Source of the DNA: a virus
Taxonomy: Duplodnaviria; Caudoviricetes
Strand: one strand, 5' to 3'
DNA length: 52,144 nt
IMG/VR virus record: IMGVR_UViG_3300043435_000349
Span: 1-52,144 of that record
The notes beneath the pieces are model-generated. The model searched no databases. It was not told the origin of the DNA and saw only the letters and a list, made by a program, of their open reading frames with translations. Numbering within the stretch: the first letter of the stretch is position 1; every line of letters starts with the position of its first letter. The translations under genes and the position numbers were made by a program. This document shows, in pieces, positions 1-52,144 of this stretch.

Positions 1-1
1 C

Positions 2-670
2 ATTGCAGATAAGAAGCCAGACGTTATTGTACATATCGGCGATCACTTTGATATGCACTCTTTGTCAAGCTACGACAAGGGAACAAAAGGTTTTGAGGGT
101 CGGCGTGTCAAGGCTGATTTGGAAGCTGGTCACGAAGGGATGCGGCTGCTTGTTGATTGCTGGAAAGACATTGAGGGTTATTCACCACGAATGATCTTCT
201 GTGTTGGCAACCACGATGAAAGGCTAGATCGTTTGGTAAAATACCAACCAGAGCTTGACGGTATCTTTGGTGTCAAAGAGCTTAACCTTGAACAATATGG
301 TTGGGAAGTGATTGACTACCTAAAGCCTGTAGAGGTTGAAGGAATTTTCTTCTGCCATTTCCTTGCCAACCCGATGAGTGGTAAGCCTTATGCTGGTAGT
401 GCAATGAACATCCTCAAAACGGTTGGTAGGAGTTTTGTTGTAGGTCATCGTCAGGTTTTGGATGTTGCAATTCGACCAACCGTAGATGGCAAGCAGCAGA
501 TTGGGATTGTGAATGGTGCGGCATATAACCACTTCGAGGATTACAAAGGTTATGTTGGCAACAACCACTTTCGTGGTCTGACAATGCTACATGAGGTGAG
601 TGATGGTTTTGGTTTGCCCATGTTTGTTAGCATGAGCTATCTTGGTAAGAAATATGGAGTGTTGAAATGA
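2..670 (+). CDS. Calcineurin-like metallophosphoesterase (5'-truncated by window edge)
   Basis: Frame is open from base 2 (IADKKPDVIVHIGDHFDM). Motifs GDxxD, GNHD, HF and GH are present. Confidence 0.85.
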   Translation: MADKKPDVIVHIGDHFDMHSLSSYDKGTKGFEGRRVKADLEAGHEGMRLLVDCWKDIEGYSPRMIFCVGNHDERLDRLVKYQPELDGIFGVKELNLEQYGWEVIDYLKPVEVEGIFFCHFLANPMSGKPYAGSAMNILKTVGRSFVVGHRQVLDVAIRPTVDGKQQIGIVNGAAYNHFEDYKGYVGNNHFRGLTMLHEVSDGFGLPMFVSMSYLGKKYGVLK

Positions 671-1158
671 CAATCGATGTTAGTAAGTTGAAGAAGGGTG
701 ATCGGTATCGGACAAAAGAGGAGGGTTGGTTGGCTGTCGATCATGTGGAAGATAGCCCAACACTTACAGGTTGTTTTCGGGTTTTTGACAGTAATATGGA
801 GTGGATAGATTACTCTCGCAGTGGTGTTTCTGCCGGACATAGCGTATTCAATATTCTCGAAGTGGATACTGCCACACCAACATCAGCCCCAATCAAGTCC
901 GATGGTGGCTCTAGTTCCTACTACACCTTCCCACAAGAGTTATTCGACAAGATTGTTGAGCGTGGTCATGTGGAAACAGAGGACATTATCAAATATGGCT
1001 TTGGTAATGACTTCGACTTCGGCAACATCCTCAAAAGCTTGAAGCGTCTGTACGAGCTACAACGTGGTGGCGGTAAGGAAGGCAACACAGAGCAATACGA
1101 AGTGAATAAGATTATTTATTCATTAAATAAAATCAACGGCAACAAGGTTACAAAATAG
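667..1158 (+). CDS. Hypothetical phage protein (C-terminal SDGGSSSYY, DUF3310-like domain)
   Basis: 163-aa ORF with ATGA overlap to the upstream gene. IKSDGGSSSYY...FGNILK motif is common in phage proteins. Confidence 0.6.
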   Translation: MTIDVSKLKKGDRYRTKEEGWLAVDHVEDSPTLTGCFRVFDSNMEWIDYSRSGVSAGHSVFNILEVDTATPTSAPIKSDGGSSSYYTFPQELFDKIVERGHVETEDIIKYGFGNDFDFGNILKSLKRLYELQRGGGKEGNTEQYEVNKIIYSLNKINGNKVTK

Positions 1159-1209
1159 CCAATCAGACAAACAATGGTATCACAATTGTGGCAGAATGGC
1201 ATTTTTAGA

Positions 1210-1237
1210 TTGACATCTAGTGTCATTCTGTTACACT
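1210..1237 (+). promoter_or_regulatory. Sigma70-type promoter
   Basis: TTGACA-N16-TACACT with extended -10 TG, upstream of the GAGG RBS of the 1264 gene. Confidence 0.6.
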
Positions 1238-1263
1238 AACTGCCAGACAGAGAGGAATCATTC

Positions 1264-1917
1264 ATGCAAGACACTCAACAAGACACCATGCCACAATCCG
1301 AATCAGGATACACACTGGAAGATTTCCAGAATGATGTGCTGTTCTTCAATACGGCATGTGGTTGGAAAGCCCCGATAACACCAGAAGAATATGTCCAACA
1401 GCTTCGTAAGCAAGCCAAGATTGTTCAAGAAGAATCGGATGAGCTTCTTCGGGCAATGATCACACAAGACCATGTTGAGACATTGGATGGTTTCATTGAT
1501 GTGATGTACACATTTGAGCATTTCAATACGATCCTCAAGAGTGGTGCTGAACAAGGCTTTGACTCTGCATTTCCATATGAGATTGGGGTGTGGATGGAGA
1601 GCTTGAGCTATGTTGACAAAGCAGAGCTTATGTTCTATCCGTCTGTAATTATTGCTGCTGCTGAACGTGTTGCCGTGAACAACAACAGCAAATTTAGCAA
1701 CTCAAAAGAGCAAGCAGAGCGATGGAAACTGGCAATACCTGAGCATACCCTGTCAGAGGTCGATGTGTATGGAATTACATATTATTGCTTGCGTGATGCG
1801 AACGGTAAGGTGAAGAAGCATTGTGATTATGTTCCTGTTGATCTTTCAGACTTGGCTCTGGAAAACCTGAAAATGATTGCTGCTGAAATTGCTGAGGTGA
1901 ATGATGGACTCCAATAA
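1264..1917 (+). CDS. MazG/PRA-PH-like NTP pyrophosphohydrolase
   Basis: EESDEL...ETLDGFIDVMY acidic metal motif plus NNSK and GKVKK motifs typical of the phage family. Confidence 0.7.
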   Translation: MQDTQQDTMPQSESGYTLEDFQNDVLFFNTACGWKAPITPEEYVQQLRKQAKIVQEESDELLRAMITQDHVETLDGFIDVMYTFEHFNTILKSGAEQGFDSAFPYEIGVWMESLSYVDKAELMFYPSVIIAAAERVAVNNNSKFSNSKEQAERWKLAIPEHTLSEVDVYGITYYCLRDANGKVKKHCDYVPVDLSDLALENLKMIAAEIAEVNDGLQ

Positions 1918-2140
1918 AATCTCAGTGGGCGATTTTAATGTAGATTCCTTGAAGGAAGATGTAGTAATTGTTTTGAAGTATGGTAATACCAATACGGTAA
2001 GTTGGGGCAGCTTAAAAGATATCCAACGGTATGCCTTTGGTATGGAGATGCCAATTGAGGATGTCTTAAAGGAGCGTTTTGCTGAGTTGCTCAGTGTATT
2101 GGCAGAGGATTGTGTGGGGATTTTTGATGATCACAGTTGA
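1901..2140 (+). CDS. Hypothetical protein
   Basis: 79-aa ORF with GAGG RBS, overlapping both neighbours. Confidence 0.55.
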   Translation: MMDSNKISVGDFNVDSLKEDVVIVLKYGNTNTVSWGSLKDIQRYAFGMEMPIEDVLKERFAELLSVLAEDCVGIFDDHS

Positions 2141-3026
2141 GGGAAAATCTGGCATTAAAGCCACTGTTTTAGCGCACAGCGTTAATGCCCACACAAGCAA
2201 AGAGCTTCTAACATTTGAGCTTGAGTACCCAAGAATCATCTTGGCTGAGCTTAACACCCACTGTATGCTGCCAAAGAACAGCATGTCTAGTAGGGCTGTT
2301 CCAAGCAAGAAGATGGTTGAGCAGGTGAGGACAAATCCTGCAATGCCTGTGAGGTTTGGTAAGAATCAAGCAGGTATGTCTGACACGGGTGTTGAGCATG
2401 TGGGCAATGGTAGAGAGCTTTGGAAGATCGCATCAGAAACAATGGCTCGGGTTTCTGAGATGTTTGCTGATCTAGGTTATCACAAACAAATTGGAAACCG
2501 AATCATTGAGCCATTCCAGATGATGAAAACGGTTGTCAGTGGTACGGAGTGGAACAATTTCTTCCATTTACGACATGACAAAGATGCTGACCCAACCTTT
2601 GAAGAACTCGCTAGAGTGATGTTTGAAGCCAAGTCTGCAAGTACACCCCGCAAGCTGTTCTCAGGGCAATGGCATGTTCCGTATTTTAAAGACGGATATT
2701 GGGATGAAACCTGTGAAGAAAGTTTGGATGTTGCATTGGCTGTTTCATCCTCTTGTTCTGCACAAGTTAGTTATCGGATGCTTGATCCGTCGCTAACCAA
2801 AGCTGCTGATGTGTGGGAGAAGTTGACGAAGGGTGACAAGGTTCATGCCAGTCCGTTCCAACATCAGGCAACACCAATTGATTATGATGAGTTTGATCAA
2901 AGCTTCTCTTGTTGTTGGCCTGATGGTATTACACACATGTCCCGCGATGGTTGTTTGTGGTCGGCACAATTCAAAGAATGGATTATGCATCGTCAGTTGA
3001 TTGATGGTCATGTGGTGGAGGGGTAG
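2127..3026 (+). CDS. thyX: Flavin-dependent thymidylate synthase
   Basis: ELNTH...NSMSSRA, HKQIGNR, WNNFFHLR and HASPFQH motifs. ATG 2127 is preferred over the track start at 2079. Confidence 0.9.
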   Translation: MITVEGKSGIKATVLAHSVNAHTSKELLTFELEYPRIILAELNTHCMLPKNSMSSRAVPSKKMVEQVRTNPAMPVRFGKNQAGMSDTGVEHVGNGRELWKIASETMARVSEMFADLGYHKQIGNRIIEPFQMMKTVVSGTEWNNFFHLRHDKDADPTFEELARVMFEAKSASTPRKLFSGQWHVPYFKDGYWDETCEESLDVALAVSSSCSAQVSYRMLDPSLTKAADVWEKLTKGDKVHASPFQHQATPIDYDEFDQSFSCCWPDGITHMSRDGCLWSAQFKEWIMHRQLIDGHVVEG

Positions 3027-3027
3027 T

Positions 3028-3940
3028 ATGAATTACAAACCGGAAGATATGGTTGTGACCATTACACTACCAGACGGAACAAAGCATGTTGTTGCTGGTT
3101 GGGCTGACCCTTACCAAAACACAATGTGGCCTGAAAAACCTTACCGAACAGAGGTGTCCGGCACTTGGAATGTTGAGTTATACAAGGAAGAAGAAGATGA
3201 GCAAGAAGGTTGATATGCCAGTGTATGTGAGCTTTGCTGACTTGGAGTTGGTGAAGCCACTGGTTGATACGGAGGGCGTTGAATACGTTCTTCATCATGT
3301 GTTTGGGTTTGACAATGAACGTGTCCTACCCAATGACTATTTAGATGGTCAGTTGTTGAGTGAGGGCGGGAATTTCTTCCATGTTGCTCATCAACACCAT
3401 CGTAGTCGGCAAGGAAAGATTGTAGAAGGGGATAGGTATTGGGGTTGGGAGCGTTCAGACAATGAATGGCTCAAAAGCAACATCTGTTCTGATGAGATGA
3501 AGTTGTTGTCCAAAGGTGATCAGTCTTTGGTTGATGAGGTGATGGCATTGAGTAAACGTGCGGGATGGGTGGGATGATGAGTAAAAAGAAGGTTGTTGTG
3601 AAGGTTGATGTCAAGCTACTGGGGGAGCGGATGCAATCATACCTTGATCAAAACATCAGGGGTTTCGGGTTTGAAACATTGGATCAACAAGAAGGGGTGT
3701 ACTCCGATCTGTACCGCTGTCTCGAAAGTCACATCATGAGTTATGTGGACATTGAGGTGGTTGATGATTGACGTAAGCAAGCTCCGCATCAAGGTGCGTG
3801 ATACTGAGATGGAGGCTGAGTTTGTCAAATGGTTGACAGACAATGCTCGTAATTTTGAGAGTGAGCAAGATGCGGTTGATGAAATGAATTATTGGGTTAA
3901 TAATAATGTTGGGCGGTTTATGGAAGTGGTGGTAGAGTGA
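3028..3940 (+). other. Four small hypothetical CDSs (3028-3213, 3197-3577, 3574-3771, 3764-3940)
   Basis: Tightly overlapping ORFs with purine-rich RBS-like sequences between thyX and nrdB. Confidence 0.6.
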
Positions 3941-4941
3941 GTGCACGTAAGATTACAGACGACTACTTAGGATATGAATTTGCATATCCTGAAATTTTAG
4001 AGATTTCAGATAGGCAATTAAAGGACAACTTCTGGCACTCATCGGAATACGATGTGAGTTTGGATAAGCTGGAATTGCGGTATGATCTTGATGCTGGTGA
4101 ACAACACTTTGTCCTAAAAACACTCCCCCTGTTCCTTCGGTACGAAATGTTTGTTGGTTCGTTCTGGACAGATGTGTACCCAAAGCTGTTTAAAGCTCCA
4201 GAGTGTCAAGAGCTTGCTTCTGTTATCAATATGGTTGAGCGGGCAATTCATAGTCGATTCTATCGGCAAATGAGTGAAGCTCTTGAGTTGGACAATGATA
4301 CACACTTTCTTGACTTCTTGAATCACCCAGAACTCAAGAGTCGTACAGAGAAGTTGGGCAAGTGGTTGCATGGTGATGATCCTATCAACACCTGTCTTGC
4401 TTACAGTGCTGTTGAGGGTGTATTTTTGTTTGCCAATTTCTTGGGGCTTCGTAGCTTCCAGATGAATGGAAACAACAAGATTCCTGTGGTCGTGCGCGGC
4501 ACAATTCAATCCTCAATTGATGAGGATCTGCACTCTGTTGCACTGACAACCTCAATCAACATCATGTATCGAGAGCTTGGCACATCCCTGCTTGAGGATA
4601 CTGAGCGATATGCAGGTTTCTTGGAGTTGCTTGCTGATGGTTATGTGCATGAGTGCTTGATTATTGATAGCACTGTACCAGAGGGTGGCTTGAACGGAAT
4701 CACTCGTGATGAATACAAAGACTACGTTGCGCACCGGATCAATCTGCTACTTGCTCGATATGGTTGCGATAAGCTATTCCCAGAGGTAAGTAGTAGAATC
4801 GGCACTGAGTTTGAGGGTGGCATCAAAGGCTTTAAGATGGTTGATTTCTTCACTTCTGGAACTGGAAGTGAGTACCAAGACGACACAGGTGCTTTTGAGT
4901 TTGAACAAGCAATATTGAGAATGGAGAGTGTGGATGGTTAA
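3937..4941 (+). CDS. nrdB: Ribonucleotide reductase class I beta subunit
   Basis: FW-x3-E, ERAIHSRFY, VEGVFLF, DEDLH and DFF motifs; adjacent to nrdA. Confidence 0.92.
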   Translation: MSARKITDDYLGYEFAYPEILEISDRQLKDNFWHSSEYDVSLDKLELRYDLDAGEQHFVLKTLPLFLRYEMFVGSFWTDVYPKLFKAPECQELASVINMVERAIHSRFYRQMSEALELDNDTHFLDFLNHPELKSRTEKLGKWLHGDDPINTCLAYSAVEGVFLFANFLGLRSFQMNGNNKIPVVVRGTIQSSIDEDLHSVALTTSINIMYRELGTSLLEDTERYAGFLELLADGYVHECLIIDSTVPEGGLNGITRDEYKDYVAHRINLLLARYGCDKLFPEVSSRIGTEFEGGIKGFKMVDFFTSGTGSEYQDDTGAFEFEQAILRMESVDG

Positions 4942-6682
4942 TGCGGTAGAGAATGCCCTGTCTGTAGAGCGTAAAGCTCTACAAGCGGCAGGTGAAGTTC
5001 CTGAGTGGTACACAACAGGTGGTTGGCAGTTATTCAAAAACAAATACAGCTATCATGGTGAGTCGGTAAAGAGTCGGTTCAAAACTATTGCCGATAGCTT
5101 GGCTGCTGATGCACCGAATGTGTATCCTTCTTGGTGGAATGTTGACCAGTTCACTGTGGGAAAGACATGGGGTGATGTATTCTTTGAGGTGTTATGGAAT
5201 GGCTGGGTTGTCCCACCAACACCATTGTATAGTAATGGCGGATTACCTGAGCGTGGACATACGGTAAGTTGCTCTCAGACATACATGGGTAACAACCTGT
5301 TTGATCGCTACAACCTAATGACCGAGCTTGCTGTCCTCACAAAACATGCCGCTGGATGTAGTGTTGATTTGTCCGAATGGCCTTGTGAGGGTCAGGCTCT
5401 GCCGCGTGGTGGTCGATCAGAAGGTATCATGCCAATTGTTCGTGACATTCTCACAACAATGAATGAGGTGGCACAGACCAACCGTCGTGGCAGCACAGCG
5501 TATAGTGTGAATGCAAGACATGGCGATTACTACAAGGTTCTTGAGGAGCTTTATCACAATCCTGAAAGCAACAATGTTGGAATCATCCACGATGATCAAG
5601 AGATCAAAGACATCTGGATTAACAAAGAGCCTAGTGCGGTAAAGCGTTTCGCTAAACTTGCAGAGGTTAAAAAAGCTCGTGGTAAAGGCTATATAACCAA
5701 GATTGACCACATCAATCGAAAACTTGCTGAACCATTCAAAAGGCTGGGTATGACAGCAAAGGCATCCAACCTCTGCCAAGAGGTTATGTTGCCAGTGGAC
5801 GCTGACCACACCTACTCATGTGTTCTTTTGAACTACAACTTACACAAGATGGATGAGTGGCCTGAGCATTTAGTATTCATTGGTCAGGTGATGTCTGATT
5901 GCAACATTACACAGTACCTTCGAGCATTGGATAATGTCAGTGAAAATGACAAGAAGGTGTTGCAGAAGATCAAACGATTCACTGAGAAGTTTCGTGCGCT
6001 AGGTAGTGGTGTTATGGGGCTTGCGAGTTGGTTTCAGAAGAAGTCAATTGTGTGGGGTAGTTTGGATAGCTTCTATGAGAATGGTCGCATCTTCAAGCAT
6101 CTAAACAAGCAATCCCTTGAAGCATCCAAATGGCTTGCTGAGGTGTTGGGCGAGCCAGAGGGATGCAAAGGTTTTGGTATCCGCAATGCAACCCGCCTGT
6201 CACTACCACCTACGAAATCCACTGCTGAGCTTTGTTACGGTGTGAGTGAGGGGATCAACCCTGATGCTGCGCTTGTGTTCACCAAGATGTCCTCCGGTGG
6301 TGAGGTGTTCAGGATTGTACCTGAATTGCTCAAATTGATGAAAGAGCGGAATGTCTATAATGACGATGTTCTGCAATCAATCAATGAACACAAGGGTAGT
6401 GTGCAGCATGTTGACTGGCTAGATGAACATGAGAAGAAAGTTTTTAGAACGGCTTTTGAGATTGATCAACACGCAATTGTGAGGTTGGCAAGTCAGCGAC
6501 AGAAAGAGGTTGATCAAGGGCAGTCCTTAAACTTCTATTTTGCTGGTAATGCAACACCAGAATACCAGTTGTCTGTTTACCGCGAAGCAATGCTTGATGA
6601 TGAGATTTTAACAGTCTATTACAGCTACAGCACTCGTGGTGGCGACTTCAAACAACCTGAACCATGTGAGGTCTGCACCTAA
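4934..6682 (+). CDS. nrdA: Ribonucleotide reductase class I alpha subunit (no ATP cone)
   Basis: PTP-x2-SN, VSC, SNLCQE thiyl-radical motif, PTKS, DQGQSLN, YY pair and C-terminal CEVC. Confidence 0.95.
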   Translation: MVNAVENALSVERKALQAAGEVPEWYTTGGWQLFKNKYSYHGESVKSRFKTIADSLAADAPNVYPSWWNVDQFTVGKTWGDVFFEVLWNGWVVPPTPLYSNGGLPERGHTVSCSQTYMGNNLFDRYNLMTELAVLTKHAAGCSVDLSEWPCEGQALPRGGRSEGIMPIVRDILTTMNEVAQTNRRGSTAYSVNARHGDYYKVLEELYHNPESNNVGIIHDDQEIKDIWINKEPSAVKRFAKLAEVKKARGKGYITKIDHINRKLAEPFKRLGMTAKASNLCQEVMLPVDADHTYSCVLLNYNLHKMDEWPEHLVFIGQVMSDCNITQYLRALDNVSENDKKVLQKIKRFTEKFRALGSGVMGLASWFQKKSIVWGSLDSFYENGRIFKHLNKQSLEASKWLAEVLGEPEGCKGFGIRNATRLSLPPTKSTAELCYGVSEGINPDAALVFTKMSSGGEVFRIVPELLKLMKERNVYNDDVLQSINEHKGSVQHVDWLDEHEKKVFRTAFEIDQHAIVRLASQRQKEVDQGQSLNFYFAGNATPEYQLSVYREAMLDDEILTVYYSYSTRGGDFKQPEPCEVCT

Positions 6683-6713
6683 TCTGGTGTGGCGCAACCA
6701 AAGGAGCAACACA

Positions 6714-6938
6714 ATGGAAAACCAACACCGCAAGATCACAGGCTACCGTGAGCTTTCCCAAGAGGAAATCAACACAATGAATGCAATCAAAAGCCAAGGA
6801 CAAGCTCTTGATGCTCTTGTGACAATGATTTCTGGAATTGAGAATGTTGACGGACGATGGCTTGACATCGGAACAACACAGCTACAACAAGGCTTAATGG
6901 CTCTGACAAGGGCTGTTGCACAACCTACGACATTCTAA
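6714..6938 (+). CDS. acb2: Anti-CBASS protein Acb2-like cyclic-oligonucleotide sponge
   Basis: MENQHRKITGYRELSQEEI..MN.IK...RWL.IG.T.LQ.G.MA..RAVAQP..F matches the Acb2 pattern, with Y11 and K26 conserved. AAGGAG RBS. Confidence 0.88.
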   Translation: MENQHRKITGYRELSQEEINTMNAIKSQGQALDALVTMISGIENVDGRWLDIGTTQLQQGLMALTRAVAQPTTF

Positions 6939-6941
6939 ACT

Positions 6942-6970
6942 AAAGGCTGCCTTCGGGTGGCCTTTTTATT
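6942..6970 (+). terminator. Rho-independent terminator
   Basis: AAAGGCTGCC-TTCG-GGTGGCCTTT followed by a T-tract. Confidence 0.85.
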
Positions 6971-7005
6971 TGCCTAAAATAATGCAAAATTTATCAGAAG
7001 GTGTA

Positions 7006-7034
7006 TTGACACCAACCTCTATTTTCGTAATAAT
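7006..7034 (+). promoter_or_regulatory. Sigma70-type promoter
   Basis: TTGACA-N17-AATAAT upstream of an AGGAG RBS. Confidence 0.65.
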
Positions 7035-7061
7035 GACCTCAAACCAAACAGGAGATGTGCC

Positions 7062-7799
7062 ATGAGTTTTCAAGTAAACAAACCGGTGAATGCCACGGTG
7101 TTTAACCCGCTAGGCTTACCAAACTTTCGTCAGGGGGTTGAGGTTTCCGTGTGGCGTGGGGCTACATCTGTAAATAAATTACTTTGCAAAAGTAATGGTA
7201 TGACAGCAGAGATCCCAACATGGAAGATTCTGCCACAGATGTCTGGGTTGCGCTCAAGATACTTGGTTAGTAGTGATGTACCTGCACCATTAGCCTACAA
7301 TCATATTGTAGTTACTGACTGCCGACATGAGCAGTTTGGTAAGGTCGGGAAGATTGTAAACCGATTCTCGAAGGATAGTTTTGATGTGATCATGTTTGCG
7401 GATGAGTCGCGCTACACTTTCAAGACTGGTCAATACAGTACGATCCGTGACAGAGATCGACTATTTGATTACGATGTATTCAAGAATGAAAGGTCAGACA
7501 TTTATGTTGATCTGGATGCGGATACACCGAAAGAAGATTTGGGCGAGGTTGTTCAGGAAGACCTGATTGATGAGCAGCCTGTGAGGAAGCAAGTTGAGCT
7601 GGATGAGCCTGTTACATACAAGATTCAGTATGTAACATCTGATGGGGAGTCATTTAACACCATCTTTGAGGTTAATCAGTACATTGACGAGCAGAACAAA
7701 CAGCGACTGCGCCAAAAGAAAATGGTGTTACTCAAAGCCATGGCTCAAGAGGTGGGGCTTGAGTTTGAGGTGGATGGGTCATCAATCATCCTGAAATAA
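7062..7799 (+). CDS. Hypothetical protein (monocistronic; possible KOW/SH3-like segment)
   Basis: 245-aa ORF with its own promoter, RBS and terminator. Confidence 0.7.
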   Translation: MSFQVNKPVNATVFNPLGLPNFRQGVEVSVWRGATSVNKLLCKSNGMTAEIPTWKILPQMSGLRSRYLVSSDVPAPLAYNHIVVTDCRHEQFGKVGKIVNRFSKDSFDVIMFADESRYTFKTGQYSTIRDRDRLFDYDVFKNERSDIYVDLDADTPKEDLGEVVQEDLIDEQPVRKQVELDEPVTYKIQYVTSDGESFNTIFEVNQYIDEQNKQRLRQKKMVLLKAMAQEVGLEFEVDGSSIILK

Positions 7800-7804
7800 G
7801 ACAG

Positions 7805-7830
7805 AGCAGCCTTCGGGCTGCTTTTCTTTT
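7805..7830 (+). terminator. Rho-independent terminator
   Basis: AGCAGCC-TTCG-GGCTGCT followed by a T-tract. Confidence 0.85.
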
Positions 7831-7866
7831 ATGTGAAAATAAATATAAATAATCCTTGTTTCATTG

Positions 7867-7895
7867 TTGACAACCAATACAGCTTCCACTACTAT
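7867..7895 (+). promoter_or_regulatory. Sigma70-type promoter
   Basis: TTGACA-N17-TACTAT. Confidence 0.7.
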
Positions 7896-7932
7896 GAGAA
7901 ACACAACGAGGTGTTGTATTTGGAGAGGTGAA

Positions 7933-8262
7933 ATGACTGACCAAGCAAATAAAGCTGTGATGGAATCGGTGATTGAGTGGTGTGATAGTGTTCTCAGTGA
8001 CATTGAGAATGTTGAGTATCGCAATGCTGGCGTATGTAAACATGTTTGGCAGATCACAGAAGGTCTTGATGATCTACCATCATATTCTGCAATCCAGCGT
8101 ATCATCAGAGCTTGGCCTGAACGTGGGACATCTAGTGTGTTTCCTGTAGAAGGTGAGGAAGTGTACATGCCAAACAAAGACAAGTGGGTGGGTGAAATTG
8201 GAGCTAAGCGTTTACGCCTAGTAAAACATATTCGTGATGCGTTGTTGGGAGAAGTGGTATGA
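7933..8262 (+). CDS. Hypothetical protein, paralogue of 10280-10627
   Basis: Shares GxCK...W...P...DKWxGE...RLxLVxHIRD with the 10280 ORF. GAGG RBS. Confidence 0.7.
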   Translation: MTDQANKAVMESVIEWCDSVLSDIENVEYRNAGVCKHVWQITEGLDDLPSYSAIQRIIRAWPERGTSSVFPVEGEEVYMPNKDKWVGEIGAKRLRLVKHIRDALLGEVV

Positions 8263-8707
8263 AGATTGAGCGTGGTGTGATGGTGATGAAGGGCGGGAAG
8301 GCTTGGGGTAAAACTTGGGATGATGGGTATTCAACATCTTATGGTTGGGTGTGCGCAGAGGATGCCCCGATACACGACCCCACATCTTGCAAGAAACCGA
8401 CAGATGTCACATACAAGGGTAGCCACTACACAGCGGAGCTAAACACTGGTAAGTTGGTGATGGTTGAGCGTCGCACAGAGGTAGTTGTGTTGGAGAATCT
8501 TCAATGAACTTCGATGATCTGAAAATCGGAATGCTTGTATGGCAAGGACATAACCCATGTAAGGATTATGTTGTCCACAGTCTTGACAAATTAGATGAGA
8601 TGGTGGGGTTGCGTGAAGTGGGTTGGGATGGTAAGATAGTTGAACGAATTGGGCTGAAATGGGTTAGTCCAGATCGGCTAATGAAAGCAAATGTTTTGGA
8701 TGAATAG
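8259..8707 (+). other. Two small hypothetical CDSs (8259-8507, 8504-8707)
   Basis: ATGA-coupled ORFs with RBS. Confidence 0.6.
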
Positions 8708-8719
8708 GGGGAGAGCAGT

Positions 8720-9019
8720 ATGAAATCAATGTTGTTAGGTGTGTTGTTGGTGGTGTCAGCATGTGCAGATGCAAAATCATCCTCGTCTTCTAGTCGTAGC
8801 ACAAGTTACAAGAGCAGCAGCCATAAAAGCTCAAGCTCTACACGAACTTCTGTTCGACCAAAGACTAAGACACAGGTGGTGAGTGTTCGTCAGATAACAT
8901 CTCGTTGTTCTGGTATACAAGCCCCATTCGTTGAATATGATCGTAGTGATCGTGAGTGGGAATATGAGTGTCCAACAGGGCGTAAGATGAATCGTTTTGG
9001 TCGGTGTGAGTGCAAATGA
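8720..9019 (+). CDS. Putative exported lipoprotein, Ser-rich with Cys-rich C-terminus
   Basis: MK plus hydrophobic stretch plus VSAC lipobox-like site. GGAG RBS. Confidence 0.55.
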   Translation: MKSMLLGVLLVVSACADAKSSSSSSRSTSYKSSSHKSSSSTRTSVRPKTKTQVVSVRQITSRCSGIQAPFVEYDRSDREWEYECPTGRKMNRFGRCECK

Positions 9020-9231
9020 AATGATGCTTGATACGATTGTAACCGCGCCACTTGAGCGCAAGATCGCAACACTAGAATCTTGTGTTGTTGACCTTGAGGC
9101 TAAGCTGGAATACATGAAGGTTCTTGCTGCTGCCGATGGACAGCGTATTGCTGAACTTGAACAAGAGGTGAGTGGCTTGCGCTCAAAATGCAACGATTTT
9201 GATGGTGATGGTTTTCGGGAGTATGATTGAA

Positions 9232-9834
9232 ATGAAGAAGGTGTTTATTGAAATCACTAACGAGGTTAGTGTCGCTGACGCGGTACTCCACCTTGAGGGT
9301 CTTGGTTATGAACAAGTGTGGCCGAAAGATTTTACACCAGAAGGCATGGCTACTACTATCACAGGCGACAGCGAGGGAGAAATTGGCTGGTGTAAAGATC
9401 GTAGCTGGGCTTCTGATCATGGCTACGAACGTATTGAACTTCCGACAACCAAACACAAGCACTACGACCTGATTGTCAAGTGGGCTGCTGATCCAAGTCA
9501 GAAGGTTTGGTACTACAATGGTAGTGGATGGTTCTTGTCAGTGATCGAACCTGTGTGGAATCCTGATTACACTTATCACATCGGTGACACACCACCAAAG
9601 AAACAAATCAAGATTGGTGGTGTCTGGATTGATGAGCCTGTGCGAGAGCCTCTGTCTCAGCGACAAGAGTATTACACCACAATTATCACTTATGATAACT
9701 TGTTCATGAAATCTCGTTGGGATGGTGGAAATGTGGATCTTGTGCGACTAAAACGTGGCCTAGTCCACTTGACAAAAGAAGCAGCAATAGCTCATGCTAA
9801 AGCTCTTATTGCATTGACGGGAGAATGTGAATGA
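9232..9834 (+). CDS. Hypothetical phage protein
   Basis: C-terminal GLVHLTKEAAIAHAKAL motif is common in proteobacterial phage proteins. Confidence 0.65.
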   Translation: MKKVFIEITNEVSVADAVLHLEGLGYEQVWPKDFTPEGMATTITGDSEGEIGWCKDRSWASDHGYERIELPTTKHKHYDLIVKWAADPSQKVWYYNGSGWFLSVIEPVWNPDYTYHIGDTPPKKQIKIGGVWIDEPVREPLSQRQEYYTTIITYDNLFMKSRWDGGNVDLVRLKRGLVHLTKEAAIAHAKALIALTGECE

Positions 9835-10279
9835 GGGCTAGGTGGGAGATCCATTCTCTCGGTGTGATGCACTCAGGGTATGTCGATGTGGATGATGAGC
9901 TTGATGAAGATGGTATCCAATCCGTCCTGCAAGAGGCTATGGTGGACTACATTGAAGGTTGCTTGAATGGGTTTGATGAAATGGTGATGGTGATGAGGAT
10001 GATGCAATGACAGAGACAATCTGCCGATACAAGGTGTGTGTAGGTTATCACAAAGGCAAGACAGGGTGGTGTGACGCTGACTACTCAAATGATATGGGGT
10101 ATTGGCTTCGCCTGTTCCTTGTGGATGGGAGCAGGATGTGGTGGAAATCTAGTGAGCTTAAATTGATTGGAGAGGAAGATTATGCCGATGATGCCTGATT
10201 GGAGGGTGTGGTACATGATAGCATTGTGCCTAGCTTGTTGTTTTATTCTTTGGTGGGATGGCTTTATTGAGGTGATGTT

Positions 10280-10627
10280 ATGGTGAGGAAGTATGTTTTT
10301 GAGCGGGCGTTGGTTTGGTGCAACACTGTCTTGGAATACAAACAGGTGCGTAGCCCAGAACAAGGGATATGCAAAAACCTAGAGCGTCATCTTGCCAGAG
10401 ATCCAAATATTGATAGGGATGATGTTGTGGGGTTCATCCATAATTTTCTGTTGGTTTGTTTTCCGTCTTGGACGGGGTATTCTGGCGATGTTGCATACCC
10501 AATCGGTGGTGAGATTGAGTGGGTCACTACTACAGACAAGTGGCGTGGAGAATCATTAAGACTACGCCTTGACCTTGTAAGGCATATCCGTGATTGTGCT
10601 GTCAAAGCACTGGAGAATGGCATATGA
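10280..10627 (+). CDS. Hypothetical protein, paralogue of 7933-8262
   Basis: Shared motifs with the 7933 ORF; GAGG RBS. Confidence 0.7.
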   Translation: MVRKYVFERALVWCNTVLEYKQVRSPEQGICKNLERHLARDPNIDRDDVVGFIHNFLLVCFPSWTGYSGDVAYPIGGEIEWVTTTDKWRGESLRLRLDLVRHIRDCAVKALENGI

Positions 10628-10897
10628 ATGATCGAAATCTAATCCCGAGAATCGGTGGTCATCATGCTGGGATTCCGTATAAGGTGGCGGAGGGCAGTGA
10701 ACAGCCACCTCTGAGATTGACATATGAGGTGTGGGAAAGTATTGTGCTATTCGGTGCTTCGGCAAAGGAGAAGCAAGTCCACCACTACACACTCAAGACC
10801 ACTGTTCGATGGGATGATCAAATTAACTTCCGTTATGAACAGGAATACGTCTATGCTGGACGCTGGCCACCAAAGAAAACAGATGTCGCATAAACAG

Positions 10898-10925
10898 AAA
10901 AGCCACCCCAAGAGGTGGCTTCTTC
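10898..10925. terminator. Terminator between convergent gene blocks
   Basis: AAAAGCCACC-CCAAGA-GGTGGCTTCTT at the junction of + and - strand blocks. Confidence 0.7.
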
Positions 10926-10937
10926 ATTTCTGACACA

Positions 10938-11636
10938 TCAACAACTAGGATGCCAGCTTCTCAACATCGGAGCTACCCAATCCACCTCCCACAACATAGC
11001 CTTGACAACCTTGCTAAGACCAACCACACCACGAAGGCTTTTCCTTTCAGCAACTACTAATAGAAAGCCTGTTGAAATGGCTGTCAACAAAATGGCATAG
11101 ACAATCGGTGTCAGAGCTTGACGAAGGGCAATTGAGCAGCCTGATTCAATGGCTACTGTAATGGCAACTGTCTGATGCTCAACCTCCTCTCGACTGTGGT
11201 ATAGCCAAAGATCCTTAGCTTGCCCCAAGAGCCTATCCTGTAGCTCTCGATCATGCAGCAACACATCAGCTAATGATGCTGTGAGGTGCTCTAGGATCAC
11301 TGTGATCTGTAGGTTGACTGATCGTGGCAAATGCTTGCTAGCAAGACGCAGGGGCTTCGCTATGGCCTTCTCAATCAGCTTTGGCATATTACCATCAATA
11401 CCAGAAAGTTGGCGATGTAACCTACTGTGGTTCATCTCCTGCTTGGAAAACTCATTGATCATTTCTTTGAGGTAGGGTAGGTCTTTCCTGTAGGCTTGGA
11501 CAGATCTGCAAAAGAAACTTTCGCCTTCATCGAATAATGCTCCTAAATTCTGGTAAAAGCAGGTCTCTAGGGCTGTTGTTGCGTAGTCACGGGGGATCTT
11601 GTCAAACTTGATGTTTGGTGGTGTTAGGGTCTTCAT
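10938..11636 (-). CDS. Predicted metal-dependent hydrolase (ferritin-like fold, PF10118-like)
   Basis: GESFFCRSV, QEMNHSRLH, LEHLTA and WLYHSREEVEH..VA motifs (paired ExxH). Confidence 0.75.
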   Translation of the reverse strand: MKTLTPPNIKFDKIPRDYATTALETCFYQNLGALFDEGESFFCRSVQAYRKDLPYLKEMINEFSKQEMNHSRLHRQLSGIDGNMPKLIEKAIAKPLRLASKHLPRSVNLQITVILEHLTASLADVLLHDRELQDRLLGQAKDLWLYHSREEVEHQTVAITVAIESGCSIALRQALTPIVYAILLTAISTGFLLVVAERKSLRGVVGLSKVVKAMLWEVDWVAPMLRSWHPSC

Positions 11637-11748
11637 TGAGCATTTCCTGTATTTGCATTCTGATTATTGTAATACAAAAAGCCCATAACACAAGAGCATT
11701 ATGAGCCAATTTTATAGCATGATGTGACAACGCAGGATTTATCCTGCC

Positions 11749-12425
11749 CTATTGAGGGGAAAGGATTGAACCATCAAGCAGCCCATCAAGGATTGCTTCT
11801 ACATGAGATTCTAGCATTACCAACTGTTGCAAGCAAGCCACATCTTCTGTCAAATGACTGTAGGCCAATATCTGTTGGAAGATGTAATTGCATTGGTCAA
11901 TTGCAATGTCATACAAGCATCCCTGAATGATCCGATCAAGGGAAGCGATGCTTTCCCCGACGCGGTTGATGATTGCCGTACTTTCCATTAGTCATGTTCC
12001 TCTGTGCGGATCTTCTCTTGTTGGATTACTGTTAGGTCATCAAGAACAAAGATAAACCATGCAGGGACATATGCCCGTAGGCTAAATGGTTGGCGAAGCG
12101 TACCATCTTCCATGTACTCCCACATCTGAATGCAATTTTGTGTCAGGCAACCTTCTGCAATTGAAGCAACCCCATCAACATCATATTCAACCTGAAATTC
12201 ATAGACGAATTGTTCATCGTCATAATTTACAGCCACTGTTACGTCTGTTCCATTGCCATCAATGTAGTATTGTGGGGCAATCATTGCGCTGATTGGGCTT
12301 TTGCCCTGAGCTTTACACCGCTGATGAGCTTTCTCACACAAGCTCAATTGCTCATATGCAACGTATTCACGATCACCAAAGACATTCTGGAATGTGAAAT
12401 AATAGCAGCGTTTCTGTGTGTTCAT
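11749..12425 (-). other. Two hypothetical CDSs (11988-12425, 11749-11988)
   Basis: Coupled ORFs downstream of a minus-strand TTGACA (12492-12497) and an AGGAG RBS. Confidence 0.6.
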
Positions 12426-12520
12426 GGTGAAGCTCCTGTGTGGACAGATGTCCGTTTCGATAGAGCTATCTTAGGGTGGATGGGGGTAGGGTGTCAACAC
12501 CTTTGATGGGTTTTTAGAAA

Positions 12521-12546
12521 TAAAAAAAAACAGCCCGAAGGCTGTT
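12521..12546 (-). terminator. Rho-independent terminator
   Basis: Minus strand reads AACAGCC-TTCG-GGCTGTT followed by a T-tract. Confidence 0.85.
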
Positions 12547-12976
12547 AGTTGGTGTAGAGTGGAGTGGAAATGTCGTCAATAGCGTCTCGGATGGATCGGA
12601 AAGGCTTTCCTCCCAGACCTCTGGCTCTTGCCTCAGCTTCCATTGTGTCGAGGGTCTTGAGGTATTGCAGCACCACACTTGGAATCTCTTTGCCATCTTT
12701 CAGCAAGCTCCACACTCGATGGTCTGGTAGCACAGGTCGTGTGAACATGTAGTCTGGTCGGATGTAATTCATCCTAGCAAAGCGTTTGGATTGGATGAAT
12801 AGGAACACCAACTTTTCAGTGTCTAATCCAGACAGCTTTTGCTTATAGAAAACATCCGCCACATCTTTACGTTCAACACCAAGAAGTTCTGCAACAACAG
12901 ACAGGGATATGTCAAAGTTGTTCCTGATGCACCCAATCATCTTGGCTTGTGTTGCTATGCTCATTGGTTTGTTCAT
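12545..12976 (-). CDS. Putative XRE-like HTH DNA-binding protein
   Basis: IRNNFDISLSVVAELLGVERKDV resembles a helix-turn-helix. Confidence 0.5.
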   Translation of the reverse strand: MNKPMSIATQAKMIGCIRNNFDISLSVVAELLGVERKDVADVFYKQKLSGLDTEKLVFLFIQSKRFARMNYIRPDYMFTRPVLPDHRVWSLLKDGKEIPSVVLQYLKTLDTMEAEARARGLGGKPFRSIRDAIDDISTPLYTN

Positions 12977-14595
12977 AGCTTCCTCTCCAAGATTCTAACA
13001 AACCCACGCTCACCTACTTCCCCCACCTTAATGTCACAAGCAGAAGCAATGTAGTATTTCCCACAATTAGACAAGACAGGCTCATCTTTATGTAGCTTAA
13101 CATTTCCACAAACATCCAATGTAGCCCACCCAAAACAGAGAGGGGCATTGTCAAAGATATGTCGATTGAATGTGTTCATTTCATATCTCCGGCGGATGTG
13201 TTTCCTTGAAGCTCTTTGATGTATTCATACAGGCAATCGATCTCATCCCAGTGTTTTTCATTACAGTGCTTGGCTGCCTCAGCGTAGTCATCAAACTCCT
13301 GTTCGTAACGACCAAACAATTCACGCACAACCCAAGTGCTTCGCTCAATCCGCTCAATGGTGTATTTCATTCTGTAGTCCCATCCATTCTGTTAATCCAC
13401 TCAAGAAGTGTGGATTTCACGTTTGCATTTCGTTCTGTAAAATCCCTACGAGCCTGCTCAACCATTGCTTCTGAAATCTCGCTGTTTGGAATCCTGACAA
13501 TAGTTGCAACCTCAATGTAACCACACATTGGTAGCCTATCTGTCCAGAATACAGAAGCATCAACAGCATCTTTGATTGCTTCGTCCATTGTGGATCGTTC
13601 GTCTTGCATGATCCCCGTGTCCCATGCCTTGTATTTCATTTCTCAGCCCTCAATTCTTCCAACTCTTGCTCCAGCTTTTCAACCTTACATTCAAGCTCAA
13701 AACATTTGTCCTCAAATTCTCCAGCCTTATCTTCCCAGTAATCCTTATCGGATTCCATTTCATCGAGGTCTTCCCGCAACATCTGTTGAGCGGTTGCTTC
13801 CTGTTCTAAAGCATCTTCCAATTCCTCAAATTTCTGAGCGATGCTGTCAAGCAATAGCCCAAACTCATATTGGCAATCTGGGTGGGCTGATATTGCATCC
13901 AAGAGCTTGATAGGCTCTGATGTCAGCATAGCCCAAGAAGCGATGGTTGATAGTGTGAACATGGCTTTCTCCAAAACGATTTGATAGGCGGATACTAACT
14001 AATGCCGCAGTGTATTGTCAACACCATTTCACCACACTTCTCTAAAATAGTTAGACTCGTACCACTCACTAAAAATACCACCAAGCCTGTAGAAGTTTCT
14101 TCCTTGTAGGTGGCGACGCTCAACCACCTCATATTTCTTACCAACAATTAGTTTGTCATACCAACCATCACCACCACCCCCATAAACCACTTTGGTGGTG
14201 ATGTTGCTTAAAGATAACACTTCTGCAAATGCAGTATTCTCAAAAGAAATGCGGTAGGGTTTTCCTTTATGGAATACAGATGCAAAGAGGATGCCTTCAA
14301 ATGGGTAGAGATCTGCGCCAACAACAATTTCTCCGTACAATGGATGTCCTTCCTTAACAACCATGATTGTGTCACCACGACCAAAGCCATTGGTGAGGGT
14401 CGGCTCTAAATCTTCGGGGTCATACCAGTTGAGTGACCTTTCTGTTCTTACGCCAACAGCAAGACTATCAACCCCGTCAATAATTGATAGGGCTGAAATG
14501 TGTCCATCTTGTTGTGTCGCGCTCACTGTCACACAAAGGCCAACAACAATCAAATCACGATTCATTTCTCTCTCCATTAACAAGAACAGCCCCAA
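12973..14595 (-). other. Five small hypothetical CDSs (12973-13179, 13176-13370, 13367-13639, 13636-13974, 14029-14595)
   Basis: The first four are coupled by 4-nt overlaps; 13636-13974 has an acidic coiled-coil tail. Confidence 0.6.
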
Positions 14596-14641
14596 TTGTA
14601 AGGGCTGTTGTGTGGGGTTGTCAAGTATTAAGAACAGAAAA

Positions 14642-15292
14642 TCACGGGGTGATTTCCCAATTCATCAAAGACTCATAAACGGCTGGCCTCAAGACATCTT
14701 TGTATTGATTGGCTACAGCTTTGATGTATGCTTCCTTTGCTGTCTTGTATGCCATTGATGTTTGTTCCACACTTGGGTATTGACCAACAGTGGTAAGTTT
14801 TCCACCAACTCTGATATGCCCCTGAAATGAGTTGTCTCTCCTGTTGTAGCTTACCCCATTGGGCAGCCCATTGTGGAGGTCATCGCAGCCTACAATCAAT
14901 GAGTTGATTGCTTGCGGTACTAATGCACATGTTTCTGCGGAATATAGTTTTCTGCCACGCCCAAGAATGTCTTTGTCAAGTTCAAGACCATAAGGCTTGC
15001 CGGAATACTCAACCTCTCCGTTTATCCACTGCAAAAAGCTGGCAAATGAAAGCCAATCATCCGAACATGTAACATCCAAATATCTCGGATACTTTGCCTT
15101 GAACCCATTGTTAAAGCACCTGTGAAGCATCGACAGCCACAACACATATTGCCAACAGTTTTTTCCCTCATCGACCCATATTTTGAAGTTGACATCGTTA
15201 TAACCATGACCCTGAACTGTCGGTGGAACAACCCTACGCTCAACACTCACCAACTGATCAATCTCAGCCTGACTAAGTTTTAACTTCTTCAT
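14642..15292 (-). CDS. HNH-like homing endonuclease with AP2-like C-terminal domain
   Basis: W..ML.RC...Y...W..F..F..W...LDKD...YS.ETC..VP..IN motif, then GVSY...F...I...G.Y. Confidence 0.75.
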   Translation of the reverse strand: MKKLKLSQAEIDQLVSVERRVVPPTVQGHGYNDVNFKIWVDEGKNCWQYVLWLSMLHRCFNNGFKAKYPRYLDVTCSDDWLSFASFLQWINGEVEYSGKPYGLELDKDILGRGRKLYSAETCALVPQAINSLIVGCDDLHNGLPNGVSYNRRDNSFQGHIRVGGKLTTVGQYPSVEQTSMAYKTAKEAYIKAVANQYKDVLRPAVYESLMNWEITP

Positions 15293-16518
15293 AACCCCTC
15301 CAACCATTCTCTCAAGAGTTTTTCCATCCTACTACTAAAAATGCAAACGTGCATCACTTCCCCATTACGGATACACCCACGCCATAGCCACTGAATCATC
15401 TCTGACAATGCAAACACATCTGTCTTGACGGGACAATCCCAATCTTGTAGGTAGGATGCCACAGCAACATTAGTATGCCGATTATAACAATGCATCATAT
15501 GTGTAACATGTGCGTGGTCGTTTGTCGCCCTTGTTGATGCAGCAAGCCAGCAGGGAAGTCCATTAGGCTTGATTGTATAACCAACAGGCTTAATCTTCTC
15601 ACTCTTTGCGGCAGATGCACAAGACCTGTATTTAGGGAACGTGTACAACACATTTTCCGATGACACGCCCCAATTCCGGCATGCCCTCAATATGGCGTTC
15701 TTAACCACATTCAGATCACCTTTCATCGGATTCATGTACCACGAATAGGTGAGCTTGTTCCGAAGATTGAAATTCTTAGGTGGTGGGGTGACCACTAATA
15801 GCTCACGCATCTTGTCGCCACAAATCCTCTGTAGTGCCAAAGGCTCTGCAAATGGGATGCTTGTAAACCCTTTGAGCTTGAGGAAGCTGTCTAGGATGTT
15901 ACCCTCAAACAAATAGGTGAGGATGATTACACGCTTCGCACTCTCAAGCAGCTTTGATGGTAGTTGTACAGTGAGCATGGTGTCACTACGCTTGGTTGTG
16001 TACAAACACCCACTATTGCACATCTGACGCAATCGGTAGTATTTATGAGAAGGACAGGCCACCTCAACAGACTGATTCACCCATTCAACCATGCCATCAT
16101 TCTCACCGATCTTGATGAAGCCTTCTTTGATCAACCACTTTAAATCCTCAATTGAATAATCATTGAATGCTTCAATCAGACCAATTTCCTCATCCACCAC
16201 GACAATGTAATCGTGTTGTTGAATGGCTTCAAAATGCTCATCAGTCATCAGTTTGTATAGGCTGTGTGTGCATGACACATTAGCACCAGCTTTCAGAAGC
16301 TCAAGCATAGCACCACTCTTACCTTCACCACTATCTTCTGGTGAATGGAACTCAACATTTCTGACAGCCTGATGCAGTCTACCACCACTCTCAACCTCAC
16401 TCAATAATGGTGACACATAGATATACCTCTGGTGGTAGTTGGCATCAATCCACTTGATGATGCTGCTGCTCTTACCAGACCCCATGATGCTATCAACAAT
16501 CTCAACAACCTTTCCCAT
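15289..16518 (-). CDS. SF2 (DEAD-like) helicase-related protein, putative origin-binding/replication protein
   Basis: Walker A DSIMGSGKS, YVSPLLSE, TH, VVDEE, RATN and QWLWRGCIR. Confidence 0.75.
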   Translation of the reverse strand: MGKVVEIVDSIMGSGKSSSIIKWIDANYHQRYIYVSPLLSEVESGGRLHQAVRNVEFHSPEDSGEGKSGAMLELLKAGANVSCTHSLYKLMTDEHFEAIQQHDYIVVVDEEIGLIEAFNDYSIEDLKWLIKEGFIKIGENDGMVEWVNQSVEVACPSHKYYRLRQMCNSGCLYTTKRSDTMLTVQLPSKLLESAKRVIILTYLFEGNILDSFLKLKGFTSIPFAEPLALQRICGDKMRELLVVTPPPKNFNLRNKLTYSWYMNPMKGDLNVVKNAILRACRNWGVSSENVLYTFPKYRSCASAAKSEKIKPVGYTIKPNGLPCWLAASTRATNDHAHVTHMMHCYNRHTNVAVASYLQDWDCPVKTDVFALSEMIQWLWRGCIRNGEVMHVCIFSSRMEKLLREWLEGL

Positions 16519-16519
16519 A

Positions 16520-17760
16520 CCAACCTCTCAACCTGATTTGGGGCATATCATACACAACTACAGAGCATGGTATTGTTTCTTTATGTAACCGAAATCAACC
16601 ACAGCTAACTGGTGAAATTATTACTGGAAATGTTTAGATCATTTAGGACTCTATCTATAAGCAAAAAGGTAGAAAACTTTATACATTCAATAAGTTACAC
16701 AACAGAACGTAAAGCGTTTCTTTTACCTAATACACCAATATACCATATATGTCATGTTGACATGACGGACAATTACACACAAGAAGATAGTAACAATGTT
16801 GTGTTGACACAACAGAAGTAATGGCTGGGTTAAGGGGACGCAGTCGCCCTTGCTGGGCGGCCAGTGCCGATTCTGTTTAAACATTCAAAAAGAAAACTAA
16901 AATCTTTTCCTGCCCTACAGGACTACTACTATGTGTCACCACATGAGAGATAACATTGTTGTGTTCCACAACAGCATGGTCATGTTGTAGGGCATGTTGG
17001 TCATGTGTACAGGCAATGCCTGTGATTAAAAGCAAGAGCAAAAGATCTTTTTTATTATTAAACAAGCCTACTGTAATAACACAACAGGTATGTGTGGTCA
17101 TGTGCCATGACAGAGGTGTTATCACCTTAGTGTCCCACTAAGAGATGGTCTGTTGTGTTGTCCCAAACGCAAGGCATTTGGGTGTAGTGTTACTACCATG
17201 ATGTACCATCATGTGATAAAGAATTGTGTAAACACAATGTAAACGATGAAATCTTGTGTGAATCAAGACGTGTCATATACATGACACAAGAGAATGTCCT
17301 TATGTGTTTGTTTCTTCTATGATGTTCCATCATGAGTTAGGTGGTTGTTTTTGTGTGTCACAAAATTGTGTTGGTGATGTTGTTGCTCGGCAACAGAGGT
17401 GGTGTCATTCTGACAGGATGTTGTCACTGTTGTGTTCCACAACGCTGGTAGTGATTGCAGCTTCGCTGCCTTCTTGTTGCCACCTAGAAGCAAGCTTCTG
17501 TGTTTCTGTTATTGTTGTAAGCTGTTGTTCTGTGGGGAATGAGGGTAGTGGGGATGGAAATCTTGTGGGGGTGTGGGGTCTGTGGGAATGCTGTTCTTCT
17601 GTGGTAGTGCGGTTCTTTTTGGTGTGGATCTTATTTTGTTATTGTTAGTTCTGTTATTGCCATTTAGTTCTTGACAAATCCCATAAAGATTTACAATGGA
17701 GCATGTACAGGTGTTGACTGTTGTTGTTTGTTCTGGTAGAGTGGTGGTTTAAATCTGGAG
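16520..17760. other. Long intergenic region, putative replication origin 1
   Basis: No credible ORF; lies at a strand-divergence point. Has a 26-bp element shared with 36790-36815, an IHF-like site and repeated hairpins. Confidence 0.45.
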
Positions 17761-17767
17761 AGTTGTT

Positions 17768-18421
17768 ATGGGTAAGTTGAAGTTGTCACAACAGGAAATT
17801 GACCAGTTGGTGCTGGTGGAGCGAGTGGAGAGGAAATCTACAGTGTGTGGCGTTGGAGTTGTTGATGTGGTATTTCAACCCTCAATTAGAGGGAAAGTTA
17901 TCTGGCAATACGAGCTATGGAAGGGTGTTTTGAGGAGATGTTGCTCGGAAAAACTTAAAGCAAATCGACCTCACTATCGGGAGGCATCTATTTGTACGGA
18001 TTGGCTGTCTTTTGCAACGTTTTTCGAATGGGTCAATCTGGAGGTTGGGTACAAAGGAAAGCCTGTTGGGATGGAATTGGATAAAGACATTCTCGTTAAG
18101 GGAAATAAGGTTTATTCACCGACTACCTGCTGTTTTGTCCCATCACGGATCAATAAGCTATTGACCGACAGAAGATCACATCGTGGTCAATATCCTATTG
18201 GTGTAACGTTCAATAAAACAGGTGGTCGCCTAGCGGCATCCTTAAATTGTAATGGTGTGGATGTATTTCTAGGTTTGCATGATACACCAGAGGCTGCTTT
18301 CTTAGCCTACAAGACAGCAAAAGAGTCTTATGTTAAGGAAGTCGCAAATGAATACCGACATGCCCTCACATCAGAAGCATACACCGCACTGATGTCTTGG
18401 GAGGTGGATATTTCTGCTTAG
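17768..18421 (+). CDS. HNH-like homing endonuclease with AP2-like domain (paralogue of 14642-15292)
   Basis: Same motifs (LDKDIL..GNKVYSPTTCCFVP..IN) and a near-identical N-terminus KLKLSQ.EIDQLV.VER. Confidence 0.75.
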   Translation: MGKLKLSQQEIDQLVLVERVERKSTVCGVGVVDVVFQPSIRGKVIWQYELWKGVLRRCCSEKLKANRPHYREASICTDWLSFATFFEWVNLEVGYKGKPVGMELDKDILVKGNKVYSPTTCCFVPSRINKLLTDRRSHRGQYPIGVTFNKTGGRLAASLNCNGVDVFLGLHDTPEAAFLAYKTAKESYVKEVANEYRHALTSEAYTALMSWEVDISA

Positions 18422-19073
18422 CCAAACAAAAGGCAAAGATAAAACAGGGCGGGGGTGGTTGTTGAACATGGCATCTTTTACTTGTCATCAATATTAACCA
18501 TCCACCGCCCCATTTACAAGTTGTTGCTCTGGTAGTGGTGATCTGTGTACCAATGCGCTTTGTCAAACCCGCCCACCTATATCTATGGTTGGGAAGTTAC
18601 AGTTTTCTGATGTAAACTCCCATCAAACAGAAACGCACTGTCTCGCGATGGTTTATTGTAGGAAGGCTGTAGTGTATTCTCAGAATAAGCCAGACATTGG
18701 TTGTGATTATTTATGTCAATAAAATAAAAACATCCTGTGGTCTTTGAGAATTTCTGTAAAAATTTTATACCCCGAGCAAAAAAAGTTTTCAGCCCTATAT
18801 AGGAATTCCCTAGTCTTTACAATCTAAATCCTTTTTGAGAATTGCTCTCATTTCGTTTTAAATCATATCTACCGTTTATCTGGTTTTTCTGCCGTTCATC
18901 ACCTGCCTATTGCTTTTGATGCTGGTTGTGGTATAATCGACCACTTTTGAGATACCACAGCTAACAACTTTTAGCAATGGCTTTCCTGACAAATTACAAA
19001 ACTTTATTTTTATTTTGTAACTCCTATTGACAAGCCATGCCGATCTGTGGTAGCAGACAAAATCATAAAGTAA

Positions 19074-19212
19074 AGCAACAATCATGCCAACTATAAACAT
19101 GGCATGTTCCTTGCATATCATGCAACTTCTATGCCAATCTCAATATTGGCACGTCTATTGCATGGCCTAGAATTCTGGCATGAACATTGCATATATGCAA
19201 TCAGTGTGCCAA
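19074..19212. promoter_or_regulatory. Array of six sigma-54 (RpoN) -24/-12 boxes
   Basis: Six TGGCA-N6-TTGCW 17-mers at 19074(-), 19099(+), 19121(-), 19146(+), 19175(+) and 19196(-). Confidence 0.75.
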
Positions 19213-19514
19213 TGTCTAAGAATCTGGTTTGTCAACTATTTGCCGACGAAATGAGTATGATCCGATGAACGGCATAAAACAAGCTATTTTCGCCACTTGT
19301 CGGAAAATAAAGATATTGGTATTGACTTTCTAAGTTGGCATGTATTGTGCATATGTTCTATCGAGCTTGCTCGAATATCATAGTGATTGTTGTTTGTCAA
19401 TCTTTTTCTGATGAGTGGTAAATAACAGGCTCGTCCGGTGATTGTCTCCACCGAGTGCCAGTGCTGTCGCTAATATAGCTCGTCCGAGGGACGCTGTCAA
19501 CATGTTTAAGAAAT

Positions 19515-19538
19515 AAAAACCGCCAATAATGGCGGCTA
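19515..19538 (-). terminator. Terminator after 19555-19869
   Basis: CCGCCA-ATAA-TGGCGG hairpin with a T-tract on the minus strand. Confidence 0.6.
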
Positions 19539-19554
19539 GTGTAGTCTGGTGATT

Positions 19555-19869
19555 CTAGGCTTTTTCATAATAAACAAAATTCTCTAAGTCGATACCAAAG
19601 CTGGTTACAATCACGCCGGACTCCAAGGCGCGTATATCGGTATAACCGGCAATTTTCCGACCGTCTTCTAGTGTAAAGATAAACCGGCTAGAAGGTTTTG
19701 TGTTGTCACTTGTGGCCTTTACAATCCGAACGACCTTCATTTTAACGCCTTTTTTGATTGAGCTGTTGCCAGTGAATTTTTTGGCACAGCTCCAGCCATA
19801 TGGCTTATTGCCGACAAATACAGGGGCAGACACTTCAGCTTTGCAGCAAGAACATAGGATGGTGGACAT
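19555..19869 (-). CDS. Hypothetical early protein with Cys motif (CxCC...GWSC)
   Basis: GGAG RBS, its own TTGCAT/TATAGT promoter and a terminator. Confidence 0.65.
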   Translation of the reverse strand: MSTILCSCCKAEVSAPVFVGNKPYGWSCAKKFTGNSSIKKGVKMKVVRIVKATSDNTKPSSRFIFTLEDGRKIAGYTDIRALESGVIVTSFGIDLENFVYYEKA

Positions 19870-20153
19870 TGCAGTCACTCCAAAAAAGATACACCGGATC
19901 TGGTGCGTTAAGGCCACTATATAAGACTAATGTGCATCATGCAACTATTTGCCGACGAACGGCAACCGAGGGACAAACAAAACCGGATAAATCAGGCCGG
20001 AACATAGTCCTATATGCTCCCCATTTGCCGTATACGCTTTTTAAATGCAATCGGGTAGGGTAGCCCCATGATCAGGCTAAACAGGCGTATAACGCAAAAT
20101 AGGAAGGACAATAAACAGGCTAGAAATGTTCTAAATCTTTTTGCTTAATAGTG

Positions 20154-20182
20154 TTGACAAGCATATTCAGATGGATAATAAT
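20154..20182 (+). promoter_or_regulatory. Strong sigma70 early promoter
   Basis: TTGACA-N17-TAATAA(T) upstream of the AGGAG RBS of the 20235 gene. Confidence 0.7.
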
Positions 20183-20234
20183 GGCTTCAACAGAGGCGGA
20201 CTGTCCCGCTCAATTTTGAATCAGGAGTTACACC

Positions 20235-20576
20235 ATGGCCACTATCGTGCGTATCGTTAAAACATCTTTGTGGACTGCTTATATTGTTGCTGGTAAAGTG
20301 ACATTGGCTAAAGATGCAAAAACTGGCCGCTTCATTAAGCGTAACCTTGTACAGATGTTCATCGACACATTAGCCGCTCAAGCTGTTTTGAGTGTACGTG
20401 GTTACAATAACAGCTTTAATGCCATTGCTAAAAAAGTGCTTAACGTGCCTAGCTTCTTTAGTGACAAACTTTGTGTACTGTTGTTCACCAGCAACACTCT
20501 AACAGATAGCGAGATGCGGTCGGTAGTGCGTGACTGTCAAAACGCTGGTTACTATACGGACATGATTGCCGCATAA
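20235..20576 (+). CDS. Hypothetical early protein, paralogue of 23381-23692
   Basis: Shared N-terminal GK..LAK.AK.G..IK....Q...D.LA..A motif. Confidence 0.7.
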   Translation: MATIVRIVKTSLWTAYIVAGKVTLAKDAKTGRFIKRNLVQMFIDTLAAQAVLSVRGYNNSFNAIAKKVLNVPSFFSDKLCVLLFTSNTLTDSEMRSVVRDCQNAGYYTDMIAA

Positions 20577-20592
20577 CGTTTCACGTGAAACA
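20577..20592. promoter_or_regulatory. parS-like ParB-binding palindrome
   Basis: CGTTTCACGTGAAACA matches TGTTTCACGTGAAACA at 15 of 16 positions. Confidence 0.7.
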
Positions 20593-21170
20593 TCATAGCC
20601 TGTCACGTCTAACAGGCTAGACACAAAGATACAAATATCTTATTGCCTTATCATGTGAATCATGGTAGGGCTTTTTCGTCTATTTGTCAGCCTTTCCATT
20701 AGACGTGTTTGGTGTTTGTCTCCCCAGTCATGCCGTGCTGTCCCCACTATAACTAATTTACCTATATTGTGTCAACAATAAGCCGACAAACGGCAACCGA
20801 GGGAATCAGCACCGAGACGGGTAGCCCCAGCTATAAGCCAGTAGCCCCAGAACGCTCTGGTTTGCGTTATACGCCGTTCTATTCGAGTCTGGTACAAACA
20901 TACAGGCATATAGGCTGGAAAGCCGTATACGACAATTTAGCTTTTTGAACAAATAATTGTTGACAATGTACTACCTGTATGCTACGCGCATACGCGCATA
21001 CAAATAAGACAAAACATAGCATCGAAAATAAATGCAAATAATTTAATAAAACGCTTGCATCATGTTTTTGTTTTGGATATAGTGGCTCTACCGGCTAGAG
21101 ACGATCTAGTGGGCAGTTAGACAAGGCAACAGACTAGCCTAAATAGTCGATTTTGAATACAGGTGCAATT

Positions 21171-22859
21171 ATGGCATTTTTAACAGTTAAACATTCAATC
21201 AGCAAGGCACAAGACACCTGCGGCTACAATCGTGTAACTCTGATTGATCAATCAACGGGCAAGCGTTATACATGTGTCGGTGGTGGATACGATATGCTAG
21301 GCACGTGCCTAGGTCAGTATTTGCAAGCTAATCACCAAGTGGAGTTGCTTGGTTTAGTTTGTCGTGCAAAGCAAGCGGTGACATTTGATGCTGAATCAAA
21401 CCGCTATCGGTTTACTGATAACCCTGTTAGTAGTGCGCTTTATGGCTTAACCTACAATGCAAAGCTTAACGCTATGCAATTGGACGGAGGCTGCGGTTTT
21501 GAATGTATGGTACGGATAGCGCGTGCAGCCGGTTTGACGGTGAATCTTCACCACGACAAGAAAGGCCGTTTGATCAATCTTTTTGTGGGGTGAATCATGC
21601 AGCTTGTCGGTTATGTATGCATCACAAGCAAAGGTCGATATAAGTATGATCGGCAATCAATGGAAAAAGCTTGTCGGCAATATGGCAAGTCTGGTTTATA
21701 TGAATCTGATTGTTTGTGGATTATTAAAGTCTGGAACAATCAGGGTAAGAGTGGCGGTTATTGTTACAAACCAGTCTATCGCTAGAATGAAACATAGGCA
21801 AGCTATCACGCCTCAAGTGATAGCATTTTTAAGGAGGGACATATAATGTCCAACATGGCACAACCGAAGGTAATTGAGCTAACGCTCGACGATGTAGGGT
21901 ACAATGGCGTAACCAAGCGTGACGTGGGCAAGCTGATGCTAGTATGGCCTAATGGTTGTACAGACATTATTAGCAAGTATGAGCCGATTAATCGTAATTG
22001 GCTAGGACATGTGATTTATGAGAATGGCGGGCGTTATTCACACCACCACAAAAATGATGATGGCGATTTAGTGTTTTACTGTGACATACTACCGGATAAT
22101 GTTGCTGCATTATTCCCGCAAGCCATTGTTATAAGCCGTGGCGATTATGTCAGATCTAAGCTGGTATTTCCCAAAAATACTAGGCTCAAGACACTACGCA
22201 CAACATACAAGGGGGTAAGATTGTATGCCTAAGCTATGGTTATATCGCTACCCTTGCGGCAAGATTGGCTACTTTATTGGGATTCACAAGGTGGCCACAA
22301 AAGTTACTGGTAAGCTCGACAAGCGCAACAAATATGTCATGTTGAATTGTCACCGTTATCAAATAGGCGGTTGGATCAATGGGTAACCTCCTAGCCTTTT
22401 TGTTTTGGTTGTCCCTTTTTTCTTTAATGTTTTGGAGTGTTTAAGATGGATTATCTAACGAATCAGGAGCTTGCTGCATTTAATGCAAGCCAGAAAGTAG
22501 TACAAGCCGGATCTGTTGCCTTTAATGGCTATGTATTCACAGGGTACGATGCACGAGCCTACAATGCTTATTTGTATGACTTAAGCAAAGAACGCCACAA
22601 GCCGACAAGGGATTTTCTGCTTGATCAACGTCACCGTCTTTTTTGCTTAATCATTGGCATGGTAGGAGTGTAAAACATGGCTACACAATTTAGCGTAAGA
22701 CGCAATGTATACTACGCAGGCATGTTAGAATCATCGGACATTGTAGCGTCTGGTTTTGAATCGTACACAATGGCTGACTATGCATGCTACACTATTGCAA
22801 ACAACAGCCAATGTCTGTTAGAGTTTAAAGGTTGCCATATTGTTTTTAGTGTGGTGTGA
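21171..22859 (+). other. Early operon of small hypothetical CDSs (21171-21593, 21597-21785, 21846-22232, 22437-22673, 22677-22859)
   Basis: RBS-preceded ORFs downstream of TTGACA and TTGCAT promoters at about 20960-21085. Confidence 0.6.
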
Positions 22860-23040
22860 AGGCTGCACCCACCCCCACGATTCACAAGGCAAGCGTATAG
22901 CCTTTTTAATATGCGCATTTTTGGTGTGCTGGTGTTTATAGGTTTGAACGCACAAGCATGGGTAAGGTCTACCGTGTGCAAGTGGGATTCTTTGAGTTGA
23001 GACAGCACCCAATACAGGACATTTACTAACACAATCAATT

Positions 23041-23064
23041 AAGCCCCTTTACTGGGGCTTTTTT
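23041..23064 (+). terminator. Rho-independent terminator
   Basis: AAGCCCC-TTTACT-GGGGCTT followed by TTTT. Confidence 0.8.
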
Positions 23065-23071
23065 ACGTCTA

Positions 23072-23088
23072 TGCAAAAGCAATGCCAA
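23072..23088 (-). promoter_or_regulatory. Sigma-54 -24/-12 box
   Basis: Minus strand reads TTGGCATTGCTTTTGCA. Confidence 0.6.
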
Positions 23089-23380
23089 CTTTAAATGTCA
23101 AGTATTATTTGAAAAATGGCCTATGCCTCTAAATGCGCATAGAATCGCGTATACGCGCTTGTTTGCCTTTCTGGTACAAGTGGGTTAGAACATTCCCAGA
23201 GGGGCATTAGAGGCGAAATTACCGTTCATCGGGAAAACTTGACATTCTAAAAAATACATGGGTGAGAATTATGTTCTAATTGTCCGACGAACGGTAGTTG
23301 TGTCTAAAGCCACAATGTAGCATAATAGCTTCACCAAGACGGCAAACGGTGCTTAGTCTGGTAATAGTGAGTGAGACGAA

Positions 23381-23692
23381 ATGGCAAAGTTAGCGAAGGT
23401 AGTAACCAGCAAAATGATCATTTGGGCAAACAATGGCAAGGCTATGCTTGCAAAATGCGCCAAGTCTGGTAAATGGATCAAGTTAGATGATGCACAATGG
23501 CTGCTGGACAATTTAGCACTATTGGCTTGTAAAGCCTTTAGTAAATCAGCAAGCGTGACACAATCAACACAAGCGGCTATTGAGTTTGACAAGACAGTGG
23601 CATTTTTTGGTGTGGTCGGTATTTGGTCGAATGTTCGTGGATGCAACCAGCCCACTGCATATCTAGCCAAACTAGCACTGACTAGCAATTAA
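23381..23692 (+). CDS. Hypothetical early protein, paralogue of 20235-20576
   Basis: Shared N-terminal motif; CATAAT -10 upstream at 23321. Confidence 0.65.
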   Translation: MAKLAKVVTSKMIIWANNGKAMLAKCAKSGKWIKLDDAQWLLDNLALLACKAFSKSASVTQSTQAAIEFDKTVAFFGVVGIWSNVRGCNQPTAYLAKLALTSN

Positions 23693-23950
23693 TGAGATGC
23701 ACAATGGACAAGACAAAAGCAGCAATCAAATACGATGTTTTAAACTTGAATTACCTTGTCAATGCATTAGATAGTGGTGCGATGGACAAACCAGAAGGAG
23801 TTGTTTAATGGAAAGCCAAGCTGTTGAGATGTTAAAACTGCTAATGCTAGCCCTTGATCGCGGTCATGGTGAAGTATGGCAAGTGAGATGTACAGAGGAA
23901 TACCAGAGGGTTGAACAGTGGATGCTAGACAATATAGAAGATGACTAACA

Positions 23951-24026
23951 AGTTCCACGCGGAACAATTGCCGCCGATCATGGCGGCTTTTGTTTGCCCG
24001 CTGTTTACTATGTTCCACGTGAAACA
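23951..24026. promoter_or_regulatory. Two parS-like palindromes flanking a terminator hairpin
   Basis: AGTTCCACGCGGAACA (23951-23966) and TGTTCCACGTGAAACA (24011-24026), with GCCGCC..GGCGGC-TTTT between them. Confidence 0.7.
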
Positions 24027-24308
24027 ATGGCGGCATAGGGTCAGGCGGCTAGGCGGGCTATTGTCCGACAATAATGCCGGTTAATCGACCAGCTCGACCC
24101 AATGCCGTAGAATCGCACAGAATCGCTTGTATGGCGTTTCATGGTCAAGGCATCGAATCAGGCTAGTGGCGGCTATGGGGCGGTATAGCGTGCATCCTAC
24201 GATATTACATAATGTGGTTTGAAGGGGTGCGTCAGGGGTGCGCCGTGATAAACAGTAGAATAGATAGATTTCAAAAACTACATAAAGTGACAGCCCCATA
24301 GACAGGTA

Positions 24309-27300
24309 CTACGTCAGCACCTCAACACACCCAACACACCCCTCAGGACGCCGCTTCTTCATGTAGCTCTTGAGAGCCTTAATGCCATCTTCTGACAACT
24401 TTTCTTTTATCTCCCAACCACAGCCATTACGCACAACAACAGAGTTGCCATCATTGTGGCAAATGAATAAAGCCCCATCTTTCCACACAACACTATTCAC
24501 AATCACCCTCGATATTTTCCTCAAATGAAATAGCCCCTCAAATGAAAAGAGGGGTATTCCAAAAATAATTTTTACCAAATTTGATAACATGGAAACATTT
24601 AATTGTTTAAATTAAATATCACCAATAGCATCCAAATCCTCATTCACATTGTTGACGCTTGCTGTCAGCAGATTCAACAACACAGGGTCAATCATCATTG
24701 CACCCCAATCAACTTTCAACCCATACCTACCGCCACATTTAATGGTTGAGAAAGATTTGGGTGACGTACTGGACGCAATAGGCAAGCCAAATTTGTTCTC
24801 AGAAATCTTGTCAAAACCAAGCTCATTCAACTGTCGGACATACCGAGAGGATAATATTGAATTATTCATACATCCCTCTCCATCTCATACTGCCTGTTAA
24901 GCTCATCCACTGTAGAGCAGATAAGACGTAGTTGGTCGTAGCAGAATCTGGTTGAGCTAGTCTGTGGGTTGGCACACCACTCACCCCATTCTGGGTCAAA
25001 ACAGAATTCCGCCACCCTCAATGCTGATACGTCTGTCTTTTGTTGTAAACACCAACCACTACCCCTTTCCTCAATCCACATGTCATACTTCTTAAACTCT
25101 TTGTTGAGCCACTTCTTTGCGTGAAACACTTTCATCGAAATTCCACCCCGTTCAACATGCTGATAATCAAGATTGCCGCCATTAACAATGCGATACAAGA
25201 AGCTGTCTGCAACCTACCAAAATGGTAGCATGTCACAGATGCCCCTGCAAGCATATAGATAACATTCGTAATAAATTCCATCACAATTCTCCGTAACACC
25301 TGTTGGATCTTTCAATAATAGCTTTCTTGCGAGTGGCCAACTCAGTGCGCTTCCTGTCACTGTACGAATCAACCACGTCGCATACCTTCTGAACATCCAC
25401 TTGCGTAAGACCAGACAAGTGATGCTGGATTATCACCTCTTTGCAACCAAGCAATATTGTCATATTGCTAATACAGTCGTATGTCAACATCTCACACCCA
25501 AGAATGTACCACTTATCTTCAGTAAGCACCTCCATTAAACCCTCTAGCTTTTTCACCCAACGCTTTCCTTCTGTTCAAAATCTGGTTGATGTAGAGCGTA
25601 GTCAATGAAGCATTTCAGCACAGCTTCTACGGGACAATTGCTCAACCCCATGTACACTTTTTGGCAATCTGCCATCCAACGCTTCTCAAACAGGTTGTTG
25701 ACACTAATCTTGTAGTCAAACACCAGATCAAACACCATCTCGTGATGTCCACGTCGCCACACAGGATATTTGTTTCCAGTGATACGCTCATATTCACTAC
25801 ACGCTTTGTTCAAGAGCTTTTCAAACTGCAATGAATCAGACATGTTGATAGCTCCTAGAAAGATAGTTGAGTGTGTCGGCGTAGAGGGAAAGCACAGATG
25901 GAATCATAAAATACCTATCAGCACCTTCATCTGCTGCAATCCAAACATCGCCACACCTCGCAAATGAGAAAACACAGGTCATACTGTCAATCTCAAATAC
26001 ACCAACACTATCCTCGCTCATCTCAATCAATCTTAGAGCATGCTCTTTATAACGTAGCAACATCTCACCACTAAACTTAAAATAATTGTACATCACAAAC
26101 CCCCCGCATCAACAGATGTCCACCTGCGCCACTTTCCACCAAAATAGGAAGCACCATTCTCTAAATCCTCCACCCACACGTCAACGTGGTTAGCACCCCC
26201 GCCAAATATCTCCCAGAGTCCATCCTCTATTTGCTCTGATGTGCCCGTCTCAATCCATTGGTATTCCTCACCATCTCGCACCACCTCAAACAGCCAAGTC
26301 TTATGATCATCAGACATCAGCATTCTCCATTTCAACAGCATCCACCTGAAGGCTATACCACTCACGAAAAGAGCTATGATCACTCTCATCATAGTAAGCG
26401 TTCTTGGCGTAGAATGTCCCACCTGTGTAAGCAGCCAAAACAATGCCTGTTGTCTTGGGGTGACAGAGCTTGCGAAGAAGCTCTAGCTTTTGTTTGAATG
26501 TTGGCTTGTCTTTCGTCACTAGCACAGGGCGGGAATGTGTATGACATTCCCATGTGTCCCCTGATGTTGCCACAAATGATGTTACATAAACAGAAGGCAT
26601 GTTATTCTCCAATACACACAAGCTCAAAATGAACATCAGCCCATTTCTGACCCCTGCTCACTTCCCAAGACATATCTCTAACAAACCGCACAGCCACAAA
26701 CCCCTGACCATCAAGACACAGTGACACATCAAACAAGACATCTTCAATGCTTGGTTTCGTGTCGTAAGTTTGCCATGCAAATTTGTCACTTCTTGGGACT
26801 AAGACCCCCTTCCCCCACACACGAAGCTCGTGCTTTGTCATAATCACCCCTCACGCTTAGTTAGCTCATCCCAACCCACCACTACACCAAACACAGCTTC
26901 TGTCAGAGTGGATGTCTCAAAAGAGAAACCCCTGTATTTCGCAACCCATAAATCAGGCTCACTGAAATAACTAACACCAACCTTCAGTGAGTTAATCATA
27001 TGCGCCGCAAGATGCAATGGCTGTAGCTCATCAGTGTATGGCAACACAACAGGAGCTAGACGCTTGTAAGTCTGTAGAGCCATCTTGTGGTTTTTCATAC
27101 TGCCCTCCTCCTGAACCCAACTACCCCAAAGCTTACCGTAATAAGCTCTGTTGCACTAATCACTACTGTTGACATCTTAATCTCCAAGCCTCTGTTGAAT
27201 CACTTGTAACAACATACGCAACCCTGTGTCATCAAGGTGAATGTCTGCGCTGTTCTCGCCACTTCCGTAATCCTGAGAAACCCTTAGATTCCAACCAATG

Positions 27301-28565
27301 TCATCTTTTACAATACTCACCCAACCCTCAAGCCCAACACCATGAGAATAAATCCCGTATTCTGTCTTTCGGGTCTCGCACTCAGGTGGATGGGTCACTG
27401 TAGCAAGTTTTGCAGCATACAGCCACTTCTGAACATCTTGCTCACTCCACTTTTCCATGATCAGACCCTACTATCCCGTACTAGATACTTGCCCTTCCCC
27501 AACAACTGGTCACACGTCTGCTGGGCATAACTACGATCATGTGTAGACATCCAAAGATCATGTCCTGCCGCACTACGGACATAATAGCGAGCATTACGCT
27601 TGTTGTCATTCAGGTTGATGAAGATGTTGTTGAATGTGATTTCGCCTTTGCCTTCGATCAATGCACGATTGATGTCTTGCTCGTTGGTTGTTGCCAATGC
27701 TTTCATGCTGTTTCCTCTGTAGATTCGATTACCGTCTGTTGCATTGTATTCAATGCTTCAAGACATGGCTTAATGTACTTGATGCTTGCCTCTGTGTCAA
27801 CATTTAAATACGCTTGATCATACTGAAATCCATATGAGCCATCTTGTTGACCAATGAAGCGTCCAATTACGGGCTGGTGTGGTTGTGAGCCGTCTGTAAG
27901 ACATAGCTTTTCTGTGTCCAGTCCAATTGCTGTTCCACGAACAGCTTTCAGGATAGCTGCGTGAGCTTTTGGGCTAATTTCCATCATTCACCTCAATAAA
28001 TTTTGCCTTTTCTAAATCTTCGCAAACAACAGCATTCATTGCGTTCAGAAGACGGCAGATGTCAATCAGGTCACTGTAGCGGTAATCACTATCACTACAT
28101 ACTGGCTTGGCATGAAACTCGCCACAATAAATTCCGATTTCCCAACATGCTCGATTATAGCCATTCTCAGGAAAGTGAATCTCCAAGAACATCTTATCTC
28201 TGTCGAAATCAACTTCCCAACCACTTACGCAACGCTCAATCGTTTCAGCAGACAGCCTATCATAAACAGACCGAATGTAGCTGACTCCGCTGCTAGTTTC
28301 AATTTCCATAAACACTGTCCCCATTCAGTAGTTTCAATGTGCGATACACAAGCCCGAAGTAATGCTGGTGTTGAAAACCACCATTACCAGCCCTGTCCCA
28401 TACACCCCATTCGTACCCATCGTGCAAGATCTCAATGGAGCAACTTCCGCCATAATTCAAACCAATGACGATCTGCTGTTTATCCCAATCAAATTTGTGG
28501 CTTACGTTCCACCACTCAGACCAAATGGATTCTATTTGCTGCTCCAGCTCTAGCTTTGTCATTGT
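24309..28565 (-). other. Cluster of about 14 small hypothetical CDSs
   Basis: Contiguous, mostly overlapping minus-strand ORFs of 80-116 aa (e.g. 24309-24590, 24612-24869, 24866-25198, 25281-25556, 25553-25843, 27177-27458, 27461-27706, 27974-28324). Confidence 0.6.
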
Positions 28566-28579
28566 GATATCAGTCACTG

Positions 28580-29272
28580 TCAACCTCCGATCATACCATT
28601 CAAGACAAGCCATGCGCTTGCAGCCACAAGAGGTACTTGTCCGTTTCCAAGAGCTTTAAGTCTGTCCACCCTGAAGGCCACCCCATCAGATACTCGAAGT
28701 TGTTCGGGGTAGGTTTCCCAAACGCCGTTACGAAGTTCCTGCAACTCTTGTGTTTCTGCATACTCGGTGCTGCGAAGTTTGCAATAGTCGTCGGTGTATG
28801 CAAGAAGCCAAAATCTGTCCCGTTCATGGTCTGCACCAACGTCTTTCGCTGAAAGTTTTGTATGCAGACACCTGTAACCCTCTTGCTCAAGGTCTTTCTT
28901 TGCCAATAGTATGGCTTTCTCGGATACGTTTTCAGCAAAGACTGCTCTAGGGCATACCTCTCGGACAACCCTGTACATTTCTGCCCAAAGGTCTTTTGAA
29001 GCAATGTTTCTACCTCTTGCCGCAGCAGAGAATGCTTGACAGGGGAATCCTCCAGAAACCAAGTCCACAGTTCCTTTCCAAGCCCTTCCATCAAACGTAC
29101 AGATGTCGTCCCATATCGGGAAACTTCCAATTGAGCTTCGTTCGTTTTGCCGTTGAATGAGAACTTCGATGCAGTATTGATCTCGTTCCACAGCGCAAAC
29201 AATGTTGTGTCCGAGGATATTACTTGCAAGTATTCCTCCACCACAACCCGCGAAAAGTGCCAACTCATTCAT
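28580..29272 (-). CDS. DNA (cytosine-5) methyltransferase, catalytic chain
   Basis: Motif I LFAGCGG, IV GGFPCQ, VI ENV, VIII HERDRFW and X LGNG. Short (230 aa), with no evident TRD or motif IX. Confidence 0.9.
   Translation of the reverse strand: MNELALFAGCGGGILASNILGHNIVCAVERDQYCIEVLIQRQNERSSIGSFPIWDDICTFDGRAWKGTVDLVSGGFPCQAFSAAARGRNIASKDLWAEMYRVVREVCPRAVFAENVSEKAILLAKKDLEQEGYRCLHTKLSAKDVGADHERDRFWLLAYTDDYCKLRSTEYAETQELQELRNGVWETYPEQLRVSDGVAFRVDRLKALGNGQVPLVAASAWLVLNGMIGG
28600..29268 (-). CDS. Nested alternative-frame ORF, putative second methyltransferase subunit (TRD/motif IX)
   Basis: 222-codon frame entirely inside the MTase gene. C-terminal P..FEYLMGWPSGWT resembles motif IX. Confidence 0.6.
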   Translation of the reverse strand: MSWHFSRVVVEEYLQVISSDTTLFALWNEINTASKFSFNGKTNEAQLEVSRYGTTSVRLMEGLGKELWTWFLEDSPVKHSLLRQEVETLLQKTFGQKCTGLSERYALEQSLLKTYPRKPYYWQRKTLSKRVTGVCIQNFQRKTLVQTMNGTDFGFLHTPTTIANFAAPSMQKHKSCRNFVTAFGKPTPNNFEYLMGWPSGWTDLKLLETDKYLLWLQAHGLS

Positions 29273-29535
29273 ACATCCTCCAAAACAATACTACCGCCCG
29301 CATACTCATTATAGCCTAGCGAGTTGACAATTATAGTGTGACGACCCTTTCCTACCACAAAAGCCGTCAAACCGTTAATTACGCTTGCCGTCTTTCCAAG
29401 CATTGAGTAACCACCCTTCAACCTTGACTCAACAACACATCTTTGCTCATTACTGATAAAAACCAAACCCTCAAGCATCACTACCCCCAATCCATTCAAC
29501 AAACCCAAGATCATAAAGCTGTTTCTCTGTTGCAA
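29269..29535 (-). CDS. Hypothetical protein
   Basis: ORF coupled to the MTase start; exact start codon uncertain. Confidence 0.5.
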   Translation of the reverse strand: MQQRNSFMILGLLNGLGVVMLEGLVFISNEQRCVVESRLKGGYSMLGKTASVINGLTAFVVGKGRHTIIVNSLGYNEYAGGSIVLEDV

Positions 29536-29962
29536 GCTGCAAAATCACCTTCCTGTAACGCTCTGCATTGTCCAACCACTTCCCACCCTCACGGATAGAC
29601 TCTCGGTAGTTGAATGTTACATCTGCAATCTTAACAACCCTTGCTCGTTGGCTGCCGTATCTGTCAATGATATCAATATATTCCTGATAGCGAGCTTTAC
29701 CAAGATCATTAGTGAGCATCAGTATGTCGTCAGCAATATCCCACTTGAATAGGCCACAGAGGGTCTTGTAGGTCATGTTGGTGTCCTCGCAATTATCATG
29801 ACACAATGCCACAATGTGCGTACCTTCCTCCTGAACACCAAGCTCATGTTGCAAGATCCCCAAAACACCAAGAATATGGTGATGGAAATAGTCCTTGTCA
29901 CCATATTTCTGACCAGCGTGTAGACGCTTTGAAAGCTCATACGCAAATGTTGCATCGTTCAT
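29471..29962 (-). CDS. HD-domain protein, SpoT/Mesh1-like small alarmone hydrolase family
   Basis: H.GQKY...Y..H...V, LCHDNCEDT, LT and VKIAD...N motifs. Confidence 0.8.
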   Translation of the reverse strand: MNDATFAYELSKRLHAGQKYGDKDYFHHHILGVLGILQHELGVQEEGTHIVALCHDNCEDTNMTYKTLCGLFKWDIADDILMLTNDLGKARYQEYIDIIDRYGSQRARVVKIADVTFNYRESIREGGKWLDNAERYRKVILQLATEKQLYDLGFVEWIGGSDA

Positions 29963-30044
29963 AAAGCATTCCTCCGTTTCTGTTGAAGCCATTATTGACC
30001 AAACAAAACAGCATGTCAACATATTTCTTTTATTCAGACAAATA

Positions 30045-30080
30045 AAAAGGGAAGCTGCAATTAAGCGGCTTCCCTTCTTC
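30045..30080 (-). terminator. Rho-independent terminator
   Basis: AAGGGAAGC..GCTTCCCTT hairpin with a T-tract on the minus strand. Confidence 0.7.
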
Positions 30081-30740
30081 TTAGCTCAACAACTTTGGTG
30101 GAACAACATCAGAGTCGTCCTGTGCTGCACGTTTCTCAAGACGCTCAATAACCTCGCTACCAAGCATCCAAAACTCCTTCCCACAGAAGAATTGCTCAAG
30201 CTCTTTGTCTGACAAGAAGCCAGAATAGATGTCTGTCATCAATTTCTTGTGTGCGTGAGTTTCGAACTCTACATAAGCAGCTAGGTCAGATGCCTTGCCA
30301 CCAACACCCCAAGAGCTTTGTTCATGAATCATGAAGCGAGCATTCTCACACACTGTATGGCTATGACAACTCAAGAACAATGCACTACCACCAGACATAG
30401 CTGTAGACATCAATGTCCCATGCACATGAGCTTCTGTCATCGCCATCGCATTCAGGATAGCAATAGTTGTGTCTACGCTACCACCATTGGTTGCAAACAC
30501 AATCTCAATGAAATCCCCTTGCCCAGCATCAGCCAAGAAATCAAGAAGCTCTCGATACTCACTGACATCGCCAATGTCCCCATCCAAGCGGTAGCGAGCC
30601 TGCACCTTTGAATGCTCTGTCATTGTTAGAGCAGAGGCTTTCTCTGGCACATTTCCTTCCATCAGGAAGTCTAGGTCGAGGGCATTGCGCTTTGGCAATG
30701 CTTCACGCTTAGGTGATAGTTTACGCTTCATTTGCTTCAT
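30081..30740 (-). CDS. ClpP-like serine protease
   Basis: TNGGSV, AMSGGS (catalytic Ser), FMIHE and EFW motifs. Confidence 0.8.
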   Translation of the reverse strand: MKQMKRKLSPKREALPKRNALDLDFLMEGNVPEKASALTMTEHSKVQARYRLDGDIGDVSEYRELLDFLADAGQGDFIEIVFATNGGSVDTTIAILNAMAMTEAHVHGTLMSTAMSGGSALFLSCHSHTVCENARFMIHEQSSWGVGGKASDLAAYVEFETHAHKKLMTDIYSGFLSDKELEQFFCGKEFWMLGSEVIERLEKRAAQDDSDVVPPKLLS

Positions 30741-31006
30741 TCCGCCCCCACAACACGACCTTCTGAATTGATCGTGATATTGAAATAGTTTTGAATGCCA
30801 CCTTCCCACTTTTGGAAATCGGCAGCATCCACACCACATCTACCAGAACCCCGCTCTAACAGGGCGTTATTCAACACATTGCCGATAACAACACCAGCTT
30901 CAATTTTGCCAAGTTTGTCGCAAACAAAAGCATAACTGTCTGGTGAGTGGTCAATAAGCACACGCTTCATATATTTGCAGGATGTACAATTTAGCACTAC
31001 TGCCAC
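30737..31006 (-). CDS. Hypothetical Cys-containing protein
   Basis: Coupled ORF with CxxC...C...C. Confidence 0.55.
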   Translation of the reverse strand: MAVVLNCTSCKYMKRVLIDHSPDSYAFVCDKLGKIEAGVVIGNVLNNALLERGSGRCGVDAADFQKWEGGIQNYFNITINSEGRVVGAE

Positions 31007-31752
31007 CCCTCTTTGTTGTATGCAATCACAAAGTCTTTGGTAATGCCACTACGGACAATATCCTCTTCACCAAACTCAACAACTCCAGCATCACGAATCT
31101 CGTGCTTCTGTAAGATGTCGCACAAGAAGGTGAGTCCATCCTTACCATTCTTCACGTCATTCTGTTTTGCATCACCCATACAAACCAATGTGCAGTTTTC
31201 ACCAATGCGTGTTGTGATAGCCTGAATCTCGGTAATCTCACAACTTTGGCATTCATCAACCAAGACAACAGCATTCTTGAATGATCGACCACGAATAACC
31301 TCTAGTGGAACAATCTCAATCCTACCATCCTCAAGCATGATGTCCACTGTAGCGGATGACAACGCTTCCCGAAGATAACCTAACATTGGCAGAAGGAATG
31401 GTGTGATCTTCTCAACCAAGTTACCACTGTTAAACCCCATAGTCTTGATTGAAGCATATGGGCGTGTCAGCACCAACTTCTCAATCTTACCTGCCAACAG
31501 TAGACGAGCAGCCCACTGACATGCAACGTAGCTCTTGCCAGTTCCGGCAGATCCAGATGCCACAACAACACTAAGCTGTTCGAGCATGTGCAGGTAGAGC
31601 TTCTGATTATTGGTCTTTGGCTTGATAGGCTCAACAGCCTTCTGTTGCCGCTCTTGCTCCCATTTATTCTTGGGAACATGTGGAGATGTGCCTTCTAGTT
31701 TACGAGCTTTGATGCTGCTATTCCTTTCGTAACGCCGAGCCTGATTACTCAT
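30997..31752 (-). CDS. phoH: PhoH-like ATPase
   Basis: GSAGTGKS, LTRP, IRGRSF, VDECQ, TRIG, GD..Q.D and DIVRS motifs. Confidence 0.92.
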   Translation of the reverse strand: MSNQARRYERNSSIKARKLEGTSPHVPKNKWEQERQQKAVEPIKPKTNNQKLYLHMLEQLSVVVASGSAGTGKSYVACQWAARLLLAGKIEKLVLTRPYASIKTMGFNSGNLVEKITPFLLPMLGYLREALSSATVDIMLEDGRIEIVPLEVIRGRSFKNAVVLVDECQSCEITEIQAITTRIGENCTLVCMGDAKQNDVKNGKDGLTFLCDILQKHEIRDAGVVEFGEEDIVRSGITKDFVIAYNKEGWQ

Positions 31753-33864
31753 GTTGAAGCCCTTCCTGTACTGCTATCGACAAGGACAAATTTAGGGAAA
31801 GGGCATTCAAGCCCCGTCCCGTATATTTCAAACCAACCGTGCATGTTGAATGTCTGTTTGGCTAAGTCACGCTCAACCACCTTCCAGTCATCATCAACAC
31901 GGCACAGGACAAACCCAATGACATAAGCCCTTCCATTGCGAATAGGGAATGCTTCAACGATGTGGTCATTCCATGATAAGCCTTCCATTTCATGTGCAAA
32001 TTGCTTGTCACATTCCACACCATACATAAGCATAGCTGCCATCTCATTTGTCCTGTTGTGTTATTTGCTGCTAGACGAATCCAAGCCCCTCGTTCATTCT
32101 GAGTCTACCTGAGCTTTGGTTCGACGTTTTGGGGCTGGTTTTTCCTGCTGTTCACCTACCGTGATGCCTGCCGTTACATCATCATGTTTTGGTAGTTCAT
32201 CCTGAGCAAGCTGTCCAACGCCCACACCAACAACGGCATCAAGCTCAGGTTCTTGCTCAGAATCGGGCTTCGACACTTTGGTCATCGTAGCAAAGAACAT
32301 ACCAGCCACTTGCTTCGGGTAGGTCTTGATGTCATTCAAGAGGATGCTGTAGCCTTCGCCAATGTGATCCTCAATCTGCTCAAGAAACTTGGCAAGGCTA
32401 TGGTGCTTGATGATCTTTGATTCAATGACAAATGGCATTGCTTTAGGGTCGGTCATGTGTGTTGCTCCTATGTTTGATTGCCTAATGTTACATTACAATC
32501 CTGTGTTGTCAAACAGAATGTTGTGTTGGTTGTGTAATGGCAGACCCACTAAAGTCTACTCATCCCCATTTTAAGCCCAACAACCTTCTTGTCAAACATG
32601 CGATGTAGGTCATGCCAGATGTCAAACAGCTCATCAATACGACTGCTGCTAAAATCATTCACATTGCAATCACACCAACCAAGATGCCCAATGTAATCTA
32701 GTGGCAAAATGACAAGCATCTCATCGTAGTCTGCACCATCATAAGGAATAATCGCCCTCACTTTCTCATGGAAATGCACATGATCCCAAATGTCATCATA
32801 ATCAACATCCATGATCTTGCAGAAATCTTCCACTGTACAACCAACACCAACCACAGCTTCATAACTATAGCTCATGACAACTTCCCCGCTTTGATCCAAA
32901 AGACACGCCCTTCTTCAATCATCTGCTTGTGCCAACCAGCACCACGACCCCACTTGTTAAAGTCATCCACACCAAGAGCAACCAAAGCAGCTACAGAATC
33001 TTCTTTCGTAGGCTCTCGGTCAAGATAGACTGTATGATACTCGGTGTAGAAGTCGTCATTAGAGTGACCACCCCATTTCTGCTCGCAAAACACCCAGATC
33101 GTCATGACGTAAGCTCCTGCTTATATGTTGTCAAACTCAGAACAGCCTTATCCCCAGTGTAGTGGGTGTAGACGTGATCTTCCCCGTTGATCAGTTTGGT
33201 CGCATATTCCAAACGATCTTCACCCAATGACATAAGCCCAAGCGGATTGTATTTAAACCACTGCTCAATAACATCAAGCTCTTTAATACGGCTCAAAGGC
33301 TCTTTAGTCACACAGACAATATCCACTTGTCGGTCTAACATCACATAAGGACGCTCGTATGCTTCCTCATCAAACACAGTCATCTCAATGACGTGTACAT
33401 ACACACGGTCTGTCATTTCTCAACCCTCAAGCTCATAAACAAAATCAATTACATCCTCCCAATTGCCAACAAGCTCTAGGTAGCCCCCGACATAAACACT
33501 GTGATCACCACTTTGACAAAGACCCACCTCAATACAACGCTCACCGAACATTGCCCGATATGACCTGTAATAACCAGACATATCGTATGTTTGCTCAAAA
33601 CCCACCCCTTTCAGGAAACTCTCAAGCTCTTGCAGATGGTCATTCATCACATTCCCCGTCAAACAGATCACTTAGTCCAGCTTTATCCAACACAGCCCGA
33701 CACCACTTGGCAGAAATAAGACATTGCTCGTCCGCATCTGGACTTTTAACCTTTTGAAATACTTCATACATCTTATCCAGCAAATAGTTGGTTGTAATGA
33801 TAGCCGCTTCACGATCACCCAACCTACTCATGAACCTCTCTTTAACAACTTCATAGCTCATCAT
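31749..33864 (-). other. Small hypothetical CDSs (31749-32042, 32094-32456, 32549-32875, 32872-33105, 33102-33416, 33420-33647, 33640-33864)
   Basis: Contiguous minus-strand ORFs, mostly coupled. Confidence 0.6.
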
Positions 33865-34460
33865 TTACCCTCCTTAAACAGATCACGCAAACCAAGCAAA
33901 ACACTATACACACGATCCTTCATCTCAAGCACCTGCTCTTTTGCTGGCTTCTTGTACAAACCATCTGTCTTGAATGGAACACCTAACACAATTGTTTCCA
34001 AACTTCCAGTGTAGGAGGTCTCCTCAATTGCCCATATCGCACCAGCCTTACAACTGATGGTGCGTATATCGTCCGCCCGAATGTACATCTCAGATGAGAC
34101 AGGAAGGTTTTCACTACGGATTTCGACACTTGGCTGGGCATACACCTTCCTGAAAGACCCGTCAGAGCTTTTGTATTTCCACCCCGACATAACAACACGA
34201 CCACCCTCAACAAAAGAATGGTGGGTGAAGTTTCCAGCCAGCACAGACAACCAGATGTTGTACTTATGACTGTGTGGTGCAACATCCCCAAATTCAATAT
34301 CTTTTGTTGCAATAAAGAATCTTGTTAAACAGCCATCATCTGCTTTCTTCACCACCAAGCTAAACACGCCATCAACATGGCAGTCCATCAAAGACATGTT
34401 CAGAGCTTCGTCTGTAGCCCCTTCAACAGCGTCAATCAGCAGGTTTAGGTTTAACATCAC
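33861..34460 (-). CDS. Hypothetical protein, possible cupin-like fold
   Basis: 199-aa beta-rich ORF with PHSH and a G...H motif. Confidence 0.5.
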   Translation of the reverse strand: MMLNLNLLIDAVEGATDEALNMSLMDCHVDGVFSLVVKKADDGCLTRFFIATKDIEFGDVAPHSHKYNIWLSVLAGNFTHHSFVEGGRVVMSGWKYKSSDGSFRKVYAQPSVEIRSENLPVSSEMYIRADDIRTISCKAGAIWAIEETSYTGSLETIVLGVPFKTDGLYKKPAKEQVLEMKDRVYSVLLGLRDLFKEGK

Positions 34461-34846
34461 ACACCACTCGTAACATAGAAATCGTTTTTAGACAGGGTGC
34501 GCCCAATCCGACCGTCATTGAAATAGAAGATCGCACCACCACCCCAATTATACAAACCAGCTTTGTCACTAAATGCACAATCGCCGTAGTGGGTGGGCAG
34601 CGAGCTTGATTCATCATCCCACTCAACAGACCAACGCTCGCCACAACATTCGCACCACTCAGAGTTTTCAATGATTGCATCTTCGACCATGCTGACAGCT
34701 TCTTTATGGGTCTTGGCCTGTACAAACACAAAATCATCCACTTGGTTGTTACGGATAAAATAACCACCACTGTTGTTCTGGTGAAAACACCACCATTGCA
34801 AACCATCAGACTTGGTTAGTTCTTTAAACTCTAAAGCATTCATCAT
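34457..34846 (-). CDS. Conserved hypothetical phage protein
   Basis: QNNSGGYF and CECCGERW motifs are widespread in phage proteins. Confidence 0.7.
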   Translation of the reverse strand: MMNALEFKELTKSDGLQWWCFHQNNSGGYFIRNNQVDDFVFVQAKTHKEAVSMVEDAIIENSEWCECCGERWSVEWDDESSSLPTHYGDCAFSDKAGLYNWGGGAIFYFNDGRIGRTLSKNDFYVTSGV

Positions 34847-34945
34847 CTCTCTCCGTTAAAAGCAATCTTGCTTGGTAAAGCCATATTCCCACACATCAGA
34901 CAGAATGTAAAGCATTTCTTTCATGTTTTTACAAAGAGAATGGCT

Positions 34946-36424
34946 TCAAAAGAAGCCTTCCCAACTGATGACAGGCATTTCATTGTCCACACACTCAGAA
35001 ACGTATTCTGAGGGCAATTGCTTGTCAAAAACACAAGGGGCTTCAATAGTCCCGTCATCTTGTTCCCATCCATCCCAACATGTTGTCGGCATGTTCTTGT
35101 CAGCAGAAGGCTCTTTCACAGGGACATCCGCAACAGGGCTGTCAACAAACACAATGCCAAGATTTTCTGATGCCATTCTGTATGACAATGGGTTGCTAAC
35201 AACAAATTCGTCATTAAGCCAACGTTCAAACAGCTTGCGCATTCTTGGGGCTAAGATAGCCACAGTCATTGGTTCACCCTTACGGATACACCCACGCCAC
35301 AACCACTGCACTAGCTGAGATAGCGCATAATGATCACGATCAACCGACACCCCCATGTCCGTCAAATAAGCATCCACAGCACTGTTGGGGTGGACATCTA
35401 AAGCATAGACCATCACTTTCTTGTGGGCATACTCATTGGTAGCCCGACACTTCGGATAAATCCATGTTTCCCGACCCTCCTTATGCACCTTTCCGTTTGG
35501 CTTAATCAACCTGTTTTTCAATTCACCACGCCTAATTACAAATTCTTTTGGTAGTGAGAACCCACAATCCGCAGCATCATATGGTCGAAATATGTTTGAC
35601 AAAGTTCGCTCAACAGCCTGTATATCAGGCGACTTCATGTTTTTCCAAGATGTCTGTGTCAAGGACAACTTGTCATATGGTTTGTAGTAGGATTTTGACA
35701 CAGGCTCAATCAGGTGAGCCACACTACTAGGCAACACATCAGGAACGTCAACACCTGTAAACTCTATCCACTCAACACCATGTAAAGACAAGAACTGCTC
35801 AAGCAAACTACCCTTAAACATGTAGCTCATAATGATGACACGTCTAGCACACATCAAAACATCAACAGGCAGACAAGACACCACAAAGCCATTATATCGC
35901 TTGGAACTATACAACAAACCTTTCCCACACATCTCCTTGACCTCCGTGTACATGACCTTCTGTACAGTGGAAGCATCATGAAATGTCAACCTGCCATTTG
36001 TGTCATCACGCGACAAGTGACCATTGTCAAACAACCAAAGCATATCTCTAGGTGGGACATCTCGGAAGGCTTCAATCAAACTCACTTCTTCATCCAACAC
36101 GATGGTATAGCCGAGTTGCTGAATCAACTTCCAATGACGTTCATCACAAGTTTTCAACAGAGCATGTGTTGTAGCAATGTTTTCCCTTCCAGACAACAAT
36201 AACAACATGTCCTCTGCCTTAGAGGATCGCCATTTATCACCATCTTTAAACACCAACCGCTCTGGACACTTAACAGCAAGGTCTGGCCTTACAGCATTGA
36301 TCCTTTCTTCTGCTTCACTGAGCAATGGGGTGACAAAGATAAATCGCATCTCTGGTTTTAGCCACTGTAAAATGGCATTAGTCTTACCAGCACCCATCAT
36401 CCTGTCTAACACTTCAACTTTCAC
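34946..36424 (-). CDS. SF2 helicase-related protein (paralogue of 15289-16518) with acidic tail
   Basis: DRMMGAGKT, FVTPLLSE, TTHAL, VLDEE, RATN and QWLWRGCIR. Confidence 0.75.
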   Translation of the reverse strand: MKVEVLDRMMGAGKTNAILQWLKPEMRFIFVTPLLSEAEERINAVRPDLAVKCPERLVFKDGDKWRSSKAEDMLLLLSGRENIATTHALLKTCDERHWKLIQQLGYTIVLDEEVSLIEAFRDVPPRDMLWLFDNGHLSRDDTNGRLTFHDASTVQKVMYTEVKEMCGKGLLYSSKRYNGFVVSCLPVDVLMCARRVIIMSYMFKGSLLEQFLSLHGVEWIEFTGVDVPDVLPSSVAHLIEPVSKSYYKPYDKLSLTQTSWKNMKSPDIQAVERTLSNIFRPYDAADCGFSLPKEFVIRRGELKNRLIKPNGKVHKEGRETWIYPKCRATNEYAHKKVMVYALDVHPNSAVDAYLTDMGVSVDRDHYALSQLVQWLWRGCIRKGEPMTVAILAPRMRKLFERWLNDEFVVSNPLSYRMASENLGIVFVDSPVADVPVKEPSADKNMPTTCWDGWEQDDGTIEAPCVFDKQLPSEYVSECVDNEMPVISWEGFF

Positions 36425-36429
36425 ACAAC

Positions 36430-36970
36430 AGCCCTCGACCTAAATGGACAACAAATGTACTATTGAAGCTCTGTTTTGTCAAGCTCAGTTTTGTATGAAA
36501 AATGAGGTGTTGTCAAAAACCAACACTTTGTCCTGTAAGTTATTGATCCGGTACAAGATTTCTGGCTAAGCCTATAAGAGTCAAACCAATATAATATGAT
36601 AGATAAGATGAATATGATCACCCACTACAGTCTGCTCTATGCCTGCTTCGCAAACGTACATAATCTGCTACAGTCAACTGATTTAGACAAATATTTAGTC
36701 CAACTGAAATAACGCTTTTGTCTTTTGCTCTTAATCTTTTTACATGACCACTGTTGGATAAATCCAACCATGCACACCATAAGGTTAAAAGCAAAAGATC
36801 TTTTTTATTATTAAAAAAACACCCTCTACAGCTTACGTCAACAGAACCAGCTTATAAATCCGATTTCTGTTGACATTGGCTTTTGTTGTGTTTGTTTTTG
36901 CAACTTGTTGCCATGTGACCCAATTGATCTCACGGAACACAGAGCCGCTATTAGCAATTATTTATTTCAT
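36430..36970. other. Intergenic region, putative replication origin 2
   Basis: AT-rich, with IHF-like TAAGTTATTGAT (36535-36546) and a 26-bp element identical to 17037-17062. Confidence 0.45.
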
Positions 36971-36974
36971 TTAA

Positions 36975-37181
36975 TTACTTGTGTTGGTTTAGGTGTTTCA
37001 ACCACATGTTAATTGCTGCTAGAGCATCAAGACTGAGTAGGTGTGTACCACAATCTACATACCTCCAACTATCCTCAGACACCAACCGACCTAAGTAGTG
37101 GTTCAACTCTACATCCCACACCCTACCAAGACTATCGACACAACATCTACCGGTCGGCTTACACTTCCTGAAATCACTCAT
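36975..37181 (-). CDS. Hypothetical protein
   Basis: Small ORF with GAGGAG RBS (start MSDFRK). Confidence 0.5.
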   Translation of the reverse strand: MSDFRKCKPTGRCCVDSLGRVWDVELNHYLGRLVSEDSWRYVDCGTHLLSLDALAAINMWLKHLNQHK

Positions 37182-37623
37182 CACATTTCTCCTCAACACA
37201 CTCAGTCATAAAATACCAAACACATGTTGCTTCACCCCATTGATTACCAACCGAGTGAGGTTTGGTGTGGTCAAACACATGTACATCACCACTTCTCAAA
37301 TACCAACTCTGTGCTTCTTCTTTAGGGAATCCTGTTGCTGCAAATGTCAAACCTTTTGCAACCTTTGGAAACCACACTAAAGATAAGAACACATTACCAC
37401 CCCATACAGGGTCTGTGTGCTGCATCACATAACGATTCATCCTCCCACCTATTGCTGGGGCTTGTCCGCCATCATGCCAACGATAACCAAGCTGATCTAC
37501 CAATCTGTTTATTTCGTCAGGCCAACCAACAGACAAATCGTACATTTGAAAGATGTCGTTGTTCTGTGTTTCAGCCAACCTTGTCAGCACACCTCTTTTT
37601 GGTAGGACATTTCCGATCAACAT
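37174..37623 (-). CDS. Putative 2OG-Fe(II) oxygenase / DSBH-fold protein
   Basis: HTD...GDVHVFDHTKPHSV fits the HxD...H facial triad. Confidence 0.55.
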   Translation of the reverse strand: MLIGNVLPKRGVLTRLAETQNNDIFQMYDLSVGWPDEINRLVDQLGYRWHDGGQAPAIGGRMNRYVMQHTDPVWGGNVFLSLVWFPKVAKGLTFAATGFPKEEAQSWYLRSGDVHVFDHTKPHSVGNQWGEATCVWYFMTECVEEKCDE

Positions 37624-37817
37624 TTAAACACTCCACAAATCATTTCGATGCCCCATCCTACCACAACCCCACCTTGTGTCAATTGTTTATTTAAAACAAT
37701 TCATAAGACCCTCTGATAAGAATTGTTGTTTGTATGTACAGTATGGTTGACAAATCAACTTTAGCATGTACTATCTGTTGCATCAACACACTTAGCACAC
37801 CACCTCAAGGAAAGTCA

Positions 37818-38693
37818 ATGCCGGTAGCCCTATCCACCCAATCATATTCACACACATTTGAAGCTCAGCTAGAGAGCATCTTGTCTCAGTATAATGAGAT
37901 TATGGAATCGGATGTATCACCATTCACTCTGTCCAATCACAGCTACAACTTCATGTACCTTGCCGATAAGGTGTATGTGGCAATTAGCCAAGATCTTGTA
38001 TCTAAATCATACAACCCATTACAGCCAATTGAGCTGTACGAGCTGACCAATGGTGAAGCATTCCTTTTGTCTGTGATTGTCCGTAACATCAACCTGTCTC
38101 TTGCAGCAGGTGGTAATTCTGGGTCAATTACGTTGAGGTTTATTCCAAATGGGGCTGTTGAGTCTGTTGATGGTGAACTTCAACGTTTTGTCTACAATGG
38201 CACAAATGTCGAAACAGTTGAGGTTGGAGGCAACTTAGTCAACGTCCCAGTCTGGCAAGCAGACATTCCACAAACCTTCCGCCAAGGCGACTATTTGTTG
38301 CGTTTCAAGATGCCGACACTATCCTCTGGGGCAAGCGTTAACATCTATTTCACAGACAGTCTTGTCCCAAGCGTGGTCTCACCCCCAGCAGGTATCAGCT
38401 ATGTTTTGATTGAGCTGCGCCAGACGGGTGGCAATTCTATTGTAATTGAGGACTTCGTAGTCCCAGAGAACAGTATAAGTGCTGCCCTCCCAGATTATGT
38501 GGATAATGAATTGGTTGTGGTGACATTGAGTCCATCTTCCATTCTTGTAGATGGTGGTAACAGTAATGTATCACAAAACATTACACGCAGCTTATTCACA
38601 CAACCCGTGAATGTTCTTCTGCACGCCATTGCAGAAACCGCAATTACAGTTCCTGCAATTAGCGCACAGATCAGCTACCTCTCAGTGGGATGA
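37818..38693 (+). CDS. Hypothetical beta-rich protein (possibly virion-associated)
   Basis: AAGGA RBS, with a TTGACA-N16-TACTAT promoter at 37747-37774. Confidence 0.65.
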   Translation: MPVALSTQSYSHTFEAQLESILSQYNEIMESDVSPFTLSNHSYNFMYLADKVYVAISQDLVSKSYNPLQPIELYELTNGEAFLLSVIVRNINLSLAAGGNSGSITLRFIPNGAVESVDGELQRFVYNGTNVETVEVGGNLVNVPVWQADIPQTFRQGDYLLRFKMPTLSSGASVNIYFTDSLVPSVVSPPAGISYVLIELRQTGGNSIVIEDFVVPENSISAALPDYVDNELVVVTLSPSSILVDGGNSNVSQNITRSLFTQPVNVLLHAIAETAITVPAISAQISYLSVG

Positions 38694-38878
38694 GGTGTAT
38701 AGCTTGCAACTCTCGACTATCTGAGACAGAGATGCGGCGCAAAAACTTTGATGACTTGTGTGGTCGTTGTATAACGGCTTCTCAGGACAACCACACAACA
38801 TTCAAAGATGCGCAGCTCGCTGTCATCACCACCTATTACTATAGTGATGGGCTAACAAGACCAACCCGTAGCGAATAG
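38690..38878 (+). CDS. Small Zn-finger-like protein
   Basis: CxxC-x17-CxxC; ATGA coupling. Confidence 0.6.
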   Translation: MRCIACNSRLSETEMRRKNFDDLCGRCITASQDNHTTFKDAQLAVITTYYYSDGLTRPTRSE

Positions 38879-38920
38879 CACCTTTGTGCTATTCCTTACA
38901 CAAAGACAACATATTGTTAA

Positions 38921-38948
38921 TTGACAGACAAAGGTTGTCGTGTATTCT
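38921..38948 (+). promoter_or_regulatory. Sigma70-type promoter for the ncRNA/tRNA/late region
   Basis: TTGACA-N16-TATTCT. Confidence 0.55.
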
Positions 38949-39088
38949 ATCCTGCAACAACACATGCAACGCCTAGTGAAGATATGTGAGCTTTGGCTTC
39001 TCCTTTGTGCGTACCAGTGCATGTTTATGAGAGACTTGGAGAAGGGCTTTGCCCAAGACACAAGCTGCTGGCAACTGCATAGTGTTGC

Positions 39089-39223
39089 AATATGATGAAT
39101 GCGTAGGTTGATACGCTGGGTGTGGTAATTCCGAGAGCCGCTGCACAGAAATGTGTTTACCACTCCAGACCAGTCGCGGGTAAACGATGGTCAAAGCCTG
39201 AGATCAACACAGGCCATCATATT
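39089..39223 (+). ncRNA. Structured ncRNA candidate (multi-way junction with loop-loop pseudoknot)
   Basis: 9-bp closing stem, four arms, a GAAA tetraloop and complementary loops GTTGA/TCAAC. Confidence 0.6.
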
Positions 39224-39324
39224 ATTCTTATGTGCCATGTGTACAACAAGAAACGCTGTCGTTCTGCGGCAGTAGCAATTCCCCACCAAGCCTCTTAACA
39301 ATGCTCAAATCGCGTGGGCTTTAT

Positions 39325-39400
39325 TGCGGGGTAGCTCAGTTAGTAGAGCCTCGGACTCATAATCCGACTGTCGCTGGTGCGAATCCAGCCCCCGCATCCA
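39325..39400 (+). tRNA. tRNA-CAT (probably Met; Ile2 not excluded)
   Basis: Acceptor TGCGGGG/CCCCGCA, anticodon arm TCGGA-CTCATAA-TCCGA, T arm GCTGG-TGCGAAT-CCAGC, encoded CCA. Confidence 0.9.
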
Positions 39401-39457
39401 TATGCGCCAACAACCTCTGCTTCGGTAAGTTGTTGCTCTATTCCAAAAGGACAAAGC

Positions 39458-39808
39458 ATGGGATCTGCCCTACTTTGCCTTTCTCTTGCTATCTACCATG
39501 AAGCTCGTGGTGAATCTACCAAAGGTATGTTCGCTGTAGCAGAAGTGGTAATCAATCGAACAGAAGAAATGGAAAAATCCATTTGTGATGTTGTATATCA
39601 ACCCCATCAGTTTAGCTGGACTAGACGGCACGGACGCAATGTCCCACCTGACAGCGAAGCATGGCGTAAGAGCAAAGAAATTGCCAGCCAATCCCTCAAA
39701 ACCAAGACCAATTACACAAGCGGCAGCTTGTTCTTCAACACAAGATCAATTGGTGTTCGTTTTGGGAGAAGCAAGAAAGCAGAGATAGGCAACCACATAT
39801 TCTTTTAA
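39458..39808 (+). CDS. SleB-like cell wall hydrolase (Hydrolase_2)
   Basis: CL..AIYHEARGE, AVAEVVINR, ICDVVYQPHQFSW and IGNHIF motifs. Confidence 0.9.
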   Translation: MGSALLCLSLAIYHEARGESTKGMFAVAEVVINRTEEMEKSICDVVYQPHQFSWTRRHGRNVPPDSEAWRKSKEIASQSLKTKTNYTSGSLFFNTRSIGVRFGRSKKAEIGNHIFF

Positions 39809-39825
39809 TTTATTAAGGAAATTAA

Positions 39826-40191
39826 ATGAACGAGATCAAGGAAATCACACTTCCCCGTATCATCACCACACGCACATTGCAGAAAGAAAGCAATAAGAGC
39901 GTGATTCAAGCAATGGAGTTCTTCAAGACTGTTCTTGAGAATCCAGCGAATGACATCAAACATCGCCTAACAGCAGCCAAAGCAATCGTAGACACCAACC
40001 TCAAGATTCAAGCACAGCTTATCAAAGAGGAAGCTCACGATCTGAACAAGCGTCTGACTGTGTTGAAAATCAATGCTGTCACAGAAGATCTGGACAAAGC
40101 TGATGGTAAGAAACCAGCTTATGTCCCAGCTAACAAAGTCAGCACTGAGATTGACCCAATGTGGGCAGACTACACAGGAACTCAACAGTGA
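39826..40191 (+). CDS. Putative terminase small subunit
   Basis: Helical 121-aa ORF directly upstream of TerL; positional inference. Confidence 0.5.
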   Translation: MNEIKEITLPRIITTRTLQKESNKSVIQAMEFFKTVLENPANDIKHRLTAAKAIVDTNLKIQAQLIKEEAHDLNKRLTVLKINAVTEDLDKADGKKPAYVPANKVSTEIDPMWADYTGTQQ

Positions 40192-40202
40192 GAGATCAAT
40201 AG

Positions 40203-41663
40203 GTGACAATTTCATTTGCACCTGCTTCTCGTAAACAACAAATGATGCTAACGTCCAATGCTGACGTTACAATTGTGGGTGGAGCAGCAGGAAGCGGCAA
40301 ATCGTACATCAGCATTCTTCGCCACCTTCGCTTCATTGATGACCCCTACTATCGTGGCAACATCATCCGTAAGGATGCAACCATTTTGTCAAGGCAAGGT
40401 GGTATGTTCGATGAATGCTTGATTGTGTTTAAAGCGTTTGAACCTCGTGTTAAATACACGAAGCAACCAATGGTGTTTACATTCCCATCCGGTGCAACGG
40501 TGAGCTTGACACACTACAACGATGATAAAGCATCTGAGCAATATCGTGGTTTGCAGCTACAAGGCATCTGTTATGACGAATTGACAGAAGCCAAAGAAAA
40601 CCACATCTTCACCCTTATTTCTCGTATGCGAGCTGTGAGGTCGAAGTACAAAGAGTGGTTTCTTGGGACATGTAACCCACACGTTGACAGTTGGCTCAAA
40701 GATTGGGTGTTGTGGTATCTCTATCCAGAGGGTCATGAACTTGCTGGTAGGCCAGACCCAAACAAAGATGGCATCATTCGCTACATCAACAATCTTGGTG
40801 GCAAGACAGTATTCACTAACACAAAAGATGAGATGAAGGCTCTTGTGAAAGATTTCACAGGTAGAGAGCCACAGGATCACGAAATCCTATCATTCACTTT
40901 TGTTAGCGCAAACATTTACGACAACCCACCCCTTCTCAAGAATGCCCCACAGTATTTGTCAAAGCTACTAGCTCAGCCCCGTGTTGAGCAGGAACGATTG
41001 CTACACGGCAATTGGTTTGCACGACAAGAAGCAAGTGGTCGGTTTAAGCGAGAGTGGCTAGGTGAACCCTTACCAGAAGCCAAACGTACAGACATTAAAT
41101 CCCGTGTTCGTTGTTGGGACTTGGCTGGCAGCCTTCCCGATGAAGTGAACCCCAATCCCGACTGGACAGTTGGTGTGTTGATGTCGAAAGACAAGCATGG
41201 TGTATTTTACATCGAAGATGTTGTTCGGTTCAGAGAACGTGTTGGGCAAGTGATTGAGCGCATTGCTCAGGTAGCCCTTGCAGACCAAGAAGAATTTGGC
41301 AATGTTCAAGTGTACCTTCCTCAAGAACCAGCACAAGCAGGTATATCTGCCCTCAAGTACAATGTCAGCGTTTTGGCATCCTACGGTATTGGTGCTAGAG
41401 GGATCAAGGTTGGTTCAAAGAGCAAGACAACTCGTTTTGAACCTTTCTGTGCATCAGCAGAGGTCGGCAACATTCGCATTGTAAAAGGTGAGTGGAATGA
41501 CGTGTTCTTTGAGGAACTAGAGTCATTCGACGGCAGCAGGAACAGAAAAGACGATATTGTCGATTCGACAGCCGATTCATTCTCTAGATTAGCAGAACGC
41601 AAAGAGCTTCCCAAGTTTAGTCTTGACAACTCACATTTTAGCAATCCCCTTCTATCAAGGTAA
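40203..41663 (+). CDS. terL: Terminase large subunit
   Basis: GGAAGSGKS, YDEL, TCNP, WDLA and DDIVD nuclease acids. Confidence 0.95.
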   Translation: MTISFAPASRKQQMMLTSNADVTIVGGAAGSGKSYISILRHLRFIDDPYYRGNIIRKDATILSRQGGMFDECLIVFKAFEPRVKYTKQPMVFTFPSGATVSLTHYNDDKASEQYRGLQLQGICYDELTEAKENHIFTLISRMRAVRSKYKEWFLGTCNPHVDSWLKDWVLWYLYPEGHELAGRPDPNKDGIIRYINNLGGKTVFTNTKDEMKALVKDFTGREPQDHEILSFTFVSANIYDNPPLLKNAPQYLSKLLAQPRVEQERLLHGNWFARQEASGRFKREWLGEPLPEAKRTDIKSRVRCWDLAGSLPDEVNPNPDWTVGVLMSKDKHGVFYIEDVVRFRERVGQVIERIAQVALADQEEFGNVQVYLPQEPAQAGISALKYNVSVLASYGIGARGIKVGSKSKTTRFEPFCASAEVGNIRIVKGEWNDVFFEELESFDGSRNRKDDIVDSTADSFSRLAERKELPKFSLDNSHFSNPLLSR

Positions 41664-41674
41664 ACGGAAAAGAT

Positions 41675-43123
41675 ATGGCAGATCAGCCCAAACCAATGCC
41701 TACACCAACGCTTCCTAGTGAGCTTGGTTACACAGGCTTGCGGCTAACAGCAGGGCAGATTTACGAAGAATCGCGCCGTGATTTAGTGTTTCCGCAATCG
41801 CTGTACACATATGACAAGATGAGCCAGAACGTTGCTATTGCAGCGGCATTCAATGCAGTTCATGTGATTGCATCACGCACACCATTCTTCGTAGAGCCAT
41901 ACAGCAGCCAAGATGTCCATGTTAAACGTGCAGAGTTCGTTGAACAATGTATGCACGACATGGAACACAGTTGGTATGACTTCATCCGTGAGGTGATGAG
42001 CTTTAACAAATACGGCTTCTCACTACATGAGAAAGTTTTTCGTTATCGCAGGAAAGAACGTGGTAGCAAATATGATGATGGGAAGGTGGGGCTAAGGAAA
42101 CTACCTATCCGATCACAAGCATCCATTACAGAGTTTGTTCCAGACCCAAGCGGCAGGGACATTGTTGCAGTTAAGCAGCAAGTGAATGTTTTGTCAAGCA
42201 GCATTGCTTCAAACAAGACAATCGAACTCCCGATGTCACGTTGTTTACTGTTCCGTGTTGATCCATACAAGGGTAATCCTCAAGGTGTTAGCCCGCTCAA
42301 CTCATGCTATCAGGCATGGCGCATGTTGCAGAAGTTGCTTGATGCTGAATTGATTGCAACTAGCAAGAACCTGAATGGTCTGATCAAAGGCATTATTCCA
42401 GCACAGTTCCTTTCTGATGACGCAAGTCCAGAGGATAAAGCTGTAGCCAAAGCATTCACCACTGGTGTTGTAAATACGCACACAGGTGAACAACAAGGGT
42501 TTGTCATCCCATCTGATCGTGATGGGGAAGGTAATCGCCTGTTTGATGTTGAGATCATCAACTCAAGCTCAAGTAACATTACAGCATTATCGGACATCAT
42601 TCAACGCTACACCAACGAAATTTATCAATGCTTGTTTGCAGACGTATTGCAAATGGGCAGCCAGAAATCTGGGAATTACAACGTAATCGCCACAAAGGAA
42701 ACAATGCTTGAGCTTCTTGTAGAAGCCAGATTGAAAGAAATTACCGATGTGTTGAATTACAACTTGATTCCCGATCTATTCGCCAAAAACGGCTGGGACA
42801 CAACTAAATGTCCTAAAGTTTGTTTTGGCTCATTGTCACGTCCTGACTTGTCTACTTGGGCTAAAGCCTTCCAGCAAGTTAAAGCAACCAAAGGTATTGC
42901 CCTCACCTCAGCGAATGTCAACTACATTCATGAGATGTTTGGATTCCCTGATCGCGTCCCTGACGACACAACCCAAGAAGAACTGGACAAGTTGCTTGGT
43001 GTTGAAAAGATGGAGGACAGCAAGAGTGGTGCTGGTTATGCTAGTGACACGGGTGGCCTGAATGGTACAGCGGATGAAGTCAGTGAAGATGACAACACTG
43101 CCAGCAATAAGGAAGCAAAATAA
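41675..43123 (+). CDS. Portal protein (DUF935-like)
   Basis: 482 aa after TerL; YGFS.HEKV and GNPQGVSPL motifs. Confidence 0.88.
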   Translation: MADQPKPMPTPTLPSELGYTGLRLTAGQIYEESRRDLVFPQSLYTYDKMSQNVAIAAAFNAVHVIASRTPFFVEPYSSQDVHVKRAEFVEQCMHDMEHSWYDFIREVMSFNKYGFSLHEKVFRYRRKERGSKYDDGKVGLRKLPIRSQASITEFVPDPSGRDIVAVKQQVNVLSSSIASNKTIELPMSRCLLFRVDPYKGNPQGVSPLNSCYQAWRMLQKLLDAELIATSKNLNGLIKGIIPAQFLSDDASPEDKAVAKAFTTGVVNTHTGEQQGFVIPSDRDGEGNRLFDVEIINSSSSNITALSDIIQRYTNEIYQCLFADVLQMGSQKSGNYNVIATKETMLELLVEARLKEITDVLNYNLIPDLFAKNGWDTTKCPKVCFGSLSRPDLSTWAKAFQQVKATKGIALTSANVNYIHEMFGFPDRVPDDTTQEELDKLLGVEKMEDSKSGAGYASDTGGLNGTADEVSEDDNTASNKEAK

Positions 43124-43950
43124 TGGCACATGAGCTAATGCGTCTTACGCAAAGGTTATGCAATAAGCCACAACTCATTAGCCAAGCTGCCTTAGCAAGC
43201 GTTGTTCATATTCTTGAACAGCGCAATGCTGGCAACTATGACATGAGAGTTACGGATAAGAAAGTAGAGCCACGCTACCCAGCTTACAACAAAGAGAAGA
43301 AAGTTGGCCTACTGCAAATTGAAGGTGCGCTCACAAACATTGCCTACGAAGGTATCTGTGGTGAGACAGGTTGCAGCTACGAATCTCTTGTAGCAGACAC
43401 CAAATACCTGATCGAAGAAGGCGCAAAGACAATTGTGCTAGACATTGACAGTGGTGGTGGTGAGGCCTACGGATGCTTTGAAGCAGCAAACACTGTGCGC
43501 CAAATGGCAGACAACAATGGTGTGAAGATTATCACTTACGTTGACGGAATGGCAGCATCAGCAGCATATGCTTGGGCTATCATTGCAGATGAAGTGGTGG
43601 CCAATCCAATGGCGGAAGTTGGTAGCATTGGTGTTGTCATGCAGTTGCTAGACACATCGAAGTACCACGAGAATCTAGGCTTGAAGCGTGTGTTTGTGTA
43701 CGCTGGTGATAGTAAGATTCCTTTTGCCCCAGATGGCAGCTTCACAGAATCATTCCTAGCCGACCTACAAGATGGTGTTGACTTCTTTTATAACGAGTTT
43801 ATAGAACATGTAGCATTCCATCGCAACATCTCAAAAGAACAAATCATGGGAACACAAGCAAAGGTGTTTCTGCCAAGCAAAGCCGCAGAGCTAGGCTTGA
43901 TTGATAAAACCATGCTCAAAGAGGAATTTTTAGATTATGTCTTTGCTTGA
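43123..43950 (+). CDS. Prohead protease, S49 family
   Basis: DIDSGGGE, AASAAY and VGSIGV motifs. Confidence 0.9.
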   Translation: MAHELMRLTQRLCNKPQLISQAALASVVHILEQRNAGNYDMRVTDKKVEPRYPAYNKEKKVGLLQIEGALTNIAYEGICGETGCSYESLVADTKYLIEEGAKTIVLDIDSGGGEAYGCFEAANTVRQMADNNGVKIITYVDGMAASAAYAWAIIADEVVANPMAEVGSIGVVMQLLDTSKYHENLGLKRVFVYAGDSKIPFAPDGSFTESFLADLQDGVDFFYNEFIEHVAFHRNISKEQIMGTQAKVFLPSKAAELGLIDKTMLKEEFLDYVFA

Positions 43951-44470
43951 TAGGTTCAACCTGAAATCAAAAAAGATGGCGTTGGATGTGACAGAAGTAG
44001 TCAATAGCATTCCAGCAGAATTGTTTACAACCACAGAGGATGCAGAAATGCAAACTGACGAAGCTCAAGCCCAGCTTGTAGCAGACCTCGCAGTTGCCAA
44101 TGACACTATCGCAGAACTTACTTCTGCTGTAGCTAATCATGAAGCAGCAGCAACCAAAGCTCTGGCAGAACGCGATGAAGCTCTCAAGGCATTATCTGTT
44201 TTCCAAGCGGAAGCAAAGCAAACATCACGCAAGGCAGCCCTGACCAAAGTGTTGGCAGAAGATGCAGTTGGTGATATGTACGCAGCAACGGAAGCTCTTG
44301 ATGATTCAGCATTCTCGCTGATTGTCAGCAATCTTGCAACCAAGCAACAAGTGATTGAACAGTCATTTGAAGAACTGGGTGCGCCAGAAGCAAATGCTCA
44401 ACCATCCAATTACGAAGATCAACTCAAAGCTGGTGTGCAAGCCCGCTTAGCAAAAAGGAAAACAAAATAA
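43937..44470 (+). CDS. Putative scaffolding protein
   Basis: Ala/Glu-rich coiled coil located between protease and decoration genes. Confidence 0.65.
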   Translation: MSLLDRFNLKSKKMALDVTEVVNSIPAELFTTTEDAEMQTDEAQAQLVADLAVANDTIAELTSAVANHEAAATKALAERDEALKALSVFQAEAKQTSRKAALTKVLAEDAVGDMYAATEALDDSAFSLIVSNLATKQQVIEQSFEELGAPEANAQPSNYEDQLKAGVQARLAKRKTK

Positions 44471-44910
44471 TGGCAGTAATCGCAACTCGCGGTGGTGTAC
44501 GCCTCGGCAACATCCTGCAATGGGAACAAGCCCCACACATTGGCTATAGCCGCAAGACTGTTGTCATTCGTGAAGCAGCCGCAGCAGACTATTTCTTGGG
44601 TGACATCCTTGGTCAAGTTACCACTGGTGGCAAGTACAAGAAACTGACTGTTGGTGCAACTGACGGCAGCCAAAACTTCGCTGGTATCTTCATTGGTAGC
44701 GACAGCAGCGTCTTTGATCAAGACAAACTAGCTGTTCCAGCCAACACTGACAAAACTGGTGTTGTTCTGTTCCGTGATGCAGCAGTGGGCAAAGCCTATC
44801 TGAACTTCCCATCAGGCACTACCGAGCTACAGAAAGCTGCTGTGTATGCCCAAATGGAAGCCGCTGGCATCAAGCTGATCGACCAAGTTAAAGAACAGGA
44901 AACCGTATAA
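44470..44910 (+). CDS. Head decoration protein (lambda D-like)
   Basis: GDILG....GKY.......DGSQ..AGI motif; located before the major capsid gene. Confidence 0.8.
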   Translation: MAVIATRGGVRLGNILQWEQAPHIGYSRKTVVIREAAAADYFLGDILGQVTTGGKYKKLTVGATDGSQNFAGIFIGSDSSVFDQDKLAVPANTDKTGVVLFRDAAVGKAYLNFPSGTTELQKAAVYAQMEAAGIKLIDQVKEQETV

Positions 44911-45975
44911 ATGATTACACGTCAAATTGATAACGTCAACCGTCTAATCGACTGGTCTGATGCAGTTGCCAACATCGACCCAACCTACGGCTGGGCAGCG
45001 GGCAGCGGCCTGTTCAACGTCAAGACCACAAGTCAAGACGCAATCATGTTTGAAAAGACTGATTTCAAAACCATTCTTCTGAACCCAACCTCACGCCGTG
45101 AGCGCAACACTCAGAAGATGAATGCCCGCTCAAGCAAGATGTATGCGCTACCAATGCCATACTTCAATGTGCAAGAGCATGTCACCCGTGCAGACTTGCA
45201 AGGTCACATCCAGAAAGGCACTGAGTCAACCCCAGAAACCGAGCAATCAGCAATCGCTGAGAAGCTGGAAATCATGCGCAATGCGTATGACATGACCCGT
45301 GAATACATGTCGCTGTCTGCCATCAAAGGTTTGACTGTTGCACCAAACGGTGATGTTCTGGCTGACATGTTTGCAGAGTTCAACCTGACCCAAGAAGTCA
45401 TTGAGTGGCCTTTGCTGACCGATCCAGACTTCGACGTTCGCAAAGCCTGTCGTGAACTGAAATCGAAACTGCAACGTGACCTTCGCACAGGTGGTCGTAT
45501 TCGTGCTGTTGAGGTTGTTGTTGGTGAAGCATTCTTCGATGCTCTGATCAACCACCCACAGGTTGTTGCTGCTCACTATGCTTACGCCATGCCTGATCGC
45601 GCCTACTACATGGATGGTGGTTTGACCTTCCAAACCTTCGGTGTTCAGAACGTATTTGAGTTCCAAGGTATTCGCTTCCTGACCTATGATGCCTCGTTCA
45701 ATCTTCCAAACGAAGATGGCACTTTCACCAACGTGGAAGGTATTGAAGCAGAAGTTGGTCACACCGTTATTCGTGGTGATGGTCTGCAAGATCTGTATCG
45801 CGTCTACTACGGTACTAACAACAAACTGTCAGGTGCTAACAGCACTGGTCAAGAGTTGTTCTCGTGGTCTTACCGCGATGACCGCGACACCAGCATTGAC
45901 CTTGAGTTGGAATTTAGCCACCTCTACTTCTGCACCCAACCACAAGTACAAAAGAAATTGGTTCTGGAAATCTAA
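44911..45975 (+). CDS. Major capsid protein (lambda E / Felix O1-like)
   Basis: 354 aa; TREYM...AIKG, D.FAEF, FFDALINHP.V and FEFQGIRF..Y motifs. Confidence 0.92.
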   Translation: MITRQIDNVNRLIDWSDAVANIDPTYGWAAGSGLFNVKTTSQDAIMFEKTDFKTILLNPTSRRERNTQKMNARSSKMYALPMPYFNVQEHVTRADLQGHIQKGTESTPETEQSAIAEKLEIMRNAYDMTREYMSLSAIKGLTVAPNGDVLADMFAEFNLTQEVIEWPLLTDPDFDVRKACRELKSKLQRDLRTGGRIRAVEVVVGEAFFDALINHPQVVAAHYAYAMPDRAYYMDGGLTFQTFGVQNVFEFQGIRFLTYDASFNLPNEDGTFTNVEGIEAEVGHTVIRGDGLQDLYRVYYGTNNKLSGANSTGQELFSWSYRDDRDTSIDLELEFSHLYFCTQPQVQKKLVLEI

Positions 45976-45988
45976 GCAACACATCATT

Positions 45989-46015
45989 GAGGGGCAACAC
46001 GCCCCTCTTTGTTTT
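45989..46015 (+). terminator. Terminator after the capsid gene
   Basis: GAGGGGC-AACAC-GCCCCTC followed by TTTGTTTT. Confidence 0.75.
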
Positions 46016-46057
46016 CACAAGCATCACATTTGTTTGTTAAAGCAAAGAGGATATATC

Positions 46058-46576
46058 ATGTACACAGGCGATCCAATCAACAATCCAGTTGATGCAATTA
46101 GACTAGAGGTTGGTGACACTGACGCAGATGATGTCTGGCTCACCGATAACGATTACCTCTATTACATTCAGAAATACCCAAACAACACTCGCGCCATTGT
46201 GAATGCAGCAGCGCAAGGCATCTTGTTTAAGTTGACACGTTACACTCGCGAAAGAGCAGGACAGATTGACGTTTATGGCGCGGAAGCCTACAAAAACTAC
46301 AAGGATGCTTTATTGTTAAAGCTGAAAGACTTTTCTTTCAATGGTGTCAGGCCAATCAGCTTCTTTGGTGGTATCAACCGTCAAGAGTCTGCTGACAACT
46401 TCCTTGATCCGTCCCTTGTTGATCAGCCTTTCTATCGTGGTCAACAGAATGAGAGTCCTGAGTGGTGGGATAAGCGCAACGTGGATGGTAATGGTCAAAC
46501 AGTTGAACCACTAGACTATCCAGCATCCAACACAGCAAATTATGATTGGGATGTGATCAATGGGGCGTCGCCATAA
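46058..46576 (+). CDS. Head-tail connector/adaptor
   Basis: YTGDP....D.IRLEVGDTD motif; GAGG RBS; start at 46058. Confidence 0.75.
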   Translation: MYTGDPINNPVDAIRLEVGDTDADDVWLTDNDYLYYIQKYPNNTRAIVNAAAQGILFKLTRYTRERAGQIDVYGAEAYKNYKDALLLKLKDFSFNGVRPISFFGGINRQESADNFLDPSLVDQPFYRGQQNESPEWWDKRNVDGNGQTVEPLDYPASNTANYDWDVINGASP

Positions 46577-47099
46577 GTTAGGTGGTCATGAAGGACAAGA
46601 AGTAACACTCGATCTGTCTGGACTCAAGAGCATTCAATTGCAATGCAAGAAACTTGAGCGAAGAACGATTCAATGGGGCTACATTCGCAACCTTAAATAC
46701 CCACAGAGTGATCTGTACGGAAGGGGTGGATGGAATGTGGCACAAGTTGCTGCAATTCATGAGTTTGGTATTGGTGTAAACAAAAGGCCATTCTTTAGCC
46801 AATCCCTTGTTGATGCTCGACAATTCCTGAACAGTGGCTGGATTGAGAAGGTGTTCTTGTCTGCATTGGAGAACACAGAATTTGATGGCATGTTAGATTT
46901 TATTGGGCAGGAGCTTTCCAAGACAATCAAGATCGCTATCCTACGACAGAATTTCTACCCTATCAGCCCAGCAACAATCGCCCTGAAAGCATCAAACAAC
47001 CACAACACTGAAATCCTCCAAGCGACACAGAAGTTGTCTGATTCACCATCACACAAAGTCTTACATCGCAAACTACAATCGGGTGAGAGCAAAGAATGA
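46560..47099 (+). CDS. Neck/tail-completion protein (HK97 gp10-like)
   Basis: VA.VA.IHEFG...RPF...P.SP.TI..K motif. Confidence 0.7.
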   Translation: MGRRHKLGGHEGQEVTLDLSGLKSIQLQCKKLERRTIQWGYIRNLKYPQSDLYGRGGWNVAQVAAIHEFGIGVNKRPFFSQSLVDARQFLNSGWIEKVFLSALENTEFDGMLDFIGQELSKTIKIAILRQNFYPISPATIALKASNNHNTEILQATQKLSDSPSHKVLHRKLQSGESKE

Positions 47100-47467
47100 C
47101 AGTCGCACCACTAAAAAGAGTTGGTCGTACAACCATTACGGTAGAGCGTGACTCAGGTGGTCAGACTTTAGTGGATGGTTTTGTACAAGATAGCCCAAAG
47201 ACAATCCTGACAATGATTGCTAACGTACAGCCAGCATTGCAAATGAATCGTATGATCCTGTTACCAGAAGGTGATAGATCAAAGCAAGCAATCTTTGTGA
47301 TTACGCGCCAAGAACTATTCATGGCAGATGAAGGGTTGACACAGCCAAAGAAGGCAGACGTTATTGTCTGGAAGGGTAAGCGATGGGAAGTCAAGATGGC
47401 TTTTCATTATGAGATGGGTGTTAGGGATCACTGCGAAGTGATTGCTGTCAGGGAAGATGACGTATGA
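47096..47467 (+). CDS. Head-closure protein
   Basis: ANVQP...LPEGDR...AD..VWKG..WEV motif and gene position. Confidence 0.7.
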   Translation: MTVAPLKRVGRTTITVERDSGGQTLVDGFVQDSPKTILTMIANVQPALQMNRMILLPEGDRSKQAIFVITRQELFMADEGLTQPKKADVIVWKGKRWEVKMAFHYEMGVRDHCEVIAVREDDV

Positions 47468-47970
47468 TTGAAGCATCTTTGATTGCAGCCCTACAAGAGC
47501 TAATTAGTCCATACAAATACATCTTTGATTGGCAAGACAGTGTGGAGCAAAAGAGCGTCTATTGTCGTGTAACAATCATTAGCCAATCAGACGTTGGTCA
47601 TCGTGAAACACCCCTAAGCCTTGCGCCAAGCGAGAATATGATTACACAGCAAAGCGAAACAGCTTTGGTGAGATTACAGTTCTTTGGTGATGTCAAGTCT
47701 ACAGCCTTCAATGATGCCAAGAAGATGAAAGCATTACTTGGTACACACGAAGGCAACTCATCGTTCTACCGCAACGGAATGGCAATTCAGTCCGTGAACG
47801 GAATCATGCGCGTAGGTATTGAGCGAGACACAAAGTGGTATGTCAGCAATGCAATTGACATCACATTGGCCTACAAGTCTACGATTGAAACAACAGGCGT
47901 TACGATTGATAAAGTGGAGCTTGAATCATTGCTACCACCAACAAACAAAGAATTTGAGGTAGAGTGGTAA
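47464..47970 (+). CDS. Tail terminator/neck protein
   Basis: Position and size fit the Felix O1-like gene order. Confidence 0.6.
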   Translation: MIEASLIAALQELISPYKYIFDWQDSVEQKSVYCRVTIISQSDVGHRETPLSLAPSENMITQQSETALVRLQFFGDVKSTAFNDAKKMKALLGTHEGNSSFYRNGMAIQSVNGIMRVGIERDTKWYVSNAIDITLAYKSTIETTGVTIDKVELESLLPPTNKEFEVEW

Positions 47971-49052
47971 TGGCAGAGATCAAAGTAACAGAGCTTCCTA
48001 TTGCGGCTAATGCCGATCTTGGCACAACAGACTTCTTCCTCATCATTGATGATGGTGTAACAAAGCGCATCCCTCGTGATGCTGTTTATGCTAACATTCA
48101 GCCTTTGGTTAAAGGTGACAAGGGTGATGCTGGTGCTACTGGCGCAACAGGTGCGCAAGGGTTGCGTGGCCTACAAGGTATTCAGGGTATCAAAGGTGAT
48201 ACAGGTGCTACGGGTGCAACAGGGTCTGCTGGTGCAACAGGCGCACAAGGTCAGAAAGGTTGGAGTCCAATTCTAGCAACAGCTAGTGATGGTAATCGTC
48301 GTGTGCTGCAAGTGGCAGACTGGACTGGTGGACAAGGGACAAAACCAGCAACAGGGTCTTACATTGGGTCAACTGGGTTTGTTGCCAACATCGCAGATGG
48401 TGTAGACATTCGTGGTATTCAGGGTGTTAAAGGCGACACTGGTGATACCGGAGCAGCAGGAACAAATGGTGCGGACGGATCTGATGGAAGTGATGCAAGA
48501 CAGATTGCTGCAATCACACATGAGTCAAACAACGCCATTCGCACAACATTCACAGACACAACATCTGTCGTAAGTGATTCACCAAAGCGTCTGCTTGGTT
48601 GGGCAAGTTATCAGGATCAAGTTTATACAAGTCTTGCACCTTTTGCACTTGTTGATGGCATCAAGGCTACCCTACCAAACAACGCAGCAATCACACTAAA
48701 CACAAGCATACCAACTGGTGTAACAACTCTGTACAATCCACTAACCAGCAAAATCACACCAGCAGCGGTTGGTGATGGAATGCACTTAGTTGTTCGATTT
48801 ACAGCAGTGCCAAGCGCAGTCAACACCTACCTTTCATTTGGTGTAGATATTGGTGGTGGCTCAGAGATCTTCCAAGACACAATCGTATTACCAAGAGGTG
48901 CTGGTACGCCAAACCCCGTAAACATTGGTGTGCAGGGATATGCTTTGAGTACATTCCTAGCCAATGGTGGGTTGATTAAGCTGACAGCAATTGGTGGCAA
49001 TGTCCAAGTTTATGGGATTGAGTTTCAAGTTCACCGAACTAGCGTTGCATAG
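47970..49052 (+). CDS. Collagen-repeat fibre/whisker protein
   Basis: N-terminal IKVTELP.A motif; two Gly-X-Y runs of about 16 and 9 triplets; beta-rich C-terminus. Confidence 0.75.
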   Translation: MAEIKVTELPIAANADLGTTDFFLIIDDGVTKRIPRDAVYANIQPLVKGDKGDAGATGATGAQGLRGLQGIQGIKGDTGATGATGSAGATGAQGQKGWSPILATASDGNRRVLQVADWTGGQGTKPATGSYIGSTGFVANIADGVDIRGIQGVKGDTGDTGAAGTNGADGSDGSDARQIAAITHESNNAIRTTFTDTTSVVSDSPKRLLGWASYQDQVYTSLAPFALVDGIKATLPNNAAITLNTSIPTGVTTLYNPLTSKITPAAVGDGMHLVVRFTAVPSAVNTYLSFGVDIGGGSEIFQDTIVLPRGAGTPNPVNIGVQGYALSTFLANGGLIKLTAIGGNVQVYGIEFQVHRTSVA

Positions 49053-49054
49053 TC

Positions 49055-49552
49055 ATGAGAATCTATCGTGACCAAGGGTTTGCTGTAATTGAGAACATTG
49101 CAGCCTACAACCTCAATCAATTGCATGTTGAGCTTCTGGGTAATACGATTCGCATTACACAACTGGGAAGCAATCGTGGTGAGATAAGGGTTCACTTCAC
49201 CACAATCAAAGACGGATTTGGCAACTCAATTGGTGAGACAGCACAGGATGTGTTTGAGTATGTGGAAGATGTTGTGTATGAGGCTGGTGGGAACACTTCC
49301 CCGCAAAGCAAGACAACAACCCTCACCCTGACACCACCAGCCTCAAACCAATATACAATTGCCTTGATTGATGATGATGCTATTGCTGGATCTACTTACG
49401 ATTTCACGCCCCTACCGAACAACGGTGAGCTTGAGTGGAATTGCTTGGTTGTCTATGGTTACAGCCACATTGATGGTTTGATTGATGTCTATGTCCATGC
49501 CCCCACAGGCTTGATTGTTGGTGATTACGAATTTAAATATAGGGTGGTTTGA
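49055..49552 (+). CDS. Hypothetical (probably structural) protein
   Basis: 165-aa ORF in the late operon. Confidence 0.55.
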   Translation: MRIYRDQGFAVIENIAAYNLNQLHVELLGNTIRITQLGSNRGEIRVHFTTIKDGFGNSIGETAQDVFEYVEDVVYEAGGNTSPQSKTTTLTLTPPASNQYTIALIDDDAIAGSTYDFTPLPNNGELEWNCLVVYGYSHIDGLIDVYVHAPTGLIVGDYEFKYRVV

Positions 49553-50535
49553 TGCCAGTATTAAATGACACAACAGGCGCACCCATTGGTGTAGCCAACA
49601 ACCCACTTATCGTAAGTGGTGATTTACAGCTTGATTCTGCTGTAGAGATTACAAATGATGTTGGCAACCCAATCCCCGTGAGTGGCAGTGTTAGCATTAC
49701 CAACCCGTTATTGCAAGGACTGACCAACACAGAGCTTCGCGCTTTTGCTGTTGATGTCACTGTTGGTAACTTTCCAGCTTCCCAGACTGTAGCAGGAACG
49801 GTAAGCATTGGCAATTTCCCAAGCACTCAACAGGTGAATGGCACAGTTGAACTAGGTGCTACATCTCTTGCAGCTTTGGAAAACACCTCTGTTACAGTGG
49901 GAAATTTTCCAGCCACACAACCCGTGTCTGGAACAGTCAGCATTGCCAACTTCCCAACAACACAAACCGTAAGTGGGTCGGTGAGTGCAACGCAAAGTGG
50001 CAGTTGGACAGTAAATCAGTCTGGTGTATGGAACGTCAGTGCATCACAAAGCGGTAGCTGGTCTATTGGCATCAATAACTTCCCAGCCACACAGCAAGTA
50101 AGTGGCACTGGCACATTCAACACAACACTGTCCAGTGGTGTTGGCACAGCAGAAGCTACACCATTGTACATCCTACCAAAGCCACTAACTAATGCCATTA
50201 GTCAAGTGGGGGCTGCGGCAGCCGCGGTTACAGTGACACTACCAGCAGCAGGTGCGGGTTTATTTCACCACATTGATGCAATCGAGATCACGCTATTTAA
50301 TAGTGCAGCAAGGACGGGTAGTGCAACACCAGTTACAGTGACAAGCACCAACATGCCAACCTCAATTGCTTGGACATTCCCGTCAGCGGGTGCAATTGGC
50401 ACAGTTGATAGATATCTCAAGTCATCAGATAGACCGATCAAATCAGCCACAGCAAACACAGCAACAACCATTGTCTGCCCAGCAACCACAGGCGTTATTT
50501 GGCGAGTCAATGTGCTTTATAGCGTAGGTGCATGA
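49552..50535 (+). CDS. Ser/Thr-rich repeat fibre-like protein
   Basis: Five NFPxxQxV repeats and three SGxW repeats. Confidence 0.65.
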   Translation: MPVLNDTTGAPIGVANNPLIVSGDLQLDSAVEITNDVGNPIPVSGSVSITNPLLQGLTNTELRAFAVDVTVGNFPASQTVAGTVSIGNFPSTQQVNGTVELGATSLAALENTSVTVGNFPATQPVSGTVSIANFPTTQTVSGSVSATQSGSWTVNQSGVWNVSASQSGSWSIGINNFPATQQVSGTGTFNTTLSSGVGTAEATPLYILPKPLTNAISQVGAAAAAVTVTLPAAGAGLFHHIDAIEITLFNSAARTGSATPVTVTSTNMPTSIAWTFPSAGAIGTVDRYLKSSDRPIKSATANTATTIVCPATTGVIWRVNVLYSVGA

Positions 50536-50891
50536 TGAGTAGTTACAGTGGACTCACGTTAGTCACCAACCCATCTTCAATGCTAATTAGCTTAGGTGGT
50601 GTTGAACTGAATGACAGCCGCAGGTATATAGATCTTGTTGGTATTGAGCGGGCGAGGGTTCAATTTAAGGCATCTGCTGGCATGACCCTCAGGGTTGACT
50701 ACAGCAACAATGACGGATCTAGTTGGAACACGCTAATCCCCGAAACATCTTATTTTGGTGGCAACCCATTCATTTGTGATTGGTTGGTAATTCCAGAAGA
50801 AGCAAAGCAGAACAATCTATTGATTCGTGCTGTCGGCATTGGTGTCGGACTATTAACCACTATCTCGTATGTTGAGATGAGTTTTGAGTAG
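50532..50891 (+). CDS. Hypothetical (probably structural) protein
   Basis: 119-aa ORF with a YSxxDGxSW Asp-box-like motif. Confidence 0.55.
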   Translation: MMSSYSGLTLVTNPSSMLISLGGVELNDSRRYIDLVGIERARVQFKASAGMTLRVDYSNNDGSSWNTLIPETSYFGGNPFICDWLVIPEEAKQNNLLIRAVGIGVGLLTTISYVEMSFE

Positions 50892-50900
50892 AGATCAAAG

Positions 50901-51413
50901 ATGAACCCAATACCAACTCAGATGCCAATCTCTGTAACTGTACAGCGAAGCACAAGCAACATGCCAACTGTAGACATACAACATGTGTGCTGCTTTCTAT
51001 TTACTGGAAATGGCAGTGACGTGGTTTGCAACAGCCTATCTGATGTGGTCAACGCAGGATTTACATCTGGCAGGGTATATGATTTCTGCCAGATGTTTTT
51101 TACAGACAACCGGAACAACACTCTAATTTTAAGACCATGCAGCGATGACTTTTCTGCCTGTGTTGATCGGGATGACTCATTTGGTTTTATCTGTGTAGAC
51201 AGTAACCAACTTTCAGAAGTAAAGGCTCTGGCAGAAAAGGTAGAGGGTATGCCAAAACTTTTAGTCCTGAATCTTGTTGACTCACCACAAGAAATAAAAA
51301 CACAGATCGGTCAACTAGAAAACACTGTGGTCAGCACGATCTTCATTCAGTTGTTGTCTTCTGGACTAGAACAACTTCTTGCAACAGAAATACCAGAGGC
51401 ATTTGAGATATGA
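50901..51413 (+). CDS. Protein resembling a tail-sheath (DUF3383-like) N-terminus
   Basis: ISVTVQRST...SLSDVV..GF....VY.F..MFF recalls sheath N-termini, but the ORF is only 170 aa. Confidence 0.4.
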   Translation: MNPIPTQMPISVTVQRSTSNMPTVDIQHVCCFLFTGNGSDVVCNSLSDVVNAGFTSGRVYDFCQMFFTDNRNNTLILRPCSDDFSACVDRDDSFGFICVDSNQLSEVKALAEKVEGMPKLLVLNLVDSPQEIKTQIGQLENTVVSTIFIQLLSSGLEQLLATEIPEAFEI

Positions 51414-52144
51414 CAATCCAGTACATAACACCAAAAGACCTGCAAGATAGTGGCAGGGTCGCCACCACAATTCAGGGTGATGAGATCATCCCTATTTACC
51501 AAGATGGCAGTGTTGTTGCTGCAACAGTAAACAATCTCACCCAAAACCTCGAAGACACAATCAACGGTTTGGTCAATGGTGTAGCAGCGGCCTATCTTAC
51601 CTATGCGGAGCTGGATGCGGCAAAAACATCCCTGCCAACCAACAGTTTTGCCCATGTAACCAATGACCCAGATCCAGATAAGAACTGGCTCTACCAATGG
51701 AATGGCGTAGTTCTGACAAAGTCAACACGAGATGATGTTGCTCTGGCAAAGTCGTATGTTGATGCGAATAGGCTGTTTAAACCTTTTGTTTTGACAGCAG
51801 CAACCAACTTCAATACTCAGATCTCTGAAGGTCGCACAGTATTCCCAACAGATGCAATCGCAAACGGCTCAACAAACAAACCAAGCTCAAGTGCTGGTGT
51901 GTTGGATGTCACACTGATAGACACTGGGGTTTTCCAAGAGTACCGAGTTTTCCAGTTTGACCTAGCCTACGAACGTCAAAGACTAACTAATGGCACATGG
52001 ACAGCTTGGGTACAGTCTGCATCAAAAGATATGGTTGACACATCAGCCCTGAACACATTGCAATCCGCAAGGAATTATGCTGATGCAAACCCTCTGTTTA
52101 AGCCAATAATTGTTGCAGCAGGGCAATTCCCAACCATTGATTCT
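51410..52144 (+). CDS. Tail fibre/spike protein (3'-truncated by window edge)
   Basis: ATG at 51410 (MTIQYITPKDL..). Contains YLTYAELDA..VTND..NWLYQWNG..LTKS and a repeated DANxLFKP motif. Confidence 0.7.
   Translation, partial: MTIQYITPKDLQDSGRVATTIQGDEIIPIYQDGSVVAATVNNLTQNLEDTINGLVNGVAAAYLTYAELDAAKTSLPTNSFAHVTNDPDPDKNWLYQWNGVVLTKSTRDDVALAKSYVDANRLFKPFVLTAATNFNTQISEGRTVFPTDAIANGSTNKPSSSAGVLDVTLIDTGVFQEYRVFQFDLAYERQRLTNGTWTAWVQSASKDMVDTSALNTLQSARNYADANPLFKPIIVAAGQFPTIDS

Follow-up and report, generated by a model that had tools for sequence, protein, structure and literature searches.

The stretch between 16.5 and 24.3 kb of this phage contig is tentatively best explained (rough probability 0.45) as a rapidly evolving module, early or terminal, of a myovirus like B9 and BS46, carrying cis-acting noncoding DNA for putative host-protein binding. 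What is new is the finding that the sigma-54-type array within it is a member of a family that recurs in many unrelated uncultured phages. Our window, the whole 52,144-nt contig that was analysed, comes from lake water and represents about 56% of a roughly 90-kb myovirus genome; the phage is a distant relative of the Acinetobacter phages B9 and BS46. The sequence-only reading had placed a sparsely coding docking platform for host proteins at 18700-24300 (hereafter the interval). Coding-score analysis shows that the low-coding zone begins at 16519 rather than 18700, and the left part and right border of the module carry the following features:

15289..16518, minus strand: gene of 409 aa, PHROG 2467 (match E 4e-64), left anchor of the module
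16519..17767, no strand: noncoding zone of 1.25 kb with repeats, including CACAACAG/CTGTTGTG palindromes; G+T-rich towards the right
17768..18421, plus strand: HNH homing endonuclease gene (PHROG 953, E 4e-63), inside the noncoding zone
18740..18830, no strand: AT-rich segment with A-tracts, 70% A+T, 3 runs of at least 5 A or T
24309..24590, minus strand: last gene of a long minus-strand operon, bounding the module on the right, with the layout of B9 AB9_012 and following genes

Between 16519 and 17767 no ORF has a positive codon-usage coding score, 8-mers such as CACAACAG are enriched 17-29 fold, and 17300-17760 is 70% G+T on the plus strand. The adjoining HNH endonuclease gene is probably a polymorphic insertion: L005, a collinear relative, lacks about 610 nt there, and in the likely source run the contigs over 17673-18291 have a depth of 3.1-3.6, compared with about 7.5 around them. 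The A-tract-rich flanks described earlier for the interval are indeed present (left, 131 nt, 70% A+T and 3 runs of at least 5 A or T; right, 91 nt, 75% A+T and 2 runs; window-wide, 0.19 such runs per 100 nt), the right one being mostly the 5' end of the minus-strand gene 24309-24590 and not intergenic. On the left, 18744-18828 aligns weakly to L005 (local alignment score 45), collinear with a second match, and to the right of the module the long leftward operon leads to ClpP, PhoH, endolysin and terminase.

The case for a position at or near a genome end comes from phage B9 (vB_AbaM_B9, MH133207.1), the ends of whose record are an exact 4,915-bp direct repeat. Homologues of the 409-aa gene occur in 56 phage records, and a full-length comparison gives 42.5% identity with AB9_156, the final gene before B9's right terminal repeat, which begins 636 bp further on; likewise, ClpP, PhoH and endolysin follow B9's left repeat in the same order as in the window. 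By gene order, 16.5-24.3 kb thus matches the module forming the terminal repeat of B9, the end duplication itself being demonstrated for B9's record only. In BS46 (MN276049.1) the equivalent module is internal and consists of a 1.24-kb gap, 11 short genes and a convergent junction. Both phages share with the window the neighbours on both sides, a noncoding repeat zone (about 1.2 kb or more at the equivalent place in B9, BS46 and L005), then about 11 short plus-strand orphan genes, intrinsic terminators, a bidirectional terminator and the convergence with a long minus-strand operon, and module size is comparable (4.9 kb for the B9 repeat). Inside the module, on the other hand, neither B9 nor BS46 has detectable protein or DNA similarity to the window.

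The proposal of a terminal repeat or leading end is therefore backed indirectly by gene order and build, while the twofold depth that would mark such a repeat was not seen. In the likely source run, 21369-25480 has a depth of 7.5 against 7.3-7.7 in its flanks and 18265-21376 one of 9.66, about 1.3-fold above the flanks; these depths are those of assembled contigs from public water-metagenome runs, where virion DNA is not separable from concatemers. Replicating concatemers as the source of the DNA would give flat depth, which for that reason does not refute the terminal-repeat reading. Somewhat short of even odds, in our judgement, is the alternative that the interval is an internal early region, with fixed ends, if any, elsewhere or at about 18.9 kb. 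The depth profile agrees with it, as do AM24-type relatives, which have the 409-aa gene away from such a module, and the L005 contig, one end of which, equivalent to about 18.92 kb, carries an adapter-like tail that the other end lacks; if that tail is a physical end, any repeat would lie to the left of the interval and be shorter. However, a single tail could stem from one read, the contig depths share the limit given above, and gene order agrees with both the B9 repeat and the BS46 module. The internal-region alternative concerns position alone and can be combined with each of the motif readings. In our preferred reading, the module would be, or would directly adjoin, the genome end in the virion; to our knowledge, two-step injection is not known for B9-like phages.

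The genes and transcription signals of the interval are as follows:

19472..19500, minus strand: sigma-70-type promoter, 11/12, without a coding ORF downstream (downstream ORFs score negative)
19555..19869, minus strand: orphan gene of 104 aa, coding score +0.10, GGAG preceding the ATG
20154..20182, plus strand: sigma-70-type promoter, 11/12, upstream of the 113-aa gene
20235..20576, plus strand: orphan gene of 113 aa, coding score +0.17
21171..22859, plus strand: six-gene orphan operon (starts 21171, 21597, 21846, 22225, 22437 and 22677), positive coding scores
23041..23060, no strand: bidirectional intrinsic terminator, matched on both strands, closing the plus-strand operon
23381..23948, plus strand: three short genes of 103, 38 and 46 aa, coding scores +0.11 to +0.12

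Low coding density and abundant terminators, both noted from the letters alone, were borne out. A codon-usage score discriminates real from spurious ORFs, averaging +0.19 per codon in the 33 confident genes used for training and -0.20 (maximum +0.07) in 214 spurious ORFs, and leaves 11 likely genes within the interval, all of them short orphans. The coding fraction is 0.499 in 18700-24300 and 0.443 in 16519-24308, and greedy ORF cover falls to 0.59-0.65 at 18-24 kb versus 0.67-1.0 in every other full 2-kb bin. Terminator-like hairpins number 33 in 15000-28000, about threefold the 10.2 ± 3.1 expected, and 19 of them fall inside the interval; an equal-size control, 28001-41000, has 6 (9.5 ± 3.1 expected). 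The supposed wealth of consensus promoters turned out to depend on stringency: there is no excess of sigma-70-type promoters at 9/12 (33 vs 30.1 ± 5.6 expected) and a mild enrichment at 10/12 or better, where 18400-24310, 11% of the window's length, holds 6 of its 22 matches, including 3 of the 7 at 11/12. The 11 orphan genes sit in small units that sigma-70-type promoters start and intrinsic terminators end. For instance, a promoter-like TTGCAT-N17-TATAGT lies at 21055, upstream of the six-gene operon, whose first gene (21171) has 21 metagenomic homologues (E 7e-50 to 2e-5). The 104-aa gene has no PHROG match, and its sole Pfam match, TDBD, stays below threshold (19 bits, cut-off 23.6).

Part of this organisation is repeated:

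19942..19973, plus strand: repeat copy A with palindrome TTGCCG-N5-CGGCAA (repeat families D1, D2 and D5), between divergent promoters
20746..20804, no strand: second cassette, comprising a minus-strand promoter, 11/12 (20775-20746), and repeat copy B (20773-20804), alignable to cassette A
23148..23296, no strand: third cassette remnant, with CGTATACG at 23148 and repeat copy C (23279-23296)

The module partly arose by cassette duplication, since the 113-aa (20235) and 103-aa (23381) genes are paralogous over their first 60 residues (BLASTP, 32% identity, E 2e-7) and their upstream DNA can be aligned. The cassette order is a palindrome-bearing repeat, CGTATACG, a promoter, the paralogous gene and then a parS-type palindrome or hairpin. 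Additionally, the -10 and first transcribed bases of the promoter at 19472..19500 are homologous to those at 20746-20775, and the two copies of the 44-nt repeat D4 (19437-19480 and 20711-20754) are 70% alike. The motif CGTATACG is confined to the interval, in line with the sequence-only reading, with 3 copies (20029, 20924 and 23148) where 0.09 would be expected. When up to 3 mismatches are allowed, a 14-mer of the palindromic repeat is found 9 times, with 1.42 expected, and 18890-23296 contains 6 of these copies. The core of the repeat equals the AlgR-type 9-mer CCGTTYGTC, which is found 3 times, always within the interval, against 0.30 expected from shuffles. We considered and set aside an AlgR site: the 9-mer belongs to a longer phage repeat as its core, the likeness is probably coincidental, and the repeat may instead be an operator-type palindrome upstream of leftward promoters.

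The most distinctive noncoding feature is built from sigma-54-type elements:

19074..19211, alternating strands: array of six sigma-54-type -24/-12 elements in 138 bp, 6 of the window's 7 exact matches
19336..19351, plus strand: sigma-54-type site with one mismatch, from the TGGCAY-N5-TTGCW search
23072..23087, minus strand: isolated exact sigma-54-type site, pointing into the terminator at 23041..23060

All exact sigma-54-type, parS-type and AlgR-type matches of the 52-kb contig do lie within the interval, as had been stated. The pattern TGGCAY-N5-TTGCW has 7 exact matches where 0.29 are expected, a count reached by 0 of 100 shuffles. The array contains two 40-nt back-to-back units separated by 47 nt, the -12 elements of facing sites are merely 4-5 bp apart, and no ORF with a positive coding score lies downstream of any sigma-54-type site in the window. 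In a second lake sample the array is 100% conserved (X2 piece 18921-19567, 0 differences), other listed pieces differing by 2.6-7%, and 17.7-20.7 kb is identical across samples despite diverging flanks. It is very improbable, and was already disfavoured, that the motifs are functionless products of chance or composition in decayed genes and duplicated DNA. Cassette duplication does explain part of their recurrence, and a looser search for GCGTATACGC is barely above chance (13 matches, a count also reached in 8 of 100 shuffles, vs 7.4 expected), but the shuffle controls for the sigma-54-type, parS-type and CGTATACG motifs, the identity across samples and the recurrence of the array in other phages all speak against it.

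That recurrence is extensive: the 40-nt back-to-back unit is present at 71 IMG/VR loci in 15 DNA clusters, which span a G+C of 0.34 to 0.57 and have unrelated neighbours. Each of five records checked has one array per genome, with 6-14 sites in a single 120-560 bp patch and spacings of 20-29 bp between sites, and the reversed pattern gave 0 sites in the same five. When clusters are weighted equally, the free positions are C/T before TGG (90%), G after TGGCAY (76%) and then A/G (71%), matching the sigma-54 consensus YTGGCACGr. Among the cultured relatives the suggested co-occurrence of the motifs fails: the equivalent DNA of B9, BS46 and AM24 lacks all three motif kinds, so the sites are no general trait of this phage group. 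The sigma-54-type array does turn up in many uncultured phages that are unrelated. Among 70 ORFs flanking 20 representative loci, no PHROG family is common to different lineages, which argues for a conserved host factor over a phage protein. The sigma-54 DNA-binding domain is absent from all five other array-phage records checked, and no clear activator gene was found in them; weak AAA+ matches appear in one record only, from a model that also scored in all 14 control genomes. Arrays at contig ends were examined and attributed to assembly breaks, the ends of G003 overlapping at 93.7% identity over 443 nt.

A single patch of regularly spaced sites per genome is also what iterons or centromere repeats look like. 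We regard as unlikely, though worth weighing, that the array is the iteron set of a replication origin, or a packaging or concatemer-processing site, bound by a phage protein and with an incidental or secondary likeness to sigma-54 sites. In the largest array lineage, pairs of perfect DnaA boxes with an 11-bp separation occur no more than about 200 bp from the array, among 43 exact DnaA boxes in 255,102 nt (about 2 expected by our own arithmetic); an origin of replication would account for this as readily as a decoy. Furthermore, the array adjoins terminase genes in three singleton lineages (L020, L023 and L048), and B9 carries a different, private repeat, TAACACTA, at the equivalent place (8 copies vs 0 elsewhere). 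On the other hand, one bipartite motif is kept in 15 clusters, free positions included, while phage initiators and small terminases vary too much for a single site to be retained, and the interval holds no exact DnaA box, the window's only one being at 38498.

Working enhancer-dependent sigma-54 promoters, coupling early and possibly noncoding transcription to a host activator, are an improbable explanation, even though the consensus is matched at constrained and free positions alike. Single back-to-back units of the same geometry occur in bacterial genomes (for example, Herbaspirillum, Oxalobacteraceae and Desulfobacterium loci among 48 matches), where they plausibly serve as divergent promoters, and the 124-kb contig behind L057 has single units in intergenic DNA beside genes. 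However, two holoenzymes could not both proceed from facing sites as close as those in the window, the sites lack positively scoring ORFs downstream, the isolated site 23087-23072 aims straight at a terminator, and the other array phages checked gave no clear activator. In the reading that we prefer, the array 19074-19211 would bind either the host's sigma-54 or the corresponding RNA polymerase holoenzyme, in closed complexes that stay non-productive, and would be a decoy, or an occluder of overlapping sigma-70-type promoters, rather than a promoter set, because the facing sites are too close to fire, no coding gene follows and neither the five other array-phage records nor the ORFs of the window yielded a phage sigma-54 or a clear activator gene. 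When the contig's ORFs, from about 56% of the genome, were scanned with Pfam and PHROGs, they showed no ParB, sigma factor or activator genes.

The second class of candidate binding sites is parS-like:

20577..20592, no strand: parS-type palindrome, 15/16, one base past the stop codon of the 113-aa gene
23951..23966, no strand: parS-type palindrome, 13/16 match to the consensus
23970..23987, no strand: intrinsic terminator between two parS-type palindromes
24011..24026, no strand: exact parS, 16/16 match to the consensus

Matching used the 16-bp parS consensus TGTTNCACGTGAAACA, for which the chance of an exact match in 52 kb is about 1e-4 by our own arithmetic; apart from the three palindromes, the window has just two matches, each with 3 mismatches. 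These three palindromes would load host ParB, and the noncoding DNA, about half of the module, would act as cis-acting protein-binding DNA. From the motif matches we infer host-protein binding at the array and the parS-type sites. The docking platform first suggested is accordingly retained in reduced form, as a putative one, with sigma-54-type and parS-type sites far beyond chance and without the AlgR-type match, which is probably coincidental.

Several known systems share elements of this module. With chromosomal ParABS it shares one exact and one 15/16 match to the parS consensus; unlike in ParABS, the sites occur in a phage whose cultured relatives are described as lytic, where they follow short-gene stop codons directly and adjoin terminators, and the part of the genome in the contig revealed no ParB, ParA or partition genes. 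Single loci of regularly spaced protein-binding repeats are found in plasmids and lambdoid phages, as iteron and DnaA-box origins, and in the F plasmid as sopC. The array resembles them in being one regular repeat locus, with tandem DnaA boxes adjoining it in the largest lineage, but it alternates in orientation, has no adjacent initiator or partition gene common to lineages and uses a motif that equals the site of a host sigma factor. Bacterial sigma-54 (RpoN) promoters have the same TGGCAY-N5-TTGCW elements with exact spacing and matching bases flanking the -24 element; their back-to-back pairs of this geometry occur singly, whereas the arrays pack 6-14 sites on alternating strands with facing sites 1-5 bp apart and, in the window, without a downstream gene.

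The closest published analogue is found in T5, an unrelated siphovirus, whose left terminal repeat contains an injection stop signal and untranslated repeat regions; these regions carry 8 DnaA boxes, and an HNH gene sits between them (10.1101/866236). The boxes are proposed to dock host DnaA on the entering DNA, a docking model that is itself a hypothesis (10.1101/866236). The concept is thus not without precedent, contrary to the earlier suggestion of an undescribed system. T5 has DnaA boxes, whereas the interval has sigma-54-type and parS-type sites and no exact DnaA box. The likeness extends to an HNH endonuclease gene that lies between two repeat regions in some members only, and to noncoding DNA that is better conserved than the neighbouring genes.

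Judged by position and gene order, the interval 18700-24300, once extended leftwards to about 16.5-17 kb, corresponds to the proven terminal repeat of Acinetobacter phage vB_AbaM_B9 (MH133207.1; hereafter B9), since B9 and a second cultured relative, BS46 (MN276049.1), carry a comparable module in the same place and order. The B9 record starts and ends with an identical 4,915 bp (100% identity). AB9_156, the final gene ahead of the right repeat, has 42.5% full-length identity to a 409-aa protein of the window and is followed by 636 bp of noncoding, repeat-rich DNA before the repeat begins. Inside the repeat are 11 short orphan genes, all on the plus strand, as well as annotated intrinsic terminators; a bidirectional terminator lies about 440 bp from its end, and the left copy is followed by a long minus-strand operon that includes ClpP and PhoH, and then by endolysin and terminase. 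B9's parts are present in the window in identical order: the module is bounded by the 409-aa gene on one side and by the leftward ClpP/PhoH operon on the other, with short same-strand orphan genes, terminators and a noncoding repeat zone at its left border. In BS46 the module lies mid-record, as a 1.24-kb gap, 11 short genes and a convergent junction; in AM24-type phages it was not found beside the 409-aa homologue, and window and B9 have no sequence similarity inside the module. Its layout in the window is as follows.

15289-16518, minus strand: conserved 409-aa gene, the left end of the layout
16519-17767, no strand: 1.25-kb noncoding zone with no ORF, outside the interval first flagged, with dense CACAACAG/CTGTTGTG palindromes
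17768-18421: HNH endonuclease gene (by PHROGs)
18422-19554, no strand: 1.1-kb noncoding zone containing an AT-rich segment, the sigma-54-type array and a strong leftward promoter
to 23948: short genes and three noncoding gaps of 0.3-0.6 kb
19555-19869, minus strand: likely gene (codon score; start read)
20235-20576, plus strand: likely gene (codon score)
21171-22859, plus strand: six-gene run (codon score)
23381-23948, plus strand: three-gene run (codon score)
to 24308, no strand: last noncoding stretch, meeting the long minus-strand operon that comes from the right

The contig is classed as linear in IMG/VR (52,144 bp; completeness 56% by CheckV). PHROGs names on its left side include thymidylate synthase and ribonucleotide reductase (nucleotide metabolism), and those in the window also include two HNH endonucleases, a DNA methyltransferase, ClpP-like and PhoH-like proteins, an endolysin, a large terminase, a portal and head and tail genes. 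The large terminase shares 40-45% identity with its counterparts in myoviruses of about 90-100 kb, the closest being that of B9, followed by those of other Acinetobacter, Edwardsiella and Pseudomonas phages. The 409-aa protein (15289-16518) and a 492-aa protein (34946-36424) are PHROG 2467 paralogues of unassigned function, with homologues in Acinetobacter, Vibrio and Psychrobacter phages as well as in SPbeta-like Bacillus phages. Elsewhere, at 39282-39319 and 39325-39400, the window has an abiF RNA motif (Rfam RF03085; 52.7 bits, gathering score 37) and, immediately downstream of it, its sole tRNA gene, tRNA-Met (CAT), with the endolysin gene next.

The sequence-only reading had described the interval as poor in coding sequence, rich in consensus promoters and terminators, and flanked by A-tract-rich DNA. 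Genes were called with a codon-usage log-odds score trained on 33 confident genes (mean +0.19 per codon), with 214 wrong-frame ORFs inside the training genes as the spurious control (mean -0.20, maximum +0.07). By this score 11 genes are likely in 18700-24300, all remaining ORFs being negative, and the low coding density is borne out by a coding fraction of 0.499, which is 0.443 across 16519-24308; the ORF-free zone starts immediately past the gene ending at 16518. The wealth of terminators also holds, with 33 terminator-like hairpins in 15000-28000 against 10.2 +/- 3.1 expected, 19 of them inside 18700-24300, and only 6 against 9.5 expected in the equal-sized control stretch 28001-41000. Composition confirms that both sides are AT-rich. 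The promoter claim survives in part: sigma-70-type promoters with at least 9 of 12 matches occur at chance level (33 against 30.1 expected), whereas at 10 of 12 or better the region has 6 of the window's 22 within 11% of its length, and at 11 of 12 it has three of 7, at 19500 (-), 20154 (+) and 20775 (-). Further sigma-70-type promoters of the module were placed at 19946 and 21055. By codon score no coding ORF lies downstream of the promoters at 19500 and 20775, whose transcripts would be candidates for small RNAs or leaders. TTGCAT was considered as a phage-specific -35 element and rejected, the hexamer being common throughout the window.

Homology searches return little from this DNA. From 18366 to 27458 no ORF has a PHROG match, none of the in-region ORFs reaches a Pfam family above threshold, and the best ESM Atlas score for the 113-aa protein (0.84) is under the tool's meaningful level. 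Rfam (gathering threshold on the window, E-value mode on 16-25 kb) and tRNA searches were empty inside the interval, so that a hidden tRNA cluster or a known RNA family was rejected. At the DNA level, neither the near nor the distant search mode matched 18700-24300 to any of 50,697 cultured phage records, and a 341-nt piece around the array finds just a 35-nt chance match in cultured phages. Scans of IMG/VR with the 113-aa protein, the 409-aa protein and a 23-nt repeat found no relatives, and the 146-aa protein found a single distant locus in which the motif kinds are absent. Searching metagenomes for the 409-aa protein yielded a single short contig (L005), whose protein is 89% identical; its noncoding DNA is weakly alignable with the window and weakly collinear across the noncoding zone, and it has no HNH gene.

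The module was built in part through duplication. Over 60 residues the 113-aa protein is a paralogue of the 103-aa one (E 2e-7), the DNA 5' of 20235 can be aligned with that 5' of 21171, and a 44-nt repeat (D4), spanning the -10 element and the first transcribed bases, is common to two leftward promoters. In the noncoding zone 16519-17767 the CACAACAG/CTGTTGTG palindromes are 17-29-fold enriched, and G+T makes up 70% of the plus strand in its right part (17300-17760). At this position B9, BS46 and L005 are likewise noncoding over about 1.2 kb or more, with repeats that differ per phage. The HNH endonuclease gene at 17768-18421 has a paralogue at 14642-15307 (PHROG 953); it looks like a mobile, polymorphic insertion, being absent from L005 and lying in contigs with about 40% of the neighbouring depth in the source run.

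Whether the module is a terminal repeat or leading end, as had been proposed, receives a divided answer: position and build are those of the B9 repeat, whereas contig depth lacks the rise that a collapsed repeat would bring. The depth data come from four public runs of four studies as assembled contigs only, which hide read starts and true depth; contig depth is a coarse figure, and parts of three of these runs without contig cover were not counted as evidence. In the possible source run the depths are 7.68 (13000-16935), 9.66 (18265-21376), 7.5 (21369-25480) and 7.33 (25473-30000), while by our own arithmetic a collapsed 5.6-kb virion repeat would put 21369-25480 at about 1.7 times its flanks; a water metagenome may, however, hold mostly replicating concatemers, with the repeat once per genome. 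A different hint comes from L005, which stops at the equivalent of about 18.92 kb with a 26-nt tail (positions 1-26), presumably sequencing-adapter-like, directly adjoining phage sequence and absent from its other end. This tail could mark a fixed DNA end, in which case the repeat would be shorter and lie to the left of the interval, or it could come from a single read. A loose end at 18941 and a joint 18961>27614 in one run were treated as noise, apparently stemming from one contig of a more abundant organism (depth 32.9, two 21-24-nt matches). The accessible text of the TaPaz paper and of the Acinetobacter phage diversity paper states nothing on the termini of these phages. On balance, we consider it fairly probable that a genome end lies inside the interval or at most 2 kb to its left; we hold it possible, if somewhat doubtful, that both virion ends carry most of the interval as a repeat. 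Synteny offers a working rule for metagenomic contigs of this phage group, namely to seek the genome end beside the 409-aa gene. In B9, a private repeat, TAACACTA/TAGTGTTA, has 8 copies between the 409-aa homologue and the right end of the record and none in the remaining 14 kb of the locus, clustering (record 88.1-89.4 kb; 14100-15400 of the extracted locus, L004) around the left border of its terminal repeat.

The named motifs on which a docking role had been built do occur in the interval, all four sets above chance: CGTATACG has 3 copies against 0.09 expected, TGGCAY-N5-TTGCW has 7 against 0.29 with no shuffle reaching 7, the AlgR-type CCGTTYGTC has 3 exact copies against 0.30, and the parS consensus is matched at 16/16 positions at 24011, 15/16 at 20577 and 13/16 at 23951. 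A looser GCGTATACGC search with two mismatches allowed is unconvincing (13 against 7.4 expected, 13 being reached in 8 of 100 shuffles). The AlgR attribution fares worse than the count. We take the 9-mer core of the AlgR binding site to be CCGTTCGTC or CCGTTTGTC, and this core is indeed present; rather than standing alone as a regulator box, it lies in the middle of a phage repeat of 25-32 nt that contains a palindrome of its own, TTGCCG-N5-CGGCAA, and was copied together with the duplicated cassettes of promoter, repeat and gene. Because the 9-mer sits inside a palindromic cassette repeat, we read it as a putative operator-type phage site rather than an AlgR box. The parS-type sites follow the 16-bp palindromic consensus and lie immediately 3' of the stop codons of 20235-20576 and 23808-23948, the latter also next to the terminator at 23970-23987; they match the chromosomal consensus too exactly for chance. 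ParB families have no match among 103 ORFs (PHROGs) or 60 ORFs (Pfam) of the window, which covers about 56% of the genome, and loading of host ParB on these putative parS sites is what we would most simply infer.

The most striking motif set is the sigma-54-type array, in which six TGGCAY-N5-TTGCW sites at 19074-19211 alternate in strand, forming two 40-nt back-to-back units 47 nt apart and a facing pair. That they are working promoters is kept as a rival reading of lower probability; the window's seven exact sites do have the GG and GC elements, the exact spacing and the consensus flanks of sigma-54 promoters. Yet they cannot all be promoters. Just 4-5 bp separate the facing -12 elements, none of the sigma-54-type sites in the window is followed by an ORF with a positive coding score, an isolated site at 23087-23072 aims into the terminator at 23060-23041, and two sites overlap sigma-70-type -35 hexamers, at 19090 (-) and 19146 (+). 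For these reasons non-productive binding of sigma-54 is the favoured, still putative, reading: the array would hold the factor without initiating transcription and act as a decoy for a scarce sigma factor, or, as an alternative effect, would occlude the overlapping sigma-70-type promoters. An activator (enhancer-binding) family was found among the window's ORFs neither in PHROGs nor in Pfam.

The array belongs to a wider family. A scan of IMG/VR for the 40-nt unit, GCAA-N5-RTGCCA-N10-TGGCAY-N5-TTGC, which the window carries at 19077 and 19124, found 71 loci, many with 2-4 units at a period of 43-50 nt, where by our own arithmetic chance would give well below a handful. BLAST clustering places these loci in 15 groups (one of 51, one of 5, two of 2 and eleven singletons), and their G+C ranges from 0.34 to 0.57. 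Five whole records contain 6, 6, 9, 10 and 14 single-site matches, each set confined to one patch of 120-560 bp, against 0 matches for the reversed pattern. Weighting the 15 clusters and the window equally (16 groups), the free positions show C or T 5' of TGG in 90%, G 3' of TGGCAY in 76% and a purine next in 71%, in line with the sigma-54 consensus, which we take to be YTGGCAYGr. Since the spacers between half-sites vary and those of facing sites do not pair, the conserved element is probably a bipartite protein site and not a hairpin; an RNA hairpin reading of the array was rejected in favour of protein binding on the non-complementary N5 spacers of facing sites in the window and in one further locus (L006).

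Across these lineages the neighbourhood changes while the motif stays. Endolysins, small or large terminases, a DNA-binding protein and genes of unknown function adjoin the arrays, and none of the PHROG families among 70 flanking ORFs of 20 representative loci recurs across lineages. That the motif is kept in unrelated phages with unrelated neighbours argues for its being kept for a conserved host protein, and to our knowledge sigma-54 is the only protein with a site of the TGGCAY-N5-TTGCW type. In the five array-bearing records neither a sigma-54 DNA-binding domain nor a clear activator gene was found, the weak AAA+ matches in one of them coming from a model that also matches 14/14 control genomes (generic AAA+); no T7-type RNA polymerase was found in the five either, by a model that matched 0 controls and is thus a weak test. 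In 596 Gb of bacterial genomes the 40-nt unit occurs at 48 loci, some of them plain perfect hairpins and some resembling divergent promoter pairs. Nearly all are single units, and arrays are therefore characteristic of viral contigs. Several single back-to-back sigma-54-type units, intergenic and beside duplicated small genes, lie within the first 5 kb of one viral contig of 124 kb (loci L057/L058, G001:C1:1-4900).

A rival explanation regards the array as iterons or a packaging site, and two sets of observations belong beside it. There is one array locus per genome in 5/5 records, and the largest lineage among the loci L006-L076 has DnaA boxes, TTATCCACA, in its flanks (43 exact in 255,102 nt), with two or three perfect boxes adjoining or within the array, especially in L029, L035, L063 and L074, spaced 11 nt apart, or 19-20 nt in L063. 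In the complete array-bearing contig G003, strong sigma-70-type promoters come after the array. The idea that arrays near contig ends mark physical termini was dropped: the ends of G003 overlap (93.7% over 443 nt), which makes the ends of array contigs assembly breaks in a variable repeat.

In a second lake sample, pieces over 17673-20745 have 0-3 differences from the window, against 45 over 21841-23592 and 20 over 26527-26807; across two other lake samples the noncoding and early stretch 17.7-20.8 kb shows few or no differences, whereas gene-dense flanks differ by about 2.6-8% in the countable listed pieces, the diverging stretches compared with 17673-20745 being 13000-14700 and 21841-23592. 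Such near-identity suggests strong constraint or a recent segment exchange, and it supports a probable function of this DNA. Recurrence of the motifs in other phages is a mixed matter: B9, BS46 and AM24 lack sigma-54-, parS- and AlgR-type motifs in the equivalent DNA, which counts against a group-wide role, while the sigma-54-type array recurs in the IMG/VR loci.

We give a probability of roughly one in five to a broader reading: many phages, including this one, would carry a single dense decoy array for a scarce host DNA-binding protein, as a cis-acting, protein-free takeover device. Here the putative target would be sigma-54, together with ParB through canonical parS, while another lineage would pair the array with tandem DnaA boxes. 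Adjoining early promoters or the genome end, the array could titrate the host factor as phage genomes multiply, silencing sigma-54-dependent stress, repair or defence programmes and disturbing chromosome segregation or replication initiation. Host takeover by phages is usually credited to small early proteins. If noncoding host-factor arrays share in this work, they would account for half of the module and for comparable orphan DNA of many uncultured phages. Being compact, sequence-defined and present in at least 15 phage DNA clusters, the sigma-54-type array offers a tractable case of phages possibly targeting sigma-54 through DNA.

Among known systems, the module is by position and build a member of the B9/BS46 terminal or early module, and its closest functional analogue in print is the set of untranslated repeat regions in the left terminal repeat of T5, which are noncoding, full of repeats and palindromes, conserved above the neighbouring genes and in some phages split by an HNH gene (10.1101/866236). 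The same source describes eight DnaA boxes in T5, proposed by its author to dock host DnaA (10.1101/866236). The concept of docking host proteins on terminal phage DNA is thus already known, and the suggestion of an undescribed system does not stand in that general form. Our search, which left most subscription journals outside its reach, found no paper on sigma-54-type arrays or host-type parS in lytic phages. The window resembles T5 in its repeat-dense noncoding DNA, whose place within a terminal repeat is inferred from B9 only; unlike T5 with its ordered DnaA-box pairs, it has no exact TTATCCACA in 16.5-24.3 kb, the sole exact box of the window lying at 38498. What is new here are the kinds of site, namely sigma-54-type arrays and chromosomal-type parS, and an array family that extends over at least 15 phage DNA clusters.

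Follow-up and report, generated by a model that had tools for sequence, protein, structure and literature searches.

Why should a phage genome keep a dense cluster of sites that resemble sigma-54 (RpoN) promoters at a place where no gene seems to be driven by them? The question is raised by a locus in the DNA analysed here (the window), which is the whole of an IMG/VR viral record, 52,144 bp long and with an estimated completeness of ~56%; the sequencing runs that contain its sequence are lake-water metagenomes. The window encodes ribonucleotide reductase, a ThyX-type thymidylate synthase, MazG, PhoH and a cytosine methylase, together with one tRNA gene, two HNH endonucleases and the structural genes for the large terminase (40203-41663), portal, prohead protease and major capsid protein. 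Its closest cultured relatives are ~90-kb myoviruses of Acinetobacter, Pseudomonas, Edwardsiella and the Felix-O1 group, with at most 45% identity in the terminase and at most 39% in the capsid protein, so by these two proteins the nearest cultured relatives are phages that infect Gammaproteobacteria. Sigma-54 controls envelope stress, RNA repair, pili, flagella, type VI secretion and nitrogen uptake, all of which are relevant during infection, and, in contrast to other sigma factors, it can remain stably bound to DNA and not fire.

The array and its surroundings in the window

A preliminary description of this DNA had reported six sites within 140 bp, and our scan agreed with it: six exact matches to TGGCA-N6-TTGCW were found over 19074-19211, a span of 138 bp (Table 1). 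The two additional sites that it had placed at 19335(+) and 23072(-) were recovered as well, the former beginning at 19336 and carrying one mismatch. The window contains nine exact matches to the pattern, whereas 100 dinucleotide-preserving shuffles of the same DNA had 0.70 on average (sd 0.80, max 3) and none of them reached nine; the matches outside the six-site array lie at 23072(-), 39671(-) and 51505(+). A weight matrix was built from 332 unique sites, all from other viral contigs, and then scanned over the window, where it gave nine matches of at least 9 bits (mean 0.77, max 4, in 30 mononucleotide shuffles). The eight matches of at least 15 bits were exactly the eight sites noted earlier. 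The match at 39671 stayed below 9 bits and that at 51505 reached 9.6 bits; both are within coding sequence and look like chance occurrences.

Comparison of the six sites bore out the remark that their internal bases differ. With their flanks they read TTGGCA(C/T)(G/A)-N4-TTGCAT, and the two positions after TGGCA are occupied by T in four sites and C in two, then by G in four and A in two. Nearly all of the free positions vary among the six sites while 11 fixed positions are kept, which argues for selection on the motif. The two pairs said to face each other 4-5 bp apart are also there, with gaps of 5 bp (19116-19120) and 4 bp (19192-19195). The window array is a real, non-chance and sharply defined feature.

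Table 1. Coordinates of the array, its sites and neighbouring noncoding features in the window.
Feature	Position	Strand	Sequence	Weight-matrix score (bits)	Remarks
Noncoding gap with array	18422..19554				1.1 kb, no credible ORF
AT-rich stretch	18650..19100				GC 0.29-0.36 per 100-bp window; left side of array
Site 1	19074..19089	-	TGGCATGATTGTTGCT	22.7	
Site 2	19100..19115	+	TGGCATGTTCCTTGCA	19.6	5 bp from opposing site 3
Site 3	19121..19136	-	TGGCATAGAAGTTGCA	23.1	
Site 4	19147..19162	+	TGGCACGTCTATTGCA	22.5	15/16 letters equal to the Salmonella gltI sigma-54 site
Site 5	19176..19191	+	TGGCATGAACATTGCA	19.3	4 bp from opposing site 6
Site 6	19196..19211	-	TGGCACACTGATTGCA	20.3	
Site 7, outlying	19336..19351	+		15.0	One mismatch: -12 element GTGCA for TTGCA
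Sigma-70-like promoter	19472..19500	-			TTGACA-17-TATATT, 11/12, directed at array; consensus match only
Intrinsic-terminator-like hairpin and T-run	19518..19537	-			Terminates ORF 19555-19917; shields gap from leftward read-through
Site 8, solitary	23072..23087	-	TGGCATTGCTTTTGCA	19.6	

The gap that holds the array is flanked by an HNH endonuclease gene (17768-18421, +) and by an ORF at 19555-19917(-), both directed into the gap. The small ORFs that overlap the array (18876-19121, 19104-19268 and 19284-19451) gave no Pfam or PHROGs match, tRNA and Rfam searches gave no match within 18422-19554, and the one RNA run considered covered only 18540-18688. In the larger layout, the gap lies between a leftward gene block (10938-17125) and a rightward one (20235-22859), with three ORFs, one of them a homing endonuclease, inserted between the two. 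The solitary site at 23072 lies just 3' of a plus-strand terminator hairpin (~23040-23066) and is directed back into it, and thus it has no evident gene to drive, like the array. A sigma-54 promoter is expected to have a gene or RNA start downstream in the right orientation, and the window sites have none. The claim that there is no gene to drive holds for the window, where the flanking genes are directed into the gap and site 8 faces a terminator; other phages, in which the array lies between divergent operons, speak against it as a general rule.

No close relative of this phage turned up in the collections searched. A search with the gap DNA found no match in cultured phages, protein searches with the two gap-flanking ORFs found no relatives in viral contigs, and a search of metagenome contigs returned only a 38%-identical fragment on an unrelated contig (GC 0.57) that has no sites. 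In runs X2 and X3 the array region is identical over the covered parts. Run X4 contains a relative of ~88% identity in which the flanks align and a 185-bp core is replaced by 173 letters that cannot be aligned at 80%. Terminase relatives in viral contigs have at most 39% identity, and four uncultured 88-kb ones hold a single strict site in total, so the array is not conserved in the wider lineage, which counts against a role by occupancy as discussed below. Five cultured terminase or capsid relatives hold five strict sites and no array; four of these five sites belong to Pseudomonas phage UAVern, where all four lie in two gaps that carry no annotation (1-1035 and 11135-11901) and are directed against the genes next to them, and this phage, itself with no array, is a lead for a tractable model.

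Recurrence and genomic context in other viruses

When 2.9 million viral contigs were scanned for two sites facing each other (TGGCAY-N5-TTGCA, 3-6 nt, TGCAA-N5-RTGCCA), 95 loci were obtained; by our own estimate, the chance expectation for such a pair, with its 20 fixed bases, is far below one. The loci fell into 42 flank-homology groups with GC from 0.34 to 0.64, and 15 of the 95 had flanks of 300 bp only and are singletons by default in this grouping. Since the loci were found by a motif search, their recurrence alone is partly ascertainment, and only clustering and the positions that were not selected count as tests. Clusters of 3-12 sites were present at 70 of the 95 loci and clusters of at least six at 39, as counted with a filter that also admits TGGC at the -12 element. 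Start-to-start spacings were most often 19-21 bp where sites faced each other, 26 or 36 bp where they stood back to back and 26-28 bp where they were in tandem; the 26/21/26 bp spacing of the -,+,-,+ sites in the window is the commonest in the other loci (26 bp in 79 cases and 21 bp in 76).

The sites are concentrated at one locus per genome. The whole records of 11 array-bearing viral contigs, hand-picked among the 95, contain 112 strict sites, of which 101 fall into a single cluster in each genome. The cluster takes in every site in G005 (14), G006 (8), G007 (10, within 509 bp of 44.3 kb), G009 (10), G010 (7), G012 (8) and G015 (7), and most of them in G008 (16 of 20, within 4 kb of 354 kb), G011 (6 of 7), G013 (7 of 9) and G014 (8 of 12). 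The contig of G005 wraps, its positions 103-545 repeating the contig end at 94% identity. Enrichment of sites at the locus over controls, which had been suggested earlier as a way to check the array, is thus seen in 11 other viral genomes.

Cellular genomes gave a different picture: in 596 Gb of bacterial and archaeal sequence the pair pattern (gap of 2-6 nt) came up at just 11 loci. Four of these are perfect or near-perfect palindromes, all in Actinobacteria, and are a different thing from the arrays. At least four sites were present at only two of the 11 loci, on contigs binned into a Planctomycetales MAG and a Saprospiraceae MAG; rpoN was found in one of the two MAGs that hold an array-bearing contig (G016, E 2e-57), and none was seen in the other (G017), which is incomplete at 2.6 Mb. 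The arrays are a recurrent, virus-specific element. No array came up among the cultured phages looked at: five cultured distant relatives of G007 and G005 hold one site in total, and a BLAST search with the G005 array against cultured phages returned only chance 19-mers. The best matches of the G005 family polymerase are to Pelagibacter and Roseobacter phages, at identities of at most 48%, which are uninformative on the host.

In other phages, the array lies in an intergenic region from which leftward and rightward gene blocks diverge in six genomes (G005, G007, G013, G015, G010 and G011), and 0.2-2 kb upstream of the large-terminase operon in G005, G007, G015, G013, G012, G009 and G011. Arrays in other phages thus share their place with origins, packaging sites and master regulatory regions, and their position between divergent operons or near the terminase makes a regulatory or replication role possible there. 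In a family of 35 loci, the array and the first gene are separated by a canonical promoter (TTGACT-17-TATACT), and the three sites closest to that gene are directed away from it. As this family has a separate canonical promoter, the arrays are not the sole promoters of flanking operons. The number of sites in the family ranges from 2 to 12 among relatives, and the + and - sites form two sequence sub-types. The commonest neighbour of an array is an AT-hook protein of ~135 aa, followed by an M15 endolysin; the profile of the AT-hook protein matches only its own 35 loci and G005.

These positions also bear on two roles that had been put forward for the array, to shield a genome end and to help ratchet DNA in. 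In the window it is internal, and complete contigs bearing terminal repeats have it mid-contig (G007, 20.2 of 44.3 kb; G015, 17.5 of 41.3 kb; G013, 8 of 37 kb); its distance from the assembled ends of such contigs speaks against end shielding. Among the 95 loci, arrays within 300 bp of a contig end number 8 or 9, about what chance would give for short contigs. We found no support for the ratchet idea in this internal, mid-contig placement either.

Likeness to sigma-54 promoters and the search for a binder

Sigma-54 has a conserved sequence specificity, and its consensus YTGGCACGrNNNTTGCW is one that the array sites fit. The -24/-12 consensus named in the preliminary description is matched also at positions beyond the GG/GC core that played no part in selection. 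For this comparison, 402 unique sites with their flanks, from the 95 viral loci other than the window, were tallied at positions outside the site filter, position 6 being fixed as Y solely in the two seed sites of each locus. The base after TGGCA was C (0.62) or T (0.37), the next was G (0.68) or A (0.30), the third was a purine (0.76), and the base preceding TGG was T (0.62), behind an A-rich run. The extended sigma-54 consensus, with a pyrimidine before TGG, then C/T, G/A and a purine after TGGCA, is found in both the window and the viral sites. The reference set was taken from Table 3 of PMC3844500, which lists 29 intergenic Salmonella sites with sigma-54 ChIP-chip support. A hand count over these listed sites gave C in 17, T in 11 and G in 1 after TGGCA, then G in 19 and A in 10; viral and Salmonella proportions are the same at these two positions. 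By hand count, 11 of the 29 listed sites fit the strict pattern, compared with six in 138 bp here.

The asymmetry of the motif gives a further comparison. Within the arrays, 489 TGGCA...TTGC sites were counted, against 0 GG..GG, 0 TT..TT and 1 TG..GG among the three other TKGCA-N6-TKGC combinations, and the asymmetry of the sites is absolute. Taken at the level of sequence, the identity of the array with sigma-54 sites is well supported. A sigma-70 reading, with TTGGCA as a -35 box, was rejected as the general explanation: two of the six sites can be read so, but neither between sites nor between loci is the hexamer downstream conserved. Face-to-face pairs are not hairpins: full complementarity over the four free spacer positions was seen in none of 125 unique pairs, and the number of complementary positions per pair (0 in 35, 1 in 62, 2 in 23 and 3 in 5) averages about one of the four, the level of chance. 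A structured RNA or hairpin was discarded on these grounds and on the absence of an Rfam match.

A protein common to the array-bearing phages was sought as a possible binder. The sigma-54 activator ATPase domain (PF00158) was absent from the window (~56% of a genome) and from G005, the two tested, and the sigma-54 DNA-binding domain (PF04552) from the window, G005, G007, G013 and G015. No sigma, activator or HTH family was found in a Pfam scan of 74 window ORFs. BLASTP at E<1e-3 gave no protein family common to more than four of ten array-bearing genomes or genome parts; the only proteins that the window has in common with the others are the terminase, portal, protease and the product of one small ORF, every one of them shared with just one genome, and its ORFs have none in common with the flanks of the 95 loci. 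Proteins directly upstream of the large terminase are dissimilar across groups. As no phage protein is shared, the common binder would most simply be a host protein, and we infer that it would be sigma-54, the one host protein with a known specificity that fits every informative position.

Possible occupancy, its alternatives and known systems

Our results lead us to treat the array, tentatively, as a set of genuine sigma-54 sites that would act by occupancy, as a sponge or a barrier, and not as promoters of genes, a reading that we consider possible though somewhat short of probable. The decoy idea of the preliminary description is therefore kept as the leading but still putative explanation, with the same reserve. 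In such a scheme the phage would keep its cluster of putative RpoN sites at one noncoding locus; once the DNA has entered, and to a growing extent during its replication, host sigma-54 or its holoenzyme would load onto the sites, and the loaded holoenzyme would stay there as closed complexes that lack an activator. A face-to-face pair, with its -12 elements 4-5 bp apart, would form one binding slot that could be used in either orientation. The predicted starts of such a pair are 17 bp apart and each melting region overlaps the recognition elements of the partner; productive transcription both ways would be excluded, with one holoenzyme per pair. The likely net effect would be titration of a scarce sigma factor, which would damp the sigma-54 regulons induced by infection (envelope-stress, RNA-repair, pilus or flagellum and nitrogen genes), and a second possible effect would be a stable protein-DNA barrier at the junction of transcription units.

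Sigma-54 binding, closed-complex trapping and titration are all things we infer. Sigma-54 is a low-abundance protein, with about a hundred molecules per E. coli cell, and the arrays of other phages carry up to 14 strict sites each. Taken with the 11 strict sites among the 29 listed for Salmonella in PMC3844500, this scarcity suggests that a replicating phage would soon exceed the chromosome in high-affinity sites. The window sites also have what is expected of a decoy array, being dense and high-scoring with no regulated gene in the window. The sigma-54 holoenzyme forms a stable closed complex whose opening requires ATP hydrolysis by an enhancer-binding protein, as described in the portions of PMC3844500 consulted here. 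Against occupancy stands the cost to the phage, as trapped holoenzyme would also remove core polymerase that the phage needs. The AT-rich stretch adjoins the window array as one does at iteron origins, and the position near the terminase and between divergent operons in other phages is also the place of origins and packaging sites. That many phage lineages carry a sigma-54 DNA sponge, in the form of one noncoding locus with 6-14 sites in face-to-face pairs that would soak up the factor in closed complexes during replication and silence activator-dependent responses of the host, is a broader proposition and a doubtful one.

The sites could instead be working sigma-54 promoters in both directions, fired from solution by a host activator or an unrecognised phage activator, which we judge to be quite unlikely. 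Their outputs would be short convergent or antisense RNAs, the priming or activation of replication, or a boost to flanking operons under a host signal, for example nitrogen limitation or envelope stress. Real promoters are matched equally well under this reading and under occupancy, and the array of other phages lies at the junction from which both gene blocks diverge. Activators that have no DNA-binding domain can act on any closed complex, according to the account in PMC3844500, and the phage protein Htm has an activator-like fold with no GAFTGA loop, although its link to sigma-54 is speculative in the text available for 10.64898/2026.10.06.757011. However, no family-supported ORF lies downstream of any site in the window, and the close starts of face-to-face sites would give overlapping melted regions and mutual exclusion. 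The 35-locus family has a promoter of its own, with the nearest three sites directed away from the gene, neither the window nor G005 gave an activator domain, and the dense array leaves no space for an enhancer 80-150 bp upstream.

Alternatively, the sites may bind a phage protein, as origin iterons, a packaging or partition site or the operators of a master regulator, their likeness to sigma-54 sites being coincidence or mimicry; this is unlikely in our estimation, yet several features of the arrays agree with it. Repeated sites of 16-20 bp in both orientations are usual at origins and at cos or pac sites, which favours a phage protein, and the array is found at one locus per genome, varies from 6 to 12 sites among close relatives, adjoins an AT-rich flank and in at least seven other genomes lies within 2 kb upstream of the terminase genes. 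The six window sites adjoin AT-rich DNA as iterons do, yet their orientation alternates and their spacing is 20-29 bp. Set against such a binder is the occurrence of the same 16-mer, with sigma-54-like degenerate preferences, in phages whose GC ranges from 0.34 to 0.64; no protein family reached more than four of the ten genomes or parts, the AT-hook profile was limited to its own loci and G005, and the proteins just upstream of the large terminase did not resemble each other across groups. In the window, the array is 21 kb from the large terminase gene, at odds with the adjacency of a cos or pac site; a DnaA-box scan found none in the gap and three in the window against nine expected, and no initiator gene is recognisable beside the array, whose neighbours are the HNH endonuclease and ORFs with no family match. 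That the array is a selfish or neutral repeat of no use to the phage, for example a tandemly expanding 47-bp unit or a mobile noncoding element, appears very improbable. Unit numbers do change among relatives, the + and - sub-types of the 35-locus family are as expected from duplication of a 47-bp unit, and the flanking HNH homing endonuclease indicates a gap that tolerates insertions, but the six window sites vary at nearly all free positions and keep 11 fixed, and a single array locus per genome with the same motif in unrelated phages is hard to reconcile with such a repeat.

If the arrays bind sigma-54, they would represent a widespread phage route to host transcription by way of DNA and not protein, and would explain long "empty" intergenic regions in environmental phage genomes. 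Should they act as a sponge, phages would have a counter-measure of a new class, and with it the first DNA decoy of a sigma factor to be found in nature. Even with a phage protein as the binder, the element is a recurrent and sharply defined landmark, present once in each genome and in many cases close to the terminase operon, which is useful for annotating origins or regulatory hubs in uncultured phages. Searches of the openly accessible full-text literature turned up no account of arrays of sigma-54 sites, or of decoys for sigma factors, in phages. A connection of the factor with phage infection is described for Salmonella, in which rpoN mutants resist Felix O1 indirectly, through glutamine limitation and RpoS, in the part of PMC8744999 that was available.

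Compared with known systems, the array has partial likenesses to several. Iteron origins and terminase-binding repeats, such as lambda ori and cosB and P1 oriR and pac, resemble it in their repeated sites of 16-20 bp in both orientations, in the single locus per genome and in the AT-rich flank, and the arrays of other phages share with them a position next to the terminase genes. Iteron origins and terminase repeats differ in that their sites are specific to their own initiator or small terminase, whereas the array follows the consensus of a host factor across unrelated phages. The E. coli datA locus, which titrates DnaA, can be likened to the array as a decoy, and T4 AsiA is a phage protein that redirects or disables the host RNA polymerase holoenzyme.

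Sigma-54 promoters, as set out in the material seen from PMC3844500, share with the array the sequence TGGCA(C/T)(G/A)-N4-TTGC(A/T) and the fixed 10-bp spacing from GG to GC; they differ in being single, upstream of a gene and dependent on an activator, usually with an enhancer 80-150 bp upstream. The phage arrays have 6-14 sites in both orientations, 20-29 bp apart, and those in the window have no target gene. Orphan or intragenic sigma-54 sites of Salmonella, E. coli and Vibrio resemble the array in having no obvious transcription unit, and the roles proposed for them in the same portions of PMC3844500 are interference, antisense RNA and aid to promoter search; these are scattered singles inside chromosomal genes, in contrast to dense noncoding arrays. 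The decoy and titration arrays of transcription factors in PMC3322331, PMC7826281 and PMC8599769 also have many high-affinity sites with no regulated gene and effects that scale with copy number, but the decoys in the available text of these papers are synthetic or chromosomal, and in our searches we came across no natural decoy for a sigma factor and no phage-borne one. T7 Gp2, in the excerpt available from PMC3778932, can be likened to the proposed role of the array in that it redirects or disables the host RNA polymerase holoenzyme, and differs in being a protein, where the array would be a DNA sink. Similarly, Htm of a T4-like phage is an activator-like protein that acts on host transcription, as far as the text available for 10.64898/2026.10.06.757011 describes it, whereas the array is a DNA element.

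Surroundings and natural variation of the array

To the left of the array, a second motif is repeated in both direct and inverted copies, CTGTGGT with TTGAGA close by (table). In sequencing run X4, which contains a natural variant of the window, our analysis identified a relative of ~88% identity in which both flanks of 19034-19218 align, and 173 different letters were found where the window has its 185-bp array core.

The noncoding gap that holds the array is directly adjoined by one of two paralogous HNH endonuclease genes, and this copy (17768-18421) looks like a homing-endonuclease insertion at a gene-block junction. The window also contains a second pair of paralogs, two large phrog_2467 proteins of unassigned function, and neither was matched in Pfam. 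The tRNA-Met gene overlaps the predicted start of an endolysin-like ORF (39377-39808), whose true start is probably farther downstream than predicted. A 100-aa ORF at 6636-6938 (+) matched Pfam PF24729 (E 2.7e-15), the Acb2/Tad1 hairpin domain, a family whose known members sponge cyclic-nucleotide immune signals.

Coordinates of features in the window and in phage UAVern
Feature	Sequence	Position	Strand or orientation	Match
CTGTGGT/TTGAGA motif copies	window	18735-18750, 18920-18966, 19045-19055
HNH endonuclease, copy 1	window	14642-15307	-	phrog_953, E 1.5e-53
HNH endonuclease, copy 2	window	17768-18421	+	phrog_953, E 4.1e-63
phrog_2467 protein, copy 1	window	15289-16518	-	E 4e-64
phrog_2467 protein, copy 2	window	34946-36424	-	E 1e-51
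tRNA-Met gene	window	39325-39400	+
Sigma-54-type sites	UAVern, MZ605293.1	229-555 and 11414-11609	opposed to neighbouring genes

Other array-bearing viral genomes

In the array-bearing genome G005 (L116/L117), the start of the contig (103-545) repeats its end (36130-36563) with 94% identity, and the boundary of this repeat lies inside the array of a contig labelled 'linear' and complete. Assemblies may be broken or wrapped by such arrays. A second array-bearing genome, G006, encodes a PurZ-like gene (L120:1485-2567, phrog_1211, E 1.2e-54), which suggests that phages of this family may carry 2-aminoadenine in place of adenine; if so, protein recognition of phage DNA, the array included, would be altered.

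Comparison with bacterial chromosomes and a cultured phage

The matches to the face-to-face pair pattern in Actinobacteria (L123, L124, L128 and L130; a Pseudonocardia MAG, Streptosporangium and Streptomyces) are chromosomal and form perfect or near-perfect palindromes of 35-38 bp with complementary spacers, and the genomes that carry them showed no clear sigma-54 domain. These palindromes are an element distinct from the phage arrays. The cultured Pseudomonas phage UAVern, a distant relative of the window phage, has 4 strict sigma-54-type sites and 2 weaker ones, all of them within two unannotated gaps and oriented against the adjacent genes, and UAVern is a possible laboratory model.

Follow-up and report, generated by a model that had tools for sequence, protein, structure and literature searches.

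The temperate phages P1 and N15 carry partition systems of their own (ParAB-parS and SopAB, respectively), in which both ParA and ParB are encoded beside a site whose sequence belongs to that system. The ParB proteins of phages and plasmids usually use their own, different sites. Proteins with the ParB fold occur widely in phages and mobile elements (PMC12704722). In the virulent phage phi29, five parS sites are bound by the host protein Spo0J (ParB) and the genome is segregated into the prespore (PMC2731898; PMC9437464). In addition, phages of Alphaproteobacteria carry CtrA boxes, sites for a host regulator through which the lytic cycle is deferred, and the authors liken this arrangement to phi29 (PMC9437464). 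Virulent phages have been widely reported to enter pseudolysogeny and carrier states, for which no defined cis or trans elements are known beyond the spore entrapment of phi29 (PMC9437464).

An earlier note on the phage DNA described here proposed that three chromosomal-type parS sites, of the kind by which bacteria hold and segregate their chromosomes, recruit the ParB of the host, and treated this idea as unprecedented. In this respect the note has to be corrected, since phi29 provides a precedent (PMC2731898). A literature search, with most subscription journals outside its scope, returned phi29 and engineered parS/ParB labels for phage DNA, and no natural host-type parS in a virulent phage of Gram-negative bacteria.

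The virus record and its three parS-like sites

The window, which is the whole stretch of DNA analysed (52,144 nucleotides, 52 kb), is an entire virus record, yet it represents only ~56% of a genome of ~90 kb, with ~44% missing. It is collinear with phage B9, and the missing part should therefore consist of tail, baseplate and replication genes. The phage is apparently lytic. We infer the kind of host only from the head genes, whose identity to those of virulent myoviruses of Acinetobacter and Psychrobacter is 43-48%. By TerL and portal, the closest phages have Acinetobacter, Psychrobacter, Edwardsiella and Pseudomonas as their hosts, all of them Gram-negative, which argues against a spore-forming host and indicates a kind of host rather than the host itself. 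A tail-fibre ORF was also considered as a clue; its genome-scan matches were limited to collagen-like repeats (Mesorhizobium, Beijerinckiaceae), and no host was deduced from it. The window contains one tRNA-Met, and no recognisable spanin pair was found after the endolysin.

We scanned the window with the chromosomal parS consensus TGTTNCACGTGNAACA, as given in the earlier note, and recovered the three sites that had been listed there, exact in sequence and coordinates. As a control of the pattern, the same consensus recovers the known sites of phi29 and, in 277 of 401 bacterial genomes, sites that occur in clusters. All three sites are 16-bp palindromes that match the consensus. Site 1 (CGTTTCACGTGAAACA, 20577-20592) departs from it at one position, the outermost base. 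Site 2 (AGTTCCACGCGGAACA, 23951-23966) has two mismatches, at the outermost base and at one base of the CACGTG core, and site 3 (TGTTCCACGTGAAACA, 24011-24026) is an exact match. Site 2 is the weakest match of the three and may be bound poorly, because one of its mismatches sits in the CACGTG core. All three sites lie within 3.45 kb, clustered in the manner of chromosomal parS.

All three sites are outside the genes of the gene list, and the description of them as intergenic thus holds. They had also been placed downstream of early ORFs; the word early is a suggestion drawn from small ORFs without known family, sigma-70-like promoters and synteny with phage B9. The first base of site 1 is the base directly after the TAA stop of an ORF at 20235-20576, and the site lies between this ORF and a leftward unit with a promoter-like site at 20775-20746. 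Two hairpins (20596-20619 and 20645-20671, the latter with a T run) are found directly to its right. Site 2 lies between the stop of ORF 23808-23948 and an intrinsic terminator hairpin on the plus strand (GCCGCCGATCATGGCGGC, followed by a T run; 23970-23987), starting 3 nt past the former and ending 3 nt short of the latter. Site 3 is located 24 nt past this hairpin, sites 2 and 3 standing on either side of it, in a 130-nt gap between converging blocks of which the plus block ends at 23948 and the minus block at 24081. An 89-aa minus-strand ORF (23767-24036) that overlaps sites 2 and 3 was taken as spurious because it is antisense to ORF 23808-23948 and spans the terminator.

To the left of the sites is a gene-poor hub (18422-20234), which has a packed array of motifs and, on either strand, sigma-70-like promoters. 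It is probably the counterpart of the start of the early region in B9, at the left genome end of that phage. The repeated motifs at the early promoters are candidate sites for some regulator. The minus-strand block (24081-37623) encodes small ORFs, a C5 DNA methyltransferase, an HD hydrolase, a ClpP-like protein and PhoH; it converges on sites 2 and 3 and is collinear with B9 genes 12-37.

The match of the sites to the consensus is non-random. With up to two mismatches allowed, the window holds three matches against 0.46 expected, and none of 100 dinucleotide shuffles reaches three. With up to three mismatches there are six matches against 4.28 expected; the three additional ones are noise, because 26 of 100 shuffles also reach six. 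From base composition alone, a window is expected to hold 2.2e-4 exact matches, 9.3e-3 matches with one mismatch and 0.18 with two mismatches. There is no general enrichment of palindromes, with 26 16-mers having at least 7 of 8 complementary pairs and ~21.5 expected. Wholly intergenic 16-mers make up 9.1% of the total according to the gene list, so that three intergenic sites out of three correspond to p ~7.6e-4.

The ORFs flanking the sites gave no match in family searches. Two plus-strand ORFs of the region are paralogues, namely the 113-aa ORF whose stop codon abuts site 1 (20235-20576) and a 103-aa ORF (23381-23692) located 260 nt upstream of site 2, which share 32% identity over 60 aa (E 2e-7). 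A profile search assigned 27 unnamed representatives to this family, and a word-indexed homologue search returned only the query itself and one relative at 88%. The family had no match in Pfam, PHROG or NCBIfam, none below E 0.7 among PDB sequences, and a best score of 0.84, under the lead threshold, in Protein Atlas. Structure models reached a mean pLDDT of 53.4 with a 3-sequence alignment and 64.7 with a 29-sequence alignment. Neither Foldseek (best E 0.7) nor VIA-align (best Z 4.9, under the stated noise level of the tool) recognised the fold.

ParB genes, relatives and parS in other genomes

A plasmid-prophage ParABS system has parA and parB on the same element, usually adjoining the site, and no such arrangement was found within the 52 kb. 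Six-frame searches of the record returned no ParB_N domain (PF02195) at E<=1 and no HTH_ParB (PF17762), and integrase PF00589 was absent at E<=0.1. In addition, there was no member of the ParA, ParB or integrase families among 98 ORFs compared with PHROGs or 83 ORFs compared with Pfam, ParA being sought at the ORF level. These profile and ORF scans of the 52 kb bear out the earlier observation that the window has no parA, parB or integrase gene. ParB_N was likewise found in none of 12 complete relatives (five IMG/VR records, six isolates and the record G020).

The sites are absent from all six nearest isolates and from all 12 TerL relatives in IMG/VR, all of which are distant, and are thus not a conserved feature of the lineage. 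Absence from close relatives, which the earlier note named as grounds for refutation, is thus seen among distant relatives, while an exact site is present in an analogous place in G020. G020 is a complete 90-kb distant relative (TerL 40% identical), in which a plus-strand array of small ORFs ends in a terminator and the exact parS follows 40 nt past it. The site lies upstream of TerL at a distance of 17.6 kb, as compared with 16.2 kb in the window. No ParB_N, AAA_31 ParA or integrase was found in G020, and the genes that it has in common with the window are the head genes only. Because G020 was picked for holding parS, the shared position is an analogy and not proven synteny. Among 19 related records, one besides G020 has any match with up to two mismatches, and that match is non-palindromic.

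DNA searches with the site region against 50,697 phage records, in near and distant modes, gave no match, and neither did protein-seeded IMG/VR scans with the 113-aa ORF, a 409-aa ORF and the paralogue alignment. A 146-aa ORF had one 42%-identical match in IMG/VR, in an unrelated 42.7-kb record that holds only a non-palindromic parS match with two mismatches. Of two metagenome scans, one was empty and the other returned a single 3.4-kb contig that is 89% identical to the 409-aa ORF and ends short of the sites.

Exact parS sites are also found in other viral records. Among the matches listed, 16 IMG/VR records of at least 50 kb hold an exact site, and five of these 16 hold 2-12 exact sites; ParB_N was found in none of the five, nor in any of 16 shorter multi-site records among the matches listed. 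One of the five (G013) is of a Gram-negative marine virulent phage type. Taken over complete genomes, ParB_N is lacking from G020 and from at least four further records that hold several exact sites. In bacteria, the exact site was present in 277 of 401 genomes sampled from the phylum around a Mesorhizobium genome, usually as 1-3 sites per few-kb cluster in the same layout and with the same spacing as in the window. The Enterobacterales, by contrast, are not known to have ParABS. A cognate ParB in the host of the present phage is therefore plausible, as most sampled genomes carry the site and the nearest phages infect Gammaproteobacteria.

Possible functions of the sites

Since the parS sites are not accompanied by a ParB gene in the record, the host protein is probably borrowed. 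The suggestion of the earlier note that the phage recruits host ParB gains from the non-random match, the absence of ParB from the record, the 0 of 12 complete relatives with ParB_N and the existence of multi-site phages without ParB, and it stands as a probable rather than a settled claim. To judge from the sequence, we consider it fairly likely that host ParB binds the sites at all. Our preferred reading, to which we give a probability of about 0.45, goes further and holds that host ParB binds and that the sites may act as a working centromere-like parS, the phage hitch-hiking on host segregation. Once the DNA has been injected, dimers of host ParB would be loaded onto the sites in the form of CTP-dependent sliding clamps and would cover the early region. 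The cell would then treat the unintegrated phage chromosome as it treats the origin region of its own, with ParA positioning and partitioning it and SMC possibly supplied as well. The likeliest benefit, as in phi29, would arise in a starved or slow-growing host in which the lytic cycle has stalled or runs slowly, where the genome would be carried along with the host chromosome and not lost. In a non-sporulating Gram-negative host, the outcome would be a carrier or pseudolysogenic state instead of spore entrapment, and the benefit in such a host is conjecture on our part.

Host ParB could also be loaded for the sake of lytic growth, by being titrated off the host origin or by bringing SMC or a protective coat to the early region, which enters first. 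All of the support for ParB binding would count equally here, the sites lie in the early region beside the promoter hub, the counterpart of the left end of B9, and replication would raise the three sites of each genome to hundreds of copies. Nevertheless, we regard this use as unlikely, given that phi29, the sole studied case, uses parS for segregation in a suspended cycle (PMC2731898), that a short lytic cycle would gain little from disturbed host segregation, and that the PHROG and Pfam scans found no SMC-related gene or nuclease inhibitor among the window ORFs. A different possibility is that a ParB of the phage's own, with or without ParA, is encoded in the missing ~44%, in which case the sites would serve its partition or regulation in the ordinary way, like those of plasmid-prophages or KorB-like silencers. 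That is quite improbable in view of the ParB-less complete relatives (0/12), the synteny with B9 that leaves tail, baseplate and replication modules for the missing part, and the lack of ParB_N in G020 and at least four complete multi-site records; moreover, the 52 kb contain no integrase or ParA, and the ParBs of phages and plasmids usually have their own sites. What speaks for it is that the record is 56% complete and that phages and mobile elements often have ParB-fold proteins (PMC12704722).

The palindromes might instead be bound by a protein other than ParB, for example a regulator from the 113-aa and 103-aa pair, or act as RNA or termination signals. Terminator-like hairpins are found within 70 nt of all three sites, at the ends of transcription units, there is a paralogous small gene upstream of each locus, and sites 2 and 3 can pair around the terminator on the minus-strand RNA. 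However, an exact 14/14 match to the consensus (2.2e-4 per window) is unexpected for an unrelated operator, and the paralogues have no recognisable DNA-binding fold (Foldseek E 0.7; VIA Z 4.9). On their own, the 16-mers fold only weakly as RNA (-3.8, -6.2 and 0 kcal/mol), site 3, at 0, forming no hairpin. Adjacency to a terminator is seen at 3/3 window sites, the G020 site and 1/4 of the exact phi29 sites; of the 22 sites in five further records only a few show it, so that it is no general rule at the parS of the other phages examined. We judge binding by another protein or a role in RNA to be decidedly improbable. It is more improbable still that the matches are chance or neutral relics without function. 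Hundreds of single exact sites would be expected in IMG/VR by chance (estimated from 4^14), and site 2 by itself, at 0.18 expected per window, is unremarkable. Against this, the combination of an exact, a one-mismatch and a two-mismatch match has a product of expectations of ~3.7e-7 per window, before the clustering in 3.5 kb and the intergenic position of 3/3 sites are considered; 0/100 shuffles reach three, and the relatives are essentially without background.

If a Gram-negative myovirus uses host ParB by means of three 16-bp sites, as the preferred reading of host ParB on an unintegrated phage chromosome would have it, the question of which elements underlie pseudolysogeny and carrier states would become directly testable. 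A "strictly lytic" phage could then persist in cells, and for this reason the matter would be relevant to phage therapy and ecology. For annotation, it would mean that parS on a viral contig need not signal a plasmid-prophage. A broader and more doubtful extension, which we put forward tentatively, is that virulent phages of Gram-negative bacteria that do not sporulate have repeatedly and independently acquired orphan clusters of host-type parS as a device that, by loading host ParB, makes the stalled genome a partitioned pseudo-plasmid. The myovirus of the window and G020 are candidates for such a device, as are G013 and G021, two records that resemble Pelagibacter phages. If true, this would give a concrete molecular basis to pseudolysogeny and the carrier state, which have so far been without defined genes or sites.

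Comparison with known systems

The window shares its 16-bp consensus, and the grouping of 1-3 sites within a few kb, with the chromosomal ParABS centromeres of bacteria. The window sites differ in being located on a virus, with no adjoining parA-parB operon or known nearby origin, and in their density, which is three in 52 kb in contrast to 1-3 in several Mb on chromosomes. With P1 and N15 the window has in common centromere-like sites on a phage genome, which in those phages keep the unintegrated genome heritable. In contrast to P1 and N15, the window record has no ParA, ParB or integrase, and its sites are of the host-chromosomal type. The CtrA-box phages resemble it in that binding sites for a host protein on a virulent phage would couple the phage cycle to the state of the host cell. 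Their boxes are transcription-factor sites at promoters, whereas those of the window are of segregation-protein type and stand at operon ends.

In the same scan phi29, a virulent phage, resembles the window in having several parS sites of the host-chromosomal type. The 19.3-kb phi29 record holds four exact sites and one with three mismatches, a count that 0/200 shuffles reach, and there is no annotated ParB or ParA among its 35 features. One of its sites (17243-17258) follows the stop of gene 16 directly and is separated by 3 nt from the bidirectional terminator between converging operons that comes next, and this order of stop codon, parS and terminator is the layout of window sites 1 and 2. 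However, most phi29 sites are inside genes whereas 3/3 window sites are intergenic. A protein-primed podovirus of 19 kb, phi29 infects a spore-forming Firmicute, whereas the window belongs to a myovirus of ~90 kb, the nearest relatives of which have Gammaproteobacteria as hosts, bacteria that form no spores. In addition, the suspension of the lytic cycle in phi29 depends on Spo0A boxes, for which no counterpart was identified in the window. If the phage does make use of host ParB, this would be a variant of the phi29 strategy that is new for a myovirus of Gram-negative type, built on a basic idea that is already known.

Parts of the putative early region carrying parS-like palindromes

The earlier note had described three chromosomal-type parS sites, and we found all three palindromes exactly as it gave them: site 1, CGTTTCACGTGAAACA (20577-20592), site 2, AGTTCCACGCGGAACA (23951-23966), and site 3, TGTTCCACGTGAAACA (24011-24026), with one, two and no mismatches to TGTTNCACGTGNAACA, respectively. 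These are the only matches with up to two mismatches in the whole window; dinucleotide shuffles gave a mean of 0.46, and 0 of 100 reached three. At up to three mismatches there were six matches against 4.28 expected, and since 26 of 100 shuffles reached six, the further matches at 27196, 47595 and 48206 are regarded as noise. Base composition alone predicts 2.2e-4 exact sites per window, 9.3e-3 with one mismatch and 0.18 with two. A lone exact site is thus explicable by chance across many windows scanned, whereas the combination of three is not, and chance is even less able to place that combination within 3.45 kb. Nor is the window rich in palindromes (about 21.5 16-mers with 7 or 8 of the 8 pairs complementary are expected, and 26 were counted). 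Between the parS loci, ORF 21153-21593 contains a perfect 16-bp palindrome that shares the CACGTG core with parS, CTAGGCACGTGCCTAG (21297-21312); it may be due to chance, since the window has two perfect 16-bp palindromes, this one included, against 0.87 expected.

The record is linear, its completeness is estimated at 56%, and the window covers it in full. Nucleotide-metabolism genes occupy 1-10.9 kb, followed by two HNH endonucleases of PHROG 953 (14642-15307 and 17768-18421), and a family-less array of small plus-strand ORFs spans 20.2-23.9 kb. A minus-strand block (24.1-37.6 kb) encodes a C5 DNA methyltransferase, an HD hydrolase, a ClpP-like protease and PhoH, and after 37.6 kb come endolysin, large terminase, portal, protease, capsid and the first tail genes. 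The sole tRNA gene, tRNA-Met (39325-39400), overlaps the predicted endolysin start (39377), so this ORF probably starts further downstream. Two large paralogous ORFs of PHROG 2467, a family of unknown function, lie at 15289-16518, adjoining an HNH endonuclease gene, and at 34946-36424. Terminase and portal share 43-48% identity with their counterparts in virulent myoviruses of 88-97 kb that infect Acinetobacter (B9, Ab5, TaPaz, Phab24 and BS46), Psychrobacter (D'Alembert) and Edwardsiella; against Pseudomonas phages the identity is about 40%.

As the earlier note had also stated, all three sites are intergenic (p about 7.6e-4, given that 9.1% of 16-mers are wholly intergenic in our gene list, which leaves 10.5% of the window intergenic). 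Site 1 starts at the base directly after the TAA of a 113-aa ORF (20235-20576) and is followed by two hairpins (20596-20619, and 20645-20671 with a T run); facing it is a promoter-like site directed leftward (20775-20746), which places site 1 at the convergence of two transcription units. Site 2 starts 3 nt after the final small ORF of the plus strand (23808-23948) stops, and a strong terminator hairpin (23970-23987) begins 3 nt past the end of the site. Site 3 follows 24 nt past that hairpin, in the 130-nt gap ahead of the point where the long minus-strand block (24081 onward) ends. The 16-mers themselves were ruled out as terminators, as their RNA hairpins are weak (-3.8, -6.2 and 0 kcal/mol for sites 1, 2 and 3). 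From ClpP to the tail genes the window is collinear with Acinetobacter myovirus B9, at whose left end a plus-strand small-ORF block meets a minus-strand block at a bidirectional terminator; by gene order, sites 2 and 3 are at the corresponding junction.

The 113-aa ORF has a paralogue of 103 aa (23381-23692), the two aligning at 32% identity over 60 residues (E 2e-7); this second ORF lies 260 nt upstream of site 2. A profile search of 1.84 billion proteins returned 27 unnamed representatives of this rare family, which combines a conserved motif of some 45 residues at the N terminus with variable, sometimes hydrophobic, tails and matches nothing in Pfam, PHROGs or NCBIfam. Its N-terminal domain, three strands and a helix, was modelled at pLDDT 86-89, with no convincing structural match (best Foldseek E 0.7, best VIA Z 4.9). 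The region also contains TGGCAY-N5-TTGCW, the sigma-54 -24/-12 consensus, with seven exact matches in the window against about 0.1 expected by our own chance estimate. Six copies on alternating strands fall within 140 bases (19074-19211) as 36-37-bp palindromic units, in a hub of early promoters that lies 1.4 kb to the left of site 1; the seventh is at 23072-23087 on the minus strand and a one-mismatch copy at 19336-19351. The copies represent either sigma-54-type promoters or an operator or iteron array. A 32-nt motif that directly precedes the -35 of sigma-70-like promoters on the minus strand occurs at 19233-19264, 19942-19973 (the reference copy) and 20773-20804, with 66-100% identity to the reference and its core also at 23279-23294, and a 44-nt leader is repeated at 19437-19480 and 20711-20754.

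Partition genes, relatives and host

The absence of parA, parB and integrase genes, likewise proposed earlier, was borne out by profile and family searches of the 52-kb record, about 56% of the genome. ParB_N (PF02195) had no match at E<=1 in six frames, PF17762 (the ParB HTH) and PF00589 (integrase) had none in the record, and ParA, ParB and integrase families were absent from 98 ORFs compared with PHROGs and 83 compared with Pfam. ParB_N was also missing from the complete relatives (0/5 from IMG/VR, 0/6 isolates and 0/1 for G020, a distant complete IMG/VR relative), so ParB appears to be outside the known gene set of the lineage.

The earlier note had proposed searching relatives for the sites, and in those checked they were not conserved: parS was found in none of six isolates at up to two mismatches and in none of 12 IMG/VR records found through terminase at zero or one mismatch, a single non-palindromic match appearing in one of the 12 at two mismatches. 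These relatives are all distant (38-45% terminase identity); the closer ones found were two short contigs of 3.4 and 1.4 kb. G020 (90,229 bases, 100% complete, terminase 40% identical to that of the window) was found among records with exact parS and was thus selected for it. Its exact site lies 40 nt past the terminator closing a plus-strand small-ORF array, in a gene-free stretch ahead of a minus-strand block and 17.6 kb upstream of terminase, against 16.2 kb for site 3; the record has no ParB_N, AAA_31-type ParA or integrase. Because head genes are all it has in common with the window, and it was selected for parS, we consider the placement analogous rather than inherited synteny. Directly after this parS are three copies of ACATAGGT, 13-14 nt apart (L145 8912-8959), a copy number reached by 2/200 shuffles; the first overlaps the final three bases of parS, and an AT-rich gene-free kilobase follows.

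The nearest phages by terminase and portal all infect Gammaproteobacteria. In the phylum around a Mesorhizobium genome, 277 of 401 sampled genomes carry an exact parS, typically one to three sites spanning a few kb, and a reversed control pattern matched one of the 401, as the table was read. It is therefore likely that the host has a cognate ParB.

Exact parS in other viral records

Scanning IMG/VR for exact parS returned at least 126 stretches, and the counts that follow are among the matches listed. We estimate from 4^14 that a collection as large as IMG/VR should hold single exact sites by chance; repeats within one record are not expected. Five of 16 records of at least 50 kb had more than one exact site: G016 (12, and a further one-mismatch site), G011 (three within 260 bases), G021 (three), G013 and G008 (two each); G010 had one exact and one one-mismatch site 100 bases apart. 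ParB_N was present in two of the 16, each with a single site. In five large records lacking it, G016 (L146/L147), G011 (L148), G021 (L149), G013 (L150) and G010 (L151), parS is mostly intergenic, among small ORFs. The hosts are diverse. In G016 (169 kb) the 13 sites are confined to about 19 kb around the ends of the record; its terminase shares about 50% identity with Brevibacillus and Bacillus phage terminases, and a tyrosine recombinase is present, which fits a Firmicute pattern. The G013 terminase shares 63% identity with its counterpart in a phage that infects a gammaproteobacterium and 52-56% with Pelagibacter phage terminases, and the 486-aa G021 terminase, with parS about 130 nt upstream, belongs to the same PHROG family. 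Each of these two records (about 60 kb) has one parS 130-190 nt upstream of its Pelagibacter-phage-like terminase gene.

ParB_N was absent from all 16 shorter records (6-35 kb) with at least two exact sites, chosen by eye among the matches listed, many of which are fragments (L018, L026, L038, L053, L059, L061, L073, L080, L091, L099, L104, L107, L117, L131, L135 and L141). Several are 11-18 kb long and bear inverted terminal repeats, suggestive of phi29-like phages; two with such repeats, of 11-16 kb, may have genomes of phi29-like or tectivirus-like type. Given the terminases of G013 and G021, orphan parS looks recurrent in ParB-less phages of Gram-negative hosts, of which the literature searched, limited in coverage, gave no published report. 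The device shows signs of being widespread.

Possible use of host ParB and the phi29 precedent

For chromosomal ParB, loading as a CTP-dependent clamp is an established mechanism. We propose that host ParB would load at the three sites, that the phage chromosome would then be positioned and partitioned together with the host origin region, and that the phage genome would in this way survive cell divisions during a stalled lytic cycle. The ground for this is the non-random intergenic cluster of host-type parS, the lack of ParB in the record and its complete relatives, and the phi29 precedent. Host ParB probably binds the sites at all; for binding together with segregation of a stalled phage genome, we estimate a probability of roughly 0.45.

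Binding could instead titrate ParB, or recruit SMC or protect the DNA, in the service of lytic growth; the phi29 precedent concerns segregation, and we think this use unlikely. A phage ParB might be encoded in the missing part of the genome, about 40 kb, which from the comparison with B9 should carry the remaining tail, baseplate and replication genes; with ParB_N absent from every complete relative searched, this is quite improbable. Recognition by another protein, or a role as RNA, would suit positions next to stops and terminators, and is very unlikely for 16-mers that match a host-type centromere consensus and fold weakly. Chance, which can supply a lone exact site, is a highly implausible source of all three. 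Host ParB recruitment for segregation thus stays our preferred reading.

Directly relevant parS work exists for phi29, a virulent Bacillus subtilis phage, for which PMC2731898, with a summary in PMC9437464, describes five parS bound by host Spo0J (ParB) and segregation of the genome into the prespore. The other papers found on parS in phages mostly concern engineered insertion as a fluorescent label. Scanned with the same pattern, phi29 gave four exact sites (10445, 15903, 17243 and 18760) and one at 11796 with three mismatches and the inner palindrome kept; at up to three mismatches it had ten matches against 1.32 expected, a number reached by 0/200 shuffles, and its record has no ParA or ParB annotation. 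The site at 17243-17258 (L165, the phi29 record) fills the gap between the gene 16 stop, directly after which it starts, and the bidirectional terminator TD1 between converging operons, 3 nt before which it ends. This stop-parS-terminator layout is that of window sites 1 and 2, and is no general rule at parS of the other records examined. The phage type here differs from phi29 and the host is probably non-sporulating. Recruitment of host ParB, as predicted for the window, appears a reasonable interpretation and is not new in kind, the strategy being known from phi29.
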